The position numbers and the translations under genes were made by a program. A stretch of 64,000 bases of DNA, from the NCBI GenBank assembly GCA_963662945.1, contig OY759974.1, forward strand, positions 1,120,001 through 1,184,000. Reading direction: 5' to 3'. The notes below the pieces were generated by a model, which was not told the DNA's origin, did no database searches, and saw only the letters and a program-made list of their open reading frames with translations. Shown here in pieces: positions 1 through 64,000 of the stretch (positions are counted from its first letter, which is position 1; every line of letters starts with the position of its first letter). The DNA is from Arcobacteraceae bacterium. Lineage in GTDB: Bacteria; Campylobacterota; Campylobacteria; Campylobacterales; Arcobacteraceae.

Positions 1-506
1 GCACCCAAAAGAGTTTTTCCAAAACCTGGCGGTGCAATACACAGAGAAAAATCTTTTTTCATAATTTGTTCTATAGCTTTTTGTTGTTCTGGACGTAACT
101 GATAGGTTATTTTAGGAAAAATAACCTCTTTATAAAGTCTTTTATCTATATATGTTGTGTCTAGATTATTTTTTGAAAAAAGTTCAATAACTCCTCTCAT
201 CAAACCTCTAGGTAATATAAGTTTTCCATTTTCATTATCATAACTTTTTAAAAATCTTGGAGTATTGTAAATTGGTTTTCGTAAAAGTTGTAAAGTTTTT
301 ATCTGAGGATTTTCAAAAGTTGCCAACTGTTCTAAAGAACTAATTAGCTTTTTTGATAAATGGGAAGTTTCAATATATATTGCATCACTAAGTGATATAT
401 AACTTTTAATACTTTTTTGTTTTTTAGTTTCTAAAAACTCTATTTGTTTTTCTATCTCTTTTTTTTGTTCATATAAAGTTTTCAGTTCTTTATCAATATT
501 TTCCAT
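1..506 (-). CDS. DEAD/DEAH-box (ResIII-like) helicase, 5' part; runs off the window
   Basis: Manual translation from ATG at 506 gives MENIDKELK...LRPEQQKAIEQIMKKDFSLCIAPPGFGKTLLG (Q-motif plus Walker A). Not in the ORF track because it is truncated. Confidence 0.75.
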   Translation of the reverse strand, partial: MENIDKELKTLYEQKKEIEKQIEFLETKKQKSIKSYISLSDAIYIETSHLSKKLISSLEQLATFENPQIKTLQLLRKPIYNTPRFLKSYDNENGKLILPRGLMRGVIELFSKNNLDTTYIDKRLYKEVIFPKITYQLRPEQQKAIEQIMKKDFSLCIAPPGFGKTLLG

Positions 507-917
507 CTATTGTATAATATGATGTTCGTTAAGCTCCAACTTATTATACTTACTTGTTAAAGTTGAATTTCTTTTTTTACCTTCGCCTTCAAATACACCA
601 TTTTGTTCAATTAAAAGTTCATCATATTGCATCTTACCTATAACTTTTCCAAAACCTAAAATATTAACTTGTTCAACATCAAATAAACCATCAATTAAAC
701 CATTTACAGTAAGTACTTTTGATCTTATTTCTCCCAAAACTTCACCATTTTTTCCAATAGTTACATCTTGTGTAGCTACAATAATACCTTCAAATCTTCC
801 ATCAATAAAAATAGAACCTTGAGTATCTATCATACCTTTAAATGAAGTTCCACTATTGATTACTGTTGTGCCATCTTGTTGCTCTGATCGCTTACTAACT
901 TTACTAAAGATTCCCAA
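507..917 (-). CDS. Bactofilin (polymer-forming cytoskeletal protein, CcmA-like)
   Basis: TVINSGTSFKG...IDGRFEG...VTIGKNGEVLGEI...LLIEQNGVFEG beta-helix pattern; follows an M23 peptidase. Confidence 0.9.
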   Translation of the reverse strand: MGIFSKVSKRSEQQDGTTVINSGTSFKGMIDTQGSIFIDGRFEGIIVATQDVTIGKNGEVLGEIRSKVLTVNGLIDGLFDVEQVNILGFGKVIGKMQYDELLIEQNGVFEGEGKKRNSTLTSKYNKLELNEHHIIQ

Positions 918-1732
918 TTTACTCTCCTTTGTTTTTCAAATATATCTTCATAATTTTTCATTCCCCAATCAATAAAATGACGAGGATCTAAAACTTTACT
1001 TGCATGTATAACTTCATAATGTAAATGTGGACCATTACTTCGTCCACTATTTCCACTTCTACCTATCACTTGCCCTTTTTTGACAAAATCTCCTACTTTA
1101 ACATCTGCAAATCGAAGATGTCCATATACTGTTTCAAAACCAAAGTTATGAGATACTATTATAACTCTACCAAAAGTTCCTTTATTTTTATCTTCAACAT
1201 ACCTTACAACTCCATCCGCTGTAACATGAATAGGTGTTCTTCTAGCTGCTCTTAAGTCAATCCCTTTATGGAATTGTTTTTCATTTGTTACAGGATTTGT
1301 TCTCCATCCAAATTTTGAAGTTGTTATACACTCCTCAAGTGGACAATTATTTGGTATTGTTTGTAACATATAACTTTTTTCAGCAGAAGTGAGTTTTGCT
1401 AAAGTTGCTCTTTGAATTAAATCTGTTGTATCATCAACATTGATTCCAATAATATCTTCTATTTTTTGTAATTCATCACCAAGTTCTTTTATTTGTGTTA
1501 CTTTTGCCTCAATTTGATTACTATACAAACTATTTTCTTTTGTTAATAAATCTCTCTCTTTTGAGAGTGAATTTACACTTGTTGCCAATCTAGAGATGGT
1601 AAAGAAACTTAAACTAACTATAGTAAGTGTTACAAGTATAACCCATAAAATAATCTTTTTTATAATCTTATTTACATTATAAGACCTTGAGTTATTAACA
1701 TCCGAAACTGTAATTACTAATCTATCTTTCAT
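860..1732 (-). CDS. M23 family peptidoglycan endopeptidase (Csd1-like)
   Basis: N-terminal TM segment, coiled coil, HKGID and HLHYE zinc motifs. Confidence 0.9.
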   Translation of the reverse strand: MKDRLVITVSDVNNSRSYNVNKIIKKIILWVILVTLTIVSLSFFTISRLATSVNSLSKERDLLTKENSLYSNQIEAKVTQIKELGDELQKIEDIIGINVDDTTDLIQRATLAKLTSAEKSYMLQTIPNNCPLEECITTSKFGWRTNPVTNEKQFHKGIDLRAARRTPIHVTADGVVRYVEDKNKGTFGRVIIVSHNFGFETVYGHLRFADVKVGDFVKKGQVIGRSGNSGRSNGPHLHYEVIHASKVLDPRHFIDWGMKNYEDIFEKQRRVNWESLVKLVSDQSNKMAQQ

Positions 1733-2859
1733 ATACCCCTAAAATCCTTTAAAAAATTCTCAACAACAATAAACGACCCAAATACAAGGTAATTTTCACT
1801 TTCTCTCATATTCATTATATCAAAATAATTTATATTTAAGCATAAACTCTTTATAAAATCCTCTAAAGAATGAGTATCTACCATTCTTTTATCATTACAT
1901 TTTATAATTTGTATTTCCTTGATATAGGGATGTAAAATTCTTAAAACCTCTTTATAATCTTTATCTTTATAACTATTATAGACTAAAATCACTTTTTTAT
2001 TTAATTTTTCTAATTCTTTTGCTATAACTTTTGCAGCAAGAGGATTATGTCCAACATCAATCGTTATATTATTTGTCAATTTTTGAAATCTACCGAAAAG
2101 TTTAGGTAATTTATACTCTTGACAATCAATTTTTAAATACTCTAATACACTCAAAGCTACTTGTAAATTATTTTGTAAATATAATGGTAAATCTTGGGCT
2201 TCTTTTGAAAGAAAATAAGACTTAAATTCTATTTCTATTTTATCTTGTAAAAGAGTTTTTTTAACATCATAGACTTCATTATTTATTTGTGGAGATAAAA
2301 TAAAAGCATTATCACAACTTCTCATTTTTGTTGTTGCAATTTTTTCTATAGTATCTCCTAAAAAACTTTGATGATCAAGATCTATAGTTGTTATAACTGT
2401 GAGATTATTTTCTACAACATTTGTTGCATCAAATTCTCCTCCTAAACCAGCTTCCAAAACTAAATACTCTAAGCCACTACTTAAATACAATGCAATCAAT
2501 GTTGTATATTCAAAATACGTTAATTTTTCAATCAAATCTTCTGACAATATCTCTTGGAGTTTTAGGTGAGCATTATTGAGTTCTGTTTCACTACTGTTAG
2601 TTCCATTAATCCATATACGTTCATTAAATTCTATGATATGAGGCGAGCTATAATGTAAAACTGTTTTATTTTTTTGTTCTAAAAAAGATGCTATAAATCT
2701 TCCCGTACTTCCTTTTCCATTAGTACCAATAATATGGATAACGTATGGTAAATGAATATGATGTTGTAAAATTTTCCAAGATTGATTTATAACATCATAA
2801 TCTATTTTGTCATAAAAAAGAGTTTTGTTTTCTAAAAACTCTACTAAACTACTTTCTAT
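1729..2859 (-). CDS. folC: Bifunctional folylpolyglutamate/dihydrofolate synthase
   Basis: The frame of track ORF 1729..2547 stays open upstream through IIGTNGKGSTG and HYSSPHI to an ATA at 2859, 5 nt after AAGGAG. LEAGLGGEFDATN and DVGHNP motifs present. Start codon uncertain. Confidence 0.85.
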   Translation of the reverse strand: MESSLVEFLENKTLFYDKIDYDVINQSWKILQHHIHLPYVIHIIGTNGKGSTGRFIASFLEQKNKTVLHYSSPHIIEFNERIWINGTNSSETELNNAHLKLQEILSEDLIEKLTYFEYTTLIALYLSSGLEYLVLEAGLGGEFDATNVVENNLTVITTIDLDHQSFLGDTIEKIATTKMRSCDNAFILSPQINNEVYDVKKTLLQDKIEIEFKSYFLSKEAQDLPLYLQNNLQVALSVLEYLKIDCQEYKLPKLFGRFQKLTNNITIDVGHNPLAAKVIAKELEKLNKKVILVYNSYKDKDYKEVLRILHPYIKEIQIIKCNDKRMVDTHSLEDFIKSLCLNINYFDIMNMRESENYLVFGSFIVVENFLKDFRGI

Positions 2860-2861
2860 AA

Positions 2862-3386
2862 CTACTCCTTAAAGCTATTTACTGCAATTTTGGAGAAAAG
2901 ATCACTTAATGCTTTTTTTGCAGCATTTTTCACAGCTTCTTGTTTTTGTTGATCAGAAACAAGAGAATTTGCTTCTACATTATAGTCATAATAATTTGAT
3001 ACCGAAATATATTTCTTTTGTTCACCAATTTTTTGATACATTACTGTAATTGTTACATCGGCTCTATAAGTTTTTGCATATCCTTCATTATCTGAAGCCA
3101 TTACACTATGTGTTACTCTTGCTAACCTTACCAATACTTGCGTATCTGCATTTTTTTTATCTTGAGTTAGTTGGGCATTAAATCTATTTAAAATCATCTC
3201 ATTCATAGCATCTTTTACTAAAACAGAATTTTGTGTATTTTCGATATCCATTTGAAGATCTACATACACTTTTCCACTAATCTCATTTTTTGCATAATAT
3301 GAGGTTGGTTTGTAGCCACAACCACTTAAAAAAAATAATGAAAATTGAACAATAAAAAAAGACATTAGAATAAATTTTAAATTCAC
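2862..3386 (-). CDS. lptE: LPS assembly lipoprotein LptE
   Basis: Lipobox LSGCGYKP; directly downstream of leuS. Confidence 0.8.
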   Translation of the reverse strand: MNLKFILMSFFIVQFSLFFLSGCGYKPTSYYAKNEISGKVYVDLQMDIENTQNSVLVKDAMNEMILNRFNAQLTQDKKNADTQVLVRLARVTHSVMASDNEGYAKTYRADVTITVMYQKIGEQKKYISVSNYYDYNVEANSLVSDQQKQEAVKNAAKKALSDLFSKIAVNSFKE

Positions 3387-3388
3387 TT

Positions 3389-5860
3389 TTAACCTTTAAC
3401 TACTAAATTTACTAACTTTTTAGGAACTACAATCTCTTTAATTAACTCTTTTCCCTCAATCCATTTTTTAGTATTTTCATTTTCTTTTGCAAGAGCTAAA
3501 ACTTCTTCATTTGAAGCATCTGGTGCTACTTCTATCTCACCTCTTTTTTTACCATTAACTGTTATCGCTAAAATAATACTATCTTGTACAAAAACTTCTT
3601 GTTTTATCTCAATCACTTTATCAAAATTACTTCTTGCAAATAACATATCACTTAATTCCCAACAAGTATGAGGAATAATTGGTTCTAAAATATTTGTTAA
3701 TATATAATATCCTTCTAACCAAATTGTAGGATTTTCTTGTTTATTTAAAGCATTTAAAGCTTCCATACAACTAGCAATTAACGTATTAAAAGTATATGTT
3801 TTATTCATTACCTCATCAGCTTTTTGTAAAGCTTCATAGATTTTTTTTCTAGCTTCTTTTTCATCTTTACTTAGACTACTGTGTTCAATTCTCTCTATTT
3901 TTGAAGCATTTGAACCTTCACATTTAGATACTGATTCATAAAATCTTCGTATAAATCTATATGCACCCTCAACTGCACTATCATTCCACTCTAACTCTTT
4001 TGTAGGGGGGGCAGCGAACATCATAAAAAGTCTTGCTGTATCAGCTCCATATTTTGCAACAATCTCATCAGGATCTACAACATTTCCTTTTGATTTTGAC
4101 ATTTTTGCACCATCTTTTAAAACCATACCTTGTGTAAGTAAGTTTTTAAATGGCTCAACACTATTTGCATACCCTAATTGATTTAAAGCTTTTGTGAAAA
4201 ATCTCGCATATAAAAGGTGTAAAATAGCATGTTCAATTCCACCAATATATTGATCAACATCCATCCAATAATTCGAATTTTCTTTATCAATACCTGTTTC
4301 ATTCCATTTTGATGGATTTGTTGCATATCGTAGAAAATACCAAGAAGATTGTACAAAAGTATCTAAAGTATCTGTTTCTCTTCGTGCAGGTTTGCCACAT
4401 TTTGGACAACTACAATTTTTCCAAGTAGGATGATTATCAAGTGGATTTCCCTCACCTGTAATCTCTACATCTTCTGGTAATGCAATAGGAAGATTTTCAA
4501 TTTTTTCAGGAACAATTCCACAATTATCACAATGAACAAAAGGAATCGGTGCACCCCAATATCGCTGACGCGAAACACCCCAATCTCGAAGTTTAAAATT
4601 AACTTTTTCTCTTCCTAAATTATTTTTCTCAAAATACTCTATTATCGCTTTTTTTGCAGTAACATTTGGCATATCTGTAAACTCATCACTATCTACAAGT
4701 ATCCCCTCTTCTGTGAAAGCTTCTTCAAGGTTAATAATACCCATTTTAGTATCTATAACTATTTTGATATCAAGTTTATATTTACTTGCAAACTCAAAGT
4801 CTCTTTGATCATGTGCTGGAACTGCCATAACAGCACCACCACCATAACTTGCTAATACGAAGTTTGCAACCCATACAGGTATCTCTTTTCCAGTTAATGG
4901 ATGAATTACAGTTATCTCTAAATCTAATCCTTGTTTTTCTTGAGTTGCTCTATCTCTTTCAGTCACTTTTTGCATAGCTTCAATTTGTGCTATCTTTTCA
5001 TCACTTACAAGTTTGTTTTCTACAATATATTTTACTATTTTATGCTCTGGTGCAAGTGCAGTATACGTCACCCCATAAATTGTATCTGGTCTTGTTGTAA
5101 ATACTTCATATTTTTCAAAATTATTATTTAGCTTTTGTTTTGTCTCATTGCTTAAAGTAAATTCAAACTCTAGTCCTGTACTTCTCCCTATCCAATTTTC
5201 TTGCATAGTTAAAACTTGCGATGGCCATTTCCCTTCTAAAGTTTTTAAATCATCAAGAAGTGTTTGTGCATATTTTGTAATCGCTACATAATATCCTGGC
5301 ATCTCTTTTTGCTGTACTGGTGTGTCACATCTCCAACAACAACCCTCTTCTACTTGTTCATTTGCTAAAACTGTATGACAAGGTTCACACCAGTTTACTA
5401 TTGAACTTTTTTGATACAAAAGTCCTTCTTCATACATTTTGATAATAAACTCTTGTTCCCATTTTGTATAAAGCTCATCACTTGTTGCAAATTCTCTTGT
5501 TTTTGAAAAACTAAGCCCTAAACCTTCAAGCTCTTTTCTCATATAATCAATATTTTCATAAGTCCATTTTTTTGGGTGCAATTTATGTTTTATCGCTGCA
5601 TTTTCTGCTGGCATACCAAAACTATCCCAACCAATTGGGTGCAATACATTAAAACCATTTTTTCTAAAATGTCTTGCAAATGCATCACCTAAACAATAGT
5701 TTCTCACATGCCCCATATGGATTCTTCCACTTGGATATGGGAACATACTTAAAATATATTTTTTCTCTTTACCGCAATCTTCATTTAATGGTTCAAAACT
5801 ATTATTTGTTGACCAAAATTTTTGCCATTTTGTCTCAATACTCTGTGGATTATAATCCAT
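3389..5860 (-). CDS. leuS: Leucine--tRNA ligase
   Basis: [13 protein letters not shown] (HIGH) and KMSKS motifs, 823 aa. Confidence 0.98.
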
Positions 5861-6204
5861 TAATACTCATCCTTCTCTGTACTTTTTGCACTTTCAATTA
5901 ATGCTAATGCTACTGCAAATAAGTTTGCAACAACTGCACCAATTGCTAATGCTACTGCTAATTCTACATTATTTGTAAACGTAAATACTATAAATGCCGG
6001 TATAAGATGTAAATCTGCCACTAATGAACTTGCAAGTAACTCTGCTGATAATAAATTTCTCACACCAATTTTTAAAATTGTTGATATAACATTTACCCCT
6101 GCAGCTACAAAAAGTGCTACTGCGTTATGGTCGTATAAAAAACCTGCCGTGGTTGTCAAACTCATCAATGAAAAGAAAATATAAACTACTTTACCCCAAT
6201 CCAT
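5860..6204 (-). CDS. Small membrane protein (DUF6394-like)
   Basis: 114 aa, four hydrophobic segments, 1-nt overlap with the leuS start. Confidence 0.65.
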
Positions 6205-6276
6205 ATAATACTCCTAAAGTTCCAAATCTTAAATAATCCACGATTATAGTCAAATCTTAGTTATAGCTGGTTTAAA

Positions 6277-7848
6277 TTATAATAATTCTTTGAACATCAA
6301 ATTAAATTTCACTTCACCTCTAAACTCATTTTTAGAGATATTGGCTGTAAAACTTATCTTTTCTCCAATCATAACATCATCAAAATCAGAAAATATAACA
6401 ACTTCAATAGGTAAAGTTCCATTTGATACTATAAGTTTTGTATATTCTTTATTTTTCCCCATTTTTGTTACACTTACCACTTCCATATTGGAAAAAGTAA
6501 ATATTGGATAAGGATTTGTTATCCCATATGGTCTATAAGATTCTATAAGATTATAAATCTTTTCTCCAACTTCACTGATACAAAACTCACCTAAAGATAC
6601 ACTCTCATAATCCTCTTCTTGGCTTAATAAATCATCAATATTGCTATTGAGCATATTTTTAAATTGTTCTATTTTCTCACTTTGGATACTTAAACCTGCT
6701 GCTTGTTTATGTCCACCAAAACCATCTAAAACTTCACTACAACTTGCAATTAGTTTATATAGATCAACTTGAGAAGTACTTCTAGCACTTGCTTTTGCTT
6801 TTTGATTTTCAATACTCAAAACTATAGAAGGTTTTTTATATTTATCACATAATTTTGAAGCAACTATTCCTATAATTCCTTCATTCCATTTTTGACTTGC
6901 AACAACAATTACCTTATCCATTTCATCAACTTGTTCTTTTGCTTCATTAAAAATTTGTAGTTGTTCTTGTTTTCTTGCCTCATTAAGTTCTATCAAATAA
7001 TCAAGTTGCATATTCGCTTCAAACTCATCAAAAGAAAGTAAAAATTCTAGTGCAACAGAAGGGTCAGACATTCTTCCAGCACAATTTATGAGTGGTGCTA
7101 TTTTAAATCCAATATCTTCTTCTGTTATAACATCTAAACCATATCTTTGTCTTAAAGCAACCATACAAGGTCTTTGAGAATTTTGAATAGTTTTAAGTCC
7201 AACTTTTACCATAGTTTGATTCAAACTTTTCATTGGCATAATATCTGCAACAATAGCCAAAGTCATCAAATCAAATAGTTCCATCAAGTTATATTGAATA
7301 TTCAAACCATTTTTAATACTTGCACATAAATACCAAGCAACTTGTGCTCCACAAATTTCTTTAAAAGGAAATGAACAATCACTTTGTTTTGGATTCACTA
7401 TTGCATAAGCATCTGGGAGTTCTGTACCCACCGTATGATGATCTGTAATGATTAAATCTAAACCTCTTTTTTTGCAAATTTCTGCAGCTTCTATAGCACT
7501 AATACCATTATCAACTGTAATAATTATTCCATCATAAATTTGCTCTAAAATAATAGGACTTAAGCCATAACCATGTTCAAATCTGTTCGGAATAATATAA
7601 TGTACTTCAACACCCAAGCTTGTGAAAAAGTTTACCATCAAAGCTGTTGAAGTTACACCATCAACGTCATAATCCCCTACTACATTTATAGTTTCATCAT
7701 TTTTAATAGCTTGTATAATCCGTTGTGTTGCTTTTTGCATATCTTTAAAATTATCAGGAGTTGGAATACTTTTGAGTGTCTTATAAGCATCATCTTTCAC
7801 ACGGTTGTGTAAAATTTGTTCTATATCGTTTATTGTTAATCTATTCAT
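6277..7848 (-). CDS. recJ: ssDNA-specific exonuclease RecJ
   Basis: GDYDVDG, TVDNG, TDHH and GGHKQAAG (DHH/DHHA1) motifs. Confidence 0.95.
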   Translation of the reverse strand: MNRLTINDIEQILHNRVKDDAYKTLKSIPTPDNFKDMQKATQRIIQAIKNDETINVVGDYDVDGVTSTALMVNFFTSLGVEVHYIIPNRFEHGYGLSPIILEQIYDGIIITVDNGISAIEAAEICKKRGLDLIITDHHTVGTELPDAYAIVNPKQSDCSFPFKEICGAQVAWYLCASIKNGLNIQYNLMELFDLMTLAIVADIMPMKSLNQTMVKVGLKTIQNSQRPCMVALRQRYGLDVITEEDIGFKIAPLINCAGRMSDPSVALEFLLSFDEFEANMQLDYLIELNEARKQEQLQIFNEAKEQVDEMDKVIVVASQKWNEGIIGIVASKLCDKYKKPSIVLSIENQKAKASARSTSQVDLYKLIASCSEVLDGFGGHKQAAGLSIQSEKIEQFKNMLNSNIDDLLSQEEDYESVSLGEFCISEVGEKIYNLIESYRPYGITNPYPIFTFSNMEVVSVTKMGKNKEYTKLIVSNGTLPIEVVIFSDFDDVMIGEKISFTANISKNEFRGEVKFNLMFKELL

Positions 7849-7920
7849 TTTTTTATTATATCGTTTTTAAACTATTTTTAGATAAAATAATAGCTATTTA
7901 AATGAATTTAGGATTTATAA

Positions 7921-8841
7921 ATGGATAAAGCAAAATATATATGGATGGATGGTGAACTCACTCCTTGGGATGACGCAAAGGTACACGTTCTTACACATAC
8001 TCTTCACTATGGAAATGGTGCAATTGAGGGAACAAAAGCATATAAAACAGTTGATGGAAGATGTGCTATATTTAAATTAACTGAGCATACTCAAAGATTA
8101 ATTGATTCTTCAAAAATGACATTAATGAATGTACCATTTACAGTTGAAGAATTAAATGCTGCACAAGTAAAACTATTACAAGAAAATGAACTATTCGATG
8201 GTGCATACATTAGACCACTTGTATACTTAGGATATGGAGTAATGGGACTTTACCATAAAGAATGTCCTGTTAATGTTTCAATCAGTGCTTGGAAATGGGG
8301 AGCATACTTAGGTGAAGAGGGATTAAAAAAAGGTATTAGATTAAAAATATCTTCATTTACAAGAACTCCAAATACTTCAGGTATGGGAAAAGCAAAAGCA
8401 GTTGCAAACTACCTAAACTCACAAATGGCAAAATATGAAGCTGTAGAAGCTGGATATGATGAAGCACTTTTAAGAGATGATCAAGGATATGTTGCAGAAG
8501 CTAGTGGTGCTGCATTTTTTATGGTACAAAATGGAGTTTTAGTAACACCGCCAAGTGATAATGCACTAAAATCAATCACACAATCAACTATCATAGATTT
8601 AGCTATTGATATGGGTATCAAAGTTGAAAGAAGAAGAATCACAAGAGAAGAGATATATATTTGTGATGAATGTTTTTTAACAGGAACAGCTGCTGAAGTT
8701 ACACCTATTAGAGATGTTGATGCTAGAACTATTGGTTGTGGAAGTCGTGGACCAATAACAGAAAAACTTCAATCTGCATATTTTGATGTAGTTGCAGGGA
8801 AAAATGAAAAGTATCTAAAATACTTAACTTATATTAACTAA
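7921..8841 (+). CDS. ilvE: Branched-chain amino acid aminotransferase
   Basis: HTLHYGNGAIEG, KAKAVANY and TGTAAEVTP class IV PLP motifs. Confidence 0.95.
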   Translation: MDKAKYIWMDGELTPWDDAKVHVLTHTLHYGNGAIEGTKAYKTVDGRCAIFKLTEHTQRLIDSSKMTLMNVPFTVEELNAAQVKLLQENELFDGAYIRPLVYLGYGVMGLYHKECPVNVSISAWKWGAYLGEEGLKKGIRLKISSFTRTPNTSGMGKAKAVANYLNSQMAKYEAVEAGYDEALLRDDQGYVAEASGAAFFMVQNGVLVTPPSDNALKSITQSTIIDLAIDMGIKVERRRITREEIYICDECFLTGTAAEVTPIRDVDARTIGCGSRGPITEKLQSAYFDVVAGKNEKYLKYLTYIN

Positions 8842-8912
8842 TATAATTAAGTGGAGATAAAGTGGATTTTTATATTATAACAATCCATTTAAAAAAAAGA
8901 GGAAAGTAAATA

Positions 8913-10022
8913 ATGCCAATAGACAATGACTATTTTAAAAATAGACAAAAACAACAAAGCGGTTCTACAAATAGTAACAGTAGTGGAAACAATAACAACG
9001 GTGGAAATGGTGGAGGTGGATACGAACCACCATTTCAAGCACCTGACTTATTTAAAAACTTCAACAAACAATCAGGTATTATATATGGGATTATAATACT
9101 CGCTGTATTGCTATTTTTCACAAAACCATTTGTTATTATCAACTCAGGTGAAGTTGGTATTAAAGTAACAACTGGTAAATATGAGAATGAACCATTACAA
9201 CCAGGTTTTCATCTATACATTCCAGTTATTCAAAAAGTTATTACAGTAGATACAAAAGTAAGACTTATCAACTATATGACAGTTGAACAAATGAGTGGAT
9301 TTGATAGTGGTATTAAGTTAAATCCAGCTATTAATATTCTTGATGCAAGAGGGTTACCAGTCTCAATTGAACTTACTGTTCAATATAAACTTTTACCATC
9401 AGGTGCACCTGCTACGATTGCAACATGGGGACTTAGTTGGGAAGATAAAATCGTAAATCCAGTTGTAAGAAATATCGTAAGAAATGTTGTAGGTGAGTTT
9501 AATGCAGAACAACTTCCAACAAAAAGAAATGAGATTGCAACTATGATTGAAAATGGTATAAGAACTCAAATTGAAGCACTGGATGGGAAACCTGTATCTA
9601 TTGAATCAGTTCAATTAAGAGAGATTGTTCTTCCAGTAAAAATCAAAGAGCAAATTGAGAGAGTTCAAATTGCAAATCAAGAAGCTGAAAGATTAAAATA
9701 CGAAGTTTTAAGAGCGAAACAAGAAGCTGAGAAAAAAGCTGCTCTTGCAAAAGGGGAAGCTGATAAAAATAGAATTGAAGCACAAGGTAGAGCAGATGCT
9801 GTAACTATAGAAGCAAGTGCACAATCAAAAGCAAATAAACTTGTAGCAGAATCTTTAACAGAAAAACTTCTTCATATGCAACAAATCGAAGTTCAAGGAA
9901 AATTTAATGATGCACTTAGAGAAAACAAAGATGCAAAAATTTTCTTAACTCCTGGTGGTTCTACTCCAAATATTTGGGTGGATACTAAAGACACACAAAG
10001 AGCTACTGCGGTTAGCAGATAG
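8913..10022 (+). CDS. SPFH/prohibitin family membrane protein
   Basis: TM segment, band-7 domain (GEVGIKVTTGK, PGFHLYIP) and an AE-rich coiled coil. Confidence 0.9.
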   Translation: MPIDNDYFKNRQKQQSGSTNSNSSGNNNNGGNGGGGYEPPFQAPDLFKNFNKQSGIIYGIIILAVLLFFTKPFVIINSGEVGIKVTTGKYENEPLQPGFHLYIPVIQKVITVDTKVRLINYMTVEQMSGFDSGIKLNPAINILDARGLPVSIELTVQYKLLPSGAPATIATWGLSWEDKIVNPVVRNIVRNVVGEFNAEQLPTKRNEIATMIENGIRTQIEALDGKPVSIESVQLREIVLPVKIKEQIERVQIANQEAERLKYEVLRAKQEAEKKAALAKGEADKNRIEAQGRADAVTIEASAQSKANKLVAESLTEKLLHMQQIEVQGKFNDALRENKDAKIFLTPGGSTPNIWVDTKDTQRATAVSR

Positions 10023-10061
10023 TTTATAAAGAGAGATTTTTTTCTCTCTTTTTTTAATAAT

Positions 10062-10421
10062 ATGCAGAAAATAAAATATATAATCATTCTTATCTTAGCT
10101 TTATCATTGGTATTTGTATATATCCAATTAAGCGATTATGATAAAATATCAAATTCACTTTTACAACAAAACTCATCTTCAAGTAAAAAAATAGAAGACT
10201 TAGAAAGTCAAGTATCTACATTAAAAGCTGAAAATCAAGTGTTGCAAGATACAATTGCTACTCAAAAGCAAAAAATATTTTTACTTGAAGAGGAGTTAGT
10301 ATTGATTAAATATGATAAATCTGATTCTAATACTACAATAACTGACACAAATACTACAACCGAACCACCAATATTCCAAAAAGAAGAAAAATCACTTTTT
10401 GACAAAATATTTAACAAATAA
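10062..10421 (+). CDS. Hypothetical protein with membrane anchor and coiled coil
   Basis: N-terminal hydrophobic segment followed by heptad-like sequence. Confidence 0.6.
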   Translation: MQKIKYIIILILALSLVFVYIQLSDYDKISNSLLQQNSSSSKKIEDLESQVSTLKAENQVLQDTIATQKQKIFLLEEELVLIKYDKSDSNTTITDTNTTTEPPIFQKEEKSLFDKIFNK

Positions 10422-10431
10422 GAGGATAGAG

Positions 10432-11118
10432 ATGAGCAACATAATAGATACCATAGATTTTGAGAAACAGGATGGATTAATTCCAGTTATTACTCAAGAC
10501 AACCAAACAAATGAAGTTCTAATGCTTGCATATATGAATAAAGAAGCATTAGAACTAACTCTTAGTACAAATTTTGCTCATTATTTTAGTAGAAGTAAAC
10601 AACGAATTTGGAAAAAAGGGGAAAGTTCAAATCATACCCAAGAGGTTGTATCTATAAGTCTAGATTGTGACAATGACACTATTCTTTTAAAAGTAAATCA
10701 AAATGGTGTTGCCTGTCACACAGGAAGAAAATCTTGTTTTTTCACAGATATAAAAACAGGAGAAACTACAAGTGAAGTTGAAGTTGATACAACAGCTGCT
10801 TATGGTGTAGTAGATACTTTATATCATACTATCTTAGAGAGAAAAAATGATGACCCAACAAAATCATACACAGCAAAACTTCTTCAAGGAAAACAAAACT
10901 CTATGCTTAAAAAAATAGTAGAGGAAGCTGGAGAGTTTACTTTTGCAGTAAAAGACAACGACTCAGAAGAGATTATCTACGAAGGTGCTGATTTATTGTA
11001 TCATTGTTTAGTAGCTCTAGCAAGTGCTAATATAAGTCCAGATAGAATCAAACAAGAGATTGCTAGAAGATTTGGACTTAGCGGGATTGAGGAGAAAAAT
11101 TCAAGAGTAGAGAAGTAA
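10432..11118 (+). CDS. hisIE: Bifunctional phosphoribosyl-AMP cyclohydrolase / phosphoribosyl-ATP diphosphatase
   Basis: WKKGESS, DCDND, ACHTGRKSCF and KIVEEAGE motifs. Start moved to ATG 10432, which follows GAGGA. Confidence 0.95.
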   Translation: MSNIIDTIDFEKQDGLIPVITQDNQTNEVLMLAYMNKEALELTLSTNFAHYFSRSKQRIWKKGESSNHTQEVVSISLDCDNDTILLKVNQNGVACHTGRKSCFFTDIKTGETTSEVEVDTTAAYGVVDTLYHTILERKNDDPTKSYTAKLLQGKQNSMLKKIVEEAGEFTFAVKDNDSEEIIYEGADLLYHCLVALASANISPDRIKQEIARRFGLSGIEEKNSRVEK

Positions 11119-11137
11119 TTTAGATTACTTTTCTACT
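11106..11137. terminator. Hairpin between the originally convergent hisIE and mnmG 3' ends
   Basis: AGTAGAGAAGTAAT-TTAG-ATTACTTTTCTACT followed by a T-rich run. Confidence 0.65.
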
Positions 11138-11147
11138 TCTTTTTACT
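11133..11147 (-). other. Displaced native 3' tail of mnmG (AGT AAA AAG AAG TAG = SKKK*)
   Basis: Removing 11153..29760 and one TTTCA copy restores ...GAT ATG AAA AGT AAA AAG AAG TAG in frame. Confidence 0.85.
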
Positions 11148-11152
11148 TTTCA
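11148..11152. repeat. 5-bp target-site duplication, left copy (TTTCA)
   Basis: Identical to 29761..29765; immediately precedes the terminal TGT. Confidence 0.9.
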
Positions 11153-11280
11153 TGTGAGATACAATAAAGTTTGAGAATGCTTGTAAAGTCATGTATGCTC
11201 CGTGTTTACTAAGTTATACTGGATTATAAAGTCAATTTACTAATAACTAAGTAAATATTTTATTTAATAAAGTTTGATAC
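11153..11280 (+). repeat. Outer left end: terminal TGT plus widely spaced TnsB-binding sites
   Basis: AATAAAGTTTGA at 11163 and 11266; resembles the Tn7 end TGTGGGCGGACAATAAAGT. Confidence 0.85.
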
Positions 11281-11328
11281 TATAGTGAATTTTGTATATT
11301 GCTCTTAACTATGAGGAGTTCCTCATAG

Positions 11329-11466
11329 TTATTCATCTTCATCGATATAAGAATCATTATTTGGATTATGGACATCAGACCAATCATCCATGTCAGCTTC
11401 ATTATTTGGATTGTTAATATCAGACCAAATGTCTAATTCATCTTGAGACATATTTGAGGTATCCAT
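11329..11466 (-). CDS. 45-aa acidic micro-protein with two DxWSDxxNPNN repeats
   Basis: ATG at 11466 after GGAGG; MDTSNMSQDELDIWSDINNPNNEADMDDWSDVHNPNNDSYIDEDE. Confidence 0.6.
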   Translation of the reverse strand: MDTSNMSQDELDIWSDINNPNNEADMDDWSDVHNPNNDSYIDEDE

Positions 11467-11467
11467 T

Positions 11468-11614
11468 TTAATTACCTCCGCTTGAAGAGTTTTTTGATGC
11501 AGCTCTTTGTGCTCTTGCCGAAAAACTTCCTTTTGAGGTATTTCCACCTTTTTTTGCTGTACTTGATTGAATTCTTGCAGCAGCAGTTTTTGTCATTTGA
11601 CTTTTCTTTGTCAT
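11468..11614 (-). CDS. 48-aa basic hydrophilic micro-protein (SMP/LEA-like)
   Basis: ATG at 11614 after AAGGA; MTKKSQMTKTAAARIQSSTAKKGGNTSKGSFSARAQRAASKNSSSGGN. Too short for the ORF track. Confidence 0.65.
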   Translation of the reverse strand: MTKKSQMTKTAAARIQSSTAKKGGNTSKGSFSARAQRAASKNSSSGGN

Positions 11615-11690
11615 AATATGATCCTTTAAATTATATTTCCCTTGCTAGAGATACTAAAATTATAAAACAAAATTTTATAGTCAATTCATT

Positions 11691-12731
11691 CTAATAGTGC
11701 CACTTTACATTTTTAGTCATATAATCAATCATTTTCTTTTGTAAATCTTTTTCTATATCAAAATCATTTAGGTCTTTACAAAAAGGAATACAATATTTAC
11801 CTAAGATATTTAAATCAAAATCTTTTTCATCTAATTCACAAAACATCTTCTCAAAATCGATACAGTAATTTGATTTTAAAACTTCAAGATCTTCTTTCTT
11901 ATTGTATTTTAATTTCTGCTGGATAATGGCTTTATAATTGTTAAGTTTTTCAAAAAATTGTCCTTCTTCTTTATCATCAATATTATATTCTCTTTTAATA
12001 TACAATAGTGCTCTTAGAATCAACATCAAAATTAATTGTGCTCTTTGTTCGTTTTTTTTGATATTTGAAAACAAGGTAACATTAATTACTAAAACTTTTA
12101 AAAACCCTGGTAACTCTCCATTCATCCATTTTGAGACATCATTAATAAATACTTTTTCTGATTGAATATCTTTTATATCTGAGTTATAATTTTCAGCCAT
12201 AGCCTCTGTTAGTTTAATAAAAATCTCATGAAAATCATGTGCAATTCCATTTTGAGTCTTATTGCTTTTTTGTATATAGTAATCAAGATATGGCTTGAAG
12301 CTTTTTTCCCTTAAAGCATCTTCAAAAATAGAAATATCAATATTTAGTTTTTTTATTTTTTCTATAATAAAAGCAATTTGAAAAGAAAATAATTTAATTT
12401 TTTTGTTATTATCATTAATACCATATATATCTAAGAATCTAAGTGTAAATGAAATATTATTTAGTTCCTTGATTAATTCTATACTTTCATCATTATCAAC
12501 TTTATAAAACAAGTTATTAAATAACAAATAAAACTCATTTGGTTCTTTGTATAAAGTTTCTAAAAATGCATCTATTCTCATATTAGTATTATTTTTAAAC
12601 TTATGGAACTTTTTTTTGGCAGGCTCTGTAAAACTATTTTTTATCCGAAAAACATCTTCCCATATATAAACTCTTTGATTAACTCCCCAAGTTTTCCAAA
12701 ATAATGCATTAAAATCTTTTATCATAATCAA
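11691..12731 (-). CDS. Hypothetical cargo protein (346 aa)
   Basis: Long ORF in very AT-rich DNA; no motif recognised. Confidence 0.6.
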   Translation of the reverse strand: MIMIKDFNALFWKTWGVNQRVYIWEDVFRIKNSFTEPAKKKFHKFKNNTNMRIDAFLETLYKEPNEFYLLFNNLFYKVDNDESIELIKELNNISFTLRFLDIYGINDNNKKIKLFSFQIAFIIEKIKKLNIDISIFEDALREKSFKPYLDYYIQKSNKTQNGIAHDFHEIFIKLTEAMAENYNSDIKDIQSEKVFINDVSKWMNGELPGFLKVLVINVTLFSNIKKNEQRAQLILMLILRALLYIKREYNIDDKEEGQFFEKLNNYKAIIQQKLKYNKKEDLEVLKSNYCIDFEKMFCELDEKDFDLNILGKYCIPFCKDLNDFDIEKDLQKKMIDYMTKNVKWHY

Positions 12732-12754
12732 TATCCAAAATTTTATCTTTCATA

Positions 12755-12785
12755 TTTAATAAAATCAATATCGATTATCAAACTT
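12755..12785. repeat. Degenerate transposon right-end remnant
   Basis: TTTAATAAAATCA (identical to 29703..29715) and ATTATCAAACTT (TnsB site in right-end orientation); no terminal ACA. Confidence 0.6.
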
Positions 12786-12807
12786 CTCTACTTCTTCCTA
12801 CTCTTCA
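12782..12807. repeat. Diverged copy of the mnmG tail/terminator arm
   Basis: 22/26 identical to 11127..11152; the minus strand reads TG AAG AGT AGG AAG AAG TAG. Confidence 0.8.
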
Positions 12808-12934
12808 TGTGATATACAATAAAGTTTGATAACAAAAGAAAGATTTTCAGTCCTTTTATTTCAAATTAAATCAATAGTTATATAGTAAATTTTCTGTAAA
12901 CAAACTAAAAATATATTTAATAAAGTTTGATAAT
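12808..12934 (+). repeat. Inner (nested) left end
   Basis: TGTGATATACAATAAAGTTTGATAAC at 12808 and a second AATAAAGTTTGATAAT at 12919. Site spacing is 101 nt versus 103 nt at the outer end. Confidence 0.85.
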
Positions 12935-12948
12935 AAACTAACTATATG

Positions 12949-13806
12949 CTATATTGATATAACTTTTAAATTGCCTTTTTGTGTAAAAAATATCTCATTA
13001 TAATAAGTTGTTAAATTACTTACTCTATCTTTAGTAATTTGACTAAATACTTTATTTTTAATATTAAATTTATACAACCCATTTCTAGCTTGAATAATAT
13101 AATATGATTTATCAAAACTTATTACTAATTTAATAGTATTTGGAACATCATTCTCAGGTAGTACATAGCGGCTTGTATCTCCATTTTTAATATTAACTAA
13201 TAATAAGCCAAAGTCATAATCTATTATTGCTAATTGATTGCTTTTGTGATCATAGTAAATATCTTGAGGATTGTTAATTTCTAATTTATGTAATGTTTTA
13301 TAAACAAATTGTGACTTTTTATTTTTATAATCAATTCTATAAACTCCTGAATTTAAAATTGAAAGAAAAATGACTCCGTCATGTGCAACAATAGATGTAA
13401 TAGGTATAGTTTGATCTTGATTATTGAATATATCTAAATATATATCATCAATAAAACTATCATTTCTTAAGTTTATTCCAATTAATCCTCTTGTATTAGA
13501 AATAATAAATAGTACTTGCAGTATAGGATCGATAGTAATAACTTGTGCATCATTTATACTTTTTACTTTCTCTGTATAATTACTATAATATTTGTATAAC
13601 CCATCTCTAGTTAGTATGTAAAACCTATTTCCATATGCTTTAATATCTAAAATTATTGTATTATTCAAATTAAAGTTTGGTTCAAATATTAAATTTTCAT
13701 ACTTTTTATATTTTGTCTTAATATAGTCTTTGGTTATCTCTCCATTTAAATAACTTTTAAATAAATATGATTTATAAATAAATAAGGAAGTGATAATATT
13801 ACTCAT
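12949..13806 (-). CDS. Hypothetical protein, probable beta-propeller
   Basis: Recurrent strand motifs (FYILTRDGLYKY, LFIISNTRGLIGI, IFLSILNSGVYRI, YIIQARNGLYKF); ATGA overlap with the upstream ORF. Confidence 0.55.
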   Translation of the reverse strand: MSNIITSLFIYKSYLFKSYLNGEITKDYIKTKYKKYENLIFEPNFNLNNTIILDIKAYGNRFYILTRDGLYKYYSNYTEKVKSINDAQVITIDPILQVLFIISNTRGLIGINLRNDSFIDDIYLDIFNNQDQTIPITSIVAHDGVIFLSILNSGVYRIDYKNKKSQFVYKTLHKLEINNPQDIYYDHKSNQLAIIDYDFGLLLVNIKNGDTSRYVLPENDVPNTIKLVISFDKSYYIIQARNGLYKFNIKNKVFSQITKDRVSNLTTYYNEIFFTQKGNLKVISI

Positions 13807-14240
13807 AATAACTTGCCTTCTATTAAGGTAGCAATTTCATCTTCAGATAAAATATCATTTGTACACCAAAACTCAAGTAGACTATTACCAATATCGTATT
13901 TTTTATTTTTTTCTTTAAAAGGAAAGACTGGATACCCATGCCAATCATCAGATTGAGGATTTTGTACTGCAGGAAAATAGCCAAACTGTTGTTTTTTTGT
14001 ACCAACTTTAATAATATCATTATCTTGCCTAATAAATCCCCACATATGCCCATTACAATCAATCCATTCTATACGTTGAGAATTTACCATTGTTCCAACT
14101 TCTGAAGTATCAAAAGTTTCAACTTCTAAAACTCTAGAAATCCATAGAGAATGCTTCTTATTTATACTGCTATAATGATGTTTTCCTCTGGATAGGTAAC
14201 TTTTAATACCTAATTTTGTAGGAAGTCTAATATCTCCCAT
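13803..14240 (-). CDS. Hypothetical protein, possible nuclease toxin
   Basis: 145 aa with KHH and a WHGYP motif; GAGG ribosome-binding site. Confidence 0.5.
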   Translation of the reverse strand: MGDIRLPTKLGIKSYLSRGKHHYSSINKKHSLWISRVLEVETFDTSEVGTMVNSQRIEWIDCNGHMWGFIRQDNDIIKVGTKKQQFGYFPAVQNPQSDDWHGYPVFPFKEKNKKYDIGNSLLEFWCTNDILSEDEIATLIEGKLL

Positions 14241-14251
14241 TTAATTCCTCA

Positions 14252-15001
14252 TTAGTTGATTGATTCAATATCTATCCATTCACCATAGTAATTGTCCGAG
14301 TACCAGTAAATTCTATCTCCTGTATCATATTTATTTCTATCATTTTCAAACTCTTGCTTTAAAGACTCAAAAATTGTAAATTTTAAAGTTTTAATTAAAT
14401 CTACTTTTTTATTATCAGTCTTAATATGAAGTTCTAAGGAGTAATTTCCATCTTTCCAATTAAAATGTTTTTCAAACAATTCTTCAAATGCCACAATAAA
14501 TGACTTATTTGCCCTTACTATTTCACCTTTTTCAGTTTCTTTTTTAATTCTTTCAATTTCATTTTTTAAGTTTCTTTCATTCTCTTTGTATTTTTTAACA
14601 TCATCTCTTGAAAAAAAATTTAAAAATCTTGCTCCATGGTGCCACTCCTCATTTGGATCAAGAGATACTTTCTTAAATGGAAAATAATAACTATCATTAA
14701 ATTTTTCTAAATAATTTTTTAAAGGCAATTTCATTATTTTTTCACCGTCTCTATAAACATCAATAAATATTTGATTTATGGATAAAGACGAACCACCAAT
14801 ATTTTTTATTATCAAATTTATTTGTATTATAGGATTACCAACATGATGTGTAATCCAAATTGAATCGTAAATATCAACTTCTAATTTTGCTTTTTTAAAG
14901 AAACGCCTAAGATAAGGAAGTGCACTTATTATCAGTGCTATAAAAGCAATAACCACACTCCAAAATTCTGGACGTGTGTAAAATGAAATATTATTATCCA
15001 T
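14252..15001 (-). CDS. Hypothetical protein with N-terminal TM helix
   Basis: FWSVVIAFIALIISALPYL anchor followed by a beta-rich soluble domain. Confidence 0.6.
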   Translation of the reverse strand: MDNNISFYTRPEFWSVVIAFIALIISALPYLRRFFKKAKLEVDIYDSIWITHHVGNPIIQINLIIKNIGGSSLSINQIFIDVYRDGEKIMKLPLKNYLEKFNDSYYFPFKKVSLDPNEEWHHGARFLNFFSRDDVKKYKENERNLKNEIERIKKETEKGEIVRANKSFIVAFEELFEKHFNWKDGNYSLELHIKTDNKKVDLIKTLKFTIFESLKQEFENDRNKYDTGDRIYWYSDNYYGEWIDIESIN

Positions 15002-15227
15002 TAGATATTTCCTAGTAGTAGTATAGTTAACATTTTAACATAGTATACTTATATTAAATAATAAAACTAAAATGTAATTTAATAAAATTTTTGTGTAGTA
15101 AAAATACCATTATTCTTTTTATTATTTAAAGTATATACTAAGTATGTGCAATTATTTTATTTTATAATATTGAAGTTTAATATTATTTTGTATACTCCTA
15201 GATACTCTTTGTAACTTATATTTACTA

Positions 15228-16973
15228 TTAAATATCTAGTATTTCAAGAATTTTACTTTCTAACCAATTTTTTCTATTTTCTATAGAAGTAGCATTCCAC
15301 TCCATAGGATAATCAGCAATAACTTTTTTAGTCATATCAAATGCTGTTACACCTGTATCATCTTCAGAATATTTACCTTTTCCTTTATAAATATTGATTT
15401 TTATATTATAAGGATTATTACTTGCAGAAATATTTTTTGAGCCACTCAATAGCGTTAAATTACCTAAACTATGTAAATATCTATTTACTTCATCTATAGT
15501 AAATTTATTTTTCCAATCATCAAATTCATTCCAACCAATTGGTAAAATGTGTTCTGTATGAATTGTATTATCTAAGTGAATGTACGCTAATTTTGCATCA
15601 TCTGTTATCCTATATTCTATTATTGTTAATAAAGGCTTTATCCATGCTGTATGATAAACATCATTACTATTAATCACTTCTTTAACTTGTTTTACAATAT
15701 TATCTTTTTCAAGTTTATTATTTAAACTAGTAGTTATATAGTTTATATGCTTTTTATCTTTTATCCATGAAATCATGTTAAATGAAATTTGTTTAATATG
15801 AGATAGTGTTTTTCCTGACATCCAATTTAAATAATAAAATCTTCTAAGAGAAATTTGTAACTCATCATAATATTCATAGTTTGTATGTAAAGCTGTAAGT
15901 AAAATACTCTTCCAGTATACTGTCCATCTTAAATACCAAAAGGAATAAAGTATTTTATCTTCCTTGTCCCAAATCTGATTTTTATAGGCATTAACAAACT
16001 CTGAAAAATCTTTTATGGTTTCATTTGGATCTTGTTGTTCAAAAATATCTTGCAATTCATCAGAAAGTGATTTTTTTGGATTTCTAGCAATTAAATAGTA
16101 AAGGTATAATGTAAACATATCGTTCATACTATCATATGTACCAGTTAATAAATTTTCTAAACGTCTCCATTCCGCAATAAACTCGTTTTCATCTTCTATC
16201 CTCGCTTCAAAATTTTCACCCTCATCAACATATTTTTTTTCTATTTGTTCTAATAAAAAGCTTTTTACTAAATCTGATGCAGTAAGGTCCATTCCCCTAT
16301 CATTTAAGACTTGAAATAGTTTTATTGCAAAACTTCTATCTTCACAATCTATTCTAATTATTGACACTTTATTAAATAAATATTCAATTAAATCTCCTGC
16401 TTTATCTTCACCAATCTCTTCAAGTTTACTTCTTAATATATAGGCACTATTTTGAAATTTCAACTTTGGTTGTTCATCATCCTTAAGTTGATACTTATAA
16501 GGTTTTTGATGCTTTAAAGTTGATCCCTCATTTATAATATTTTGTTTAAAGTCTGCAGAATGTTGGGGATCAGTAAGTAAAGTTAGTCTTTGATCACCAA
16601 AATTAAATATAGCACTGTTAATATGGTTTGTATTAATAGAATTTTTATTGTTATTAATATTAGGATATAAATCTCTTAATACACATAACAATATCATTAA
16701 AGTTGTTAACCTTTGTTGTCCATCAACAATATCAAATCTATTTGAACCCGCTTGCGGAGCTGCAGTAATTATTGAACCTAAAAAATAGTTTTTTGATTCA
16801 TTCTCAAATGATTCAAAAATATCATCCCATAACTGTTCAATTTGTTCATCTAGCCACTTATATGGTCTTTGATATTTAGGTATTCTATAAATAGAATCTG
16901 TATCCATAAAAAGTTGCTTTATTGTTCTTGATCTTGGTGTAAATAGTTCCAAATTATCCCTTTCATTAATCAC
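15228..16973 (-). CDS. GmrSD-family (DUF262 + DUF1524/HNH) nuclease, putative modification-dependent restriction enzyme
   Basis: IPKYQRPYKW, DGQQR and FQVLNDRG (DUF262); EHILP and LGNLTLLSGSKN (HNH-like). Confidence 0.88.
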   Translation of the reverse strand: MINERDNLELFTPRSRTIKQLFMDTDSIYRIPKYQRPYKWLDEQIEQLWDDIFESFENESKNYFLGSIITAAPQAGSNRFDIVDGQQRLTTLMILLCVLRDLYPNINNNKNSINTNHINSAIFNFGDQRLTLLTDPQHSADFKQNIINEGSTLKHQKPYKYQLKDDEQPKLKFQNSAYILRSKLEEIGEDKAGDLIEYLFNKVSIIRIDCEDRSFAIKLFQVLNDRGMDLTASDLVKSFLLEQIEKKYVDEGENFEARIEDENEFIAEWRRLENLLTGTYDSMNDMFTLYLYYLIARNPKKSLSDELQDIFEQQDPNETIKDFSEFVNAYKNQIWDKEDKILYSFWYLRWTVYWKSILLTALHTNYEYYDELQISLRRFYYLNWMSGKTLSHIKQISFNMISWIKDKKHINYITTSLNNKLEKDNIVKQVKEVINSNDVYHTAWIKPLLTIIEYRITDDAKLAYIHLDNTIHTEHILPIGWNEFDDWKNKFTIDEVNRYLHSLGNLTLLSGSKNISASNNPYNIKINIYKGKGKYSEDDTGVTAFDMTKKVIADYPMEWNATSIENRKNWLESKILEILDI

Positions 16974-17063
16974 AAATTATATATAAAAGTTATTTTATCT
17001 TAATAGTTGTAAGTAAAATGTTAAATAATTAAACTTCTAACTACCCTAAAAATTCATAAATTA

Positions 17064-17072
17064 TGATATACT
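17064..17072 (+). promoter_or_regulatory. Extended -10 promoter candidate for the tns operon
   Basis: TGATATACT (TGn-TATACT) about 30 nt upstream of tnsA. Confidence 0.4.
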
Positions 17073-17101
17073 ACTAAAATATGATAATAGGGAGAAATAA
17101 A

Positions 17102-17773
17102 ATGAGTAATAGTCATATTACTTTTCCACAAAGAAAAATCAAAAAAAGCTACCGTTCTGTTACTGGACACTTCCCTAGTATTAAAAACAATAAATCAATA
17201 GCATTTGAATCAAAACTAGAAAGTGAATTTTTTTTAACTCTTGAATTTGATGATAATGTAGCCACTTATCAAGAACAACCACAAATTGAAATTATTTTAG
17301 ATAATAAAACAACAACTTATAGTGCAGATTGTTATATACAAAGACCAAAGGGCTCTTTAAATCGTGATGCTCTTGTAGAAGTTAAATATACTACTGAATT
17401 GGAAAAAGAAAAAGAATATTTTGATAAGAAATTTAAAGCTATTGAAGCTTCTACTGAAGAACTTGATTTAGACTTTATAATTTATACAGAACTTCAATAT
17501 CCTCTAGAATATATTACAAATCTTAAATTTTTATATCGATATAGAACTCAACAAAGAGAAATGAGATATGATGAGATTATTAATGAACTATTACAAGATA
17601 AAAAATTATCTGCACATGAGTTAGCAGAAACTATCTCAAAAAATAAAGCGGAATATATTATTGTAGCAAATGCAATTTGGGGCTTAGTTGCAAATAATAT
17701 ACTCACAACTGATTTAAAATCATCTGAGATTAACATGAAATCTATACTGGAGAAAAATAATGGCTGTTGTTAA
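17102..17773 (+). CDS. tnsA: TnsA endonuclease
   Basis: RSVTG, FESKLE, YQEQP, YSAD and LVEVKY PD-(D/E)XK pattern; ATG 17102 follows GGGAG. Confidence 0.92.
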   Translation: MSNSHITFPQRKIKKSYRSVTGHFPSIKNNKSIAFESKLESEFFLTLEFDDNVATYQEQPQIEIILDNKTTTYSADCYIQRPKGSLNRDALVEVKYTTELEKEKEYFDKKFKAIEASTEELDLDFIIYTELQYPLEYITNLKFLYRYRTQQREMRYDEIINELLQDKKLSAHELAETISKNKAEYIIVANAIWGLVANNILTTDLKSSEINMKSILEKNNGCC

Positions 17774-19667
17774 ACTAACTCTAAATTCAACTATTGTTTT
17801 TGAAGGTGTAAAATATCTCATCAAAGGTTATGCTTCCCTTGATGAAGTTCTTGTAAAACAAATAGATCCACCTCATAAGGAAAAGATTTTAAAAGTTAGT
17901 GATATTATTAAAGAACCTCAAAACTCAACAGATAACATTCAAAGAGAACTTGTGGATACCAATGACAAAGAGTTTCAAAAAGCACTAGAGAGATACAAGG
18001 TAATAGAATCTTTAGTTGATATGCCAAGTAGAAACTCCAAAGAGGTACAAAAAGTTGCTAAAAAATATAAAAAAGGTGTAGCTACTGTTTATCGTTGGTT
18101 AAGTACTTTTGAAAAATTTGGTACTATTAGCTCATTGGTAGCTTCTTATAACAACTGTGGAGGTAAAGGGAAAAGTCGTCTCAATGAATCTGTAGATGCA
18201 GTTATAGACTCGGTACTTGAAGAACTATATCTCAATAAACAAAAATATGCTTTTCTAACAGTTTATAGAAAAATAGAGCAGCTATGTAAAAATCTTGAAT
18301 TAGAAGTTCCAAACAAAAACACGGTAAGAAGTAGAATCAAAGCACTAGACCCAAAACTTATCACTAAATATAGACATGGTGAAAAGATAAGAGATACAAG
18401 AGGAACACCTGGAAAGTTTCCAGAAGTAAAAATGCCCCTTGACGTTATACAAATAGATCATACTAAAGTTGATGTAATACTTGTTGACGAAGAGACAAGA
18501 GAAGAGATAGGAAGACCATTTATTACAGTTGCTATTGATGTATTTAGTAGAATGATATATGGTTTTTATATCTCTTATGAAGCTCCAAGTTTTTTTAGTG
18601 TTGGACAATGTCTTTTACATGCCATCTTACCCAAAGATGAAATATTAAAAAAATACAATGTAACTGGAGAATGGCCAGTTTTTGGTCTACCCCAAGCAGT
18701 CCATATGGATAATGGAAAAGATTTTCAATCAGTGAGTCTAAAAAAGTTTTGTCAAGAATATAGAATATCTGATATTTATAGACCCGTTGCTCGCCCAGAA
18801 TTTGGTGGAAAAATCGAGAGGGTGATAAGAACAGCAATGGAAAAAGTTCACGAATTACCAGGTTCAACATCTTCTAATATTCAGGACAAAGGAACCTATG
18901 ATTCTCAAAAAATGGCTACTATGACTATCAATGAATTAGAACAATGGTATACGGACTTTGTAGTAAATATTTATCATAAAACAATACATAGTAGCCTTGG
19001 TGTGACCCCTGAAGAAAAATTCTATGAGGGTATGTATGGAGTTAGTGGTGACTCTATACCTTTTTTACCACAAGTTCCTGCAGATACTATTAAACTAAAA
19101 ATGTCACTTCTTCCAGCTTTTGAAAGAACTGTACAAAAAAATGGAATCACAATAGACTATATAACCTATTTTTCCGAAACACTTAGAAAATGGATAGTAC
19201 CAGCAGCCTATAAAAAACTCAATAAGACTTCAAATACAATAACTTGCAGAAGAGACCCAAGAGATATTAGTAAACTTTATGTATATGACCCAGATATAAA
19301 TGATTATATAATTGTACCCTATGCTAATATTAAAAAGCCAGCTATGAACCTTACAGAGCTAAGAAGAGCTATTTCTGAAGCTAAGAAAACAGTAACAGGA
19401 AGAGAACTAGAATCATATGATATCTATGAAGCTTATGACAGACTTCACCAATATGTAGAAAATTCAAAAAGAGAAAAGAAGTCTGCAAGAAGACAAGCTA
19501 GTTCAAAAAAGCATTTAAAAAAGAATATTGAATACGAAAAACAAATCTTACAAGATGGTAATGGTCTTAAACAAGATGAGAAATCACTCCAAAACTCAAC
19601 AACTCATATCCAGAATACTTTTCAAGAAGAAGAGGATGATGGCTATGAATATTATCCAATTGGTTAG
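17760..19667 (+). CDS. tnsB: TnsB/TniA DDE transposase
   Basis: HTH (VATVYRW), QIDHT, HMDNG and GKIER catalytic triad, Mu-like C-terminal RDPRDIS. Confidence 0.95.
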   Translation: MAVVKLTLNSTIVFEGVKYLIKGYASLDEVLVKQIDPPHKEKILKVSDIIKEPQNSTDNIQRELVDTNDKEFQKALERYKVIESLVDMPSRNSKEVQKVAKKYKKGVATVYRWLSTFEKFGTISSLVASYNNCGGKGKSRLNESVDAVIDSVLEELYLNKQKYAFLTVYRKIEQLCKNLELEVPNKNTVRSRIKALDPKLITKYRHGEKIRDTRGTPGKFPEVKMPLDVIQIDHTKVDVILVDEETREEIGRPFITVAIDVFSRMIYGFYISYEAPSFFSVGQCLLHAILPKDEILKKYNVTGEWPVFGLPQAVHMDNGKDFQSVSLKKFCQEYRISDIYRPVARPEFGGKIERVIRTAMEKVHELPGSTSSNIQDKGTYDSQKMATMTINELEQWYTDFVVNIYHKTIHSSLGVTPEEKFYEGMYGVSGDSIPFLPQVPADTIKLKMSLLPAFERTVQKNGITIDYITYFSETLRKWIVPAAYKKLNKTSNTITCRRDPRDISKLYVYDPDINDYIIVPYANIKKPAMNLTELRRAISEAKKTVTGRELESYDIYEAYDRLHQYVENSKREKKSARRQASSKKHLKKNIEYEKQILQDGNGLKQDEKSLQNSTTHIQNTFQEEEDDGYEYYPIG

Positions 19668-19679
19668 GTTAGGTAAAAA

Positions 19680-20549
19680 ATGAATAATAGAATCTTAATT
19701 AAAGAAGCTGAAGAATATTTAACTAAAAGTGACGAAGAGAGAATTCTCTATTGTAAAAAAGATCATTGGATAGGATATGGAGCAGCTGTAAAATTGTTAG
19801 AACTTCTAGAAGATAAATTTGAAGACCCTCCACAAATGAGACATGAAGGGTTATTAATATATGGAGATCCTAATAATGGGAAAACTGCAATATTGAAAAA
19901 AATGTACAATTTACATAAAACCAATTTAGACTATGTAAATAAAGAAAATGAGATTGTCTATGAGATACCAATTATCTATTTTCAAGCACCTACAATTCCT
20001 GATGAGAGTAGATTGTATAGTTTAATACTCAATGAACTTTTGGTACCACACAAGCATACTGAAAAGATAGTAGAAAAAGCAAAATTATGTGAACACTATC
20101 TTAGAAAACTAGGTACTAAAATGATTTTAATTGATGAAATTCATAGTGCTCTAACAGGAAATCTCAATAAACAAAGAACTTTTATAGATGATTTAAAACA
20201 ACTAAGCAATAGACTTTCTCTAACGATTATCTTAGCAGGAACGAGAGAAGCACACTCAGCACTTTCTATTGGGAGTGAAACGAATACTAGATTTCCTTCT
20301 CTTGAACTTCCACGCTGGAACAATGATAGAAAGTTTAGATCTTTTGTAGCTACTTATGAAAGATGTTTACCACTTAAACTCGCTTCAAATCTGGCTGACA
20401 ATCCAGAGATTATGAATGCTTTATTTTATCAATCAGAGGGTTTAATAGGTAAGACTGTAAATCTTTTGAAAAAAGCAGCTGTAAAAGCAATCAAATCAAA
20501 AAGAGAATATATCATAGCTAGTGATATAGAGTACTTACCAAAACTCTGA
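19680..20549 (+). CDS. tnsC: TnsC/TniB AAA+ ATPase (short type)
   Basis: WIGY, Walker A GDPNNGKT, Walker B ILIDEIH; 289 aa. Confidence 0.92.
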   Translation: MNNRILIKEAEEYLTKSDEERILYCKKDHWIGYGAAVKLLELLEDKFEDPPQMRHEGLLIYGDPNNGKTAILKKMYNLHKTNLDYVNKENEIVYEIPIIYFQAPTIPDESRLYSLILNELLVPHKHTEKIVEKAKLCEHYLRKLGTKMILIDEIHSALTGNLNKQRTFIDDLKQLSNRLSLTIILAGTREAHSALSIGSETNTRFPSLELPRWNNDRKFRSFVATYERCLPLKLASNLADNPEIMNALFYQSEGLIGKTVNLLKKAAVKAIKSKREYIIASDIEYLPKL

Positions 20550-20551
20550 TT

Positions 20552-21733
20552 ATGGCACAGTCAAAGAGAAATCAGGATTGGGTTCAAGACTATTTCTTTT
20601 TGATTATTCCAAAACTTCTACCAGATGAGTTATTAAGTTCATGGCTTACAAGATTAGCAATTGAACATAGATATAAACTTTCTGACTTTCTATCTTTATT
20701 TGTTAGAAAACAAGGACATAAAATCTGTAATATAGATATAGATTTTCAGTACAATGAAAAATTATTTCTAACCTTAGCTTTAAAAAGCAATATACCTATA
20801 AAAGATATTTGGAAACTGTCCCTTAGTAGTGAAGAGGGATATCTCTATTCCTGTAATGATTGCCTCTATCCTCCTAAACAAATAAGAAAATTAAAAGACA
20901 AAAGAACACACTATGGACTGATGTTTTGTCCAAAATGTTTAGCTGAAGATAAAATACCTTATTTTAGAAAAAAATGGAGATACTATTTTTATAATGCTTG
21001 TCCTAAACATAATATTTTTTTAACAGATAGATGTTGGTGCTGCTATGAAAGAATTTGTCTTCCTAAAATATCACATATGAAAGGTTTATCATATTGCAGT
21101 AGATGTGAAAAAGATTTAAGTACTACTATAGCAATACCTTTACAAAGTAATTATCAATATGCTTTAAAGGCTATACGATGGTTTGAAAAAGGTTTAAAAA
21201 AAGGCTATTTTATCATCAATCATCAAAAAGTAGCTTCTCTATTTGTCTTTGAAAGCTTCACAAATCTTTGCTTTTTACTTGATAGAAAAGAAAATTTAGT
21301 TTTAGATAACTTTCCAATGATTCAAGAATACGAAACAATATGTAAAAAACTTGCAAAATATGATTCTAAAAAAGCAACTTCTATACAAAAAGATTTTATC
21401 TTAACAGCAATGGTATATTTTTTATTTCAAAACTATCCAAAAAATATTCTAAGTTTTGCAGAAACTAACCATCTAACACATAGAGAATTTGTACATGGTT
21501 TTATAGATATCCCATATTGGTACAAAAATATAATTGACGAACTACTACCAGCACAAAATAAAATTGGTAGAGAGATAAGTGAAAGTGAAGTTAGAGCAGC
21601 TATAAAATATTTACAGAAACAGAATACTAAAGTAACACAGGAGGCAGTTGCAAACATTGTTGGCTGTCATTTTAGTATTCATAAGGGATTTGTGAAAATT
21701 TATAAAGATGCAAAAAAGTATTTGACCTTATAA
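20552..21733 (+). CDS. tniQ: TniQ/TnsD target-selection protein with C-terminal HTH-like extension
   Basis: PDELLSSWLTRLA, CPKC...CPKH and CWCC...CSRC zinc ligands; C-terminal EVRAAIKYL...VTQEAVANIVG. Confidence 0.9.
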   Translation: MAQSKRNQDWVQDYFFLIIPKLLPDELLSSWLTRLAIEHRYKLSDFLSLFVRKQGHKICNIDIDFQYNEKLFLTLALKSNIPIKDIWKLSLSSEEGYLYSCNDCLYPPKQIRKLKDKRTHYGLMFCPKCLAEDKIPYFRKKWRYYFYNACPKHNIFLTDRCWCCYERICLPKISHMKGLSYCSRCEKDLSTTIAIPLQSNYQYALKAIRWFEKGLKKGYFIINHQKVASLFVFESFTNLCFLLDRKENLVLDNFPMIQEYETICKKLAKYDSKKATSIQKDFILTAMVYFLFQNYPKNILSFAETNHLTHREFVHGFIDIPYWYKNIIDELLPAQNKIGREISESEVRAAIKYLQKQNTKVTQEAVANIVGCHFSIHKGFVKIYKDAKKYLTL

Positions 21734-21734
21734 A

Positions 21735-22736
21735 CTAATCCTTGATTTTATCAAATAAGTCAAACTCTATTGTATATTTATTAATTCTAAAATACCCTTC
21801 GCTTGATGATGCAGAGTAAGAATCAGTAAATGGGTAATGTATATGTAAATTTATATCCTGATTATCATAATATTCATTCTCAAATATATAAAATAAAGCA
21901 ATTCCTATAGTTTGCGCTTTTGTTGCTAAAGGAGCTAAATGAATATTGTTAACTGCACTTTTATTTATAGATACATATTTTTTAACATATTCTGAAATAA
22001 CATGAGCTGTAATAAATGGGTTATTAGCAGGAGCATAAAGCAATTCTGTATTTTCTTTTATACCAAGTTCAGTTTTTGATTTTAATAAATTTAATATATT
22101 TTCTTGATACATAATAGCTTGCAAAGAAGGAAAACCAATTAATGGTTTAATTTCATTTGCTGTGACATTACGTATAACTTTATTAACCAATTTAGAATCA
22201 TATCCTACATTTACTATAAATAAATCATTTTCTCCTGATTTTGAGTATGTTTCGTATGGTGAGACAATATTTCTTGATTCAACAATATTATCAGAAAATT
22301 TTGTTTTATCACTTTTTAAATATCTCTGAGGTTCTGTATAAATTAAGTCGAATTTATCGATTCCCTTTTCTTTAAACCAAAATAAAAGAAAAACTAAATA
22401 AGGCTTATTAAAACCTGTTGTATCTATACAAATTTTATCCTTATCAGTAATATTTATATATTTTTCACACATGGCATTAATATATTCAGATTCTTTAATA
22501 TTATGATTAATTATATTATATTCAAAGATTTCACCATTAATTTGGGAAGTATCTATATTGTATTCTGGGAAAATTAAATATATCTTTTTTTCTGCCTGTA
22601 TATTATCATATGTTTTAATGACAATATCTTCTTGTGTGTATGCAGAGATAAATAAATCATAATTTTCAATATCTGTAGAAAACTCTTCAAAGCTTCTATA
22701 AGAATCATAATTAAAAAGATGATACTTACTAATCAT
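21735..22736 (-). CDS. Uncharacterised alpha/beta protein, last gene of the 4-gene cargo operon
   Basis: 333 aa (IDTTGF, YTEP, GFPSL, LAPLATK); 1-nt overlap with the ATPase stop. Confidence 0.65.
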   Translation of the reverse strand: MISKYHLFNYDSYRSFEEFSTDIENYDLFISAYTQEDIVIKTYDNIQAEKKIYLIFPEYNIDTSQINGEIFEYNIINHNIKESEYINAMCEKYINITDKDKICIDTTGFNKPYLVFLLFWFKEKGIDKFDLIYTEPQRYLKSDKTKFSDNIVESRNIVSPYETYSKSGENDLFIVNVGYDSKLVNKVIRNVTANEIKPLIGFPSLQAIMYQENILNLLKSKTELGIKENTELLYAPANNPFITAHVISEYVKKYVSINKSAVNNIHLAPLATKAQTIGIALFYIFENEYYDNQDINLHIHYPFTDSYSASSSEGYFRINKYTIEFDLFDKIKD

Positions 22737-24745
22737 TATAAAGTATCTCCAAATAAACTAGGAGTAATAAAAGAAAGCACTTTTTCTTTTTTGTTGAAAG
22801 GGGCATTATATCTTGACATATACTCTTTATGAATATTTAGCCATTCTTTATCTTCACCTTTACATAATATCTCTATATCATCAGCTTTAAATTGAAAAGT
22901 TCCTCCTATAGCAATATGCAAATCCCATTTTGCTGTTAAGATTGCAGGGACAGAATAACTATCCAACATCATTCCAGAGTTATTTTTTTCTTTTTTATCA
23001 ATACTTTTTTTTATTAGTAACATATGATTAACTGCTTTAGTAAGAATTGACTCTGATTCCTCTGATAATGTACCCTTATAGGAAAAAGCAATCAATGTTT
23101 TCTCCGTAGGTTTATTTGACATTCGAAATGCTTTAAAAAAACTATTTATTCTCTCTATCATTTTAATAACGAGTTTATTTTCTATATCTATAATTGCATA
23201 AGTCCAAAACTCATCTGAAGCATCTTTTATTGCTTTATATTGAGTTTTACATTTTATGGGATTATTACTATCAAACATAGGTTCTTCAGAAAATTTAGAA
23301 TTAATATAAATTTCACTTAATATCAACATTAAATTTCTAGGATTTGCATGCGAAAAATCAATTATTTTTTCAAGACCACAATTAAAAAATGTTATCGAAT
23401 AATCTCTACAAATCTGAAAGTAAAAGGTATTTTTTAAATGCCTAAGAGTTTCATTATCATGAATATTTTTAGAACTTCCTTCCATTGAACTTTTAATTTC
23501 TATACTTTTTTCAACTAAATTCTTGTTTTTACTCCAAGCTTGATATAGCAACCATATATTTTCTTTTTCTTTAAGTGGATCCATTGGACAAAATAAATTA
23601 TCTATTATAATTGATATTTCATCTAATGATAAACTTAATTCTTCTGAATATTCTTCTAACTGTTTTGATAAAGTTAAAAAATACTTTCTATCTTTCGAGT
23701 CAGGATGAATATCTAATACTTTTTTGATTATTTGATTTTCATTTAATTTTTGAAAAGAATCAATAAGAGCTTTCTCATCTAAATTAGCAAGATTTTTATT
23801 AAGTCTTTTTCTAATTAAATTAATAGCAAACTGTTTATAGTTGTTTGAATTATCAAGGTATGTTTCTAAATATTTTTTCGTTACTTCTGCATATGAATTT
23901 TTTTCATCATCTGAAAAAGTTTTTTCTTCTTTTATTGAATATAATCTACCTGATATTCTTATTGAAATTCTTTCTGAATATTTAGGGTGTCTTAAAATTG
24001 TATTCACAAAAACTTGCTGTTCTTTACTTAAATCTTCAAACTGGTCTAATAAAAATAAGAATCGAACATCTTTCAAAATCTTACTAGAATCTAGTATATA
24101 ATAACATATATCATAGAACATATTCGATCTTGTATCGAAAACTACATCAATATCAAGAGAATCTTTAAATCCTGTACGTAATCTCGAAAAAGCCCTATCA
24201 ACTTTTTTATGTTCTTGTCGGATTTTTTTATATATATACTCTATTGTAATTGTTTCATCAACTGAATCAAAAAAACACTCATTATACATACTAGAAACTT
24301 TTTCACAGTCTATATCATCTAACCCATTTAGCTGTAAATCTATTATTTGTTCTAAAAATGCTTCAATCAAAATTAAATTAAAATAATAAAAATACCACTC
24401 TTCCCAAATTGACTTATCTAATTTTGAGCCACTAAATCTTTCAAACTGAAAGTTTCCTAATTCTAATAGTAAACTTGTATATTTATCCTCTTTAATTTGC
24501 TCTAATATGGATCTATGTGTCGTTTTTAAAGCTCTAATTTTTTGAGCCTTATAAGAGCAATATCGTAAAATGTGAGTTTTCCCACTTCCTTTTCCGCCTA
24601 ATATTATTAAAGGTCTAGGATTTGTAGGTTCAATTACATCCAAAAACTTTTTATGTTCAATTTCATCATTTAATTCAACCCAAAAATTAACTATTTCATC
24701 ATTATTTAAATGAACAGCTTTAATATTTGAAAATGGATTATTCAT
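22736..24745 (-). CDS. P-loop ATPase (ORC/Cdc6- or STAND-like)
   Basis: Walker A GGKGSGKT, Walker B FLLDQFE, later SHANPRNL sensor-like motif; 669 aa. Confidence 0.75.
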   Translation of the reverse strand: MNNPFSNIKAVHLNNDEIVNFWVELNDEIEHKKFLDVIEPTNPRPLIILGGKGSGKTHILRYCSYKAQKIRALKTTHRSILEQIKEDKYTSLLLELGNFQFERFSGSKLDKSIWEEWYFYYFNLILIEAFLEQIIDLQLNGLDDIDCEKVSSMYNECFFDSVDETITIEYIYKKIRQEHKKVDRAFSRLRTGFKDSLDIDVVFDTRSNMFYDICYYILDSSKILKDVRFLFLLDQFEDLSKEQQVFVNTILRHPKYSERISIRISGRLYSIKEEKTFSDDEKNSYAEVTKKYLETYLDNSNNYKQFAINLIRKRLNKNLANLDEKALIDSFQKLNENQIIKKVLDIHPDSKDRKYFLTLSKQLEEYSEELSLSLDEISIIIDNLFCPMDPLKEKENIWLLYQAWSKNKNLVEKSIEIKSSMEGSSKNIHDNETLRHLKNTFYFQICRDYSITFFNCGLEKIIDFSHANPRNLMLILSEIYINSKFSEEPMFDSNNPIKCKTQYKAIKDASDEFWTYAIIDIENKLVIKMIERINSFFKAFRMSNKPTEKTLIAFSYKGTLSEESESILTKAVNHMLLIKKSIDKKEKNNSGMMLDSYSVPAILTAKWDLHIAIGGTFQFKADDIEILCKGEDKEWLNIHKEYMSRYNAPFNKKEKVLSFITPSLFGDTL

Positions 24746-25729
24746 TCAACTATTTCCTTTTTTTAAAAGCATATACTTTTTACTATATCGTTTAAATATT
24801 GATTGCCATTGCTTATTATTTGCCCAAAATATGGGAAGACTATTATTAGGAATATTATAAAAAAACCCTAATGCTAATTGGCCATCAGCAAATCCACACT
24901 CGTCCTTATTTAATTTTTTATTTTCATCTCTACTAATATCTTCATTTCCTAACTCAAACTTTTTTGAATAAGTATTTACACATAGTTCTTTAAATTCTTC
25001 TTTACAATTAGAAATAGTTTGAAAATATCTAGAAGTATCTGAAAAAACCTTATATGTCTCATCCAATTCAAAAATAGTATCAACATTATCAAATAGTTTT
25101 GAATCTTTTAGAGTTTTTAATGCTGTAGTAGTTGCAAATAGCGTGAAATATGAAATTTTAATTTTAGGAACTTTAGTTCTAATCTCTGAAATAATTTTAT
25201 GAAAACTTTCATTAGTTGCCTGACTACCACTACCACTTATATCATCAATATAAATTAACTGTTCTAGTTCATTATATTTTTCATTAACTATTAGTTCACA
25301 AGAATGAATAAATAATTCCTTTGGAATATTATTTCTTTGCCTAAAAAAATAAAGTATTATACTACTACTTTCTGATGGATTACCAATACTAGAAAATCTA
25401 GTTTTTAATAAGCTGTCATCTAAATATTCATTGTAATCATTTAACTTTAATGATTTCATTTCTTTTCTATATTTCTTTACTAAAGGAGCAATATATTTAT
25501 CTTTATATAATGATTTTAAAGCCTGTTTTATTTCTCTCTGATCATAAAACATAAATTGACTAAGAAGACTTAACGCAATAAACTTATTTTTATTTCTTTT
25601 ATCAGAAACTTCTTCAAAGTTCTTTAACCATTCTTCTATATCTTGTTCTAAAACTTTATGTCCCCATAACCATGTTGATAAATCTTGTATTTGGTCTTTT
25701 AACTTTTGTATTTGATTATTATATGTCAT
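24746..25729 (-). CDS. Phosphoribosyltransferase-fold protein
   Basis: PRPP-loop motif LIYIDDISGSGSQ; also GNPSESS and IPNNSLPIFW. Confidence 0.7.
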   Translation of the reverse strand: MTYNNQIQKLKDQIQDLSTWLWGHKVLEQDIEEWLKNFEEVSDKRNKNKFIALSLLSQFMFYDQREIKQALKSLYKDKYIAPLVKKYRKEMKSLKLNDYNEYLDDSLLKTRFSSIGNPSESSSIILYFFRQRNNIPKELFIHSCELIVNEKYNELEQLIYIDDISGSGSQATNESFHKIISEIRTKVPKIKISYFTLFATTTALKTLKDSKLFDNVDTIFELDETYKVFSDTSRYFQTISNCKEEFKELCVNTYSKKFELGNEDISRDENKKLNKDECGFADGQLALGFFYNIPNNSLPIFWANNKQWQSIFKRYSKKYMLLKKGNS

Positions 25730-27092
25730 TATTTTTCTTAAATACTACAATATATTCTCTAGAAATAACACTAGCAGTTTTATTCCTTTTTGTCATTAAT
25801 CCTCGAGATTTAATATCATCAATTAAAATTAACTCTGTTGAAAATCCAATTTTTTCAGCAATCTTTATTAAATATTTATGGGTCATAAACTCATACCCTG
25901 CAATAGTATTATTACCAATTACCATCACAAAATAACCATTATTTTTTAAAACTTTATAATAATGAGTAAAAGATTCCTGCATTTCAAGTAAGTATTTATA
26001 TGTAATATAGGCTCGTAACTTATTTTTTTCATAAATCTTTAATAATATTTTATCAATTTTATTTATCCCAAAAACATGTAACTTGTCATATTCTTTTTTT
26101 GGAAAGTGTTCTCTACCAATTGATTGCTTATCTAATTCAGCAATCGTAGAATTATTTAGCTCTAGCCACTGTAAACTTAAACTAGAAGCTCTGATATATT
26201 TTTGTGCACTAACATAAGGAGGTGAAGTTAAAATCAATTGAACCGTATTTTTTTTAATATCTTTTTTTGTTAAATGTTTAATATCACTATTATATACAGT
26301 AACTTCATTTGAACTTAACATTGTACTATTTTGATATTCAACAAGTCTAGCTATATTCTTATTGGCTTGTTCAATAAAAAATTCAAAAACTTTACTTTTA
26401 TCAATAAATTTTAAATTTTTTATAGCAGCTTCTCTAAGAGAATGACCTTCTGGAAATTTATCTTTATTAATTTTTACTGGTACTGAAATTCTAGGATCAG
26501 AATAACTGAACTTTTTACAACAAATAGAAAAAACTACCAAATAAAACTCTTTTATATTTTGATCACTAATTTGACTAACGATATCTTTAATTTTAGATAA
26601 TTTTCGCATATTTTGTTTACTATACCAATGTTCTATATTTGACACTTTAGGTATATGATATTGTTTTTTAGAGCTGCTATAAATTTCAAAAAGATTTTTA
26701 ATATTTTCTAACTCTTGTTTTAAATTAATTATATCTACTTTGGAAGTTTTTGTTTTTGCAATTAAAGCAGCTAGTGGATTAACATCAACACCTATTGCAT
26801 TTCTATTAGCAAGAGATGCTTCTAATAGTACTGTTCCTGTTCCACAAAAGGGATCTACTACTATATCTTGTTCTCTAGAAAAAACTGTATTATTTAAAAA
26901 AAAATATGGTATTTGCTGTAATAACTTTGCAGGATAAGAATGTATAAAATGAGTATGTCTATCCATATTTACAATACTAGGTACTAATTCTCTAAAATTA
27001 ACAGTTATTGGTTCTTGATTCTCTTTATATTTATTTATTAATTCTAAAATATAATTATCAAAAAAACTAATACCCTTATATTGTTTATTCAT
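25719..27092 (-). CDS. Amino-group DNA methyltransferase (probably m4C; motif I before motif IV)
   Basis: HSYPAK, SAM-binding DPFCGTGT, catalytic TSPPY. Confidence 0.88.
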   Translation of the reverse strand: MNKQYKGISFFDNYILELINKYKENQEPITVNFRELVPSIVNMDRHTHFIHSYPAKLLQQIPYFFLNNTVFSREQDIVVDPFCGTGTVLLEASLANRNAIGVDVNPLAALIAKTKTSKVDIINLKQELENIKNLFEIYSSSKKQYHIPKVSNIEHWYSKQNMRKLSKIKDIVSQISDQNIKEFYLVVFSICCKKFSYSDPRISVPVKINKDKFPEGHSLREAAIKNLKFIDKSKVFEFFIEQANKNIARLVEYQNSTMLSSNEVTVYNSDIKHLTKKDIKKNTVQLILTSPPYVSAQKYIRASSLSLQWLELNNSTIAELDKQSIGREHFPKKEYDKLHVFGINKIDKILLKIYEKNKLRAYITYKYLLEMQESFTHYYKVLKNNGYFVMVIGNNTIAGYEFMTHKYLIKIAEKIGFSTELILIDDIKSRGLMTKRNKTASVISREYIVVFKKNNDI

Positions 27093-27167
27093 TACTGCCC
27101 CAATTAATTCTTAATTTGTTAATATAACAAATTCAAGCTGCTATTAAGATAAAATGGTAAGTAAATT

Positions 27168-27947
27168 TTAAAATTCTATTTCAATACCTATTGGACAATG
27201 GTCAGAACCTTCTATTTCATCTAAAATAAAAGCATCTTTTAGTTTATTTTGTAAATCACTAGAAATAAAAATATAGTCAATTCTCCAGCCTTCATTTTTT
27301 ACTCGTCCTCTTGATCGATAAGACCACCAAGTATAAGCTTCTTCTTTTTCTCCATGAATCTGTCTATAGGTATCTATATAACCTACTTGGATAAACTTAT
27401 CTACACACTCCCTTTCAATATCAGAAAATCCAGACTTACTATATATTTTAGTTTTTTTTAAATCAATATCTTTATGTGCAATATTAAAATCACCACAGAT
27501 TATTATAGATTTTCCATCAGCTCGTAATTCTTCACAATGTGAAAAAAATTTATTATAAAAATTAATTTTAAATTCTAATCTTTCTTTTGATATCTTGCCA
27601 TTTGGAAAATAAACATTGAAAACTACTATATTTTCATAGTGTTGCTCAATAACCCTACCTTCCATATCAGCATCAACTAATTCACAAGTATTTTCTCTGA
27701 CGAAATCTATATTAGAATATGTCAAAGTACCAGATAAACCTTTCGTAATACCACTATTTACTGTAAAATTTTTATACTGTTTATTAAAGCTTTTAGGTAT
27801 TTCTTCTTTTATTGCTTTAATCTCTTGTAGACATAAAATATGAGGATGGATTTCATCAACCCAAAAAAAAGAATCTTTTTTTGCAGCAGCTCTTAAACCA
27901 TTAACATTCCATGAAAATATTCTTATTTTTTCTTTTAAAGTTTTTAT
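27168..27947 (-). CDS. xth: Exodeoxyribonuclease III / AP endonuclease (no canonical start codon)
   Basis: Frame open upstream of the track ORF through FSWNVNGLRA and LCLQEIK. NVYFPNG, GDFNIAH, RIDY and SDHCP intact. Best start is ATA 27947, 7 nt after AGGA. Confidence 0.85.
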   Translation of the reverse strand: MKTLKEKIRIFSWNVNGLRAAAKKDSFFWVDEIHPHILCLQEIKAIKEEIPKSFNKQYKNFTVNSGITKGLSGTLTYSNIDFVRENTCELVDADMEGRVIEQHYENIVVFNVYFPNGKISKERLEFKINFYNKFFSHCEELRADGKSIIICGDFNIAHKDIDLKKTKIYSKSGFSDIERECVDKFIQVGYIDTYRQIHGEKEEAYTWWSYRSRGRVKNEGWRIDYIFISSDLQNKLKDAFILDEIEGSDHCPIGIEIEF

Positions 27948-27963
27948 TAATATTTCCTATTAG

Positions 27964-29670
27964 CTATAAAAATATCTTTCCAATTAATCCAACTACCCAT
28001 TTAAACTTTTCATTATCAGTTAAATTTTCATTTCTCTCATGATTTTTTGTAGTGAATTTAATAGAACTCTCTTTATCTTGTTTTTTCATAGTATTTATTG
28101 CTTCAAGATCTTTAAAATGACGTGCTATGAAAATATGAAAATCACTATCCAAAATCTTTTGTTCTGATACCAATATCCAACTACTAGAAGCTGATGAAGG
28201 ATAATTTTCAAGTTCCAAAATTCCTACATGGAAATTTTTATAAATAAACGTTGCAGTTAAATACTGTCTAGGTCTACCATGCATCATACATTTAGAATTT
28301 ATATCTTCTGTATCTTTGATTGTAACTTTTGGCAACTCTTTTACCTCACTTAAATAAAATGATATTATCTCTTTTTGTATTTTTAAAAAATCCATGTATT
28401 GTCTAAATACTACAAAATTATCTATCTCAGATAAAGGCTTTGACTCATTCTGCTCTTTTTCAAAATTACTTGATACGACTACTTTTCTAATTTTTTTCTT
28501 CCCTTTTGTAGAAGACTCTGTTAGACTTTGATCAACTGCCTCATCAGATTGATGTTCTTCATAGATTTTAAATAAATCAATTATAGTCTCTTTAGTTACC
28601 GTCTCACTTTCAATTTCAATACCTTGAAGACTTCCACAAGTTTTTCTTTTTTCTTTTTGATGTTGAGTCTGAGTATTTTTTTTACTAGCAGCTTCAACTT
28701 TTAAAATTTCTGTTGTTTCATCTGGATTTTCTATATCTACTTTTGGTAAATTTTCTAATTCATCAATATCTGTTATTACCTTGTCTTTTTCATAATATTT
28801 AGTAAATTTATCAAAACCAATATCTGAATAATCATTTGTTATCTCATGCACATAATAAAATTCTTCATTTGTATCATCATTTTTCAATAAAGCTGCTCTT
28901 GTTTCAATTTTAAATATTTCTTTTATAGGAAACTTTACTTTAATAGGAACTGTCTTTATATCTTCTTTTTCTGGATAATTGTCATGCATAAACTTTAAAT
29001 AACTATGTATATACTTTGCAACATCTTCAAAAGCATAAGTTGCATCAGACTGACAGGCATATCTGTGAATAAAAGCAGCATCTGCATCTATTCTTGGATA
29101 TCTTAGTACAATTGAAGCATCATCCCTATCACAACAACAACCACTATATAGGTCATCTAATTTACATTTTAATACTGCTTCTCTTAAATGGGTAAATCTA
29201 TAGTAAAAGTAAATTGCAACTGCATAGTGGGGGATAATAATATTTACATTATCTTGTTTGAATAAATAACAATAGTTATACTTAGCTTCTTTTAAAAATT
29301 TTCTTTTCCAACCTATTAGTGAAACTATACTTTTTTCATCAAGTATTTTATGTAAATGTAAAGTATTGCTTTCTGCCAAATGTGTCGTATCAATAAGAAA
29401 GCTTTTTTCAGTTATATCTTTATTCGTATAATATTTAGTTTTGTCACCCTTTAGAAATGATTTTTCTAAAGGATAGTGGGTAAACAAAAGTTCAGGTGAC
29501 ATTTCATATAAAAAAACTTCTTTTTTTGTTATATTTTTGACTACAACATCAAAATGACTTTGACTATATTCTTCATCATCAAGTCTTAATCTAAGAGGAA
29601 AAAGTATTTTAAAAATATCTGTAGGATTATCTACCATAAATTCAGGGATAACACTCTTAGACTTTGACAT
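27964..29670 (-). CDS. TnsE-like protein
   Basis: 568 aa with blocks colinear with Tn7 TnsE as I recall it: IIIPHYAVAIYF~YHIPQLELARSLF; YYVHEI~YLVEEI; NFVVFRQYMDFLK~RFAAFDELLSILK; LPKV...C..GRPR~LPKV...C.DGSPR; GILELE~VLLEVD. Confidence 0.7.
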   Translation of the reverse strand: MSKSKSVIPEFMVDNPTDIFKILFPLRLRLDDEEYSQSHFDVVVKNITKKEVFLYEMSPELLFTHYPLEKSFLKGDKTKYYTNKDITEKSFLIDTTHLAESNTLHLHKILDEKSIVSLIGWKRKFLKEAKYNYCYLFKQDNVNIIIPHYAVAIYFYYRFTHLREAVLKCKLDDLYSGCCCDRDDASIVLRYPRIDADAAFIHRYACQSDATYAFEDVAKYIHSYLKFMHDNYPEKEDIKTVPIKVKFPIKEIFKIETRAALLKNDDTNEEFYYVHEITNDYSDIGFDKFTKYYEKDKVITDIDELENLPKVDIENPDETTEILKVEAASKKNTQTQHQKEKRKTCGSLQGIEIESETVTKETIIDLFKIYEEHQSDEAVDQSLTESSTKGKKKIRKVVVSSNFEKEQNESKPLSEIDNFVVFRQYMDFLKIQKEIISFYLSEVKELPKVTIKDTEDINSKCMMHGRPRQYLTATFIYKNFHVGILELENYPSSASSSWILVSEQKILDSDFHIFIARHFKDLEAINTMKKQDKESSIKFTTKNHERNENLTDNEKFKWVVGLIGKIFL

Positions 29671-29691
29671 TTTATTTTCTTATTTTATTCT

Positions 29692-29760
29692 CAATATCAA
29701 ACTTTAATAAAATCATTATCAAACTTTATTGTCCATTATCAAACTTTTTTGTTTCTTACA
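29692..29760 (-). repeat. Right end: terminal TGT plus three closely spaced TnsB-binding sites
   Basis: Minus strand reads TGTAAGAA-ACAAAAAAGTTTGATAATG-G-ACAATAAAGTTTGATAATG-ATT-TTATTAAAGTTTGATATTG (sites at 29734-52, 29714-32, 29692-710). Confidence 0.9.
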
Positions 29761-31653
29761 TTTCATATCAATATGCAAATGAATAATATCCACAGCACTC
29801 GGTGTAACCCCACTTATTTGAGAAGCGTTAAAAAGTGTTGGTGGATTGAACTTTTTAAGCTTTTCTATAACTTCTGTTGAAAGTCCAGGGAGTTCATCGT
29901 AGATAAAATCTTCTGGTATCTTTAGATTTAACATCTTTTTCATTTTCTCTATCTGTTTTTGTTGTTTATCCACATATCTATAGTATTTTGCTTCCACTAT
30001 CACTTGCTCCTTTAAATAGTCATCAAGAGAAGCAAAACTAGGAACGAGTCTATCAAATTTTTCTTTTGTGATAGTGTTTCTTCCTACTAAATCTACGAGT
30101 AAAATTTGGTCTGAAATTTTATCTTCCCCTAACTCTTCAAGAAGTGCTAGGTTTTCTTTTTTTGATGTGAACCACTCATTTTCCATAAACTCAATAGCAT
30201 CTTTGATAGTTTGTTTTTTGTGTTCCATAGTTTTAAATGTATCATCATCTATAAGTCCAAAATCATGTCCATACTCCATAAGTCTCATATCAGCACTCTC
30301 TTCTCTTAAAAGAAGTCTGTACTCTGCTCGACTTGTAAACATTCTATATGGTTCATTTGTCCCTTTTGTTACAAGGTCATCTATTAAAACTCCAATATAA
30401 CTCTCATCTCGTCTTAATATAAAAGGCTCTTTACCATCAATTGCTAAACTAGCATTTATACCCGCCATTAACCCTTGCGCTGCTGCTTCTTCATATCCAG
30501 TTGTTGCGTTGATTTGTCCTGCTAAATAAAGATTTTTTATCTTTTTTGTTTCAAGGGTATGTTGCAATTCTGTTGGGTCTATGTAGTCATATTCTATGGC
30601 ATAAGCATATCTTACGATTTTTGCATTTTCAAGCCCTTCTATTGAGTGTATCATCTGCTTTTGTACATCAATAGGTAAACTTGAACTAAGCCCATTGATA
30701 TAATACTCTTCAGCTCTTTTTGTTTGTGGCTCTAAGAAAAGCTGATGTCTTTCACGTTCAGCAAATCTATTTACTTTATCTTCAATACTTGGACAATATC
30801 GTGGACCAGTCCCTTCAATTTGTCCTGTAAAAAGTGGTGCTCTATCAAAATTACTTCTTATAGTATGGTGAGTATCAAGATTTGTATATGTAATATAACA
30901 AGGAAGTTGCGTAGGATGAAACTCTTCTTTGTTTGTTCTAAAACTAAATGGATGTGGATCTTCATCTCCCCCGTGTGCTTCCATAACTGAAAAGTCTATT
31001 GAGTTTACATTTATCCTTGCAGGAGTTCCTGTTTTTAATCTTCCTACATTAAGACCCAATATTTTTAATTGGTCTGAAAGTGTAGTTGATGGTAATTCCC
31101 AAGCACGACCTGCTGGATATTGATTTTCACCAATGTGAATTAATCCTTTCATAAAAGTACCTGTAGTCAAAATAACTTTTTTTGCTTCAAAAGTTTCCCC
31201 AAGTTTTGTCTCTACTCCAAATACTGAAAGTTGATTATCTTGTGCATCTACTTTTAAAGCACTCACTTCATCTTGATATACATCTAAATTTGGAGTATTT
31301 AACGTAACATTTCTCATATATTCTCTATATGCATCCATATCAATCTGAGCACGACTTCCTTGAACTGCTGCACCTTTAGAAGCATTTAAAATTCTAAATT
31401 GAATACCAGTTGCATCAGTACACAATCCCATCTCACCACCAAGGGCATCTAGTTCTCGAACTAAATGTCCTTTAGCAAGTCCTCCAATAGCTGGATTACA
31501 ACTAGCTGCTCCTATTTGTTCCACTAACATAGTTATAAGTAAAGTTTTTTTACCCATTCTTGCAGCTGCAAGACTTGCTTCTATTCCAGCATGTCCCCCA
31601 CCAACTACTATAACATCATATTGTGATGATTGTTCTTGTGTTTGTTTTGTCAT
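29719..31653 (-). CDS. mnmG: tRNA uridine 5-carboxymethylaminomethyl modification enzyme; last 13 residues encoded by the transposon end
   Basis: [25 protein letters not shown] and [11 protein letters not shown] motifs. Confidence 0.97.
29761..29765. repeat. 5-bp target-site duplication, right copy (TTTCA)
   Basis: Identical to 11148..11152. Confidence 0.9.
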
Positions 31654-31753
31654 TGCTACCCTTGCTCTTTTTATATTCGCATTATACCAAATCTAAGTAT
31701 AATTTTGTTAAATTACTAAACTATTACTTTAGTAATTAAAGGGTTTTATAAAA

Positions 31754-32839
31754 GTGAATAATATATTTAAAATATCTGGTGACTGGGAATATGATACAAT
31801 TGAACATCACATTAAAGATATGGATAAGTTTTATTTAGATAATAAAACCAATGAGATTGTATTTGATTTTGCTAATTTAAAAAAAATAGACTCTTCTGGG
31901 ATGATTGTCATTATTCGTTATATCAATCTTTTTAAAAAACAAAATATTACACCTACTTTATCAAATATATCAACAAAACACCAAAATATGTTAAAACTTT
32001 ATACAAGTAACTATACCCATAAAGATGATTTACCGACACCTCCTACCACAAACTTTTTTGAAGATATTGGAGATAGTGCACACTCTACATTTGTACATTT
32101 TAAACATTTTTTGTATTTTATTGGAAGAATTTTAGTAATTTTCTTTTACACTCTAAGACATCCATCACTTATTAAAGTCAAAGCGACCATCAATCAAATA
32201 GATATAGCAGCTATTTATATACTTCCTATTATTGCTCTTTCACTTTTTTTAGTTGGATTTGTTACTGCTTATCAAGGAGCTGATCAATTAGGGAGGTTTG
32301 GTGCTTCTATTATCGTGGTGGAGATGTCTACTATGTCTATGTTTAGAGAGATCGCACCTTTTTTAGCAGCTGTAATTGTAGCAGGGAGAAGTGCTTCATC
32401 TTATACTGCACAAATAGGAACTATGAAAATAACAGAAGAGATAAGTGCCATGAAAACTATGGGACTTGATGTGGATAGATTTTTAATCATTCCTAGAATT
32501 GTAGCTTTAGTTGTAGTTATGCCTTTAATTGTTTTTTTTGCAGATATGGCTTCAATGGCTGGGGAGATGGTGATAGTAAAATATCATCTTGGTATCCCGT
32601 ATACTCAATTTTTAGATAGAATTTATGAGTATGTAGAACTTCGACATATTATGTTAGGGTTATGTAAAGCACCACTTTTTGGTATTCTTATTGCTATTAT
32701 TGGTTGCTATAGAGGACTACAGGTGCAAAAAGGTACAGATATAGGAAAATATACTACAAAGTCTGTTGTAGATGCAATCTTTTGGTTAATTATTGTTAAT
32801 GCCTTAATTTCATTGTTATCAATAGAATTAGGATTTTAA
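31754..32839 (+). CDS. MlaE-family ABC permease with N-terminal STAS domain
   Basis: IDSSG STAS motif, REIAP, AQIGTMKITEE. Confidence 0.9.
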   Translation: MNNIFKISGDWEYDTIEHHIKDMDKFYLDNKTNEIVFDFANLKKIDSSGMIVIIRYINLFKKQNITPTLSNISTKHQNMLKLYTSNYTHKDDLPTPPTTNFFEDIGDSAHSTFVHFKHFLYFIGRILVIFFYTLRHPSLIKVKATINQIDIAAIYILPIIALSLFLVGFVTAYQGADQLGRFGASIIVVEMSTMSMFREIAPFLAAVIVAGRSASSYTAQIGTMKITEEISAMKTMGLDVDRFLIIPRIVALVVVMPLIVFFADMASMAGEMVIVKYHLGIPYTQFLDRIYEYVELRHIMLGLCKAPLFGILIAIIGCYRGLQVQKGTDIGKYTTKSVVDAIFWLIIVNALISLLSIELGF

Positions 32840-32840
32840 G

Positions 32841-33575
32841 ATGATAAAAGTTGAAAATCTCTCTACCTCTTTTTATGGGAAATTTGTACATAAAAACATC
32901 TCTTTAGATATTCATGAAGGGGAAATATTTGGACTTTTAGGTGGTAGTGGTAGTGGAAAAACTACTCTTTTAAGACAAATGATTATGTTAGATGAGATAC
33001 AAAAAGGTTCCATAGAAATACTTGGACATAAACTCACTAAACTTAAGCCAATACATAGAAATTATATAAAAAGAAATTGGGGAGTTTTATTTCAATTTGG
33101 AGCACTATTTTCCTCTTTGAATGTTCTTGAAAATATTGGAATAATGTTAAAAGAAAATACAAAACTTCCACAAGATATTATCAATGATATTGCCTATACA
33201 AAACTTAAAATGGTAGGACTTGATACAGATGTAGGAAAACTATATCCAGAAGAACTGAGTGGCGGTATGAAAAAAAGAGTTGCCATAGCTCGAAGTTTAG
33301 CACTTGATCCAAAAATCCTTTTTCTTGATGAACCAACCTCAGGACTTGACCCATATAGTGCAAAAGCATTTGACCAACTTATTTTAGAACTTCGTGATAT
33401 GTTAGACTTAACAGTTGTTATTATTACTCATGAACTTGACACTATTCAGAATGTACTTGATAGATTTACTATCATTAGTGAAGCAAATCTTATTTTTACA
33501 GGTACCTATGACGAGGCATTAAAAGAAAATAATGGTACAATAAATAAATTTTTGAACCAAAACAAAAAAGGGTAA
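32841..33575 (+). CDS. MlaF-like ABC transporter ATPase
   Basis: GGSGSGKT, LSGGM, DEPTSGLD. Confidence 0.9.
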   Translation: MIKVENLSTSFYGKFVHKNISLDIHEGEIFGLLGGSGSGKTTLLRQMIMLDEIQKGSIEILGHKLTKLKPIHRNYIKRNWGVLFQFGALFSSLNVLENIGIMLKENTKLPQDIINDIAYTKLKMVGLDTDVGKLYPEELSGGMKKRVAIARSLALDPKILFLDEPTSGLDPYSAKAFDQLILELRDMLDLTVVIITHELDTIQNVLDRFTIISEANLIFTGTYDEALKENNGTINKFLNQNKKG

Positions 33576-33579
33576 TATT

Positions 33580-34470
33580 TTGGAAAATAAAGCTAGATAC
33601 ACTTTAGTTGGTCTATTTATAATTGTTTTTTTACTATCACTTGTTGCTTTTATACTATGGCAAACAAAATATAACTTTAAAGATTCACAATCTTATGAAT
33701 ATAGACTTTACACACAAAACTCTGTTGCTGGACTTAACAAAAACTCTTTTGTAGAGTACAAAGGTTTAAGTATAGGTATCGTAAAAGATATTAGAATCAA
33801 TCCAAAGAATCTTCAACAAATAGAGATTATTTTAAAAATTGACAATCCTTCAATGATAAAAGAGAACAGTTTTGCCACAATCCAATCACAAGGTATTACG
33901 GGTAATAAAAATATAGAGATTGGTGGTGGTACACAAGAAGCAAAAGATTTACTACCAAAAGAAAATAGCTTTGAAATACTCCATTTAGAACAGTCTTTTT
34001 TTGATAATCTGACTGCAAGTGCACAAGATATTACACAAAATATCAATCTTACACTTTATCAAATAAATAAACTACTCAAAGATTCAAATATACAACATAT
34101 AGATGGTTTATTAAAAAGTTTAGAAAATAATTCAAATCAATTTAATACAACAATAGAAAAACTCAATACACTCTTGGAAACAAATGCTCCAAATACTTTA
34201 GCTGGTATAGATACACTCACAAAAGAATGGAGTTCTCTCTCAATAGACCTTAAAGAACTTATAAAAAATGATATAACAAAACTTATCACAAAAGCTAATA
34301 ACACTTTAGATAGTACTGCTAACTTAGAAGATATATTTTTAAATATAGAAAATACTATTGAAAAAGTTGATACAACATTAGATAATCTCAATGAAAATGG
34401 TGGAGACATAATTTTTAAAACAAGAGATATCAAATATGGTCCACAGGAGAGACAAAATGAAAATCAATAA
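33580..34470 (+). CDS. MlaD/MCE family protein
   Basis: TM segment, SVAGL...VEYKGL...G and SQGITG MCE motifs. Confidence 0.88.
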   Translation: MENKARYTLVGLFIIVFLLSLVAFILWQTKYNFKDSQSYEYRLYTQNSVAGLNKNSFVEYKGLSIGIVKDIRINPKNLQQIEIILKIDNPSMIKENSFATIQSQGITGNKNIEIGGGTQEAKDLLPKENSFEILHLEQSFFDNLTASAQDITQNINLTLYQINKLLKDSNIQHIDGLLKSLENNSNQFNTTIEKLNTLLETNAPNTLAGIDTLTKEWSSLSIDLKELIKNDITKLITKANNTLDSTANLEDIFLNIENTIEKVDTTLDNLNENGGDIIFKTRDIKYGPQERQNENQ

Positions 34471-35053
34471 TCTTATAATTACTATTATACTATTATCATT
34501 TAGTGGTTGTATCAGTATTACTAAAGAAGTTCCTGCATCTTCTACTTATACATTAAATGTACATAATAGTATCAAAAAGAATGAAATAAATTCAGATATA
34601 AAAATAGAAATCAAAGAACCAAAAGCATTAAGTAGTATCAACTCTAAATATATTTCCTACTCAACAAAAGATTATATTAGTGAAAACTATGCTTTGAATA
34701 AATGGAGTGACTCTCCTACAAAAATGATTCAAAATCAAGCTATTAAATACCTCTCAAGTACAAATCACTATTCTTTTGTTAATAGTTCAAATATTAATGT
34801 ACGAAGTGATTATCAACTTTTAAGTGAAATTGATAGTTTTCACCAATACTTTAAAAATAATAAAGGATTTGTAGAGTTCTCTATAAGAGTATATTTAAAA
34901 AATAGAAAAGACACCTTTTATAATAACTTTACATACACTCAACCTTGTGAGGAAAACAATGCAATCGGTGCAGTAAAAGCTTTAAATGTAGTTGTTAATA
35001 GTTTTGTACAAGATTTGGATAAATGGATCTTAGATAGTATCAATAAAAAATAA
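34457..35053 (+). CDS. ABC auxiliary lipoprotein (PqiC-like)
   Basis: Lipobox FSGC, YALNKWSDSP; start moved to ATG 34457 after AGGAG. Confidence 0.8.
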   Translation: MKINNLIITIILLSFSGCISITKEVPASSTYTLNVHNSIKKNEINSDIKIEIKEPKALSSINSKYISYSTKDYISENYALNKWSDSPTKMIQNQAIKYLSSTNHYSFVNSSNINVRSDYQLLSEIDSFHQYFKNNKGFVEFSIRVYLKNRKDTFYNNFTYTQPCEENNAIGAVKALNVVVNSFVQDLDKWILDSINKK

Positions 35054-35070
35054 TAAATAAGGAGTAGTAA

Positions 35071-35391
35071 ATGACAAGTAGTATTTTACTTGAGTTTAGT
35101 ATGTTCCCAACAGATGTAGGGGAGAGTAAAAGTGAATATGTTGCTGCTGTGGTAAAATGTGTACGAGAAAGTGGTTATGACTATCAACTAACCCCTATGG
35201 CTACTATAGTTGAATTTCCAAGTATGTCTGAAGCATTAAATCTTGTAAAAGAGTGTTATGAAGTTTTAGAAGCTAAAAAATGTAAAAGAATATATTCTGT
35301 ACTCAAATTTGATATAAGAGCAAACTCAAAAGACAGAATGACATCAAAAATAAAATCAGTAGAAGATAAAATTGGGGAAGTTAATAAATAA
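35071..35391 (+). CDS. MTH1187/YkoF family thiamine-binding protein
   Basis: EFSMFP...S.SEYVA...YQLTPMATIVE...K.D.R pattern. Confidence 0.85.
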   Translation: MTSSILLEFSMFPTDVGESKSEYVAAVVKCVRESGYDYQLTPMATIVEFPSMSEALNLVKECYEVLEAKKCKRIYSVLKFDIRANSKDRMTSKIKSVEDKIGEVNK

Positions 35392-35392
35392 A

Positions 35393-35419
35393 AAAAGCTC
35401 CTAATTTTTAGGAGCTTTT
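35393..35419. terminator. Bidirectional intrinsic terminator
   Basis: AAAAGCTCCTAA-TTT-TTAGGAGCTTTT between convergent genes. Confidence 0.75.
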
Positions 35420-35512
35420 GATAGAAGTTTCGAGTTTATACTTTAATACTAAAATAAAAGATTAAAACTCTTGCATTCGACTAGAGTCTATACTCTAGTA
35501 CTCAGCAAGAAT

Positions 35513-36490
35513 CTATACTCTTGCTTCCTCTCTTCTTTGTAGATACTCCCATTGTGCATCTACTCTTTTTTGCCATTCATCAATTAAATATTCATACTCT
35601 GGTTTAAATAAGTGTTTAAATCTTGGTTGTACCCCTAAGTAATCTCTTACTGGTACAATATTTTTTGGTCTGTAAGTGATATTTAATTCTTTACCATCAA
35701 TAATCTCATATAATGGGAATACTAATGAATCAGTAGCCATATCAGAAACTTCAATTGTTTGGTGAATTGGGAATTTCCACTCTGTTGTACAAGCAGACAT
35801 TGCATTAATATATACAGGTCCATTTGCATCAAATCCTTTTTGGATTTTTTTCACCATATCTTTCCATTTATTTGGAGCAACTTGTGCAACATAAGGAGCA
35901 CCATGTGCTGCCATAATCGCCATCATATCTTTTTTATTTTGCTTTTCACCATAAGAATGACTTCCTGCTGGTGTAGTTGTAGCACTTGCACCAATAGGAG
36001 TAGAAGAACTTCTTTGTCCTCCTGTGTTTGCATAAACTTCATTATCTAAACAAACATACATCATATTATGACCTCTTTCAAAACATCCAGAAATCCATTG
36101 GAAACCGATATCATAAGTAGCACCATCTCCACCAAAAGCAATAAATTTAGGCTCTGGTGTATTTGGATCAATTCTACCTTTTCTTCTTAATGCCATATTA
36201 GCTCTTTCAGCTCCTGCAATTGCAGTTGAAGAGTTTTCAAATCCAATATGAATCCATGAACAATCCCATGAAGTATGAGGATAAATAGCTGTACAAACTT
36301 CAAGACAACCTGTTGAAGCACCAACTACTAAGTTGTCATTTGTTGCATTTAGAATCTCTCTTACAATAATTGAGTGAGCACATCCTGGACATAGAACATG
36401 AGCACCCTCAAATCTTTCTGCTGCTGTCGAGAAAGATTTTAAGTTTTTAATCTCTTTATTTCCCTGTGGTTTACCTAATAAAGTACTCAT
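35513..36490 (-). CDS. porB: Pyruvate:ferredoxin/flavodoxin oxidoreductase beta subunit
   Basis: LCPGC, GGDG...DNEVYANTGGQ TPP-binding motif. Confidence 0.92.
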   Translation of the reverse strand: MSTLLGKPQGNKEIKNLKSFSTAAERFEGAHVLCPGCAHSIIVREILNATNDNLVVGASTGCLEVCTAIYPHTSWDCSWIHIGFENSSTAIAGAERANMALRRKGRIDPNTPEPKFIAFGGDGATYDIGFQWISGCFERGHNMMYVCLDNEVYANTGGQRSSSTPIGASATTTPAGSHSYGEKQNKKDMMAIMAAHGAPYVAQVAPNKWKDMVKKIQKGFDANGPVYINAMSACTTEWKFPIHQTIEVSDMATDSLVFPLYEIIDGKELNITYRPKNIVPVRDYLGVQPRFKHLFKPEYEYLIDEWQKRVDAQWEYLQRREEARV

Positions 36491-36493
36491 TTT

Positions 36494-37744
36494 TTATCCT
36501 TCTACACTATAATATTTTAATTCTGGTCCTCTTACACCAATCCATTTTTGGATTGCACCATCTAATTTACCAGCATTTATTTCTGCTTGAGCATCTCTAT
36601 AAATTGTACTTAAATGTCCAATATTAATATCTCTACCACCTAGTCCATATATTTTATTACTTAATAATGGTCTATAAGAAGTATTGAATAATGCTGCTGC
36701 AACATCATTATAAAGTAATCCTGTTTGACCACCTGGAGCACTTCTATCCATACAAACTACTGCTTTAGCACCTTTTAATACTTCTACTAACTTATCCATT
36801 TGAGTTGGTCTGAAAACTCTTGGCATTACTACACCAGCTTTTATACCCTCTTCTCTCATTTTATCAGCTGCAACTTGAGCTGTTTGGTAAGTTGTACCCA
36901 TACAAACAATAATAACATCTGCATCATCAGCTTTATATGACTCAACCATATTGTATTTTCTACCACTGATTTTTGCATATTCTTCAAATACTTCTTCAAT
37001 AACAGTTACTGAGTCCATCATAGCTTTATTTTGTTTTGCTTTATGTTCAAAATGCCAATCAGACTCTGTTTGTACACCATGAGTTACTGGTTTATCAAAG
37101 TTTAACATTGAGTTAACTTCTTTGTAATCACCAACAAAATCATAAGCAACTTTATCTGAAAGTGGTCTCACGTTTTGTGCTTTATGAGATGTTAAAAATC
37201 CATCTTGATTTACAATAACTGGAAGTCTTACATCTAAATGTTCACCTATTCTAAACGCACATAAAACTAAATCATAAGACTCTTCTGGTGTACATGCATC
37301 AATTGATATCCATCCTGATTGATTTGCAAGATACATATCTGAATGGTCACCATTTACATTTAAAGGAGCTGCTAATGCTCTATTAATCATACATAAAACA
37401 ATTGGTAATCTCATACCAGATGCTTGATATAAAGTCTCAACCATAAGTGCAAGACCTTGAGAAGAAGTTGCTGTTGCTGCTCTAGCACCTGCAGCAGCTG
37501 CCCCAATACATCCAGACATCGCTGCATGTTCAGATTCAGTCATAATCATCTCACCATCTACATAACCGTTTGCATTATGTGATGCATACGCTTCAACAGT
37601 ACCAGTTGATGGTGTAATAGGATATGCAGAAACAACATCAACACTTGCTTGTCTTAAAGCATGTGAGTTTGCAACATTTCCATCCCAAACTTCAACTTCA
37701 TTTAATTCCATAGTTCTTTTATTTCTATACATATTATTATTCAC
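36494..37744 (-). CDS. porA: Pyruvate oxidoreductase alpha subunit
   Basis: AYPITP, ESEH, TATSSQG. Confidence 0.92.
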   Translation of the reverse strand: MNNNMYRNKRTMELNEVEVWDGNVANSHALRQASVDVVSAYPITPSTGTVEAYASHNANGYVDGEMIMTESEHAAMSGCIGAAAAGARAATATSSQGLALMVETLYQASGMRLPIVLCMINRALAAPLNVNGDHSDMYLANQSGWISIDACTPEESYDLVLCAFRIGEHLDVRLPVIVNQDGFLTSHKAQNVRPLSDKVAYDFVGDYKEVNSMLNFDKPVTHGVQTESDWHFEHKAKQNKAMMDSVTVIEEVFEEYAKISGRKYNMVESYKADDADVIIVCMGTTYQTAQVAADKMREEGIKAGVVMPRVFRPTQMDKLVEVLKGAKAVVCMDRSAPGGQTGLLYNDVAAALFNTSYRPLLSNKIYGLGGRDINIGHLSTIYRDAQAEINAGKLDGAIQKWIGVRGPELKYYSVEG

Positions 37745-38198
37745 CTTTCTTTGTCTTCTCTGGCCATTGTGTCAGAGCATCTTCATTTTTTGTATTTTCA
37801 TCAAACATTACTAAAGATTTTGGATTTGTAGGACAAACTTCAGAACAGATTCCACACCCTTTACAGTGATCATAATCAATTCCAACCATCTCTTTATCTC
37901 TTGAAATAATAGAAGAATCTGGACAATATAACCAACAATTTTGACAGTCTATACATAGGTCAACATTCCATACAGGTTTTGCAACTCTCCAATCTCCAAC
38001 ATATTTATTGATTGAATTTGTTTCTGCATTATTTCTATCTTCTGGATGAACATTAACAACCGTATGGTCTATTTCACCTTCAAAAGAAAAACAGGCAGCG
38101 CCTGGAACTAGTTCATCCCATCCCATATCCCAAATTGAATTTTCAAAATGTTCTTTACTTTTATATAAATTATTTACTAAGTCTTTATGTTGTGCCAT
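37737..38198 (-). CDS. porD: Pyruvate oxidoreductase delta subunit (2x[4Fe-4S])
   Basis: GDWR..KP and two CxxCxxCxxxCP motifs. Confidence 0.9.
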   Translation of the reverse strand: MAQHKDLVNNLYKSKEHFENSIWDMGWDELVPGAACFSFEGEIDHTVVNVHPEDRNNAETNSINKYVGDWRVAKPVWNVDLCIDCQNCWLYCPDSSIISRDKEMVGIDYDHCKGCGICSEVCPTNPKSLVMFDENTKNEDALTQWPEKTKKGE

Positions 38199-38207
38199 TA
38201 CTTACTC

Positions 38208-38771
38208 CTATTTCACTTCATCATATGCACGCTGAATAGCTAACATATTTGCATCAATAATTTTTTCAGGAAGTTTTCCAAGCACTTTTTTCATTGAACC
38301 TTTAAACTCTTCAATAGGGAACATTCCACTTATTTTCATAAATGCACCAAGTACTGGTGTATTTGGTATTGGTCTACCTATGGTTTCTTGTGCTATTTTT
38401 AAACAGTCCACTGTGTAAACATTTTTTTCTTTACCATGTAATGCAGGAATTAATGATATCAATTCACTTTTTTCAAGGTGTGTTGTAATGATATACTTAG
38501 TATTTTCATCACAATCTTCTGTTATATTATCTGAGAAAGCTAATCCTGGATCAATAACGAAAACAAAGTTTGGACACATATATCTTTCATGATTTAAAAG
38601 TAAATTATCATCAACTCTATTATAAGCTGTCATAGCAGCACCTCTTTTTGCAGAACCATAAAATGAAAATGCTTGCACTTGCTTACCTGTCGCAGCTAAT
38701 ACAGAAGCTAATCCTTTAGCTCCTGTAACCGCTCCTTGTCCAGCACGACTGTGCCATCTAATCTCTAGCAT
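38208..38771 (-). CDS. porC: Pyruvate oxidoreductase gamma subunit
   Basis: EIRWHSRAGQGAVT, YGSAKRG. Confidence 0.92.
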   Translation of the reverse strand: MLEIRWHSRAGQGAVTGAKGLASVLAATGKQVQAFSFYGSAKRGAAMTAYNRVDDNLLLNHERYMCPNFVFVIDPGLAFSDNITEDCDENTKYIITTHLEKSELISLIPALHGKEKNVYTVDCLKIAQETIGRPIPNTPVLGAFMKISGMFPIEEFKGSMKKVLGKLPEKIIDANMLAIQRAYDEVK

Positions 38772-38854
38772 TTTAACTCCTATACTTTTGTTTATTTTAT
38801 AATATTCACTAAACTATAATTTCTTAGCCCAATTTTATGAAATTACAACTTACA

Positions 38855-39517
38855 TTATGCTTTAGAAATAGTGCTTTTAATTAATTTTACCGCTTCTAAA
38901 GAATTAGTCACCACATGTGGTGTGTAGCAACATAATTCTTTCTTATATCCATATCCACACAAAACCCCACAACTACTTATATTAGCTCTATTTGCTGCTA
39001 TTAAATCTAATTTTGTATCTCCTATCATAAAAACTTCTCTGGAGGGTACTATATTCATATTTTTTAATGCAACTTGTATTGGCTCAGGATCAGGTTTTGG
39101 ATTTTTCACCTCTTGTCTTCCAATAATTGTTTCAAAATATTCAAAAATTCCTAGATTTTTTAGCAATGGGATGCTATATTGTGTGGTTTTAGTAGTAACC
39201 ACACCTAACCTTGCAAAAGTAAAAGCTTCTTGAACAGACTCTTTAGCAAATTCAAGTAAAATAGTTTTCTCTTCAGAAATTTTTTGGTAATTTTCTTTAT
39301 AACTATTAACAAAGTCTATTACCCTATGTTCTTCTACACCAAGGTTTGAAAACATTATATCAAGAGGATATCCTATATGACTTTTTATCTCTTCATCATC
39401 TCCGTTAAATTCAAATTTTTGTTTTTTAAAAGCATAATGAAATGATTCTAAAATTGCTTCTGTACTATCTATTAGGGTACCATCTAGATCAAACAAGATT
39501 GTTATATTTTTATTCAC
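38855..39517 (-). CDS. HAD family hydrolase (phosphoglycolate phosphatase-like)
   Basis: FDLDGTLID, KPDP, IGDT. Confidence 0.88.
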   Translation of the reverse strand: MNKNITILFDLDGTLIDSTEAILESFHYAFKKQKFEFNGDDEEIKSHIGYPLDIMFSNLGVEEHRVIDFVNSYKENYQKISEEKTILLEFAKESVQEAFTFARLGVVTTKTTQYSIPLLKNLGIFEYFETIIGRQEVKNPKPDPEPIQVALKNMNIVPSREVFMIGDTKLDLIAANRANISSCGVLCGYGYKKELCCYTPHVVTNSLEAVKLIKSTISKA

Positions 39518-41012
39518 TTTTTATCCACTCCTCTTGATTATGCATTATCCCTACTAATGCAGGTTTAACATTTTTTATATTCTTACTTACACTTGTAATA
39601 CTATTTGGTACAAACAAAAAAAGATAAGGTAAATCATCACTTATGTATTTATATATTTTTTTATAAATTTTACTAAATTCTTTTTTATCTATAGTAACTT
39701 CTGCCTCTTCTATTAATTTATCAACTTCACTGTTTTTATATCCAACAAAATTAAAACCACCCTTCTTATCACTTGAACTATGCCAAATTGACCTCGCATC
39801 TGGTGTTAAAGATAAATTCCATGCCAAAATAACTGCTTCAAATTTACTTGGACGTACAACTGTATTTAAAAAAGCTTGCCACTCCATCACTCGTATTTTC
39901 ATTTCAACACCAATTTGTTTTAATTGATGTTGCATAATTTGAGCTATATTTACACCTGTTGAACTACCAGTACTAGTTATAACTGTAAATGAAAAAGGAT
40001 TTTCTTTTGAGTAACCAGCTTTTTTTAAAAGCTCTTTTGCTTTTTCTTGATTTTGAATTGTTGGTTGTATATTTTCATTAAAAGCAATACTTCCTTTTAA
40101 AAATGGTCCTGTACAAATTGAAGCATGACCAAAATATAAAATATCAATCATTTGTTGTCTATCTATAGCCATACTCAGTGCTTCTCGTACCCTAATATCT
40201 TGAAATTTTTTATCTTTTAAATTTAAACCAACATATGAATACCCAAAACTTTGCTTCTCATAAATATTAAACTCGTTTTTAAATTTATCACCTATTTGTC
40301 TATCTACTTGAATTGGTGTTAAGCCACCTACATCTAACTCTTTTTGCTTTAACAAATAAAAAGAAGTTGTAGGATCAGGAACAAATTTATAAAGAATTTT
40401 CTCTATTTTCGGGACTTTTCCAAAATAATTTTTGTTCACATCCAATACTATATCTTGTGATAATTTCAACTCATTTAAAGTATAAGGCCCTGTTCCAATT
40501 GGTCTTTTATTAAATGATGCAGTCATAATATTTTCTTCATCTTTTAAAATATGGTAAGGTAATATACCCATCATCCAAATCTCCAATGCTTTAAAATAAG
40601 CTTCTTTATACTGAATTTTTAGAGTATATTTATCTAGTATTTCTACTGATTTTACTTTGGCATAGTTTGAAGTGTATGGTGAAAATATTTTTGGATTTAT
40701 TATTGTATTGTAAGTAAAAAGTACATCTTGTGATGTCAATTCTTTTCCATCATGCCATAAAACTTTTTGTTTTAATGTGACTATCAAAGTAGTTTTATTT
40801 TCAAAATGATAAGCTTCTGCTAAATCTTCAATAATATTCCCATCTTTATCATATTTAAATAATCCATTAAAAATCCAATCTGCTATTTCAGCACTTGGTG
40901 CATCCGTTGCTAATATAGGGTTTATTCTACTTGGATTTGATGAGAGACTTAAATTTAAAGTTGAAGCAAATAAAAATGTATTAATTAAAAGTATGTATAT
41001 TAGATTTTTCAT
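39510..41012 (-). CDS. ABC peptide-binding protein (family 5)
   Basis: INPIL, WHDG..LTSQDV and PIGTGPY motifs. Confidence 0.88.
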   Translation of the reverse strand: MKNLIYILLINTFLFASTLNLSLSSNPSRINPILATDAPSAEIADWIFNGLFKYDKDGNIIEDLAEAYHFENKTTLIVTLKQKVLWHDGKELTSQDVLFTYNTIINPKIFSPYTSNYAKVKSVEILDKYTLKIQYKEAYFKALEIWMMGILPYHILKDEENIMTASFNKRPIGTGPYTLNELKLSQDIVLDVNKNYFGKVPKIEKILYKFVPDPTTSFYLLKQKELDVGGLTPIQVDRQIGDKFKNEFNIYEKQSFGYSYVGLNLKDKKFQDIRVREALSMAIDRQQMIDILYFGHASICTGPFLKGSIAFNENIQPTIQNQEKAKELLKKAGYSKENPFSFTVITSTGSSTGVNIAQIMQHQLKQIGVEMKIRVMEWQAFLNTVVRPSKFEAVILAWNLSLTPDARSIWHSSSDKKGGFNFVGYKNSEVDKLIEEAEVTIDKKEFSKIYKKIYKYISDDLPYLFLFVPNSITSVSKNIKNVKPALVGIMHNQEEWIKSE

Positions 41013-41029
41013 AATGAATTGTACATAAA

Positions 41030-41060
41030 AAAAGCCAAAAAGAAAACCTTTTTGGCTTTT
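41030..41060 (-). terminator. Intrinsic terminator after rpsI
   Basis: AAAAGCCAAAAAG-N5-CTTTTTGGCTTTT. Confidence 0.7.
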
Positions 41061-41081
41061 GATAAAATGATAAAGTACCGA

Positions 41082-41471
41082 TTATCTTTTTGAGAACTGA
41101 GGACTTCTTCTCGCTTTTCTTTTCCCTGGCTTTTTTCTTTCAACAGATCTTGAATCTCTTGTAAGTAAACCATGTGGTTTAAGAATTGTTCTGAATTGCT
41201 CATCATAAGCAACTAATGCTCTTGAAATTCCGTGTCTTAAAGCATCAGCTTGTGCAGAGTAACCACCACCTAAAGTTTTTGCTACTATGTTTACTGATTC
41301 TAATTGTTTAGATACTTCTAGTGGTTGTCTAACTCTTTTTTTAAGAGCTTCATGTCCACCTAACCAAACATTTAAAGCTACACCATTTACAGTGATCTCA
41401 CCTTTTCCAACTTCTAACCAAACTTTAGCTATAGCTGTTTTTCTTCTTCCTGTTGCGTATACTTTTGCCAT
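41082..41471 (-). CDS. rpsI: 30S ribosomal protein S9
   Basis: YATGRRK...PQFSKR. Confidence 0.98.
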
Positions 41472-41476
41472 CTATA

Positions 41477-41899
41477 TTATCCTTGTACCTGTGCTGTATG
41501 AGGGTGTTCTGCACCTTCATAAACTTTTAAGTTTTTAAGTATTTTTGCACCTAATTTTGTTTTTGGTAACATACCTCTAGTTGCTAGTCTAAATAGTTTT
41601 TCAGGGTTGTTTTCAATCATTTCAGACATTTTATGAGTTTTTGTACTACCAAAATATCCTGAGTGTGTAAAATAGTTTTTTGATTCTAGTTTTGTACCTG
41701 TAAATTTAACTTTACCAGCGTTGATAACTATAACGTTGTCTCCACAATCTACATTTGGAGTAAAAGATGGTTTATTCTTTCCTCTTAATATTGTTGCTAT
41801 TTCTGTAACTAATCTTCCAAAAACTTTATCAGTAGCATCAAGTACTACCCAGTTTTTTTGAACATCAGCTTTATTTATACTTTGTGTAAATTTTTTCAC
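41477..41899 (-). CDS. rplM: 50S ribosomal protein L13
   Basis: LRGKNKP.FTP.VDCGD, RGMLPK; GTG start. Confidence 0.98.
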   Translation of the reverse strand: MKKFTQSINKADVQKNWVVLDATDKVFGRLVTEIATILRGKNKPSFTPNVDCGDNVIVINAGKVKFTGTKLESKNYFTHSGYFGSTKTHKMSEMIENNPEKLFRLATRGMLPKTKLGAKILKNLKVYEGAEHPHTAQVQG

Positions 41900-42083
41900 G
41901 AAATATTCCTTTCTTCAAATAAGTTCGCAATAATAGGGAAACAAAACTTACAAGAAGCTTAAAATAAGGTTTTTATAAGGTTTATTTTTGAAATTCTTTT
42001 TTTAACTCTACTCTCTCTTTTAGTTACTATTGATTATAATATATTTTATACTAAAACCTATATAAAGATAAAGAGTAATTAAA

Positions 42084-43190
42084 ATGAATTATTATCAAAA
42101 AGAACTAGATGCTATTAAAAAGTCGAATCGATTTAGAAATCGTAATCTTTATAATCCATTATTAAAGGATCTGGCATCAAATGATTATCTGGGACTTGCT
42201 ACAAACAAACAAACATTTACAAAAGCATATAATAGAGTATTAAAAGAAAGATCAGTATCACCTAAAGCTTCTATTATTGTCAATGGTTACTCAGAGATTC
42301 ATAAAAAATTTGAAAAAAAACTTTGTAAAATAAATAGTTTTGAAGACGGTATTGTTGTAGGAAGTGGTTTTTTAGCAAATATCTCTTTAATAGAAAGTTT
42401 AGCTCGAAAAAAAGATATTATCTTTATAGATGAAGAATATCATGCAAGTGGGATTCTTGCATCGAAACTTACTCAAGGAGAAGTTGTATTTTTTAAACAC
42501 AATAATTTTAAAGATTTAGAAGAAAAAATACAATTATGCGAAAAGTACAATAGAATTCTCATCGCAATTGAAGGTGTCTATTCTATGGGAGGGGATATAG
42601 CCCCAAAAGAATTTTATGAAATTGCAAATAAATATAATGCAATTTTAATAGTTGATGAAGCTCATAGTTCAGGTGTTATTGGAGAAAACTTACTTGGTTG
42701 GTTTGATTATCATAACATTAAACCTAAAAGTAACCATATCAAAATGGGAACATTAGGGAAAGCTTATGGTAGCTATGGAGCTTATATTTTAGCTTCTAAA
42801 GAGATTGTTTCATTTTTAGAAAATAGAGCTAAACCTATTATATATAGTACTGCTCCATCACTTTTTGATATAGCATTAGGTTATGAAAACTTCAAATATA
42901 TTCTTAAAAATAAGCAAGATATAGTTGAAAAGATTTTAGAGTATCAAAAAATCGTAAAAGATACTTTAGGTATAACTACAAATTCTATGATCGTTCCTAT
43001 TATTATTGATGATAATAAAAGAGTAATAGAGATACAAAATAAACTTTTAGAATCTGGATATGTAGTAGGTGCCATACGGCAACCAACTGTAAAAAAAGCT
43101 ATCATACGACTTATAATCAAGCTAGATATTACAAAAAAAGATTTACAAAGAGTATGTTCTCTTATCAAAAATTTCTCAAATAGAAGCTAG
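42084..43190 (+). CDS. bioF: 8-amino-7-oxononanoate synthase-like class II PLP enzyme
   Basis: ASNDYLGL, VDEAHS, GTLGKAYG. Confidence 0.85.
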   Translation: MNYYQKELDAIKKSNRFRNRNLYNPLLKDLASNDYLGLATNKQTFTKAYNRVLKERSVSPKASIIVNGYSEIHKKFEKKLCKINSFEDGIVVGSGFLANISLIESLARKKDIIFIDEEYHASGILASKLTQGEVVFFKHNNFKDLEEKIQLCEKYNRILIAIEGVYSMGGDIAPKEFYEIANKYNAILIVDEAHSSGVIGENLLGWFDYHNIKPKSNHIKMGTLGKAYGSYGAYILASKEIVSFLENRAKPIIYSTAPSLFDIALGYENFKYILKNKQDIVEKILEYQKIVKDTLGITTNSMIVPIIIDDNKRVIEIQNKLLESGYVVGAIRQPTVKKAIIRLIIKLDITKKDLQRVCSLIKNFSNRS

Positions 43191-43219
43191 TATATTACTA
43201 ACTTCCATATTATCTTAAC

Positions 43220-43720
43220 TTAGTATACTGTTATAGTTTTTTTAATATTCAGATACTCAATTGGTTCTTTTGTTTGTTTACAGTATTTTACACCATCAAC
43301 ATACGCACAATTATTGTACCCAATAGTTTTTTGTACTGTTCTATACTCATATTTTGGCTCACATCTTGTAACTGTTTCATATGATTTACACATCTTTCCT
43401 GCTCTCATATTATTAGCTGTATATGCTCCACCAAGACCACCAACAACTTTTGCTACATCTCTACCACTTCCACCACCAATTTGATTTCCAATCGCAACAC
43501 CAATTACTGCTCCAACTAAAGTATCTACCCCAATTGAATTTGTATCAGTACTTCCACATCTTACATTTACCTCAACAGTATCTTCATAACACTGCTCACC
43601 TACTTTTACTTTTTCTGTAAATGGTTTTGTTATCACTGTAGATTCTGTTACTTTTACCATCTCTGCATTTGCAAAAGATGTTATTAAACCAGCTATTAAA
43701 ACATATTTTAAACTTTTCAT
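43220..43720 (-). CDS. Secreted glycine-zipper 2TM protein (YcfJ-like)
   Basis: Signal peptide, GAVIGVAIGNQIGGGSG. Confidence 0.8.
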   Translation of the reverse strand: MKSLKYVLIAGLITSFANAEMVKVTESTVITKPFTEKVKVGEQCYEDTVEVNVRCGSTDTNSIGVDTLVGAVIGVAIGNQIGGGSGRDVAKVVGGLGGAYTANNMRAGKMCKSYETVTRCEPKYEYRTVQKTIGYNNCAYVDGVKYCKQTKEPIEYLNIKKTITVY

Positions 43721-43767
43721 TCTATTTCTCCATATTGTATATATATCGTGATTGTATCATTAATTAT

Positions 43768-44526
43768 TTATATTAAAAATAAAATACTCATAATAGTATC
43801 TATTCCTAATTCTTCTGGTTCTGCATGTAATAATATCAAAGTATGTTCAAAATATAACAACATTTTGGAGGTAATAACCTCAAAACTATTATTTGATGGA
43901 TCTAAAACTGATTCTTGCTTTGATTTTATATATTGTAAATCAGATAATCTAATAGTATCTATATTTTGCGAATTAAGTTTTTTTTCTAGTTCAATTTGCC
44001 AATTATTTTGCCATGTTAAAAAAAGATAGTTATTTTTACTATCTTTATTAAACTTAATTCTCCACTGTATAATTTGTAGATTTTTATACGCTTTTTGAAG
44101 TTTATCAACATCATAACTTAAAGCTGTCATCTTATACTTTGAATCCATATCATATGCTTCATAAAACATCTTATACATCCCAATAGCTAAGTAATCATTT
44201 CTATAATTGACTTGACTATTTTTATCAAAAGCATAGTTGAGATAATCTTGATAATGTTTTAATGGTATACTATTATTAATATATAAATTTATCTCATCTA
44301 TATTTTCACGAATATTCTTTTGGAGTAGATAATTAAGTTGATTGCTAAATCCTTTAGGATTTCTTTTATCTAATTTTGATTTATATTCTAAAAGTAACTC
44401 TACCATCTCTTTATAGTTATTTTTAATATGCTTTGCATTCTCTGTTTGAATGGTATTTTTAATTTTATCTTGAACATTATTACAACCTGTAAATATTAAC
44501 AATATCAATATTAACAGGTATTTCAT
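43768..44526 (-). CDS. Hypothetical lipoprotein
   Basis: Lipobox FTGC. Confidence 0.7.
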   Translation of the reverse strand: MKYLLILILLIFTGCNNVQDKIKNTIQTENAKHIKNNYKEMVELLLEYKSKLDKRNPKGFSNQLNYLLQKNIRENIDEINLYINNSIPLKHYQDYLNYAFDKNSQVNYRNDYLAIGMYKMFYEAYDMDSKYKMTALSYDVDKLQKAYKNLQIIQWRIKFNKDSKNNYLFLTWQNNWQIELEKKLNSQNIDTIRLSDLQYIKSKQESVLDPSNNSFEVITSKMLLYFEHTLILLHAEPEELGIDTIMSILFLI

Positions 44527-44534
44527 AAATTGTA

Positions 44535-45827
44535 TTATCCTAATTCAATATCATTTTCAAAATCTGTTTCAACTCTTAACATTGTCATATAAGGTAATCT
44601 TCCTGGCAACTTTATAGGATTTGTATTACCACTATGTACAGATTCTAATTCTTTGTCATTTTGCGTAATAATTTTTTTGAAACTAATATAATATTTGCCA
44701 TCTTCTTTTTTATAAATAGAACCTATTTCATTATCTACTTCAGTTATCGTAGAATTTAATGGTGCAAATATTTCTGTCTCTTCATTTGGATATGTTTTAT
44801 ATTTACATAAAAAATGTTCTTCATCTTCTAAAACTAAACCACTTACTTCATAACTTCCCGCACTTAGAGCATAATCATGATTTTGTGTATCATTTTTTTC
44901 AAATGGCTTATGGATAAGATAAGCATCTGTAAAGCCTCTATTTTTGGTGGTATTTAACTCATCTTGATACTTTTGTGCTTCAAATTTACCATTGTAACAA
45001 TCCTTTAATGCCATTCTATAAGCATAAGCTGTTACAGCACAATAATATGGTGACTTTGTTCGACCTTCAATTTTTATACTATCCACTGCACCACTATCAA
45101 CAATCTCTTTTACATGACTTGCTAGATTCATATCTTTTGCATTAAAAATATATGTCCCAATTTCTGGTTGTTCTTCAAGTCGGAAAAGTGTCCCATGATC
45201 ATCATTTCCAGCGTATAATGTATACTCAAATCTGCAATCATTTGCACAGCTACCACGATTTGGAACTCGTCCCATTTGAACAGCACTTACTAAACAACGT
45301 CCAGAATATGCAAAACACATACTTCCATGAACAAAAACTTCAATCTCTAAATCTGGAAGCATTTTTTTTATCTCTTGTACATCTTTTAAGCTTATCTCAC
45401 GTGCAGCTATAATTCTTCTAACACCCATATCGTAGTACACTTTTGCATCAAGATAATTCATAACATTTGCTTGTGTAGAAAGATGAATTGGAATATTTGG
45501 TGCTAATTCATGACAAAGTTGTACAACCCCAGGAGTTGCAACAATAAGTGCATCTGGATTCAATGCTGCTATATTTTTAATATGAGACTTTAAAAGATCT
45601 ATTTGAGAATTAAATGGGAAACCATTTATTGTAACATAAACTTTTTTTCCTAAAGAATGAGCATAATCAATCCCTTCTTTAAAAGTTTCCATTGTAAATT
45701 CTTTTCCACTTCGTATTCGCAAACTAAAATGGCTAACTCCACCATAAACTGCATCAGCCCCATAAGCGAATGCTATTTTTAATTTTTCTAAATTACCTGC
45801 TGGAGATAATAATTCTACTTTTTTCAT
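44535..45827 (-). CDS. Peptidase U32 family (TrhP-like tRNA hydroxylation protein)
   Basis: ELLSPAG, HGSMCFAYSGRC, GSCANDCR, KIEGR. Confidence 0.9.
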   Translation of the reverse strand: MKKVELLSPAGNLEKLKIAFAYGADAVYGGVSHFSLRIRSGKEFTMETFKEGIDYAHSLGKKVYVTINGFPFNSQIDLLKSHIKNIAALNPDALIVATPGVVQLCHELAPNIPIHLSTQANVMNYLDAKVYYDMGVRRIIAAREISLKDVQEIKKMLPDLEIEVFVHGSMCFAYSGRCLVSAVQMGRVPNRGSCANDCRFEYTLYAGNDDHGTLFRLEEQPEIGTYIFNAKDMNLASHVKEIVDSGAVDSIKIEGRTKSPYYCAVTAYAYRMALKDCYNGKFEAQKYQDELNTTKNRGFTDAYLIHKPFEKNDTQNHDYALSAGSYEVSGLVLEDEEHFLCKYKTYPNEETEIFAPLNSTITEVDNEIGSIYKKEDGKYYISFKKIITQNDKELESVHSGNTNPIKLPGRLPYMTMLRVETDFENDIELG

Positions 45828-45839
45828 ATATTTCTAATC

Positions 45840-46826
45840 CTATTTTAATAAAAATCTTTCTAAATTTTGCGTAATATTTGCATCCATTGGTTTGATTATA
45901 TCATTCTTCTCAAGCATAAACTGAGGTAATGGCAAATCTTTATTTACAATTCTCACACATCGTACACGTCCATCTTTAAATTCTTGAATTGACTTCTCAA
46001 TCTCACCATCTTCTGTTTTTAATACTTTTGCATATTGCCAAATATTATTTTTACCTGACTCTGTATCACTTGACCAATACAATACACCGCCAAAACCATT
46101 ATAAATCTCATCTTTATGATTTTTATATAGATTTTCAAGTTGAGCTATTGTTGGTAAGTGCCAATCCTCAAATTCACCAATCCTCAAATTTTTACAATAT
46201 TTTTGTGCTTTTTCCCAATCTATAGGAGTATTTGTAGCATCTTTTGAGTCTTCCCACATTTCATTACCGACAGTTTGTGTATACAATCTTATATCTAGTG
46301 GAATCATTATGAGTTTATATTGAAATTCATTAAAACTATTTGCATAAATATCTTTAAAAAATACACTTTCTTTATATCCATTACGAATCTTAAATTTCAT
46401 ATTTGTATCAGCATCTACTTCAAATACTCTATTTCTAGCATGAAGTGTTTTTTCAAACTTATCATTTATATATAAGTCACCATCTTCACCAACTAAAAAA
46501 ACTTTTGCTTGTGCCCTTTCAAATTTTATATATACTGTTGGGATTGTGGTTACTTTTATATTGATTGTTTTAGCTATATCATCTTTAAAAAAATTTTTAT
46601 TTGCAAAAGCATAAAGATAATAATCCTGATTGGGAACTACTTGATATTCACGAATAGGAGTTTTCCCAATATAGTCACCATTGATATAAACTTCTGTACC
46701 TACTACATTAGCAATTATATTTACATATGCAGGCTTTTGAGGGACTGTTGGTTTTGTTGTATTTGTATCTGCCCCAAATAAAAAACTACAACTTATCAAA
46801 AAAAATATTACAAATTTACCATACAT
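45840..46826 (-). CDS. PEGA + DUF1566 (Lcl C-terminal) domain exported protein
   Basis: VYINGDYIGKTP (PEGA); W..A..YC..L......DWHLPT, YWSS, VRCVR. Confidence 0.8.
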   Translation of the reverse strand: MYGKFVIFFLISCSFLFGADTNTTKPTVPQKPAYVNIIANVVGTEVYINGDYIGKTPIREYQVVPNQDYYLYAFANKNFFKDDIAKTINIKVTTIPTVYIKFERAQAKVFLVGEDGDLYINDKFEKTLHARNRVFEVDADTNMKFKIRNGYKESVFFKDIYANSFNEFQYKLIMIPLDIRLYTQTVGNEMWEDSKDATNTPIDWEKAQKYCKNLRIGEFEDWHLPTIAQLENLYKNHKDEIYNGFGGVLYWSSDTESGKNNIWQYAKVLKTEDGEIEKSIQEFKDGRVRCVRIVNKDLPLPQFMLEKNDIIKPMDANITQNLERFLLK

Positions 46827-46845
46827 ATTTTATCCCTTTTTTTTT

Positions 46846-47613
46846 CTATACAAACCATATTAATAGTATTGTACCAAAAATTATCCTATAGATACCAAAT
46901 GCCACAAAAGTAAAATTTTCTAAAAACTTTAAAAAAAGTTTTATTGTAAGGTATGCTACTATAAATGCTGTAATAAAACCAACACCCAATACTATCAAAT
47001 TTGCATCACTGAAATCTTTATAATGTTTTAACAAATCATACCCAGTTGTAGCACACATAACAGGAAAAGCCAAAAGAAAACTAAATTCTGCTGATGCACG
47101 TCTATTGAGTCCTACAAGCATTGCCCCTATTATCGTACTTCCTGCCCTACTTGTTCCAGGTATTAAAGCAAAAATCTGAGCAATACCTATCCACAAAGCT
47201 TGTTTATAACTTACTTTTTCAACATCATCCACATAATGTTCTTTTTCGGTATAAAACTTTTCCACAATTAAAAATACAATTCCACCCACTATAAACATTA
47301 TAGCAACTATTTTGATATCAAACATCGCTTTAATTTGGTGTGAAAAAATAAAACCAACTGCACCAATAGGAATAAATGCTAGCGTAAGTTTTTTCCAAAG
47401 TTCCAGTTTTTTAATACTAAATTTATCACTGTAATTTAATATAACAGCTAAAATAGCTGCAAACTGAATAATTACTTCATAAGCTTTTGTAACATGTGTT
47501 TGATCAATCCCTAAAGCTTCACTTGCAACTATTAAATGTCCTGTTGAACTAATAGGTAAAAATTCTGTAAAACCTTCAATAATTCCTAATATAATCGATT
47601 CAAAAATTCCCAA
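46846..47613 (-). CDS. uppP: Undecaprenyl-diphosphate phosphatase
   Basis: [21 protein letters not shown]. Confidence 0.95.
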
Positions 47614-47614
47614 T

Positions 47615-48265
47615 TTATATACCTTTTGATAATCTTAAGAATAATTTCAAACTCTTTTTCTCTTTTTGACCTATAGAATAATTTATCTTTGTGAGATAAT
47701 TAAGTATCTGTTTTTTTGAGATACCACTTCTTTTTGAATATCTTTCTAAAATATATTGAGGTATATAGACTTTTGTTTTTAAAAAATCATTTGTCATATT
47801 TTTGAGATATTTTTCATGCTTATTCACACAAAGTCTTGCAAATACAAAAGGAAGATTATATTTTTTTTTCCATTGTGTAGCTAAATCAATAAACTGTTCA
47901 TTACTATTATGAAATTTATATAAAGCTTTATCTCCAATAACAACTTCCCCTTCTATTTTAAGTACTTTAGCTAGGGCATTTGAAGTATCCGACTGAAAAT
48001 CTTTTTTATAACTTCCTGGTATTACTAAAACTGAATCAACAATTCCATTAGCAACTATCCCTAAATCTAGACATTTTTTACATCTTCGTGAAGCTATAGA
48101 ACTTATAACTGCTGCATCCACTTTTCGTTTTTTAAATTTTTTATTGATTGAAGAGGGATAGGATTTATTATATTCAATTATTTGTTTTAATTGTGAAGAT
48201 AAGTTTTTTTTGAAAAATACGTGTAATGGTAAAAGATTAATAAAATCGATTTTTGCAAATATCAT
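47615..48265 (-). CDS. mqnA: MqnA-like chorismate dehydratase (futalosine pathway)
   Basis: [20 protein letters not shown]......LPFVFA. Confidence 0.8.
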
Positions 48266-48344
48266 AGCTAAATAAAATCCTTATTTTTAATAGGATATAA
48301 TATCTAACTTATGGTAAGAATATAATTATTTTAGAGGATGGATT

Positions 48345-48566
48345 ATGGTAACAATAGAATTTTTAGGACCAATAAATAAAAAACCAATACAAGTTGATAT
48401 ACAAAACCTCAATGAACTTAGTGAAATTTTAAAACAAGATGAGAGTCTAAAAAGTTGGTTAAACAATAGTGCTGTTGCCGTAAATGATACACTTGTAAAA
48501 GATAAAAATCATACTCTAAAAGATGGAGATAAAGTATCTTTACTGCCTCCTGTGTGTGGAGGATGA
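48345..48566 (+). CDS. moaD: Molybdopterin synthase sulfur carrier
   Basis: Ubiquitin-like fold, C-terminal PPVCGG. Confidence 0.9.
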   Translation: MVTIEFLGPINKKPIQVDIQNLNELSEILKQDESLKSWLNNSAVAVNDTLVKDKNHTLKDGDKVSLLPPVCGG

Positions 48567-48567
48567 G

Positions 48568-49011
48568 ATGGAATATCTAGAACTTTATGATGGTAGTTTA
48601 GAAGTAGAAAAGATTACAAATAAATGGTATAACGATTTTAGACTTTCAAATTTTGGTGCTATTATCACTTTTGTTGGAGTAGTTCGAGATGAAGATGGAA
48701 TTGAGGGATTAAGTTTTGATATTTATGAACCAATTTTAAATTCATGGTTTGAATCATGGCAACAAAAAGCAAAAGAAAAAAATGCGATAGTACTTATGGC
48801 ACACTCAAGAGGCGATGTTCTTAATCACACAAGCTCTTATATAGCTGCTGTTTGTAGTCCTAAAAGAAGAGTTGCTTTAGAACTTATAGATGAATTTGTA
48901 GAAGATTTTAAGGCGAGTGCTCCTATTTGGAAATATGATATTATCCAAGGGAAAAGAGTTTATGCCGAAAATAGAAGTACAGCAATTGCTGGTGCTGGAT
49001 TGTTAAGTTAA
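48568..49011 (+). CDS. moaE: Molybdopterin synthase catalytic subunit
   Basis: GAIITFVGVVR, KASAPIWK; start moved to ATG 48568. Confidence 0.9.
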   Translation: MEYLELYDGSLEVEKITNKWYNDFRLSNFGAIITFVGVVRDEDGIEGLSFDIYEPILNSWFESWQQKAKEKNAIVLMAHSRGDVLNHTSSYIAAVCSPKRRVALELIDEFVEDFKASAPIWKYDIIQGKRVYAENRSTAIAGAGLLS

Positions 49012-49017
49012 GGAACA

Positions 49018-49806
49018 ATGATGAGAGTTGATTTACATAATCATACAACTCTATGTAACCATGCAAAAGGTTCAATGGAAGAATATATTCAAAAAGCAAT
49101 TGAACTTGGCATTGATATATATGGTTTTAGTGAACATGCACCCATGAAAAACTTTGAAGATGGTTATAGACTTGTTATAGAAAAAAAAGAATTTTATGAA
49201 AAAAGTGTATTAGAACTTCAAAAAAAATATCAAGATAAAATCAAAATAACTTTAGGATATGAAGTTGATTATATGAATGGAGATTATATTCTTGATGAAA
49301 TCAAAAATGCCAATGTTGATTATCTTATTGGAAGTGTACATTATTTAGATAAATGGGGATTTGACAACCCTGAATTCATAGGTGTCTATAAAAATAAAAA
49401 TATAGATAAAATCTGGGAAGAATATTTTGAAGCAGTAGAAGCTATGGCAAAAACAAATTATTTTAATATTGTGGGACATCTTGATTTAATAAAAGTATTT
49501 AACTTTTTACCTACAAAAGATATTAAATCAATAGCACATAAAAGTTTACAACAAATAAAAAAATCAGGAATGGTTATTGAACTTAATAGTGCAGGTTATA
49601 GAAAACCAATAGGTGAACAATACCCATCTCGTGAGCTTCTTGAATTAGCTTATGAACTTAATATACCAATTACATTTAGTAGTGACGCTCATAGTATTGA
49701 ACAAATTGGTTTTAAATATAACGATGCAAAACAACTTGCAAATGAAGTTGGTTATACTACTTGTATCTATTTTGAAAAAAAAGAAAAAATAGAAATAAAA
49801 TTTTAA
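49018..49806 (+). CDS. PHP-family histidinol-phosphatase (HisJ/HisK)
   Basis: DLHNHT..CNHA, SEH, GSVH, GHLD, SDAH. Confidence 0.88.
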   Translation: MMRVDLHNHTTLCNHAKGSMEEYIQKAIELGIDIYGFSEHAPMKNFEDGYRLVIEKKEFYEKSVLELQKKYQDKIKITLGYEVDYMNGDYILDEIKNANVDYLIGSVHYLDKWGFDNPEFIGVYKNKNIDKIWEEYFEAVEAMAKTNYFNIVGHLDLIKVFNFLPTKDIKSIAHKSLQQIKKSGMVIELNSAGYRKPIGEQYPSRELLELAYELNIPITFSSDAHSIEQIGFKYNDAKQLANEVGYTTCIYFEKKEKIEIKF

Positions 49807-49944
49807 ACTTAAAATAAACTAAATTTTTACTATATAAAAATATACATTTTCCTTTAAACAAAGGGTTTTGTGTATTTATAGTTAAGCAATATCAAAGTTT
49901 TAATCCACTATAATCCCAAACTTTAAAAAATTAGGAGTAGGATA

Positions 49945-51300
49945 GTGTTTGATACTTTAACAAGTTCATTTAAGTCTGTTGTTGGAAAAATTAGATACAA
50001 AGATGATGCTAATGCTTTAAAAAAAGCTATTACTGAACTTAAGAAATCACTTTTAAAAGCAGATGTACACCATAAAACTACAAAAGAACTCCTAACTCAA
50101 GTAGAATTAGAAACAAAAGCAAATGGAATTGGGCAAGATTCCTTTTTAAAAGCTCTAAGAAACTCACTTACTACAATTCTTACAACAAATGGAAATCAAG
50201 GATTTGTATATAGTAATAAAGCGCCTTTAACAACTATTCTTATGACTGGTCTTCAAGGAAGTGGTAAAACCACTACAACGGGAAAACTAGCAAATTATCT
50301 TAAAATGAGAAACAAAAAAGTTTTAGTTGCAGCTGCCGATTTACAAAGACTTGCAGCAGTTGAACAATTAAAACAAATTGGTGCACAGATAGATGTAGAT
50401 GTTTATTTTGAAGAGGGTGAAACAAATCCAGTAAAAATTGCTCTTAACGCTAAGAAAAAAGCACAAACAGAACTTTATGATGTTCTGTTTATAGATACAG
50501 CAGGTCGTCTTGCTATCGATGAAGCTTTAATGAATGAATTAAAAGATGTTAAAGATGCGGTAGAACCTGATGAAATATTTTATGTTGCAGATTCATTAAC
50601 AGGACATGATGCTACAAAAACTGCAACTACATTTAAAGAAAAAATTGGAATCGATGGTGTAATTTTATCAAAATATGATGGTGATACAAAAGGTGGAGTG
50701 GCTATCTCTATTGCTCACCAAGTACAAGTACCGCTAAGATTTGTTGGTATTGGTGAAAAAATGCCAGATATTGAACCATTTATTCCAGATAGAATTGTTT
50801 CAAGACTTATGGGTGCTGGAGATGTTGAAGGTTTAAGTGAAAAAGCAGCGGCAGTTATCGATGAGAAAAAAGCAAAAGAAGTTACGAAAAAAATTAAAAA
50901 AGGTGAATTTAACTTTAATGACTTCTTAGAACAACTAGAGATGATGAAAAAACTGGGAAGTATGAAATCTATTTTAGGAATGATTCCAGGTATGTCTGGT
51001 ATGGCAAATCAACTTAAAGATATGGATTTAGAAAGTTCAGGAGAGATTGTAAGAATCAAAGCACTGATCTCTTCTATGACACCAAAAGAGAGAGAAACTC
51101 CTGATATTATCAATGTTTCAAGAAAAAAGAGACTCTCTCGTGGTGCTGGACTTTCTGAAGTTCAAGTAAATAAAATCTTGAAACAATTTAAAAATGCTGC
51201 AAAAATGGCAAAAAAAATGTCAGGTAAAGGTGGCATGAAAGATATGCAAAAGCTTATGTCTCAAATGGGACAAGGTGGCATACCTAACTTACCTAGATAG
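49945..51300 (+). CDS. ffh: Signal recognition particle protein
   Basis: GLQGSGKTT, DTAGR, Met-rich M domain. Confidence 0.97.
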   Translation: MFDTLTSSFKSVVGKIRYKDDANALKKAITELKKSLLKADVHHKTTKELLTQVELETKANGIGQDSFLKALRNSLTTILTTNGNQGFVYSNKAPLTTILMTGLQGSGKTTTTGKLANYLKMRNKKVLVAAADLQRLAAVEQLKQIGAQIDVDVYFEEGETNPVKIALNAKKKAQTELYDVLFIDTAGRLAIDEALMNELKDVKDAVEPDEIFYVADSLTGHDATKTATTFKEKIGIDGVILSKYDGDTKGGVAISIAHQVQVPLRFVGIGEKMPDIEPFIPDRIVSRLMGAGDVEGLSEKAAAVIDEKKAKEVTKKIKKGEFNFNDFLEQLEMMKKLGSMKSILGMIPGMSGMANQLKDMDLESSGEIVRIKALISSMTPKERETPDIINVSRKKRLSRGAGLSEVQVNKILKQFKNAAKMAKKMSGKGGMKDMQKLMSQMGQGGIPNLPR

Positions 51301-51393
51301 AGTATTTAATACTCTGTGTTAAGTGCTAAGTATTAATATTAATATTTAGTTCTTAACACAAAAGTTAAAAAACAAAAATTAAAAGGAAAAAAA

Positions 51394-51624
51394 ATGACAG
51401 TAATTAGACTTACAAGAATGGGAAGAAACAAAAAACCATTTTACAGAATCGTTGTAACAGATAGTAGAAAAAGAAGAGATTCAGGTTGGATTGAATCAAT
51501 TGGTTACTACAACCCAGTAGCAGAGCCAAAAGTATTAAAATTTGATCAAGAAAGACTTGACTACTGGCTAAGTGTTGGTGCTCAACCATCTGAAAAAGTA
51601 GCAAAATTAACTGCTAAAAAATAA
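51394..51624 (+). CDS. rpsP: 30S ribosomal protein S16
   Basis: [19 protein letters not shown]. Confidence 0.97.
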
Positions 51625-51629
51625 TACTA

Positions 51630-51869
51630 ATGACAGCTGAATTTGTTTCTACTTACGCTAAGATGATTGTTAGCCATCCTGAGGATATTAAAGTTGAAGT
51701 AAAAGAGATTAATGAATCTTTTTTTGAAATAACAATCATTGCAAATAGTGTTGATATAGGGAAACTTATCGGAAAAAATGGAAATATGATTAATGCCATG
51801 AAAACTATTTTAAATGGTTGTAAAGCAAAAGATGGTATTTCCTATAAAATCCAAGTAATTTCTCATTAA
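51630..51869 (+). CDS. khpA: KH-domain RNA-binding protein (KhpA-like)
   Basis: DIGKLIGKNG; lies between rpsP and rimM. Confidence 0.85.
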   Translation: MTAEFVSTYAKMIVSHPEDIKVEVKEINESFFEITIIANSVDIGKLIGKNGNMINAMKTILNGCKAKDGISYKIQVISH

Positions 51870-51988
51870 TAAAATAAATAATTTTATTTTTTGAGAAATT
51901 AGGGATATGTTTGTGAATCATAAGTTCACACATATTCTTATTGTGAATTAATATATTGTAAGATAATAACTAAATAAAAGGCTTATAA

Positions 51989-52516
51989 ATGGAAAAGATT
52001 TACGTAGCAAAACTTGGGAAAACAGTTGGTCTTAAAGGACAACAAAAACTTCATATAGATTCAGACTTTCCTGAACAATTCAAAAAAAATGCAAAATTTA
52101 TCACAGACAAAAATCAAGAACTTATTGTAGAATCATATAATACTGTAAACAATGTTGTAAAATTTGTAGGTATTGATACCATAGATGATGCAAAAAAGCT
52201 TACCAATAGACAACTTTTCAGCTCAATTGAGGATACTAAAGAATCTTGTAAACTTAAATCTAAAGAATTTTTTTGGTTTGATATTATGGATTGTATTATT
52301 ATAGAAGATGATAATATTTTAGGGAAAGTAATAGATATTCAAAGAATGCCTCTTTCAGATTATCTTCTCATTGAAACAACCAAAGAACTTGTAGATAATA
52401 AAAAACTTTCATCACAGTTTTTAATACCTTATATTGATGATTATATTATCAGTGTTGAGATAAATAATAAAAAAATATTTACGAAAAATAGCTATTTAAT
52501 TTTAGAAAATAGCTAG
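51989..52516 (+). CDS. rimM: Ribosome maturation factor RimM
   Basis: LGKTVGLKG, EFFWFDI, FLIPY. Confidence 0.92.
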   Translation: MEKIYVAKLGKTVGLKGQQKLHIDSDFPEQFKKNAKFITDKNQELIVESYNTVNNVVKFVGIDTIDDAKKLTNRQLFSSIEDTKESCKLKSKEFFWFDIMDCIIIEDDNILGKVIDIQRMPLSDYLLIETTKELVDNKKLSSQFLIPYIDDYIISVEINNKKIFTKNSYLILENS

Positions 52517-52626
52517 TTTTGGTACTTTTCTGATACTTTAATAAAACTAACTAAATAATTTTCTCTAAATATAATAATTTATTTGCTATAATAGGTATAA
52601 AGTAAGCTAATTAGGAACACTATAAA

Positions 52627-53640
52627 ATGAAAAGAATTGTTATAAACAATCCGTACGATATGCATCTACATTTAAGAGATAACGATATGTTAAAGTTGGT
52701 TGCACCATTAACATCAGAAACTTTTTCTGGTGCAATTGTGATGCCAAATCTTGTACCACCTGTAGATACAAAAGAAGCTGTCATTGCATATAAAAATAGA
52801 ATTTTAGAGGCTATCAAACCAAGTGATAACTTTACACCTTTCATGACGCTATTTTTTAAACCGTATTCAAAAGAGTTCCTAAAAAATGTTAGGGAAGAAA
52901 TACATGCTATTAAACTCTATCCAGCTGGTATTACTACAAATAGTGAAGGTGGTGTAGAATCAATAGACACTGTTGCATTAGCCCCAACACTTAATGCGAT
53001 GGCTGAATTAGATATTCCTTTATGTGTTCATGGGGAAACAAATGGTTTTGTAATGGACAGAGAAAAAGAGTTTATGAGTGTTTATGAAGCACTTGCTATT
53101 GCTTTTCCTAAACTAAAAATTATTATGGAACATATCACTACAAGAGATGCTGTAGAATTATTACAAAAATATGATAACCTTTATGCAACAATTACCCTTC
53201 ATCATCTTTTAATTACTCTTGATGATGTGGCTGGAGGTATGTTACAACCTCATTTATTTTGTAAACCAATAGCAAAAAGACCTATTGATAGAGAAGCATT
53301 ACTAAAAATAGCACTAAGTGGTAATCCAAAAGTAATGTTTGGAAGTGATAGTGCTCCACATCCGCAAGAAGCAAAAGAAAGTTGCGGTTGTGCTGCTGGA
53401 GTATTTACGGCACCTATTGCTTTGCAAGTATTAGCTCAAATTTTTGATGAAAATGGTAAATTAGAGAATTTACAAGATTTTGTAAGCACTAATGCTTCTA
53501 AAATTTATAATTTACAACCATCTTCAAAATCAATCACTTTAATTCAAAAAGATTTTTTAGTTCCTAAAGTATATGAAAAGAATGGACTTAAAGTTATTCC
53601 TATGTATGCTGGACAAACAATAAAATGGAGTACTGAATGA
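52627..53640 (+). CDS. pyrC: Dihydroorotase
   Basis: DMHLHLR, MPNL, KLYPAG.TTNS, GSDSAPH. Confidence 0.95.
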   Translation: MKRIVINNPYDMHLHLRDNDMLKLVAPLTSETFSGAIVMPNLVPPVDTKEAVIAYKNRILEAIKPSDNFTPFMTLFFKPYSKEFLKNVREEIHAIKLYPAGITTNSEGGVESIDTVALAPTLNAMAELDIPLCVHGETNGFVMDREKEFMSVYEALAIAFPKLKIIMEHITTRDAVELLQKYDNLYATITLHHLLITLDDVAGGMLQPHLFCKPIAKRPIDREALLKIALSGNPKVMFGSDSAPHPQEAKESCGCAAGVFTAPIALQVLAQIFDENGKLENLQDFVSTNASKIYNLQPSSKSITLIQKDFLVPKVYEKNGLKVIPMYAGQTIKWSTE

Positions 53641-55586
53641 TAAAAAAACTTTTCAAAAAAGAACATTCAAATGAAACATTTGCACTAGAACTAACAAAAA
53701 AGAAATTTGATGAAAACTGGCTTCTAGAAGGTTTAAAATCAGACTATATTGATATTAATCACAAAGATAAAGATGGCGATACTTTCTTAACAAAATGTGT
53801 TAAAGAGGGACGATTTAATGCCGCTGAATGGCTTATTAAAAATGGTGCCGATATTAATCTTAAAAATAATAGTGGCAAAAATGCACTTGAAATAGCAGTT
53901 GAAAAAAATAATTTACCTATAGTAAAAGGGTTGTTAGATCTAGGAAAAATTGACGTCAATCAAAAAGATATGTCAGGAAGAAGTTTACTTCAAAATGTTG
54001 TTGTTTGGGGAAATCATCAAATGGCAAAGATACTTTTACACTATGGTGCAGATGTTAATAGTATAGATAACTACGGTAGAATAGTTTTATATGATGCATT
54101 GGCATATGGAGACCAACACTTCTTACGATACTTACTATCTCTTGATAAACTCAATATAAATCATATTGATGATGAGGGTAATACTCTTATGCAATATCCA
54201 GAAGTTACAAAAAATGATTCTATTGCAAAAGATATATTAGTAGCGGGGATAGATCCCACTATAACAAAGGAAGATGAAGAATCATTTTTATATAAAACTA
54301 TGTTAAGAGATGATAAAGATTCAGAATCTGTTTTTGATGTAGCATTAGAACATGGCGCAAATGTAAATGCACGAACACTTGATGGAAATACAATTCTTGT
54401 TAAACTTATCTACATAGCTTCTATGCTTCCTCAAAATGAAAAAGCAAAAAGAAATTTATATCTTAGTAGAGCGAAAAAAATGATTGAAAATCATGGGGAT
54501 TTAAACGTTCTTGATCCAAATGGTGAAACAATTTTATTTCATGCAATACGACAAAAAGATATGGATTTAATCAATTTTCTTCTTACGTATGGAATTGATG
54601 CAAATATCCAAGATGCTACAGGGAAACCTGTTCTTGAATATGCTGTATATTATGGTATAGAAAGAATAGATTTGATTTTGTTACTTATCAATCATGGTGC
54701 TAATCCAAAGCAAAAGAACAAACAAGGAAAATGTATTTACGAAATTCTTAATGATATTATTCTTCACCAATACGGAACAAAACTTATTGTAGAAAAAGAA
54801 CTAATATCAAAAATTGAGAAAAATGGACAGTATATAGAGATTGTAAAAAAATTCTTAGAGATAAATAATGCAAATGAAGAAAAAGTAGATTACCTTGATT
54901 CTACTGGTGATCCATTATTTTTTAAACCACTTATTTATGATCATTTTGTACTTTTTAGAGTATATATAAAATTTGGGCTTGATATACATGCAAAAAATAA
55001 AGCAAATCATAATATCTTTTTTGAGTATGTACTCAAAGTCTTTGAAAAAAATGACAACTCTTTAAAAGCCTGTGATAATTTCCAACACAATCTTACAAAT
55101 CTTATTAGTAGTAAAATAGATAAAAACTATCAAGATGCATTAGGATGGACAATATTACATAAAGTAGTGGGAACTCCTTGTGATGAAAAACTTTTTGATA
55201 TTTTAACAACAGTTGTTCCTTTTGATTATACCATAGTTGATCACCTAGGAAGAAGTGTTATCCATAATGCAGTTTGGGGAAATAAGAAAAATATTATTAA
55301 AAAAATAGCAACGCTTTCAAAAGATAGTATTAATATAGAAGATTCTTATAATATTTTACCAATGGTATATGCAGCACTTCTAGGAAATAGAGAAATCGTT
55401 TTAGAATTTTTAAGATTAGGTTCATTTATCCATTCAAAGAAAAAAATAGATCCTAAAGCTATCAAAAAATTTAGTCCAATGTTAAAAAACCTTGAAAAAC
55501 TGACTGAAGGTGTAGAGGACTTATCTGACTTACAAAACTTAAATACCGTTAGAGAACAAGTTAAAAAAGACTTCGGTGTTCTTTAA
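53637..55586 (+). CDS. Ankyrin-repeat protein
   Basis: Multiple G.T.L...GAD.N repeats; 649 aa. Confidence 0.88.
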   Translation: MIKKLFKKEHSNETFALELTKKKFDENWLLEGLKSDYIDINHKDKDGDTFLTKCVKEGRFNAAEWLIKNGADINLKNNSGKNALEIAVEKNNLPIVKGLLDLGKIDVNQKDMSGRSLLQNVVVWGNHQMAKILLHYGADVNSIDNYGRIVLYDALAYGDQHFLRYLLSLDKLNINHIDDEGNTLMQYPEVTKNDSIAKDILVAGIDPTITKEDEESFLYKTMLRDDKDSESVFDVALEHGANVNARTLDGNTILVKLIYIASMLPQNEKAKRNLYLSRAKKMIENHGDLNVLDPNGETILFHAIRQKDMDLINFLLTYGIDANIQDATGKPVLEYAVYYGIERIDLILLLINHGANPKQKNKQGKCIYEILNDIILHQYGTKLIVEKELISKIEKNGQYIEIVKKFLEINNANEEKVDYLDSTGDPLFFKPLIYDHFVLFRVYIKFGLDIHAKNKANHNIFFEYVLKVFEKNDNSLKACDNFQHNLTNLISSKIDKNYQDALGWTILHKVVGTPCDEKLFDILTTVVPFDYTIVDHLGRSVIHNAVWGNKKNIIKKIATLSKDSINIEDSYNILPMVYAALLGNREIVLEFLRLGSFIHSKKKIDPKAIKKFSPMLKNLEKLTEGVEDLSDLQNLNTVREQVKKDFGVL

Positions 55587-55599
55587 AGTGAGATAAATA

Positions 55600-57543
55600 T
55601 TGTTAAAAAGATTTTTAAAAAACAATCTTATTAACAATAGTTCTTTCTTACAAGAGCTTTATAAACCTAAATTTAATAAGCAAATTTTACAAGAACTTAT
55701 TCTCAATAAAAAAATCAATATAAATTTTAAAGATTCAAAAGGAAATAGTTATTTAAATAATTGTATTCTTGATAACAAGTTCGAATCTGCTTTATGGCTC
55801 ATAGAACAAGGGATAGATGTCACTATTGAAAATAATAAAAATCAATCTTCATTTCATCTTTGTCTTGAGAATGAAAATCCAAAAATTCTCTCTAAAATTC
55901 TTCAACAAGAAAAAATCAATATTAATGAAAAAGATAAATTTGGAAGAATTCCTCTACAAGATTTAGTTGTGGATGGTAAAATTGAATTAGCAAAACTGCT
56001 TATTAAGTTTGGTGCAGATATCAATTCACAAGATAAACATCATCGTAATGTAATTTTTGATGCTTTGTCATATGGTGATGAAAATTTTATAGTGTATCTT
56101 TTATCTCTTGATGACCCTAAAATAGACTTAAATAATGTAGATGATAACCTCAATACTATTATGCATCATAGTGAAGTTACTTCAAATGATACTATAGCTG
56201 AAAAGCTTATTGATGCAGGTGCTGATGTAACTATTAAAAATGCTAAAGGGGAAACTTTTTTATGTAATGCAGCATTAAGGGGCGAACAGGCTAAAAAATT
56301 AGTTGAGCTAGCTTTACAAAAAGGAGCAGATGTTAATTCAAAAGTAAATCAAGATAACACGATTTTTATAGAGCTTATGAAAACATTTGCTCAATTACCA
56401 CATCATGAAGTGGACAGAAGAAGAAACCTTTTAGAAATGGCTAAACTCATCATAAATTATGGAGGAGATATTGATGCTGTTAATGCAGACCATGAAACGG
56501 CCCTATTCCAAGCTATACGGGCTAGAGATTTCACTCTTATCTCCTACCTACTAAAACTTGGAGTAAATCCAAATATTATAAATAAATATGGAAGGACAGT
56601 ACTTCTTGAAGTAGTTTATCAAGGAATAGAAAGTTTAGATATATTACTTCTATTATTGGAATATGGAGCTGATCCAATAATCAAAAATCTCAAAGGACAA
56701 ACTATCTTTGAAACACTTAATGATATCATTCTTCATACACATCAAAAAAAATATTTAGATGATGATCAACTTATATCTATGATTGATTTAAATGGACAAT
56801 ACATGGTTCTTTTAAAAGAATTACTAAAACAAAACAAAGCAGATCTTAACTTCTTAGGTGCTTCAGGTCAACCATTATTCTTTGAACCATTATTATATGA
56901 TGATGGACAGCTATTTCGTCTTTATCTAAATACTGATATTAATCTTCATATGACAAATAAAGCTGGTCACAACCTTTTTTATGAATATGTATTAAAAGTT
57001 TTTCAAGACAATGATACAACTGTTAAGTTTCAAGACAATCTTAGTCGTCTTATTAGTAAAAAAATCAACCATAATTTTCAAGATGCTTTAGGTTGGACAG
57101 TATTACATAAAATAATGGAAACAAAATCAAATGAAAATCTTTTTGAAATATTAGTTAAAATTGTAAAATTCGATTTAACAATTACAGACAACCTTGGAAG
57201 AACAGCACTTCATAATGCAATTTGGCATAATAATCATAAAATGATAGCTGCTTTGAATAAAGTAGACTATACACTTATAAATAAAGAAGATATTTACGGA
57301 ATCACCCCAATAAAATATGCTGCGTTACTTGGTTCTCAAAGTTTAGTTTTACTTATTATAAGTTTGAAAGCCGAGATTACAGGGGGATATAAAATACCTC
57401 AAAAAGCAGCAAAAAAATTTAATCCTATGCTTCAAAATCTTCCAAAATTAAAAGAAAATCTTACAGATGAATATTTAATTGAAAGAATAGATACATTAAT
57501 ACGCCAAATCTATATTGATTTTGGCGCGTCATGTGAATTGTAG
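55600..57543 (+). CDS. Ankyrin-repeat protein, paralog of the upstream gene
   Basis: Same repeats and shared blocks (DALxYGD, PLFFxPL.YD, QDALGWT.LHK); 647 aa. Confidence 0.88.
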   Translation: MLKRFLKNNLINNSSFLQELYKPKFNKQILQELILNKKININFKDSKGNSYLNNCILDNKFESALWLIEQGIDVTIENNKNQSSFHLCLENENPKILSKILQQEKININEKDKFGRIPLQDLVVDGKIELAKLLIKFGADINSQDKHHRNVIFDALSYGDENFIVYLLSLDDPKIDLNNVDDNLNTIMHHSEVTSNDTIAEKLIDAGADVTIKNAKGETFLCNAALRGEQAKKLVELALQKGADVNSKVNQDNTIFIELMKTFAQLPHHEVDRRRNLLEMAKLIINYGGDIDAVNADHETALFQAIRARDFTLISYLLKLGVNPNIINKYGRTVLLEVVYQGIESLDILLLLLEYGADPIIKNLKGQTIFETLNDIILHTHQKKYLDDDQLISMIDLNGQYMVLLKELLKQNKADLNFLGASGQPLFFEPLLYDDGQLFRLYLNTDINLHMTNKAGHNLFYEYVLKVFQDNDTTVKFQDNLSRLISKKINHNFQDALGWTVLHKIMETKSNENLFEILVKIVKFDLTITDNLGRTALHNAIWHNNHKMIAALNKVDYTLINKEDIYGITPIKYAALLGSQSLVLLIISLKAEITGGYKIPQKAAKKFNPMLQNLPKLKENLTDEYLIERIDTLIRQIYIDFGASCEL

Positions 57544-59238
57544 TTAGAATAATTCAGTATTTAAAACTGCTCCACTACTAGCATTTGTTACTAGTGCTCT
57601 GTATTGTTTTAACCAGCTTGAATTTAGCTCTTTTTTAATAGGTGTAAATGCTGCTTTTCTTTTTGCAATCTCTTCATCACTTAAATTAACTGATAAAATA
57701 TATTTATCTACATCAATGTGTATCTCATCACCATCTTTTAAAAGACCTATCATCCCACCTTCAGCAGCTTCAGGAGAAACATGTCCAATACTAGCTCCTC
57801 TAGTTGCACCACTAAATCTTCCATCAGTTATTAAAGCAACTTTATCACCAAGTCCCATACCCATAATTAAACTTGTAGGTGCTAGCATCTCTTGCATACC
57901 AGGACCACCTTTTGGACCTTCATATCGAATAACTACTACATCACCAGCTTTTACTTTATGATTGATAATACCAGCAATTGCCTCATCTTGCGAATTAAAA
58001 CATACTGCAGTTCCTGTAAAGACTCTATCTCCTGTAATACCCGCAGTTTTAATAACAGCACCTTGTTCTGCTAAATTTCCATAAAGAATCGCTAATCCAC
58101 CAACTTCACTGTATGGATTGTCTATTGTATGGATAATAGTTGTATCTACTATTTTAGCATCTTTGATTCTCTCTTTAATTGTTTCACCAGTTATAGTTAA
58201 ATTATCAATCAAGATATCATCACCTCGTTTACTCATCTCTGCCATAACAGCACTTACTCCACCTGCTTTATCAATATCTTGCATATGTACAGTACTTAAA
58301 CTAGGAGATATTTTTGCAATATGAGAAACTCTTTTTGAAATAGTATTAATATCTTTTAATTCAAAATTAACACCTGCTTCTTTTGCAATAGCTAACATAT
58401 GTAAAACTGTATTTGAGCTTCCACCCATAGCCATATCAACTGCAAAAGCATTTCGTACTGCATTTTCATTTAAAATACTTTTAATATTGTATTTTTTCTT
58501 TTCTTCTAAATCAAGTTTTGCTAACTCACAAACTCTTCGTGCAGCTTTTCTATATAACTCTTCTCTCTCTTTTGTTAATGCTAAAATAGTTCCATTACCT
58601 GGAAGTGCTATACCCATAGCTTCCATAAGTGTATTCATAGAGTTTGCTGTAAACATTCCAGAACAACTTCCTCCACTTGGACAGGCATTACACTCAATAT
58701 CTTTTAACTCATCAGCAGTGATATCGCCATTTTCATATTTTCCAACAGCTTCAAATGCTGTTGCTAAATCTATAGGTGTACCATCTTTTGTGTATCCTTT
58801 TGCCATTGGTCCACCAGATACAAATACTGTAGGTACATTTACCCTTAATGCTCCCATAATCATCCCTGGAACGATTTTATCACAATTTGGTATAGCAATC
58901 ATTGCATCAAGTTTATGTGCATTCATAACAGTTTCTATGCTATTTGCAATAATTTCTCTACTTGGAAGTGAAAAAAGCATCCCATCATGTCCCATAGCTA
59001 TTCCATCATCAACACCAATAGTATTAAATTCAAAAGGTACACAACCATTTGCTCTTATCTCTTCTTTAATAATGTCACTTACTTTATCAAGAAAAAAGTG
59101 TCCAGGAATTATTTCTATAAATGAGTTTGCTACACCAATAAATGGTTTATCAAAATCCTCATCTTTAAGTCCTGTTGCACGAAACAAACTTCTATGTGGA
59201 GCACGTGCATGCCCTTTTTTTACCTCATCACTTCTCAT
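57544..59238 (-). CDS. ilvD: Dihydroxy-acid dehydratase
   Basis: [28 protein letters not shown]. Confidence 0.97.
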
Positions 59239-59341
59239 AATATCTATCCTTAAAAAATTTCTATTTTATTTGTTCGTATTATAGTTGAATTTTCATTAAT
59301 TTCAAAAAATTTGTAAATTTTTTAATTTATTGAAAAAACCC

Positions 59342-59370
59342 TTGACTTATGAAAAAGAAATCGCTATAAT
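59342..59370 (+). promoter_or_regulatory. Sigma70 promoter of the tRNA cluster
   Basis: TTGACT-N17-TATAAT. Confidence 0.8.
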
Positions 59371-59442
59371 TCCAGTCCAATTTAAGAGGAAAGCTTTTAA
59401 GTTAGGATTAATTTACCATTGATAGAGATATCAAAAATGCAT

Positions 59443-59529
59443 GCGAGTGTGGCGGAATAGGTAGACGCGTTGGACTTAAAATCCAATTCCGGTTTCGGAG
59501 TATCGGTTCAATTCCGATCATTCGCACCA
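59443..59529 (+). tRNA. tRNA-Leu(TAA)
   Basis: Acceptor GCGAGTG/CATTCGC, anticodon loop CTTAAAA, long variable arm, encoded CCA. Confidence 0.95.
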
Positions 59530-59580
59530 TAACTTTAAAAATGATACTAAAAGTATCTTTTTTTTTGTATCATTAAATGT

Positions 59581-59669
59581 AGAGAGTTGCCAGAGTTGGT
59601 CGAATGGACCGGTTTTGAAAACCGGCGAGGGTCACACCTCCGAGGGTTCGAATCCCTTGCTCTCTGCCA
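59581..59669 (+). tRNA. tRNA-Ser(TGA)
   Basis: Acceptor AGAGAGT/GCTCTCT, anticodon loop TTTGAAA, long variable arm, GCCA end. Confidence 0.93.
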
Positions 59670-59703
59670 CTAAATCAAAAATTAGCCAAATAATAAAATA
59701 CCT

Positions 59704-59780
59704 GTCAGGGTAGCTCAGCTGGCTAGAGCGCTGGTCTCATAAGCCGGAGGTCGAGAGTTCAAGTCTCTCTCCTGACACCA
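59704..59780 (+). tRNA. tRNA with CAT anticodon (elongator Met or Ile2; not initiator)
   Basis: GTCAGGG/TCCTGAC acceptor with paired 1-72, loop CTCATAA, encoded CCA. Confidence 0.93.
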
Positions 59781-59822
59781 TTTAATCTATCTTTTAATTA
59801 AATTCAAATATTTTACACTACA

Positions 59823-59936
59823 TTATGTATTACTTACTAAAAAAATTCCTACATTAAAAGCAAATACTGCTATAACTGTTAATATGTATGGCAAAACAGT
59901 TGGCTTTATAACTTGTTCGAACTTTTCATTTTTCAA
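59823..59936 (-). CDS. 37-aa single-TM micro-protein
   Basis: TTG start after AAAGGA; MKNEKFEQVIKPTVLPYILTVIAVFAFNVGIFLVSNT. Confidence 0.45.
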   Translation of the reverse strand: MKNEKFEQVIKPTVLPYILTVIAVFAFNVGIFLVSNT

Positions 59937-60025
59937 AACTTATCCTTTCTTATATTTATAAAATAATATTATAATACCAAAAAGTTTAAACTAACTTTGT
60001 ATTATAACTTTATTTATTATATAAA

Positions 60026-61300
60026 TCAAAAAAGCTCCCCTCCACTTTTTATAATATCTATACCAAATTTATCCCTTAATTGTTGTAAAGACTTAGTTAA
60101 TTTTAATTGTTTTGTATCTTCTTCATAGTTCAATAAATCCATAGTTATATTTTTGTTCTCTTCAAAATTTGAAAGTGTTATATTCACTTGTATTATATTA
60201 TGTGTAGGATGAATATCTATTTTATCAAAGAGCTTGATAATCTCTTTTTTTAAATGTTGTTCATTAAATAATCTATTAAAATTTACAAAGTCTTTACTCT
60301 TAGCCCCATATTGATATCGTATTTTTAATGCATATGTTAATGGGTTATGTTTTCCTTTTAAAGCTAAAAAACTTAAATGCCTGCAAAGAATTGTTAATCT
60401 TCTTTTTATTTCATCTCTATCATTAAGAGCATCCCATGTACGACCAAGACCTATTGACTTTTTTTCTCTCTCTGTAGATATTGAAATAGGTTCATTTTCC
60501 AAACCACAAACTCTATTATAAAGTTGAACACCAGGTTTACCCCACTTTTCAAAAAGATATTTTTTATCTTTTATATCGCCTAATGTCTTTATCCCATGTC
60601 CCAACAATCTTTTTTGATATCCTTTTCCAATACCTGCAAACATTGCTATTGGGACATCTTTTATAAATTCATCTAGTTCTTCTTGTTTGATGAGCTTTAC
60701 CCCATTTGGCTTTGCAAACTCTGTGGCTAATTTAGCCATCCATTTCGTTTTAGCAATTCCTACTGATACGGGTAATCCTAATTCATCTAAAATTTGTTTT
60801 TTTATATTTTTCCCAAAAAGAAAAGCCTCTTCATCTTTAATCCAACCCGTTATATCTCCAAAAAATTCATCAATAGAAAACTGCTCAATCAAAGGTATCT
60901 CTTTTTCAAGTAGTAATTTTAATTTATTGGATAATTCATGATACAAAGGATAATTTGGAGGTAATACCTTTAACTGTGGACACCAGCGTAATGCTTCAGC
61001 AACAGGCATTGCAGTTTTTACTCCATAATTTCTGGCTTCATAACTTGATGTAGTCAATATCCCCCTTATTCTTCCATCAGGATCTACAAAATAATCTTCA
61101 AAAGTTTTATCATCATTACTACTTAATATGGAACTAGTAAATGCACCTCCTATTTTACTTAAATGTCTTGTTTGTTTTGTTTTTTCAAAAATTGATAAGT
61201 TACTCCTTCCCCCTACTGCTAATGGGATATTTTCTAAATGAGGATTATTTATTCTATGCGCTGATACAAAAAAACAATCAATATCTATATGAAGTTTCAT
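60026..61300 (-). CDS. dinB: Y-family DNA polymerase IV
   Basis: HIDIDCFF, SYEAR.YGV, SIDE, AKPNG. Confidence 0.92.
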   Translation of the reverse strand: MKLHIDIDCFFVSAHRINNPHLENIPLAVGGRSNLSIFEKTKQTRHLSKIGGAFTSSILSSNDDKTFEDYFVDPDGRIRGILTTSSYEARNYGVKTAMPVAEALRWCPQLKVLPPNYPLYHELSNKLKLLLEKEIPLIEQFSIDEFFGDITGWIKDEEAFLFGKNIKKQILDELGLPVSVGIAKTKWMAKLATEFAKPNGVKLIKQEELDEFIKDVPIAMFAGIGKGYQKRLLGHGIKTLGDIKDKKYLFEKWGKPGVQLYNRVCGLENEPISISTEREKKSIGLGRTWDALNDRDEIKRRLTILCRHLSFLALKGKHNPLTYALKIRYQYGAKSKDFVNFNRLFNEQHLKKEIIKLFDKIDIHPTHNIIQVNITLSNFEENKNITMDLLNYEEDTKQLKLTKSLQQLRDKFGIDIIKSGGELF

Positions 61301-61552
61301 ATTTTCATTTTATCCTTAATCTATATTTATACCCTAATCATACCATTAATAAAAAATAGAACCTCAAAATATTGCAAATTGTTAATCATTTAAAATCTAT
61401 ACATTTTTGCTATAAAATATATAAATATTACAAAATTGTAATATTATTTATTTGGTATAATTTTTAAAATAATAAAATTAAATTATAATAATGAGAGTCT
61501 AAAGCCTTTAAATAAAGTATCTTTTATATATCCTATAAAACTAATAACACTA

Positions 61553-61568
61553 TGGTACGCCCTATGCA
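61553..61568 (+). promoter_or_regulatory. Sigma54-like -24/-12 promoter candidate
   Basis: TGGTAC-GCCCT-ATGCA has canonical GG-N10-GC spacing, 54 nt upstream of a small ORF. Confidence 0.4.
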
Positions 61569-61622
61569 GTAGTACAATGTATATAACTTGTAATTTTAAA
61601 ATTACAGAACAAGGAGTTTAAA

Positions 61623-61772
61623 ATGTATGAATGTCAAATAGTAGAAATAGAAGATGTAAATTTTTGTCATTTTATCAATCATTATGATGAACTAGAAAAC
61701 GATTATCTTACTTATGAAGAGTCAATTGAATACAATGACTTTGTAAATAACAATGAGTATGATGAATATTAA
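61623..61772 (+). CDS. 49-aa highly acidic micro-protein
   Basis: AAGGAG ribosome-binding site; MYECQIVEIEDVNFCHFINHYDELENDYLTYEESIEYNDFVNNNEYDEY. Confidence 0.55.
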   Translation: MYECQIVEIEDVNFCHFINHYDELENDYLTYEESIEYNDFVNNNEYDEY

Positions 61773-61787
61773 TAAATTCTAAAAACT

Positions 61788-61871
61788 AAAAAAGCCCCAC
61801 TATGAAGTAGAGCTTTTTTATAAATTTCGAATTTTAAGGAAAGTAGAGGTAAATGAACAACCTCAACTTGT
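61788..61871 (-). ncRNA. Candidate small RNA
   Basis: Minus-strand TATAAT (61883-61878), 5' hairpin, CUUUCCUU stretch, and a terminator that pairs fully only on the minus strand (G-U pairs). Confidence 0.35.
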
Positions 61872-61941
61872 AATACAATTATAAGAAGCGAAAATGAAAT
61901 GAAAATGAAATTACATGTTTATTAAAATAGTTTAGAAAATT

Positions 61942-62388
61942 TTAATATGCATGTAAAAATTTATTCAATTGATTTGCAAATTTTTGTGCATCTTTTTGGG
62001 TAAAAGGTGGTGGTCCTTTTGTTATCTCACCACTATCCCGAATACTTTGCATCAAATCTCTCATCGCTAAATATTGTTTTATATTTTCAGTTGTATAAAG
62101 TTCCCCTCTATGATCTATAGCATGAGCTTGTTTAGTAATGGTTCTATCTGCTAGAGGAATATCTGCTGTTATCACTAAATCTTCAGAATCTAGCATCTCT
62201 ATAATTTTATTATCAGCTTCATCTGCACCTGCCTCTACAATAAGATAGTGGATATTCTTAGCATTACTTCCTATTGATATCTTTTTATTGGATACAACAT
62301 AAGTTTCAATATTTCGTTTCTCTATAGCTCGAACTAAAATTGGTTTTAGAATATTTGGTAAAGCATCGCCATCAATGTATAATTTCAT
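61942..62388 (-). CDS. YaiI/YqxD family protein
   Basis: YIDGDA.P, DEAD, VITADIPLA. Confidence 0.88.
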   Translation of the reverse strand: MKLYIDGDALPNILKPILVRAIEKRNIETYVVSNKKISIGSNAKNIHYLIVEAGADEADNKIIEMLDSEDLVITADIPLADRTITKQAHAIDHRGELYTTENIKQYLAMRDLMQSIRDSGEITKGPPPFTQKDAQKFANQLNKFLHAY

Positions 62389-62400
62389 ATTTTATTGTAG

Positions 62401-63126
62401 CTAAATTTCCATTGTTTCTATAAGGAATTTCTTTAAAAACACTTCTCTACTCAAAATTTTTGCTCCAAGTTTAAGTTTGTAATCCATATATGGATGTCCT
62501 AAATTCCAAAAAAGAAAATTTTCTTTTTCCAGATATTGGGCAAGTAACACTAACTGTAAATTTCCATAATTATTGTATTTTTTTTCTTTAGAACTAAATC
62601 CACTTAAGCTTGTATAGATTTTGCCATGAGTAATATAACCTATTTCCCCTGCAACTATTTTATTTGTATCTTTATCTAAAATACCAAAAGATGTTAATTG
62701 AAATTTTTCTTTTTTATATTCTGTTGTTTTTAGATTTCTTAGAAGTTCGCAATATTTTCCTTTTATCCAAGAGTTATCATGATATGTACCTAAAATTTCT
62801 AAAATTTCTTCAAAATGTTCATCAATAAAAAAATGATATTTTGAAGGCTGTTTTAAAAGTTTTTGCACTTTTGTGGAGATATGTAAATCTGTAAACTCTA
62901 ATACAGCATAATCAAACTGCATTTCAGGAAGTAAATATTCACACTCATTTTCTTTATACCAAATAGAGATAAATCCAGCAAGTGCTAAATCTATATAAAA
63001 ATGGGGAGAAAAATCTTCACTGTAATAATAGTTCAATTCTTTACTGGTATATATAAAATTTTCTAAAAAATTTCTATTTAAAATAATATCATGAGAAATA
63101 CCATATACTTTATTTGATACAACCAT
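62401..63126 (-). CDS. Leu/Phe-tRNA-protein transferase-like GNAT-fold protein
   Basis: HISTKVQK, IVAGEIGY...YTSLSGF, YKLKLGA...SR..FL. Confidence 0.6.
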   Translation of the reverse strand: MVVSNKVYGISHDIILNRNFLENFIYTSKELNYYYSEDFSPHFYIDLALAGFISIWYKENECEYLLPEMQFDYAVLEFTDLHISTKVQKLLKQPSKYHFFIDEHFEEILEILGTYHDNSWIKGKYCELLRNLKTTEYKKEKFQLTSFGILDKDTNKIVAGEIGYITHGKIYTSLSGFSSKEKKYNNYGNLQLVLLAQYLEKENFLFWNLGHPYMDYKLKLGAKILSREVFLKKFLIETMEI

Positions 63127-63132
63127 AATTTT

Positions 63133-63540
63133 CTACTTTAGTTTTGAAAATACTTCTGCTATTTTATCTAAGTCAAAATTCATCTCTTCTAACTCTTTTT
63201 TTATATCTGGAATTTCTATATGTGACATATCTGGAACAGTAGAGACAAATAGTTTCTCTACTTTTAAAAACTGTTCTTTTTTTACAAGATTATTTTCAAT
63301 GCAATATTCTAGATATCTATTATATCTATCTTTAAAAATAAGATATTCTTGTTGTTGTTTTTTTGTTACAATTGTATCTTTGATTAAAAATAAAAATGAT
63401 TTTAAAAGAAGATCTTCGATATTTATATGTTCAACTTGCATTATATCAACAGCACCAATTGATTGGGCAAATTTATAAAATGTAATTGTTTTATAATCTT
63501 TTGTAGCTTGTTCTTCTTTCTTAAATAACTTTTTTAACAA
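63133..63540 (-). CDS. Hypothetical protein
   Basis: 135-aa ORF, TTG start after GGAG, co-oriented with its neighbours. Confidence 0.6.
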   Translation of the reverse strand: MLKKLFKKEEQATKDYKTITFYKFAQSIGAVDIMQVEHINIEDLLLKSFLFLIKDTIVTKKQQQEYLIFKDRYNRYLEYCIENNLVKKEQFLKVEKLFVSTVPDMSHIEIPDIKKELEEMNFDLDKIAEVFSKLK

Positions 63541-63882
63541 TTGATAACTCCAAACTTTAATACTAATGTATGGTATCTTTTAATACTTAAAAAAATCAAG
63601 AAAATTTGTTTGAAAAGCTCTAAATAAAATGAGAAAAACAATGTCTTTTCGTGTTTAAGTTTAGTTTAGGAGACTGCTTAATGAAATTAGTTTAGCAAAT
63701 AACATTGTTTGACTCTTTGTACAATTATAACAAATCATAAAAACCAATACAACATATTTGTAGTATAAAAAATATACAATTACAATTTTGAAACAAAATT
63801 GCTATATAAATTGTATTTACACTACAACCAATACTTAAGTGGAAAATGAGTAAAATTCATCCATTATGTATGAGGGAAAAAT

Positions 63883-64000
63883 ATGTCAAAAACTATTCTT
63901 ATCACAGGTGGTGGTACTGGTGGGCACTTAAGTGTTGCAAAATCTTTTATCGATGAATTTTACGCAAGAGGTTATAAAGTTATCTTTATAGGTTCTACAA
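63883..64000 (+). CDS. murG: MurG glycosyltransferase, 5' part
   Basis: MSKTILITGGGTGGHL...VIFIGS; truncated by the window edge. Confidence 0.85.
   Translation, partial: MSKTILITGGGTGGHLSVAKSFIDEFYARGYKVIFIGST

Follow-up and report, generated by a model that had tools for sequence, protein, structure and literature searches.

At the mnmG locus of this Arcobacteraceae genome, two related Tn7-like elements are stacked in a single attachment site, i.e. the last mnmG codons, and between the two elements lies a scrap of a foreign mnmG tail that matches the live mnmG allele of a congener base for base. The window, i.e. the whole 64,000-nt stretch of DNA that was analysed and whose coordinates are used throughout, is part of a complete 2.5-Mb genome (G000). 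A previous sequence-only reading of this window had arrived at a history in which the inner element first inserted into another mnmG allele, next to an older element, before the composite moved to its present place by means of its outer left end.

As a whole, the 18.6-kb insertion splits a convergent pair of host genes, hisIE (10399-11118, plus strand; Pfam PRA-CH and PRA-PH) and mnmG on the minus strand. The mnmG body (29766-31653; Pfam GIDA, E = 5.6e-163) now reads into the transposon right end, such that the entire open reading frame (29719-31653) has its stop at 29719, and this lysine-codon-rich end provides mnmG with a substitute C-terminus of 19 residues. On the other side of the insertion, the 26 nt to the left of 11153 carry on the mnmG frame on the minus strand (M-K-S-K-K-K-stop), which indicates that the element has severed the last mnmG codons. 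This native tail (11127-11152, minus strand, with K-S-K-K-K-stop and the 3′UTR) runs on continuously from hisIE and has a homologous counterpart in the hisIE-tail region of the congeneric genome G131. The hisIE 3′ end and the native mnmG tail also form an inverted repeat (11101-11145, with 13-nt arms including one G/T position), which is probably a shared bidirectional terminator.

The outer left end (11153-11290, plus strand) begins with TGT at 11153 and has repeats at 11163 and 11266; the inner left end (12808-12940, plus strand) begins with TGT at 12808 and has repeats at 12818 and 12919; and the right end (29695-29760, minus strand) has three packed repeats at 29695, 29717 and 29737 and finishes with ...ACA at 29760. 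A 22-nt terminal pattern occurs three times in the window against 0.01 expected, i.e. at 11153 (plus), 12808 (plus) and 29739-29760 (minus), and these copies are also the only ones in the entire 2.5-Mb genome. With the 14-nt repeat AATAAAGTTTGATA at +10 and about +112 in both left ends, the second left end has the same two-site layout as the outer one, just as the sequence-only reading had described it. These end repeats are putative transposase-binding sites, assigned from sequence. The outer and inner left ends are homologous throughout their length, yet they have diverged, and ends of the outer type are also present in two metagenome contigs (L043 and L045). It had also been noticed that only the outer left end shares a pentamer with the right flank, and this can be directly read from the DNA: TTTCA precedes the outer left end (11148-11152) and recurs behind the right end (29761-29765), these two copies making up the outer target-site duplication, whereas CTTCA (12803-12807) stands before the inner left end. 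It is a firm conclusion that the outer left end, together with the right end, shows the hallmarks of a single insertion at the native site of this genome.

The inner element (12808-29760) carries a tnsABC-tniQ set as well as defence cargo. In Pfam searches, the products of tnsA, tnsB, tnsC/tniB and tniQ (17081-21733, plus strand) matched Tn7_TnsA-like_N (E = 4.1e-10), Mu-transpos_C (44 bits with a cut-off of 21.7) along with rve (30.9 bits, just below the cut-off of 32.6), TniB (E = 2e-51) and TniQ (E = 4.1e-22), respectively; tniQ is single, and a TnsF-like gene was not recognised by the Pfam search in the element. By its TnsA and TnsB, its TnsC/TniB and TniQ, the TGT...ACA termini, the end repeats, the 5-bp duplication and the att site, this element qualifies as a Tn7-like transposon. 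The tns operon lies at the end with the spaced repeats, distal to mnmG, and reads inward; a convention that goes by proximity to tnsA would name the duplicated ‘left’ end a right end, but the labels of the sequence-only reading have been kept here.

To the left of the inner element, the segment from 11153 to 12785 represents the left part of an older, non-autonomous element, i.e. a truncated derivative devoid of tns genes, with a small cargo on the minus strand (11329-12731) of two ORFs of 72 and 48 aa and ORF346 (11691-12731). Its right end is represented by a beheaded remnant (12755-12785, minus strand), which consists of the second repeat and the spacer but is missing the terminal 38 nt. 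Apart from a 7-nt insertion, this remnant is identical to 29703-29726 of the true right end (24/24), and it is also oriented as a right end; the gapped pattern has two matches in the window, and none was seen in 100 shuffles. Thus, a decayed right end does precede the foreign tail, and the older element postulated beside the inner one is represented by this remnant together with the outer left end and the ORF346 segment.

Elements of this older type seem to get around. Relatives of ORF346, whose only Pfam match is a sub-threshold one to the CRISPR Cas6 N-terminal domain (18.9 bits with a cut-off of 23.9), were absent from the species-representative genomes and were found on four metagenome contigs only, which are 88-92% identical at the nucleotide level to 11122-12733, a range that includes the outer left end and part of the flank. 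In two of these contigs the left end abuts other mnmG tails at the same mnmG position, i.e. a tail like that of genome G127 in L043 and one like that of G128 in L045. In the other two (L042 and L044), other genes are located upstream of ORF346, and homology to the window ends at the ORF346 start. The right-end remnant and the foreign tail are absent from all four of these short contigs, among which only L042 and L044 extend upstream, so that none of them reveals an intact right end of the older type. Since the older element is 88-92% alike across hosts while mnmG is only about 80% alike, this type of element must be mobile. A further contig of 1520 nt from a microbial-mat metagenome (X1) is about 92% identical to 11140-12704 and ends at 12704; X1 has almost no cover of the remaining window and is thus uninformative on absence of the inner element. 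This contig had suggested that the older element co-diverged with a sister species, an idea that was dropped because of the 88-92% identity found even where mnmG is at about 80%. L043 and the X1 contig, the latter from Logan, not only end at the same position, 27 nt short of the ORF346 start, but also have in common a deletion of about 60-70 nt (about 11478-11546), and probably derive from one element and organism; their common stop at 12704 may reflect a repeat or a variable boundary.

The key piece of the locus is the short stretch between this remnant and the inner left end. At 12782-12807 (minus strand) it reads M-K-S-R-K-K-stop followed by AGAAGT, with CTTCA at 12803-12807. It agrees with the native tail at 22 of 26 positions, KSRKK replacing KSKKK as had been seen before, and none of 2000 shuffles reached this score, which rules out chance similarity. 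With the adjoining left ends included, 11127-11177 and 12782-12832 are 88% identical over 51 nt. A KSRKK-type allele also exists in nature: when mnmG 3′ ends were collected from the genus (with matches in 27 of 28 genomes, and one locus stopping at a contig end), the tails turned out to be variable (MKNKKVTVQ-stop, MKSKKVIVK-stop, MKIKKK-stop and others), and MKSRKK-stop occurred in G131 only. In line with this, a 27-mer of the tail, allowing for up to three mismatches, was present in two of 184 genomes of the family, i.e. in the nested copy in G000 and, as an exact match, in the live mnmG end of G131, which is identical to 12778-12807 at 30 of 30 nt (...IDMKSRKK-stop). The mnmG bodies of these two genomes, however, share only 88% identity across 1800 nt and 86% within the last 150 nt, with four differences in the last 33 nt of the body alone. 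A tail identical to that of G131 next to mnmG bodies at 86-88% means that this tail is foreign to the nearby gene and has not co-evolved with it. The comparison therefore confirms the trapped tail as a real scar of an earlier insertion at the same position of another mnmG allele, and the claim that the inner element had once resided at the same codon of such an allele stands. Together, the inner left end, CTTCA and the MKSRKK tail firmly represent the left half of a selector-directed insertion into this other allele; the matching junction on the right has since disappeared.

Could the tail be something other than host DNA, i.e. a variant right-end terminus that mimics an mnmG tail, a chance match or a chimera? 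The right end is indeed rich in lysine codons and supplies a substitute C-terminus, and in two genomes of the genus (G132 and G135) fossil right ends encode the MnmG C-terminus. Yet the score against the native tail was matched by 0 of 2000 shuffles, whereas the alignment score against the right-end terminus was met by 65 of 2000; its first base is 3 nt farther away from the TTTGA core than TGT is in all three ends; the piece starts with AGT rather than TGT; G131 has it as the in-frame end of its live mnmG; and contigs that bridge the region do so with 0 differences. A variant right-end terminus was rejected for its spacing, its AGT start and its far greater closeness to the native tail, and we regard this whole group of explanations as hardly credible. 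The bridging contigs are one of 44 kb (X9, covering 10800-30500) and one of 27.5 kb (X11, covering 12349-30500), both with 0 differences, and since they cross 12780-12810 unchanged, an assembly chimera at this point is ruled out; they stem from public runs of one sample, probably the source of the window itself, and thus speak for consistency rather than being an independent replication. From a second sample of the same study (X12) there are pieces with 0 differences, and among the matches listed none bridges 12780-12810. Eleven bases of the trapped tail are a perfect complement of the hisIE arm of the inverted repeat, so that the foreign allele probably originated at a locus where hisIE was likewise the convergent neighbour. 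The tail overlaps the right-end remnant at an AAGT microhomology (12782-12785), a motif that occurs in all three right-end repeats as well as in the native mnmG tail.

The genome which has the MKSRKK allele alive also illustrates what may happen at this site. G131, a member of the same genus, features the same convergent hisIE-mnmG locus, but in the order hisIE, a fossil tail with KSKKK-stop, TTTCA, an orphan left end, 1.47 kb of further DNA and an intact mnmG ending in MKSRKK-stop. The first 22 nt of the orphan left end, which has one repeat only, are identical to those of the outer end in G000, and the 1.47 kb contain an ORF for a membrane protein of 419 aa that was found in one of the 28 genomes of the genus. 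A tniQ of the G000 type was not found in G131, nor is there a right end before its mnmG, with the similarity to the remnant downstream of the tail being non-significant (449 of 2000 shuffles reached the score). Thus, a beheaded element next to an mnmG that has been healed with an MKSRKK tail is a state that exists in nature, and a newcomer inserting into it would produce the order of inner left end, CTTCA and tail that is found in G000. G131 itself is not the donor, because its cargo is different and what its remnant shares with G000 is limited to the tail and about 26 nt of the left end.

Insertion at precisely this point is a habit of the entire family. Insertions occupy the same mnmG position (±1 nt) in G000, G131, G078, L043, L045 and two Campylobacter MAGs (G184 and G185), which carry the TniQ relatives at 59-60% identity. 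In one of these, a C. showae MAG (G184), a 22.9-kb element (C10:15155-38070) sits in the last mnmG codons with GTTCA on both sides; in the other (G185), the two ends are on separate contigs and flanked by CATTC at an offset of +1. In G078 (L005, C24, about 293-1522), mnmG contains a mini-element of 1.23 kb with both ends but devoid of tns genes, which is thus a predicted non-autonomous family member that would have to be mobilised in trans; its duplication is CATAT, at the same distance from a conserved ATTGATA. With the duplicated pentamer varying and the position being constant, the selector appears to measure from conserved upstream coding sequence, which would place the binding of TniQ at the conserved coding part of mnmG. 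Site specificity, originally proposed from the nested end alone, is thus independently established, as other species, and Campylobacter too, have insertions at this very mnmG position. Within the family, left-end patterns (with up to two mismatches) occur in five of 184 genomes, and among these five only G000 itself has tns genes of this type; within the genus, TniQ relatives were found in G000 and in G114, the latter at 28% identity.

Past occupation of the site can also be traced by what follows the insertion point. Right-end similarity just behind it was scored in 12 genomes of the genus against 1000 shuffles each, which revealed fossil right ends in G132 and G135 and a solo 19-nt terminus in G125 (0 of 1000 shuffles in each case), a marginal similarity in G134 (22 of 1000), a weaker one in G115 (62 of 1000) and nothing in seven of the 12. 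In G132 (L034), a fossil of about 72 nt spans all three repeats with the frame open through them (MKSKKQKSLKADNKDQ-stop), and both there and in G135 (L035) the fossil right ends now encode the C-terminus of MnmG. In effect, host mnmG genes would thus have adopted transposon-end DNA as C-terminal coding sequence. In G125 (L015), the first 19 nt of a right end are left and are joined after ...AAAAGTT to unrelated DNA, such that the break lies beside AAGT.

How, then, did the stack arise? Our main reading, which we hold with a probability of roughly 40%, is that of the sequence-only reading, i.e. a composite transposition starting from the outer left end. It would have begun in a donor lineage with an MKSRKK allele, in which mnmG had been healed beside a beheaded fossil as in G131 today. 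The tns-bearing element would then have inserted at CTTCA, directed by TniQ, leaving the last mnmG codons outside its left end. Finally, its right end would have been paired with the intact outer left end, and the resulting 18.6-kb composite would have entered a virgin mnmG in G000, with TTTCA being duplicated. This reading is in line with both termini of the composite, outer left and right, adjoining the same TTTCA precisely at the point of attachment, with the outer end having TGT and both repeats just like the inner one, with an mnmG body of native type and with the precursor state being documented in G131. There is also a precedent in Tn6022, for which parts of a recent paper describe host DNA captured in a manner ‘akin to composite transposons’ (Correa et al. 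2024, PMC11014353). Several points argue against it, however. The TTTCA pair is weak evidence, as it is equally expected if both flanks are junctions of the older element, and both TGAAA and TGAAG are common at the insertion position in the genus. The second step would be an insertion within about 25-50 nt of cognate repeats, and, if Tn6022 is any guide, target immunity may be severe: according to the same paper, Tn6022 insertion fell from about 100% to about 2e-5% when an immobile copy was already in residence (PMC11014353). A jump from genome to genome also needs a vehicle, but no close TniQ was found on 72,556 plasmids, where the best match had 34% identity over 42% of the query and near-full-length matches had 22-25%. 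No other copy of the composite turned up in the 184 family genomes, the species-representative collection or the metagenome scan, and the search for genomes with the inner element only (12808-29760), with CTTCA on both sides, likewise yielded none in the searched collections. Of the history proposed earlier, the insertion into another allele, the older element and the site specificity have therefore held up, while the move by way of the outer end is less certain; a recombinational route would lead to the same structure, the matching TTTCA pair included.

Whatever the order of events, every model needs recombination or deletion at a microhomology to account for the junction between tail and remnant at AAGT, a step that the sequence-only reading had not included. 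A second explanation, possible though somewhat doubtful, takes such recombination as the event that built the stack. Here the older mini-element would have been resident in the mnmG of G000, with both TTTCA copies its own, and imported donor DNA, carrying the tns-bearing element in a virgin MKSRKK site, would have recombined into its right end. The joints would be the short homology of the right-end termini on one side and the AAGT(TTGA) microhomology on the other, with the resident right end being beheaded at the same time, i.e. a case of homology-facilitated illegitimate recombination or template switching. In naturally transformable bacteria, homology-facilitated illegitimate recombination couples a homologous anchor at one junction with a second junction formed at a few microhomologous bases. 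It would give just the AAGT junction of tail and remnant, although it would be an unusual case in that it heals a target gene or imports a transposon. The tail indeed meets the remnant exactly at AAGT, and a single event would cover the truncation, the foreign tail, the mismatch of CTTCA and TTTCA, the native mnmG body and the TTTCA pair, with no insertion beside cognate binding sites and no plasmid vehicle being needed. The break in G125, whatever its cause, lies beside the same AAGT motif, and fossil or beheaded ends are common at the mnmG site. Yet the left joint has to fall within at most 38 nt of right-end homology, given that both the mnmG body and the 5-nt flank belong to the recipient type; two short-homology joints in one event are rare; and a virgin MKSRKK site has not been seen, with the sole live example, G131, having a fossil beside it.

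In principle, the stack could also have been assembled entirely in place, which we regard as quite improbable. After insertion of the older element at TTTCA, mnmG would have been healed with an imported MKSRKK end, thereby beheading the old right end; the tns-bearing element would then have re-inserted at the same nucleotide and duplicated CTTCA, and the copy in the right flank would have mutated from C to T. That a healed gene and a fossil can stand side by side at this locus is proven for the genus by G131, the change from AAG to AAA is synonymous in an AT-rich genome, and composite movement would be unnecessary. Healing, however, should leave an mnmG 3′ end of the donor type, but the last 150 nt are only 86% identical to G131 next to a tail at 30/30. 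The model also calls for one further point mutation, which would have to hit the very base that was duplicated, and the potential problem of target immunity, as judged by analogy, is the same as with composite transposition.

A more far-reaching idea, which we consider unlikely, is that the AAAAGT/TTGA motif shared by the right end and the mnmG tail is functional. It would repeatedly heal mnmG and thereby behead and immobilise resident elements, as in G131 and the G000 remnant, and it would also serve for the loss of elements with right-end scars staying behind, as in G125, G132 and G135, with the site being re-opened. If so, the att site would go through cycles of occupation, healing and re-occupation, stacked ends would be a readable ‘passport’ of earlier host alleles, and outer-end usage would be a regular route of cargo gain for Tn7-like elements that rely on TniQ only.

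Capture of host DNA by Tn7-like elements with multiple ends is already known, at least from those parts of the Tn6022 paper that deal with it (PMC11014353). Tn6022/AbaR elements in comM of Acinetobacter baumannii are likewise Tn7-like, use a fixed intragenic position, have multiple left and right ends with host DNA captured between them (6.2 kb in the elements described), and their target-site duplications serve to work out which ends have travelled as a pair (Correa et al. 2024, PMC11014353). Correspondingly, the G000 locus has two ends of the same kind and orientation (11153 and 12808) which enclose host-derived DNA, and the outer pair shares TTTCA. The attachment gene of Tn6022 is comM, selected via TniQ and TnsF according to the same sections, whereas it is mnmG with a single tniQ in G000. 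Furthermore, the captured piece in G000 is only 26 nt long, but in contrast to what these sections report for Tn6022 it is the attachment-site tail of another allele and thus records the previous target. It is this particular feature, a captured scrap that is the previous attachment-site tail and matches a live congener allele base for base, that sets the present locus apart.

Tn7 at attTn7 downstream of glmS is similar in having TnsA, TnsB and TnsC and a selector of the TniQ/TnsD type (partly after PMC2918618). It also has TGT...ACA termini, with repeats that are spaced in one of them and packed in the one next to the target gene, as well as a 5-bp duplication, and its insertion point is determined by the distance from conserved coding sequence. 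Tn7, however, spares its target gene by inserting behind the glmS stop codon, whereas the mnmG family severs the last 5-6 codons and supplies a substitute tail. Moreover, the Tn7 tns operon adjoins the packed, target-proximal right end, whereas that of the mnmG family is distal to the target gene, and the TnsC of the G000 element differs from that of Tn7 in being of a short TniB type with 289 aa. We did not find mnmG (gidA) as an attachment site of Tn7-like elements in the literature; the main texts of PMC10293859 and PMC8649781 are without mnmG, and their supplements may list it.

The locus thus provides a datable record, at the sequence level, of a Tn7-like element that changed its host allele and kept a scrap of its former target. 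It supports the idea, so far argued mainly for Tn6022 in Acinetobacter, that multi-ended loci gain new cargo by capturing flanks, and it defines the last mnmG codons as the attachment site of a tnsABC-tniQ family in Campylobacterota. With its short ends, the mnmG site could also be of use for single-copy integration tools in these bacteria.

The cargo of the inner element is located on the minus strand on both sides of the tns genes. Between tniQ and the right end (21735-29670), it comprises ORF333, genes for an ORC-CDC6-like protein, PRTase-CE and a DNA methylase, a fragment of an EEP-nuclease gene and ORF568, assigned by Pfam with the exception of ORF333 and ORF568, which had no Pfam match. 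The ORC-CDC6-like gene (E = 7.6e-81) directly adjoins that for PRTase-CE (E = 8.9e-54) and, together with the DNA methylase gene also present, the region looks like a defence island. The 185-aa EEP-nuclease ORF is probably a fragment, matching only the C-terminal half of the profile. On the other side, three unassigned ORFs and GmrSD (12949-16973; GmrSD by Pfam) lie between tnsA and the inner left end. In the Campylobacter relatives (L049, 6314-6600), tnsA follows directly after the mnmG-distal end, in which four repeats are found within about 190 nt, whereas in G000 4.3 kb of minus-strand cargo including GmrSD separate the inner left end from tnsA (12808-17110). The predicted tnsA start (about 17080-17097) resembles the innermost repeat and ribosome-binding site of the Campylobacter ends, and this resemblance may go back to a third left end that has been displaced and thus to an earlier gain of cargo on this side.

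Follow-up and report, generated by a model that had tools for sequence, protein, structure and literature searches.

What is a DNA methyltransferase doing in a tightly packed operon with a PRTase-like protein, a large ATPase and a fourth product that a preliminary description had left as unknown? We addressed this question for a locus within a 64,000-nt window, the whole stretch of DNA analysed, from an Arcobacteraceae bacterium. The minus strand of the window carries four intact open reading frames of 457, 327, 669 and 333 amino acids, and the coupled junctions reported earlier were all recovered from the sequence: an 11-nt overlap, an abutting TGA and ATG, and a 1-nt TAATG overlap. The operon is AT-rich, as had been remarked (G+C 24.5% versus 28.9% for the genome), and a promoter scan upstream of it stayed at chance level (8 versus 8.3). 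The probable defence role proposed for these genes is supported, and we consider an immune, anti-phage role probable; the predicted system would drain nucleotide precursors instead of cutting DNA.

The first gene (25719..27092, minus strand) encodes an alpha-class DNA methyltransferase of 457 residues, matched by Pfam N6_N4_Mtase (3e-17) and, over nearly its full length, by PADLOC MTase_II (7e-52). The order of its motifs is that of the alpha class, with FxGxG at residues 80-87 (DPFCGTGT) and SPPY later, near residue 291; the SPPY motif suggests N4-methylcytosine as the predicted product. Palindrome avoidance in the genome revealed no clear methylase target. A tRNA methylase was considered and rejected: labels of the Trm11 type had been assigned automatically, and over its full length the protein matches DNA methylases. 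Classical restriction-modification was rejected also: the methylase half is matched, but the operon contains no cognate restriction endonuclease, as the preliminary description had observed. Nor did any nuclease recur among the neighbour clusters of 80 loci, where only sporadic HNH, DUF4365 and PD-(D/E)XK genes were seen. The cassette offers a candidate function for a class of orphan methylases that have no nuclease partner.

The second gene (24746..25729, minus strand; 327 aa) encodes a predicted effector of the PRTase-CE family (PF24390, 9e-54), which also matches the retron PRTase_III-A profile of PADLOC (7e-36). The IDDISGSG motif is present as described, and its PRPP loop residues D162, D163 and G168 are invariant in an alignment of 65 sequences. 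A predicted model (pLDDT 90) found its best structural matches among type I PRTases (Z 10.1, rmsd 3.4, 140 aligned). Uracil PRTases are among the top fold matches, with orotate and purine PRTases within 1 Z; because these scores are tied, uracil was rejected as a substrate assignment. The family match and the conserved DD and GSG support the effector role suggested earlier, and we regard action on PRPP or nucleotides as likely. The third gene (22736..24745, minus strand; 669 aa) encodes an ORC-CDC6-like ATPase and predicted switch, with a PF24389 match spanning residues 3-615 (8e-81). Its Walker A motif (GGKGSGKT) is intact, and Walker B is refined here to LLDQFE, a variant whose glutamine is shared by 4 of 60 aligned relatives, the other 56 having glutamate; the acidic residue that follows the variant position, E237, is invariant. 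The ATPase matches the ATPase part of the PADLOC profile CARF6--CARF_STK_AAA weakly (6e-8). When profiles built from the alignments of the PRTase and the ATPase were searched, no solved structure was matched at E values up to 1, and prediction of an ATPase-PRTase complex scored 0.00.

The fourth gene (21735..22736, minus strand; 333 aa) can now be identified as encoding a tandem-CARF protein (CARF6, SAVED-like), a predicted nucleotide sensor. The PADLOC profile CARF6--CARF_CARF_CARF (PDLC01914, 2e-89) covers residues 4-325, and there is no fused effector domain; conserved residues include D105, T272, K273 and Y307. Its predicted model (pLDDT 92.9) aligns with the Csm6 CARF domain (Z 12.4, rmsd 2.5, 120 aligned), with both halves of Can1 (6sce; Z 12.0, rmsd 3.7, 219 aligned) and with the Cap5 SAVED domain (Z 9.9, rmsd 4.3, 201 aligned). 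CARF folds are known binders of soluble nucleotides, and a sensor role for this protein is probable. Of the suggestion that the ATPase senses or switches, the switch is supported, whereas the tandem-CARF protein, in place of the ATPase, is the likely sensor. CARF and SAVED domains are receivers for cyclic messengers made by Cas10 or CD-NTases; however, no SMODS, Cas10 or mCpol match above cut-off (PF18144, TIGR02577, TIGR02578, PF18182) was found in any of five carrier genomes, three of which gave short, sub-threshold TIGR02578 matches of 50-75 residues. A receiver without a recognised cyclase makes the identity of the CARF ligand a directly testable question. To our knowledge, the ligands characterised for CARF and SAVED domains are oligonucleotides rich in adenylate, cyclic or linear, and methylated deoxynucleotides are not among them. 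The CARF protein had no match among 50,697 phage records; the Atlas gave unnamed clusters only, plus one homologue automatically labelled "CRISPR-associated protein".

Related loci were collected by an alignment-based search of GTDB contigs, a single-protein scan of the same contigs having returned none. All four genes occur in the same order in 65 of the 68 related loci with enough flank, across 14 named phyla, and the arrangement is thus not a matter of chance; the genes form the conserved unit that had been anticipated. The methylase is the most conserved component (median identity 42% across 65 loci). A second sample, anchored on the PF24389 ATPase family, comprised 24 loci from 1,100 sampled genomes, in three large groups, so this class of cassette is not rare.

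All 24 ATPase-anchored loci have a CARF6 protein adjacent or fused, 20 recognised with the first profile and 4 after one iteration, and the genes around this pair vary. The effector slot holds PRTase-CE (8 loci), HD-CE (6), a fused kinase (5), calcineurin (3), a ParA-like protein (1) or an N-terminal extension outside the assigned families (1); metagenome loci added fusions with TIR (3) and SIR2 (1), which are established NADase effectors. A DNA methylase adjoins 17 of the 24, and its class is exchanged as well: C5 in 8, SPPY in 4, NPPY/F in 4 and Dam-type in 1. DruA is found at 3 loci, and 4, one of them cut by a contig end, have neither methylase nor DruA adjacent. The SPPY subfamily of this cassette also partners TIR variants (1e-56 to 1e-126). 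In one close relative, G547, the other three genes are kept and the cassette methylase is missing; this methylase query found no match anywhere in that genome.

The window's copy is carried by a Tn7-like element (11148..29765, no strand assigned) bounded by inverted repeat I12, with repeated AAAGTTTGA sites in its end sequences. The ends read TGT at 11153 and ACA at 29760, and are flanked by a 5-bp duplication (TTTCA); the insertion site is in the last codons of mnmG. In agreement with the description of Tn7-like cargo, tnsA-tnsB-tnsC-tniQ (17081..21733, plus strand; Pfam TnsA-like, rve/Mu-transpos_C, TniB and TniQ) adjoin the cassette and converge on it, with one base between the stop codons. 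On the other side, 75 bp upstream of the methylase, lies an exonuclease III gene, xth (27168..27950, minus strand; TIGR00633, 2e-74), which has no ATG, GTG or TTG at the start of homology. It adjoins the cassette in L084 and L133 and is an optional neighbour. As a fifth core gene it was rejected: 0 of 80 loci have it, L108 and L111 carry the same transposon but lack it, and in G324 it also neighbours a methylase-HNH locus that is unrelated. Elsewhere the cassette occurs on Tn7-like elements, in integrase-flanked islands, on 8 plasmid records and on 5 viral contigs, and within the host family Arcobacteraceae it is patchy, in 3 of 184 genomes.

In 26 of the 65 loci a gene for ThyX, ThyA or dUTPase lies within 1.5 kb (near flank, 192 kb in all), against 1 locus over 737 kb farther out; none abuts the window's copy. 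The abutting genes belong to four unrelated enzyme families, each lowering the dUTP/dTTP ratio, and their arrangement takes about ten different forms. The cassette thymidylate synthase was additional to a ThyA elsewhere in all five genomes tested, and the cassette dUTPase was the sole PF00692 match in four of five. ThyX follows HD-CE cassettes too (L145, L155), so the association with thymidylate genes is not peculiar to PRPP loss. By keeping uracil out of DNA, these extra enzymes would either curb false triggering through excision repair or offset leaky activity of the effector.

How might these parts work together? In the model that we favour, the methylase would mark host DNA, and a phage that degrades the chromosome would free methylated pieces of it, either nucleotides or short oligonucleotides. 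Such a piece would be the ligand of the tandem-CARF protein, and the ATPase would then turn on the PRTase, which would drain PRPP with an abortive, anti-phage outcome. We put forward the complete chain, from released methyl mark to PRPP depletion, as a leading possibility a little short of even odds, and hold a methylated fragment from degraded host DNA to be plausible, to the same degree, as the CARF ligand. A released mark has better support than the earlier proposal that methylation marks self as it does in restriction-modification, because the methylase class is freely swapped, G547 has no cassette methylase, and CARF folds bind soluble nucleotides. Against the favoured model, the CARF tree does not show CARF lineages tracking methylase class: its deep nodes lack resolution, and SPPY, C5 and DruA partners occur together in one supported clade (98/94). 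Loci with neither methylase nor DruA adjacent (4 of 24), like G547, would have to rely on a host methylase or be non-functional. The adenylate-rich nature of characterised CARF and SAVED ligands, the ThyX genes beside HD-CE cassettes and the glutamine that replaces the usual Walker B glutamate in the window's copy also speak against it.

The methylase can also be accommodated in other ways. A nuclease-free discrimination of self from non-self, in which the ATPase-CARF pair reads DNA, spares methylated host sites and fires the PRTase on an unmethylated invader, would give BREX-like logic a metabolic effector. In its favour, the methylase is the most conserved gene and is present in 65 of 68 close loci, a methylase adjoins the ATPase in 17 of the 24 loci anchored on it, and PMC12839542 describes BREX as scaffolded by ATPases of the ORC/Cdc6 clade. 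Yet the methylase-free version in G547, with intact-looking genes, should then be self-toxic, no specificity subunit recurs among the neighbours, and a soluble ligand is what the modelled CARF fold suggests; we judge this reading improbable. If instead the methylase served within the complex as bait or antitoxin, so that an attack on it by anti-restriction proteins of the phage (DNA mimics, SAM lyases) released the ATPase-PRTase pair, then translational coupling, which suggests a stoichiometric complex, and a methylase without a nuclease would both be expected. Guard systems are common. A slot filled by unrelated methylase classes and by DruA is nonetheless awkward for a fixed protein interface, and the CARF protein would have no role, which leaves such an arrangement rather doubtful.

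Uracil stress offers a different trigger: the CARF protein would sense dUTP, or uracil-containing or abasic DNA fragments, made by dTTP-disturbing phages, with the methylase a secondary passenger or regulator and ThyX, ThyA or dUTPase averting autoimmunity. The four abutting families, the additional thymidylate synthases and the uracil PRTases among the fold matches speak for it. However, 39 of 65 loci and the window's copy have no such gene, the cassette dUTPase was the only PF00692 match in four of five genomes, the uracil PRTase matches are tied with others, and strict methylase retention is left unexplained, so that this trigger seems unlikely. Finally, the mobile settings and patchy occurrence would suit a mobile-element module for addiction or maintenance, or a regulator responding to nucleotide stress, but defence genes are likewise patchy and mobile, and the effector slot holds domains typical of immunity (TIR, SIR2, HD-CE, calcineurin); a role outside defence is very improbable.

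The released-mark model may extend to a broad immune class, which we propose tentatively. Here a CARF protein without a second-messenger cyclase would read, as a soluble fragment freed by phage, a private chromosomal mark written by a dedicated methylase, and an ORC/Cdc6-like ATPase would pass the signal on to interchangeable effectors (PRTase, HD, calcineurin, kinase, TIR, SIR2); thymidylate synthase and dUTPase genes would have been recruited repeatedly to hold autoimmunity in check.

Is the system already known? As in the preliminary description, the cassette matched no named, tested system in the libraries searched (PADLOC and NCBIfam), and full-text literature searches brought up no experimental study of it, although Makarova 2020 and Nicastro 2023 may already describe the unit; Nicastro et al. 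2023 and Makarova et al. 2020 are reportedly the source of the PRTase-CE, ORC-CDC6-like and CARF6 families. Its parts are already catalogued as PRTase-CE PF24390, ORC-CDC6-like PF24389 and CARF6 PDLC01914-01925, which three of the window's proteins match nearly full length. Three features expected of the catalogued but unnamed cassette type are present: a PF24389 ATPase, CARF6 directly after it and a nucleotide-targeting effector (PF24390) directly before it. The window's copy is one further example of this cassette type and contributes no new part; it is, however, intact, compact (5.4 kb) and clonable. A kinase-ATPase-CARF fusion relative is described in PMC4012209.

Among tested systems, ShosTA, DS-32 and Ophion have a PRTase effector in common with the cassette, and MADS, BREX and DISARM a methylase and an ATPase, but the partners are entirely different in each. 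DS-32A gave a sub-threshold match (E 0.018), and of the MADS, BREX and DISARM cores (Mad1-8, PglZ/BrxC, DrmABC) only mad2 (8e-13 over 49 residues) and mad8 (2e-4) were matched, both weakly and in part. Type III CRISPR CARF effectors, CBASS SAVED effectors and Panoptes share the CARF/SAVED-like ligand-binding fold; in the cassette, by contrast, the CARF protein stands alone, the effector is a separate gene, and no cyclase was found within the cassette. The type III-A retron Retron-Eco11 shares the PRTase effector family, the PRPP loop and a G-x14-PNN motif, whereas the sensor module of the cassette is ATPase plus CARF. A retron was rejected here, as the complete genome has no PF00078 reverse transcriptase match. 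According to PMC12746101, the Retron-Eco11 PRTase depends on its PRPP motif, and PRPP falls by about 50% once it is activated.

A precedent for a methylated breakdown product as trigger is PUA-Cal-HAD (PUA-Calcineurin-CE-HAD), in which m6-dAMP is sensed (bioRxiv 10.64898/2026.01.15.699771). The logic proposed for it, in which phage degradation releases a methylation barcode and nucleotide depletion follows, is one that the cassette would share under our model. That system differs from the cassette in using a PUA sensor fold, in having no ORC/Cdc6 ATPase and in depending on host Dam; related PUA systems are, in the same account, frequently methylase-linked, as is the cassette.

The four-gene cassette is real and intact, and it belongs to a widespread class that is catalogued but apparently untested and has a probable immune role. 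All four ORFs are intact on the minus strand, in the order DNA methylase (27092-25719), PRTase-CE (25729-24746), ORC-CDC6-like ATPase (24745-22736) and tandem-CARF protein (22736-21735). The preliminary description had proposed a four-ORF operon in AT-rich DNA with recognizable motifs in the methylase, PRTase and ATPase, and each of these features was recovered: the junctions are an 11-nt overlap, abutting TGA and ATG codons and a 1-nt overlap, and the operon has a G+C content of 24.5%, compared with 28.9% genome-wide.

In the methylase, a SAM-binding motif precedes SPPY, and the protein matched Pfam N6_N4_Mtase and PADLOC MTase_II (7e-52). The SPPY motif in DNA methylases points to N4-methylcytosine, which this motif suggests as the putative mark. 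The second product matched PRTase-CE (PF24390, 9e-54) and also resembled the type III-A retron effector (7e-36); its structure model (pLDDT 90) matched type I PRTases, with several families tied and a best Z of 10.1. The third matched the ORC-CDC6-like ATPases (PF24389, 8e-81). Its Walker B region reads LLDQFE; the Q occupies a position that is E in 56 of 60 relatives, and E237 is invariant among the aligned relatives. The fourth gene, previously called unknown, had no match in Pfam but is CARF6--CARF_CARF_CARF by PADLOC (2e-89). The structure prediction suggested earlier for this 333-aa protein gave a confident model (pLDDT 92.9) resembling the CARF domains of Csm6, Can1, Can2 and Card1 and, with both halves together, Can1 and SAVED domains (Z 12.4 to 8). 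The protein itself carries no effector domain.

The operon is, as had been claimed, cargo of a Tn7-like transposon. The 18.6-kb element runs from TGT at 11153 to ACA at 29760 and is complete (11148-29765 with its TTTCA target duplication), within the last codons of mnmG; operon and tniQ are convergent. A related locus, L084, has the same insertion site and layout, and in L111 mnmG is again the neighbour. A second, internal copy of the left end (12782-12935) is 72% identical to 11127-11282 and follows an mnmG-tail-like flank. Other cargo includes a GmrSD-family modification-dependent nuclease (15228-16973) and four ORFs of 346, 285, 145 and 249 aa (11691-15001) with no significant family matches. 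At the mnmG-side end, a 568-aa gene (27964-29670) had no Pfam, NCBIfam or PADLOC match; homologues sit at the corresponding place in L108 (46%) and L111 (56%), and that of L084 is broken. Upstream of the cassette, and inside the transposon, lies xth (27168-27953), the sole exonuclease III match in the host genome; its homology sets in at a point that lacks a standard start codon, and ATA is a possible start. Among the 27 other genomes of the genus, xth was found in 11; as a regular cassette member it was rejected, not being a regular neighbour across the compared loci. Close relatives of this transposon have a gene of ~221 aa that is convergent with the CARF gene and overlaps it slightly (L108 8285-8962, L111 10043-10708, L112 764-1429); in L108 and L111 its product matches phosphoribosylanthranilate isomerase.

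Within the host's family, the ATPase turned up in 3 of 184 genomes, counting the present one, and in none of the 27 others of its genus. G324 carries the same element, with identities of 68% (methylase), 33% (PRTase), 32% (ATPase) and 39% (CARF); a plasmid-like island in G324 (L166 6225-11422) carries a tandem pair of SPPY/SPPF methylases, a further xth and an HNH-like gene in convergent orientation. G547 has PRTase, ATPase and CARF without this methylase. A CARF alignment search of GTDB found 176 loci, and among the best 80, the ones listed, the four genes stood in order in 69, and in 65 of the 68 whose upstream flank reached 4.6 kb or more, so the neighbourhood proposed for checking does recur. 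The exceptions have a transposase upstream (L056), the methylase downstream on the opposite strand (L061) or one long ORF replacing the first two genes (L082). The 65 complete loci, picked by CARF similarity and hence not independent samples, span 14 named phyla, with two further records lacking a phylum label. Four of five viral contigs had all four genes, the fifth being incomplete, and the ATPase was on 8 plasmid records.

Anchoring on the ATPase instead, we searched PF24389 in 400 + 350 + 350 genomes of three large groups, scoring three candidates per genome; 24 genomes were positive, a lower bound that omits the centre genomes. CARF6 adjoined or was fused to the ATPase in 24/24, and the gene or domain before the ATPase varied (PRTase-CE 8, HD-CE 6, fused kinase 5, calcineurin-like 3, unassigned extension 1, ParA-like domain 1); thus ATPase and CARF are the fixed core of the class, and the PRTase occupies an interchangeable effector slot. 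Distant metagenome loci had TIR (3) and SIR2 (1) fusions. A DNA modifier is usually the core's companion: a methylase adjoined 17/24 loci (C5 8, SPPY 4, NPPY/F 4, Dam-type 1), DruA 3/24, and neither 4/24. DruA (Druantia) lies beside ATPase-CARF in L147, L157 and L164, all lacking an adjoining methylase, as if filling the modifier slot. In L158 (11045-12253), a Glycos_transf_3-family protein, TrpD/thymidine phosphorylase-like and with a phosphoribosyltransferase fold unlike PRTase-CE, separates a C5 methylase from a kinase-ATPase-CARF fusion.

ThyX, ThyA and both dUTPase types all reduce dUTP relative to dTTP. One of ThyX, ThyA, trimeric or dimeric dUTPase lay within 1.5 kb of the cassette in 26 of 65 complete loci, usually abutting it and placed on either side and either strand; the near flank (192 kb) held such genes at 26 loci, the farther flanks (737 kb) at one. 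ThyX also follows two C5/HD-CE cassettes. A separate ThyA lay elsewhere in all five genomes checked for it, and a second dUTPase was found in only one of five; beside the window cassette none of the four was found. Sensing of uracil stress is an improbable account of the system. Direct reading of self and non-self is unlikely, though it ranks ahead of uracil sensing; a guard model comes slightly behind both, and a role outside defence is very improbable.

We tentatively prefer, at somewhat less than an even chance, a released-mark model. SMODS, Cas10 and mCpol models gave nothing above cut-off in five carrier genomes; with a CARF fold and no cyclase found, a ligand other than a cyclase product is needed. 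PUA-Cal-HAD shows that when a phage drives breakdown of the chromosome, a methylated nucleotide released in the process can be the trigger (10.64898/2026.01.15.699771). On this need and precedent, a methylated nucleotide from chromosome breakdown would be the CARF ligand; methylase-free copies could rely on a host mark. We adopted the released-mark model because it explains a methylase without a nuclease, swappable methylase classes and methylase-free copies, but tracking of methylase class was not evident in the CARF tree, which counts against it.

PRTase-CE, ORC-CDC6-like and CARF6 are already catalogued families, reportedly from Makarova et al. 2020 and Nicastro et al. 2023. An earlier computational description of the cassette is likely; a search of the literature outside those two presumed sources found no study of it. 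Named, tested systems gave no model above threshold for the ATPase or CARF protein (PADLOC 2.0, NCBIfam June 2026), in line with the preliminary description, and no reverse transcriptase matched in this genome. A paper of 2014 already mentions the kinase-ATPase-CARF fusion (PMC4012209). The PRTase of retron Eco11 is related to ours; its PRPP motif is required for defence and PRPP is halved on triggering (PMC12746101), which supports an effector role for the window PRTase.
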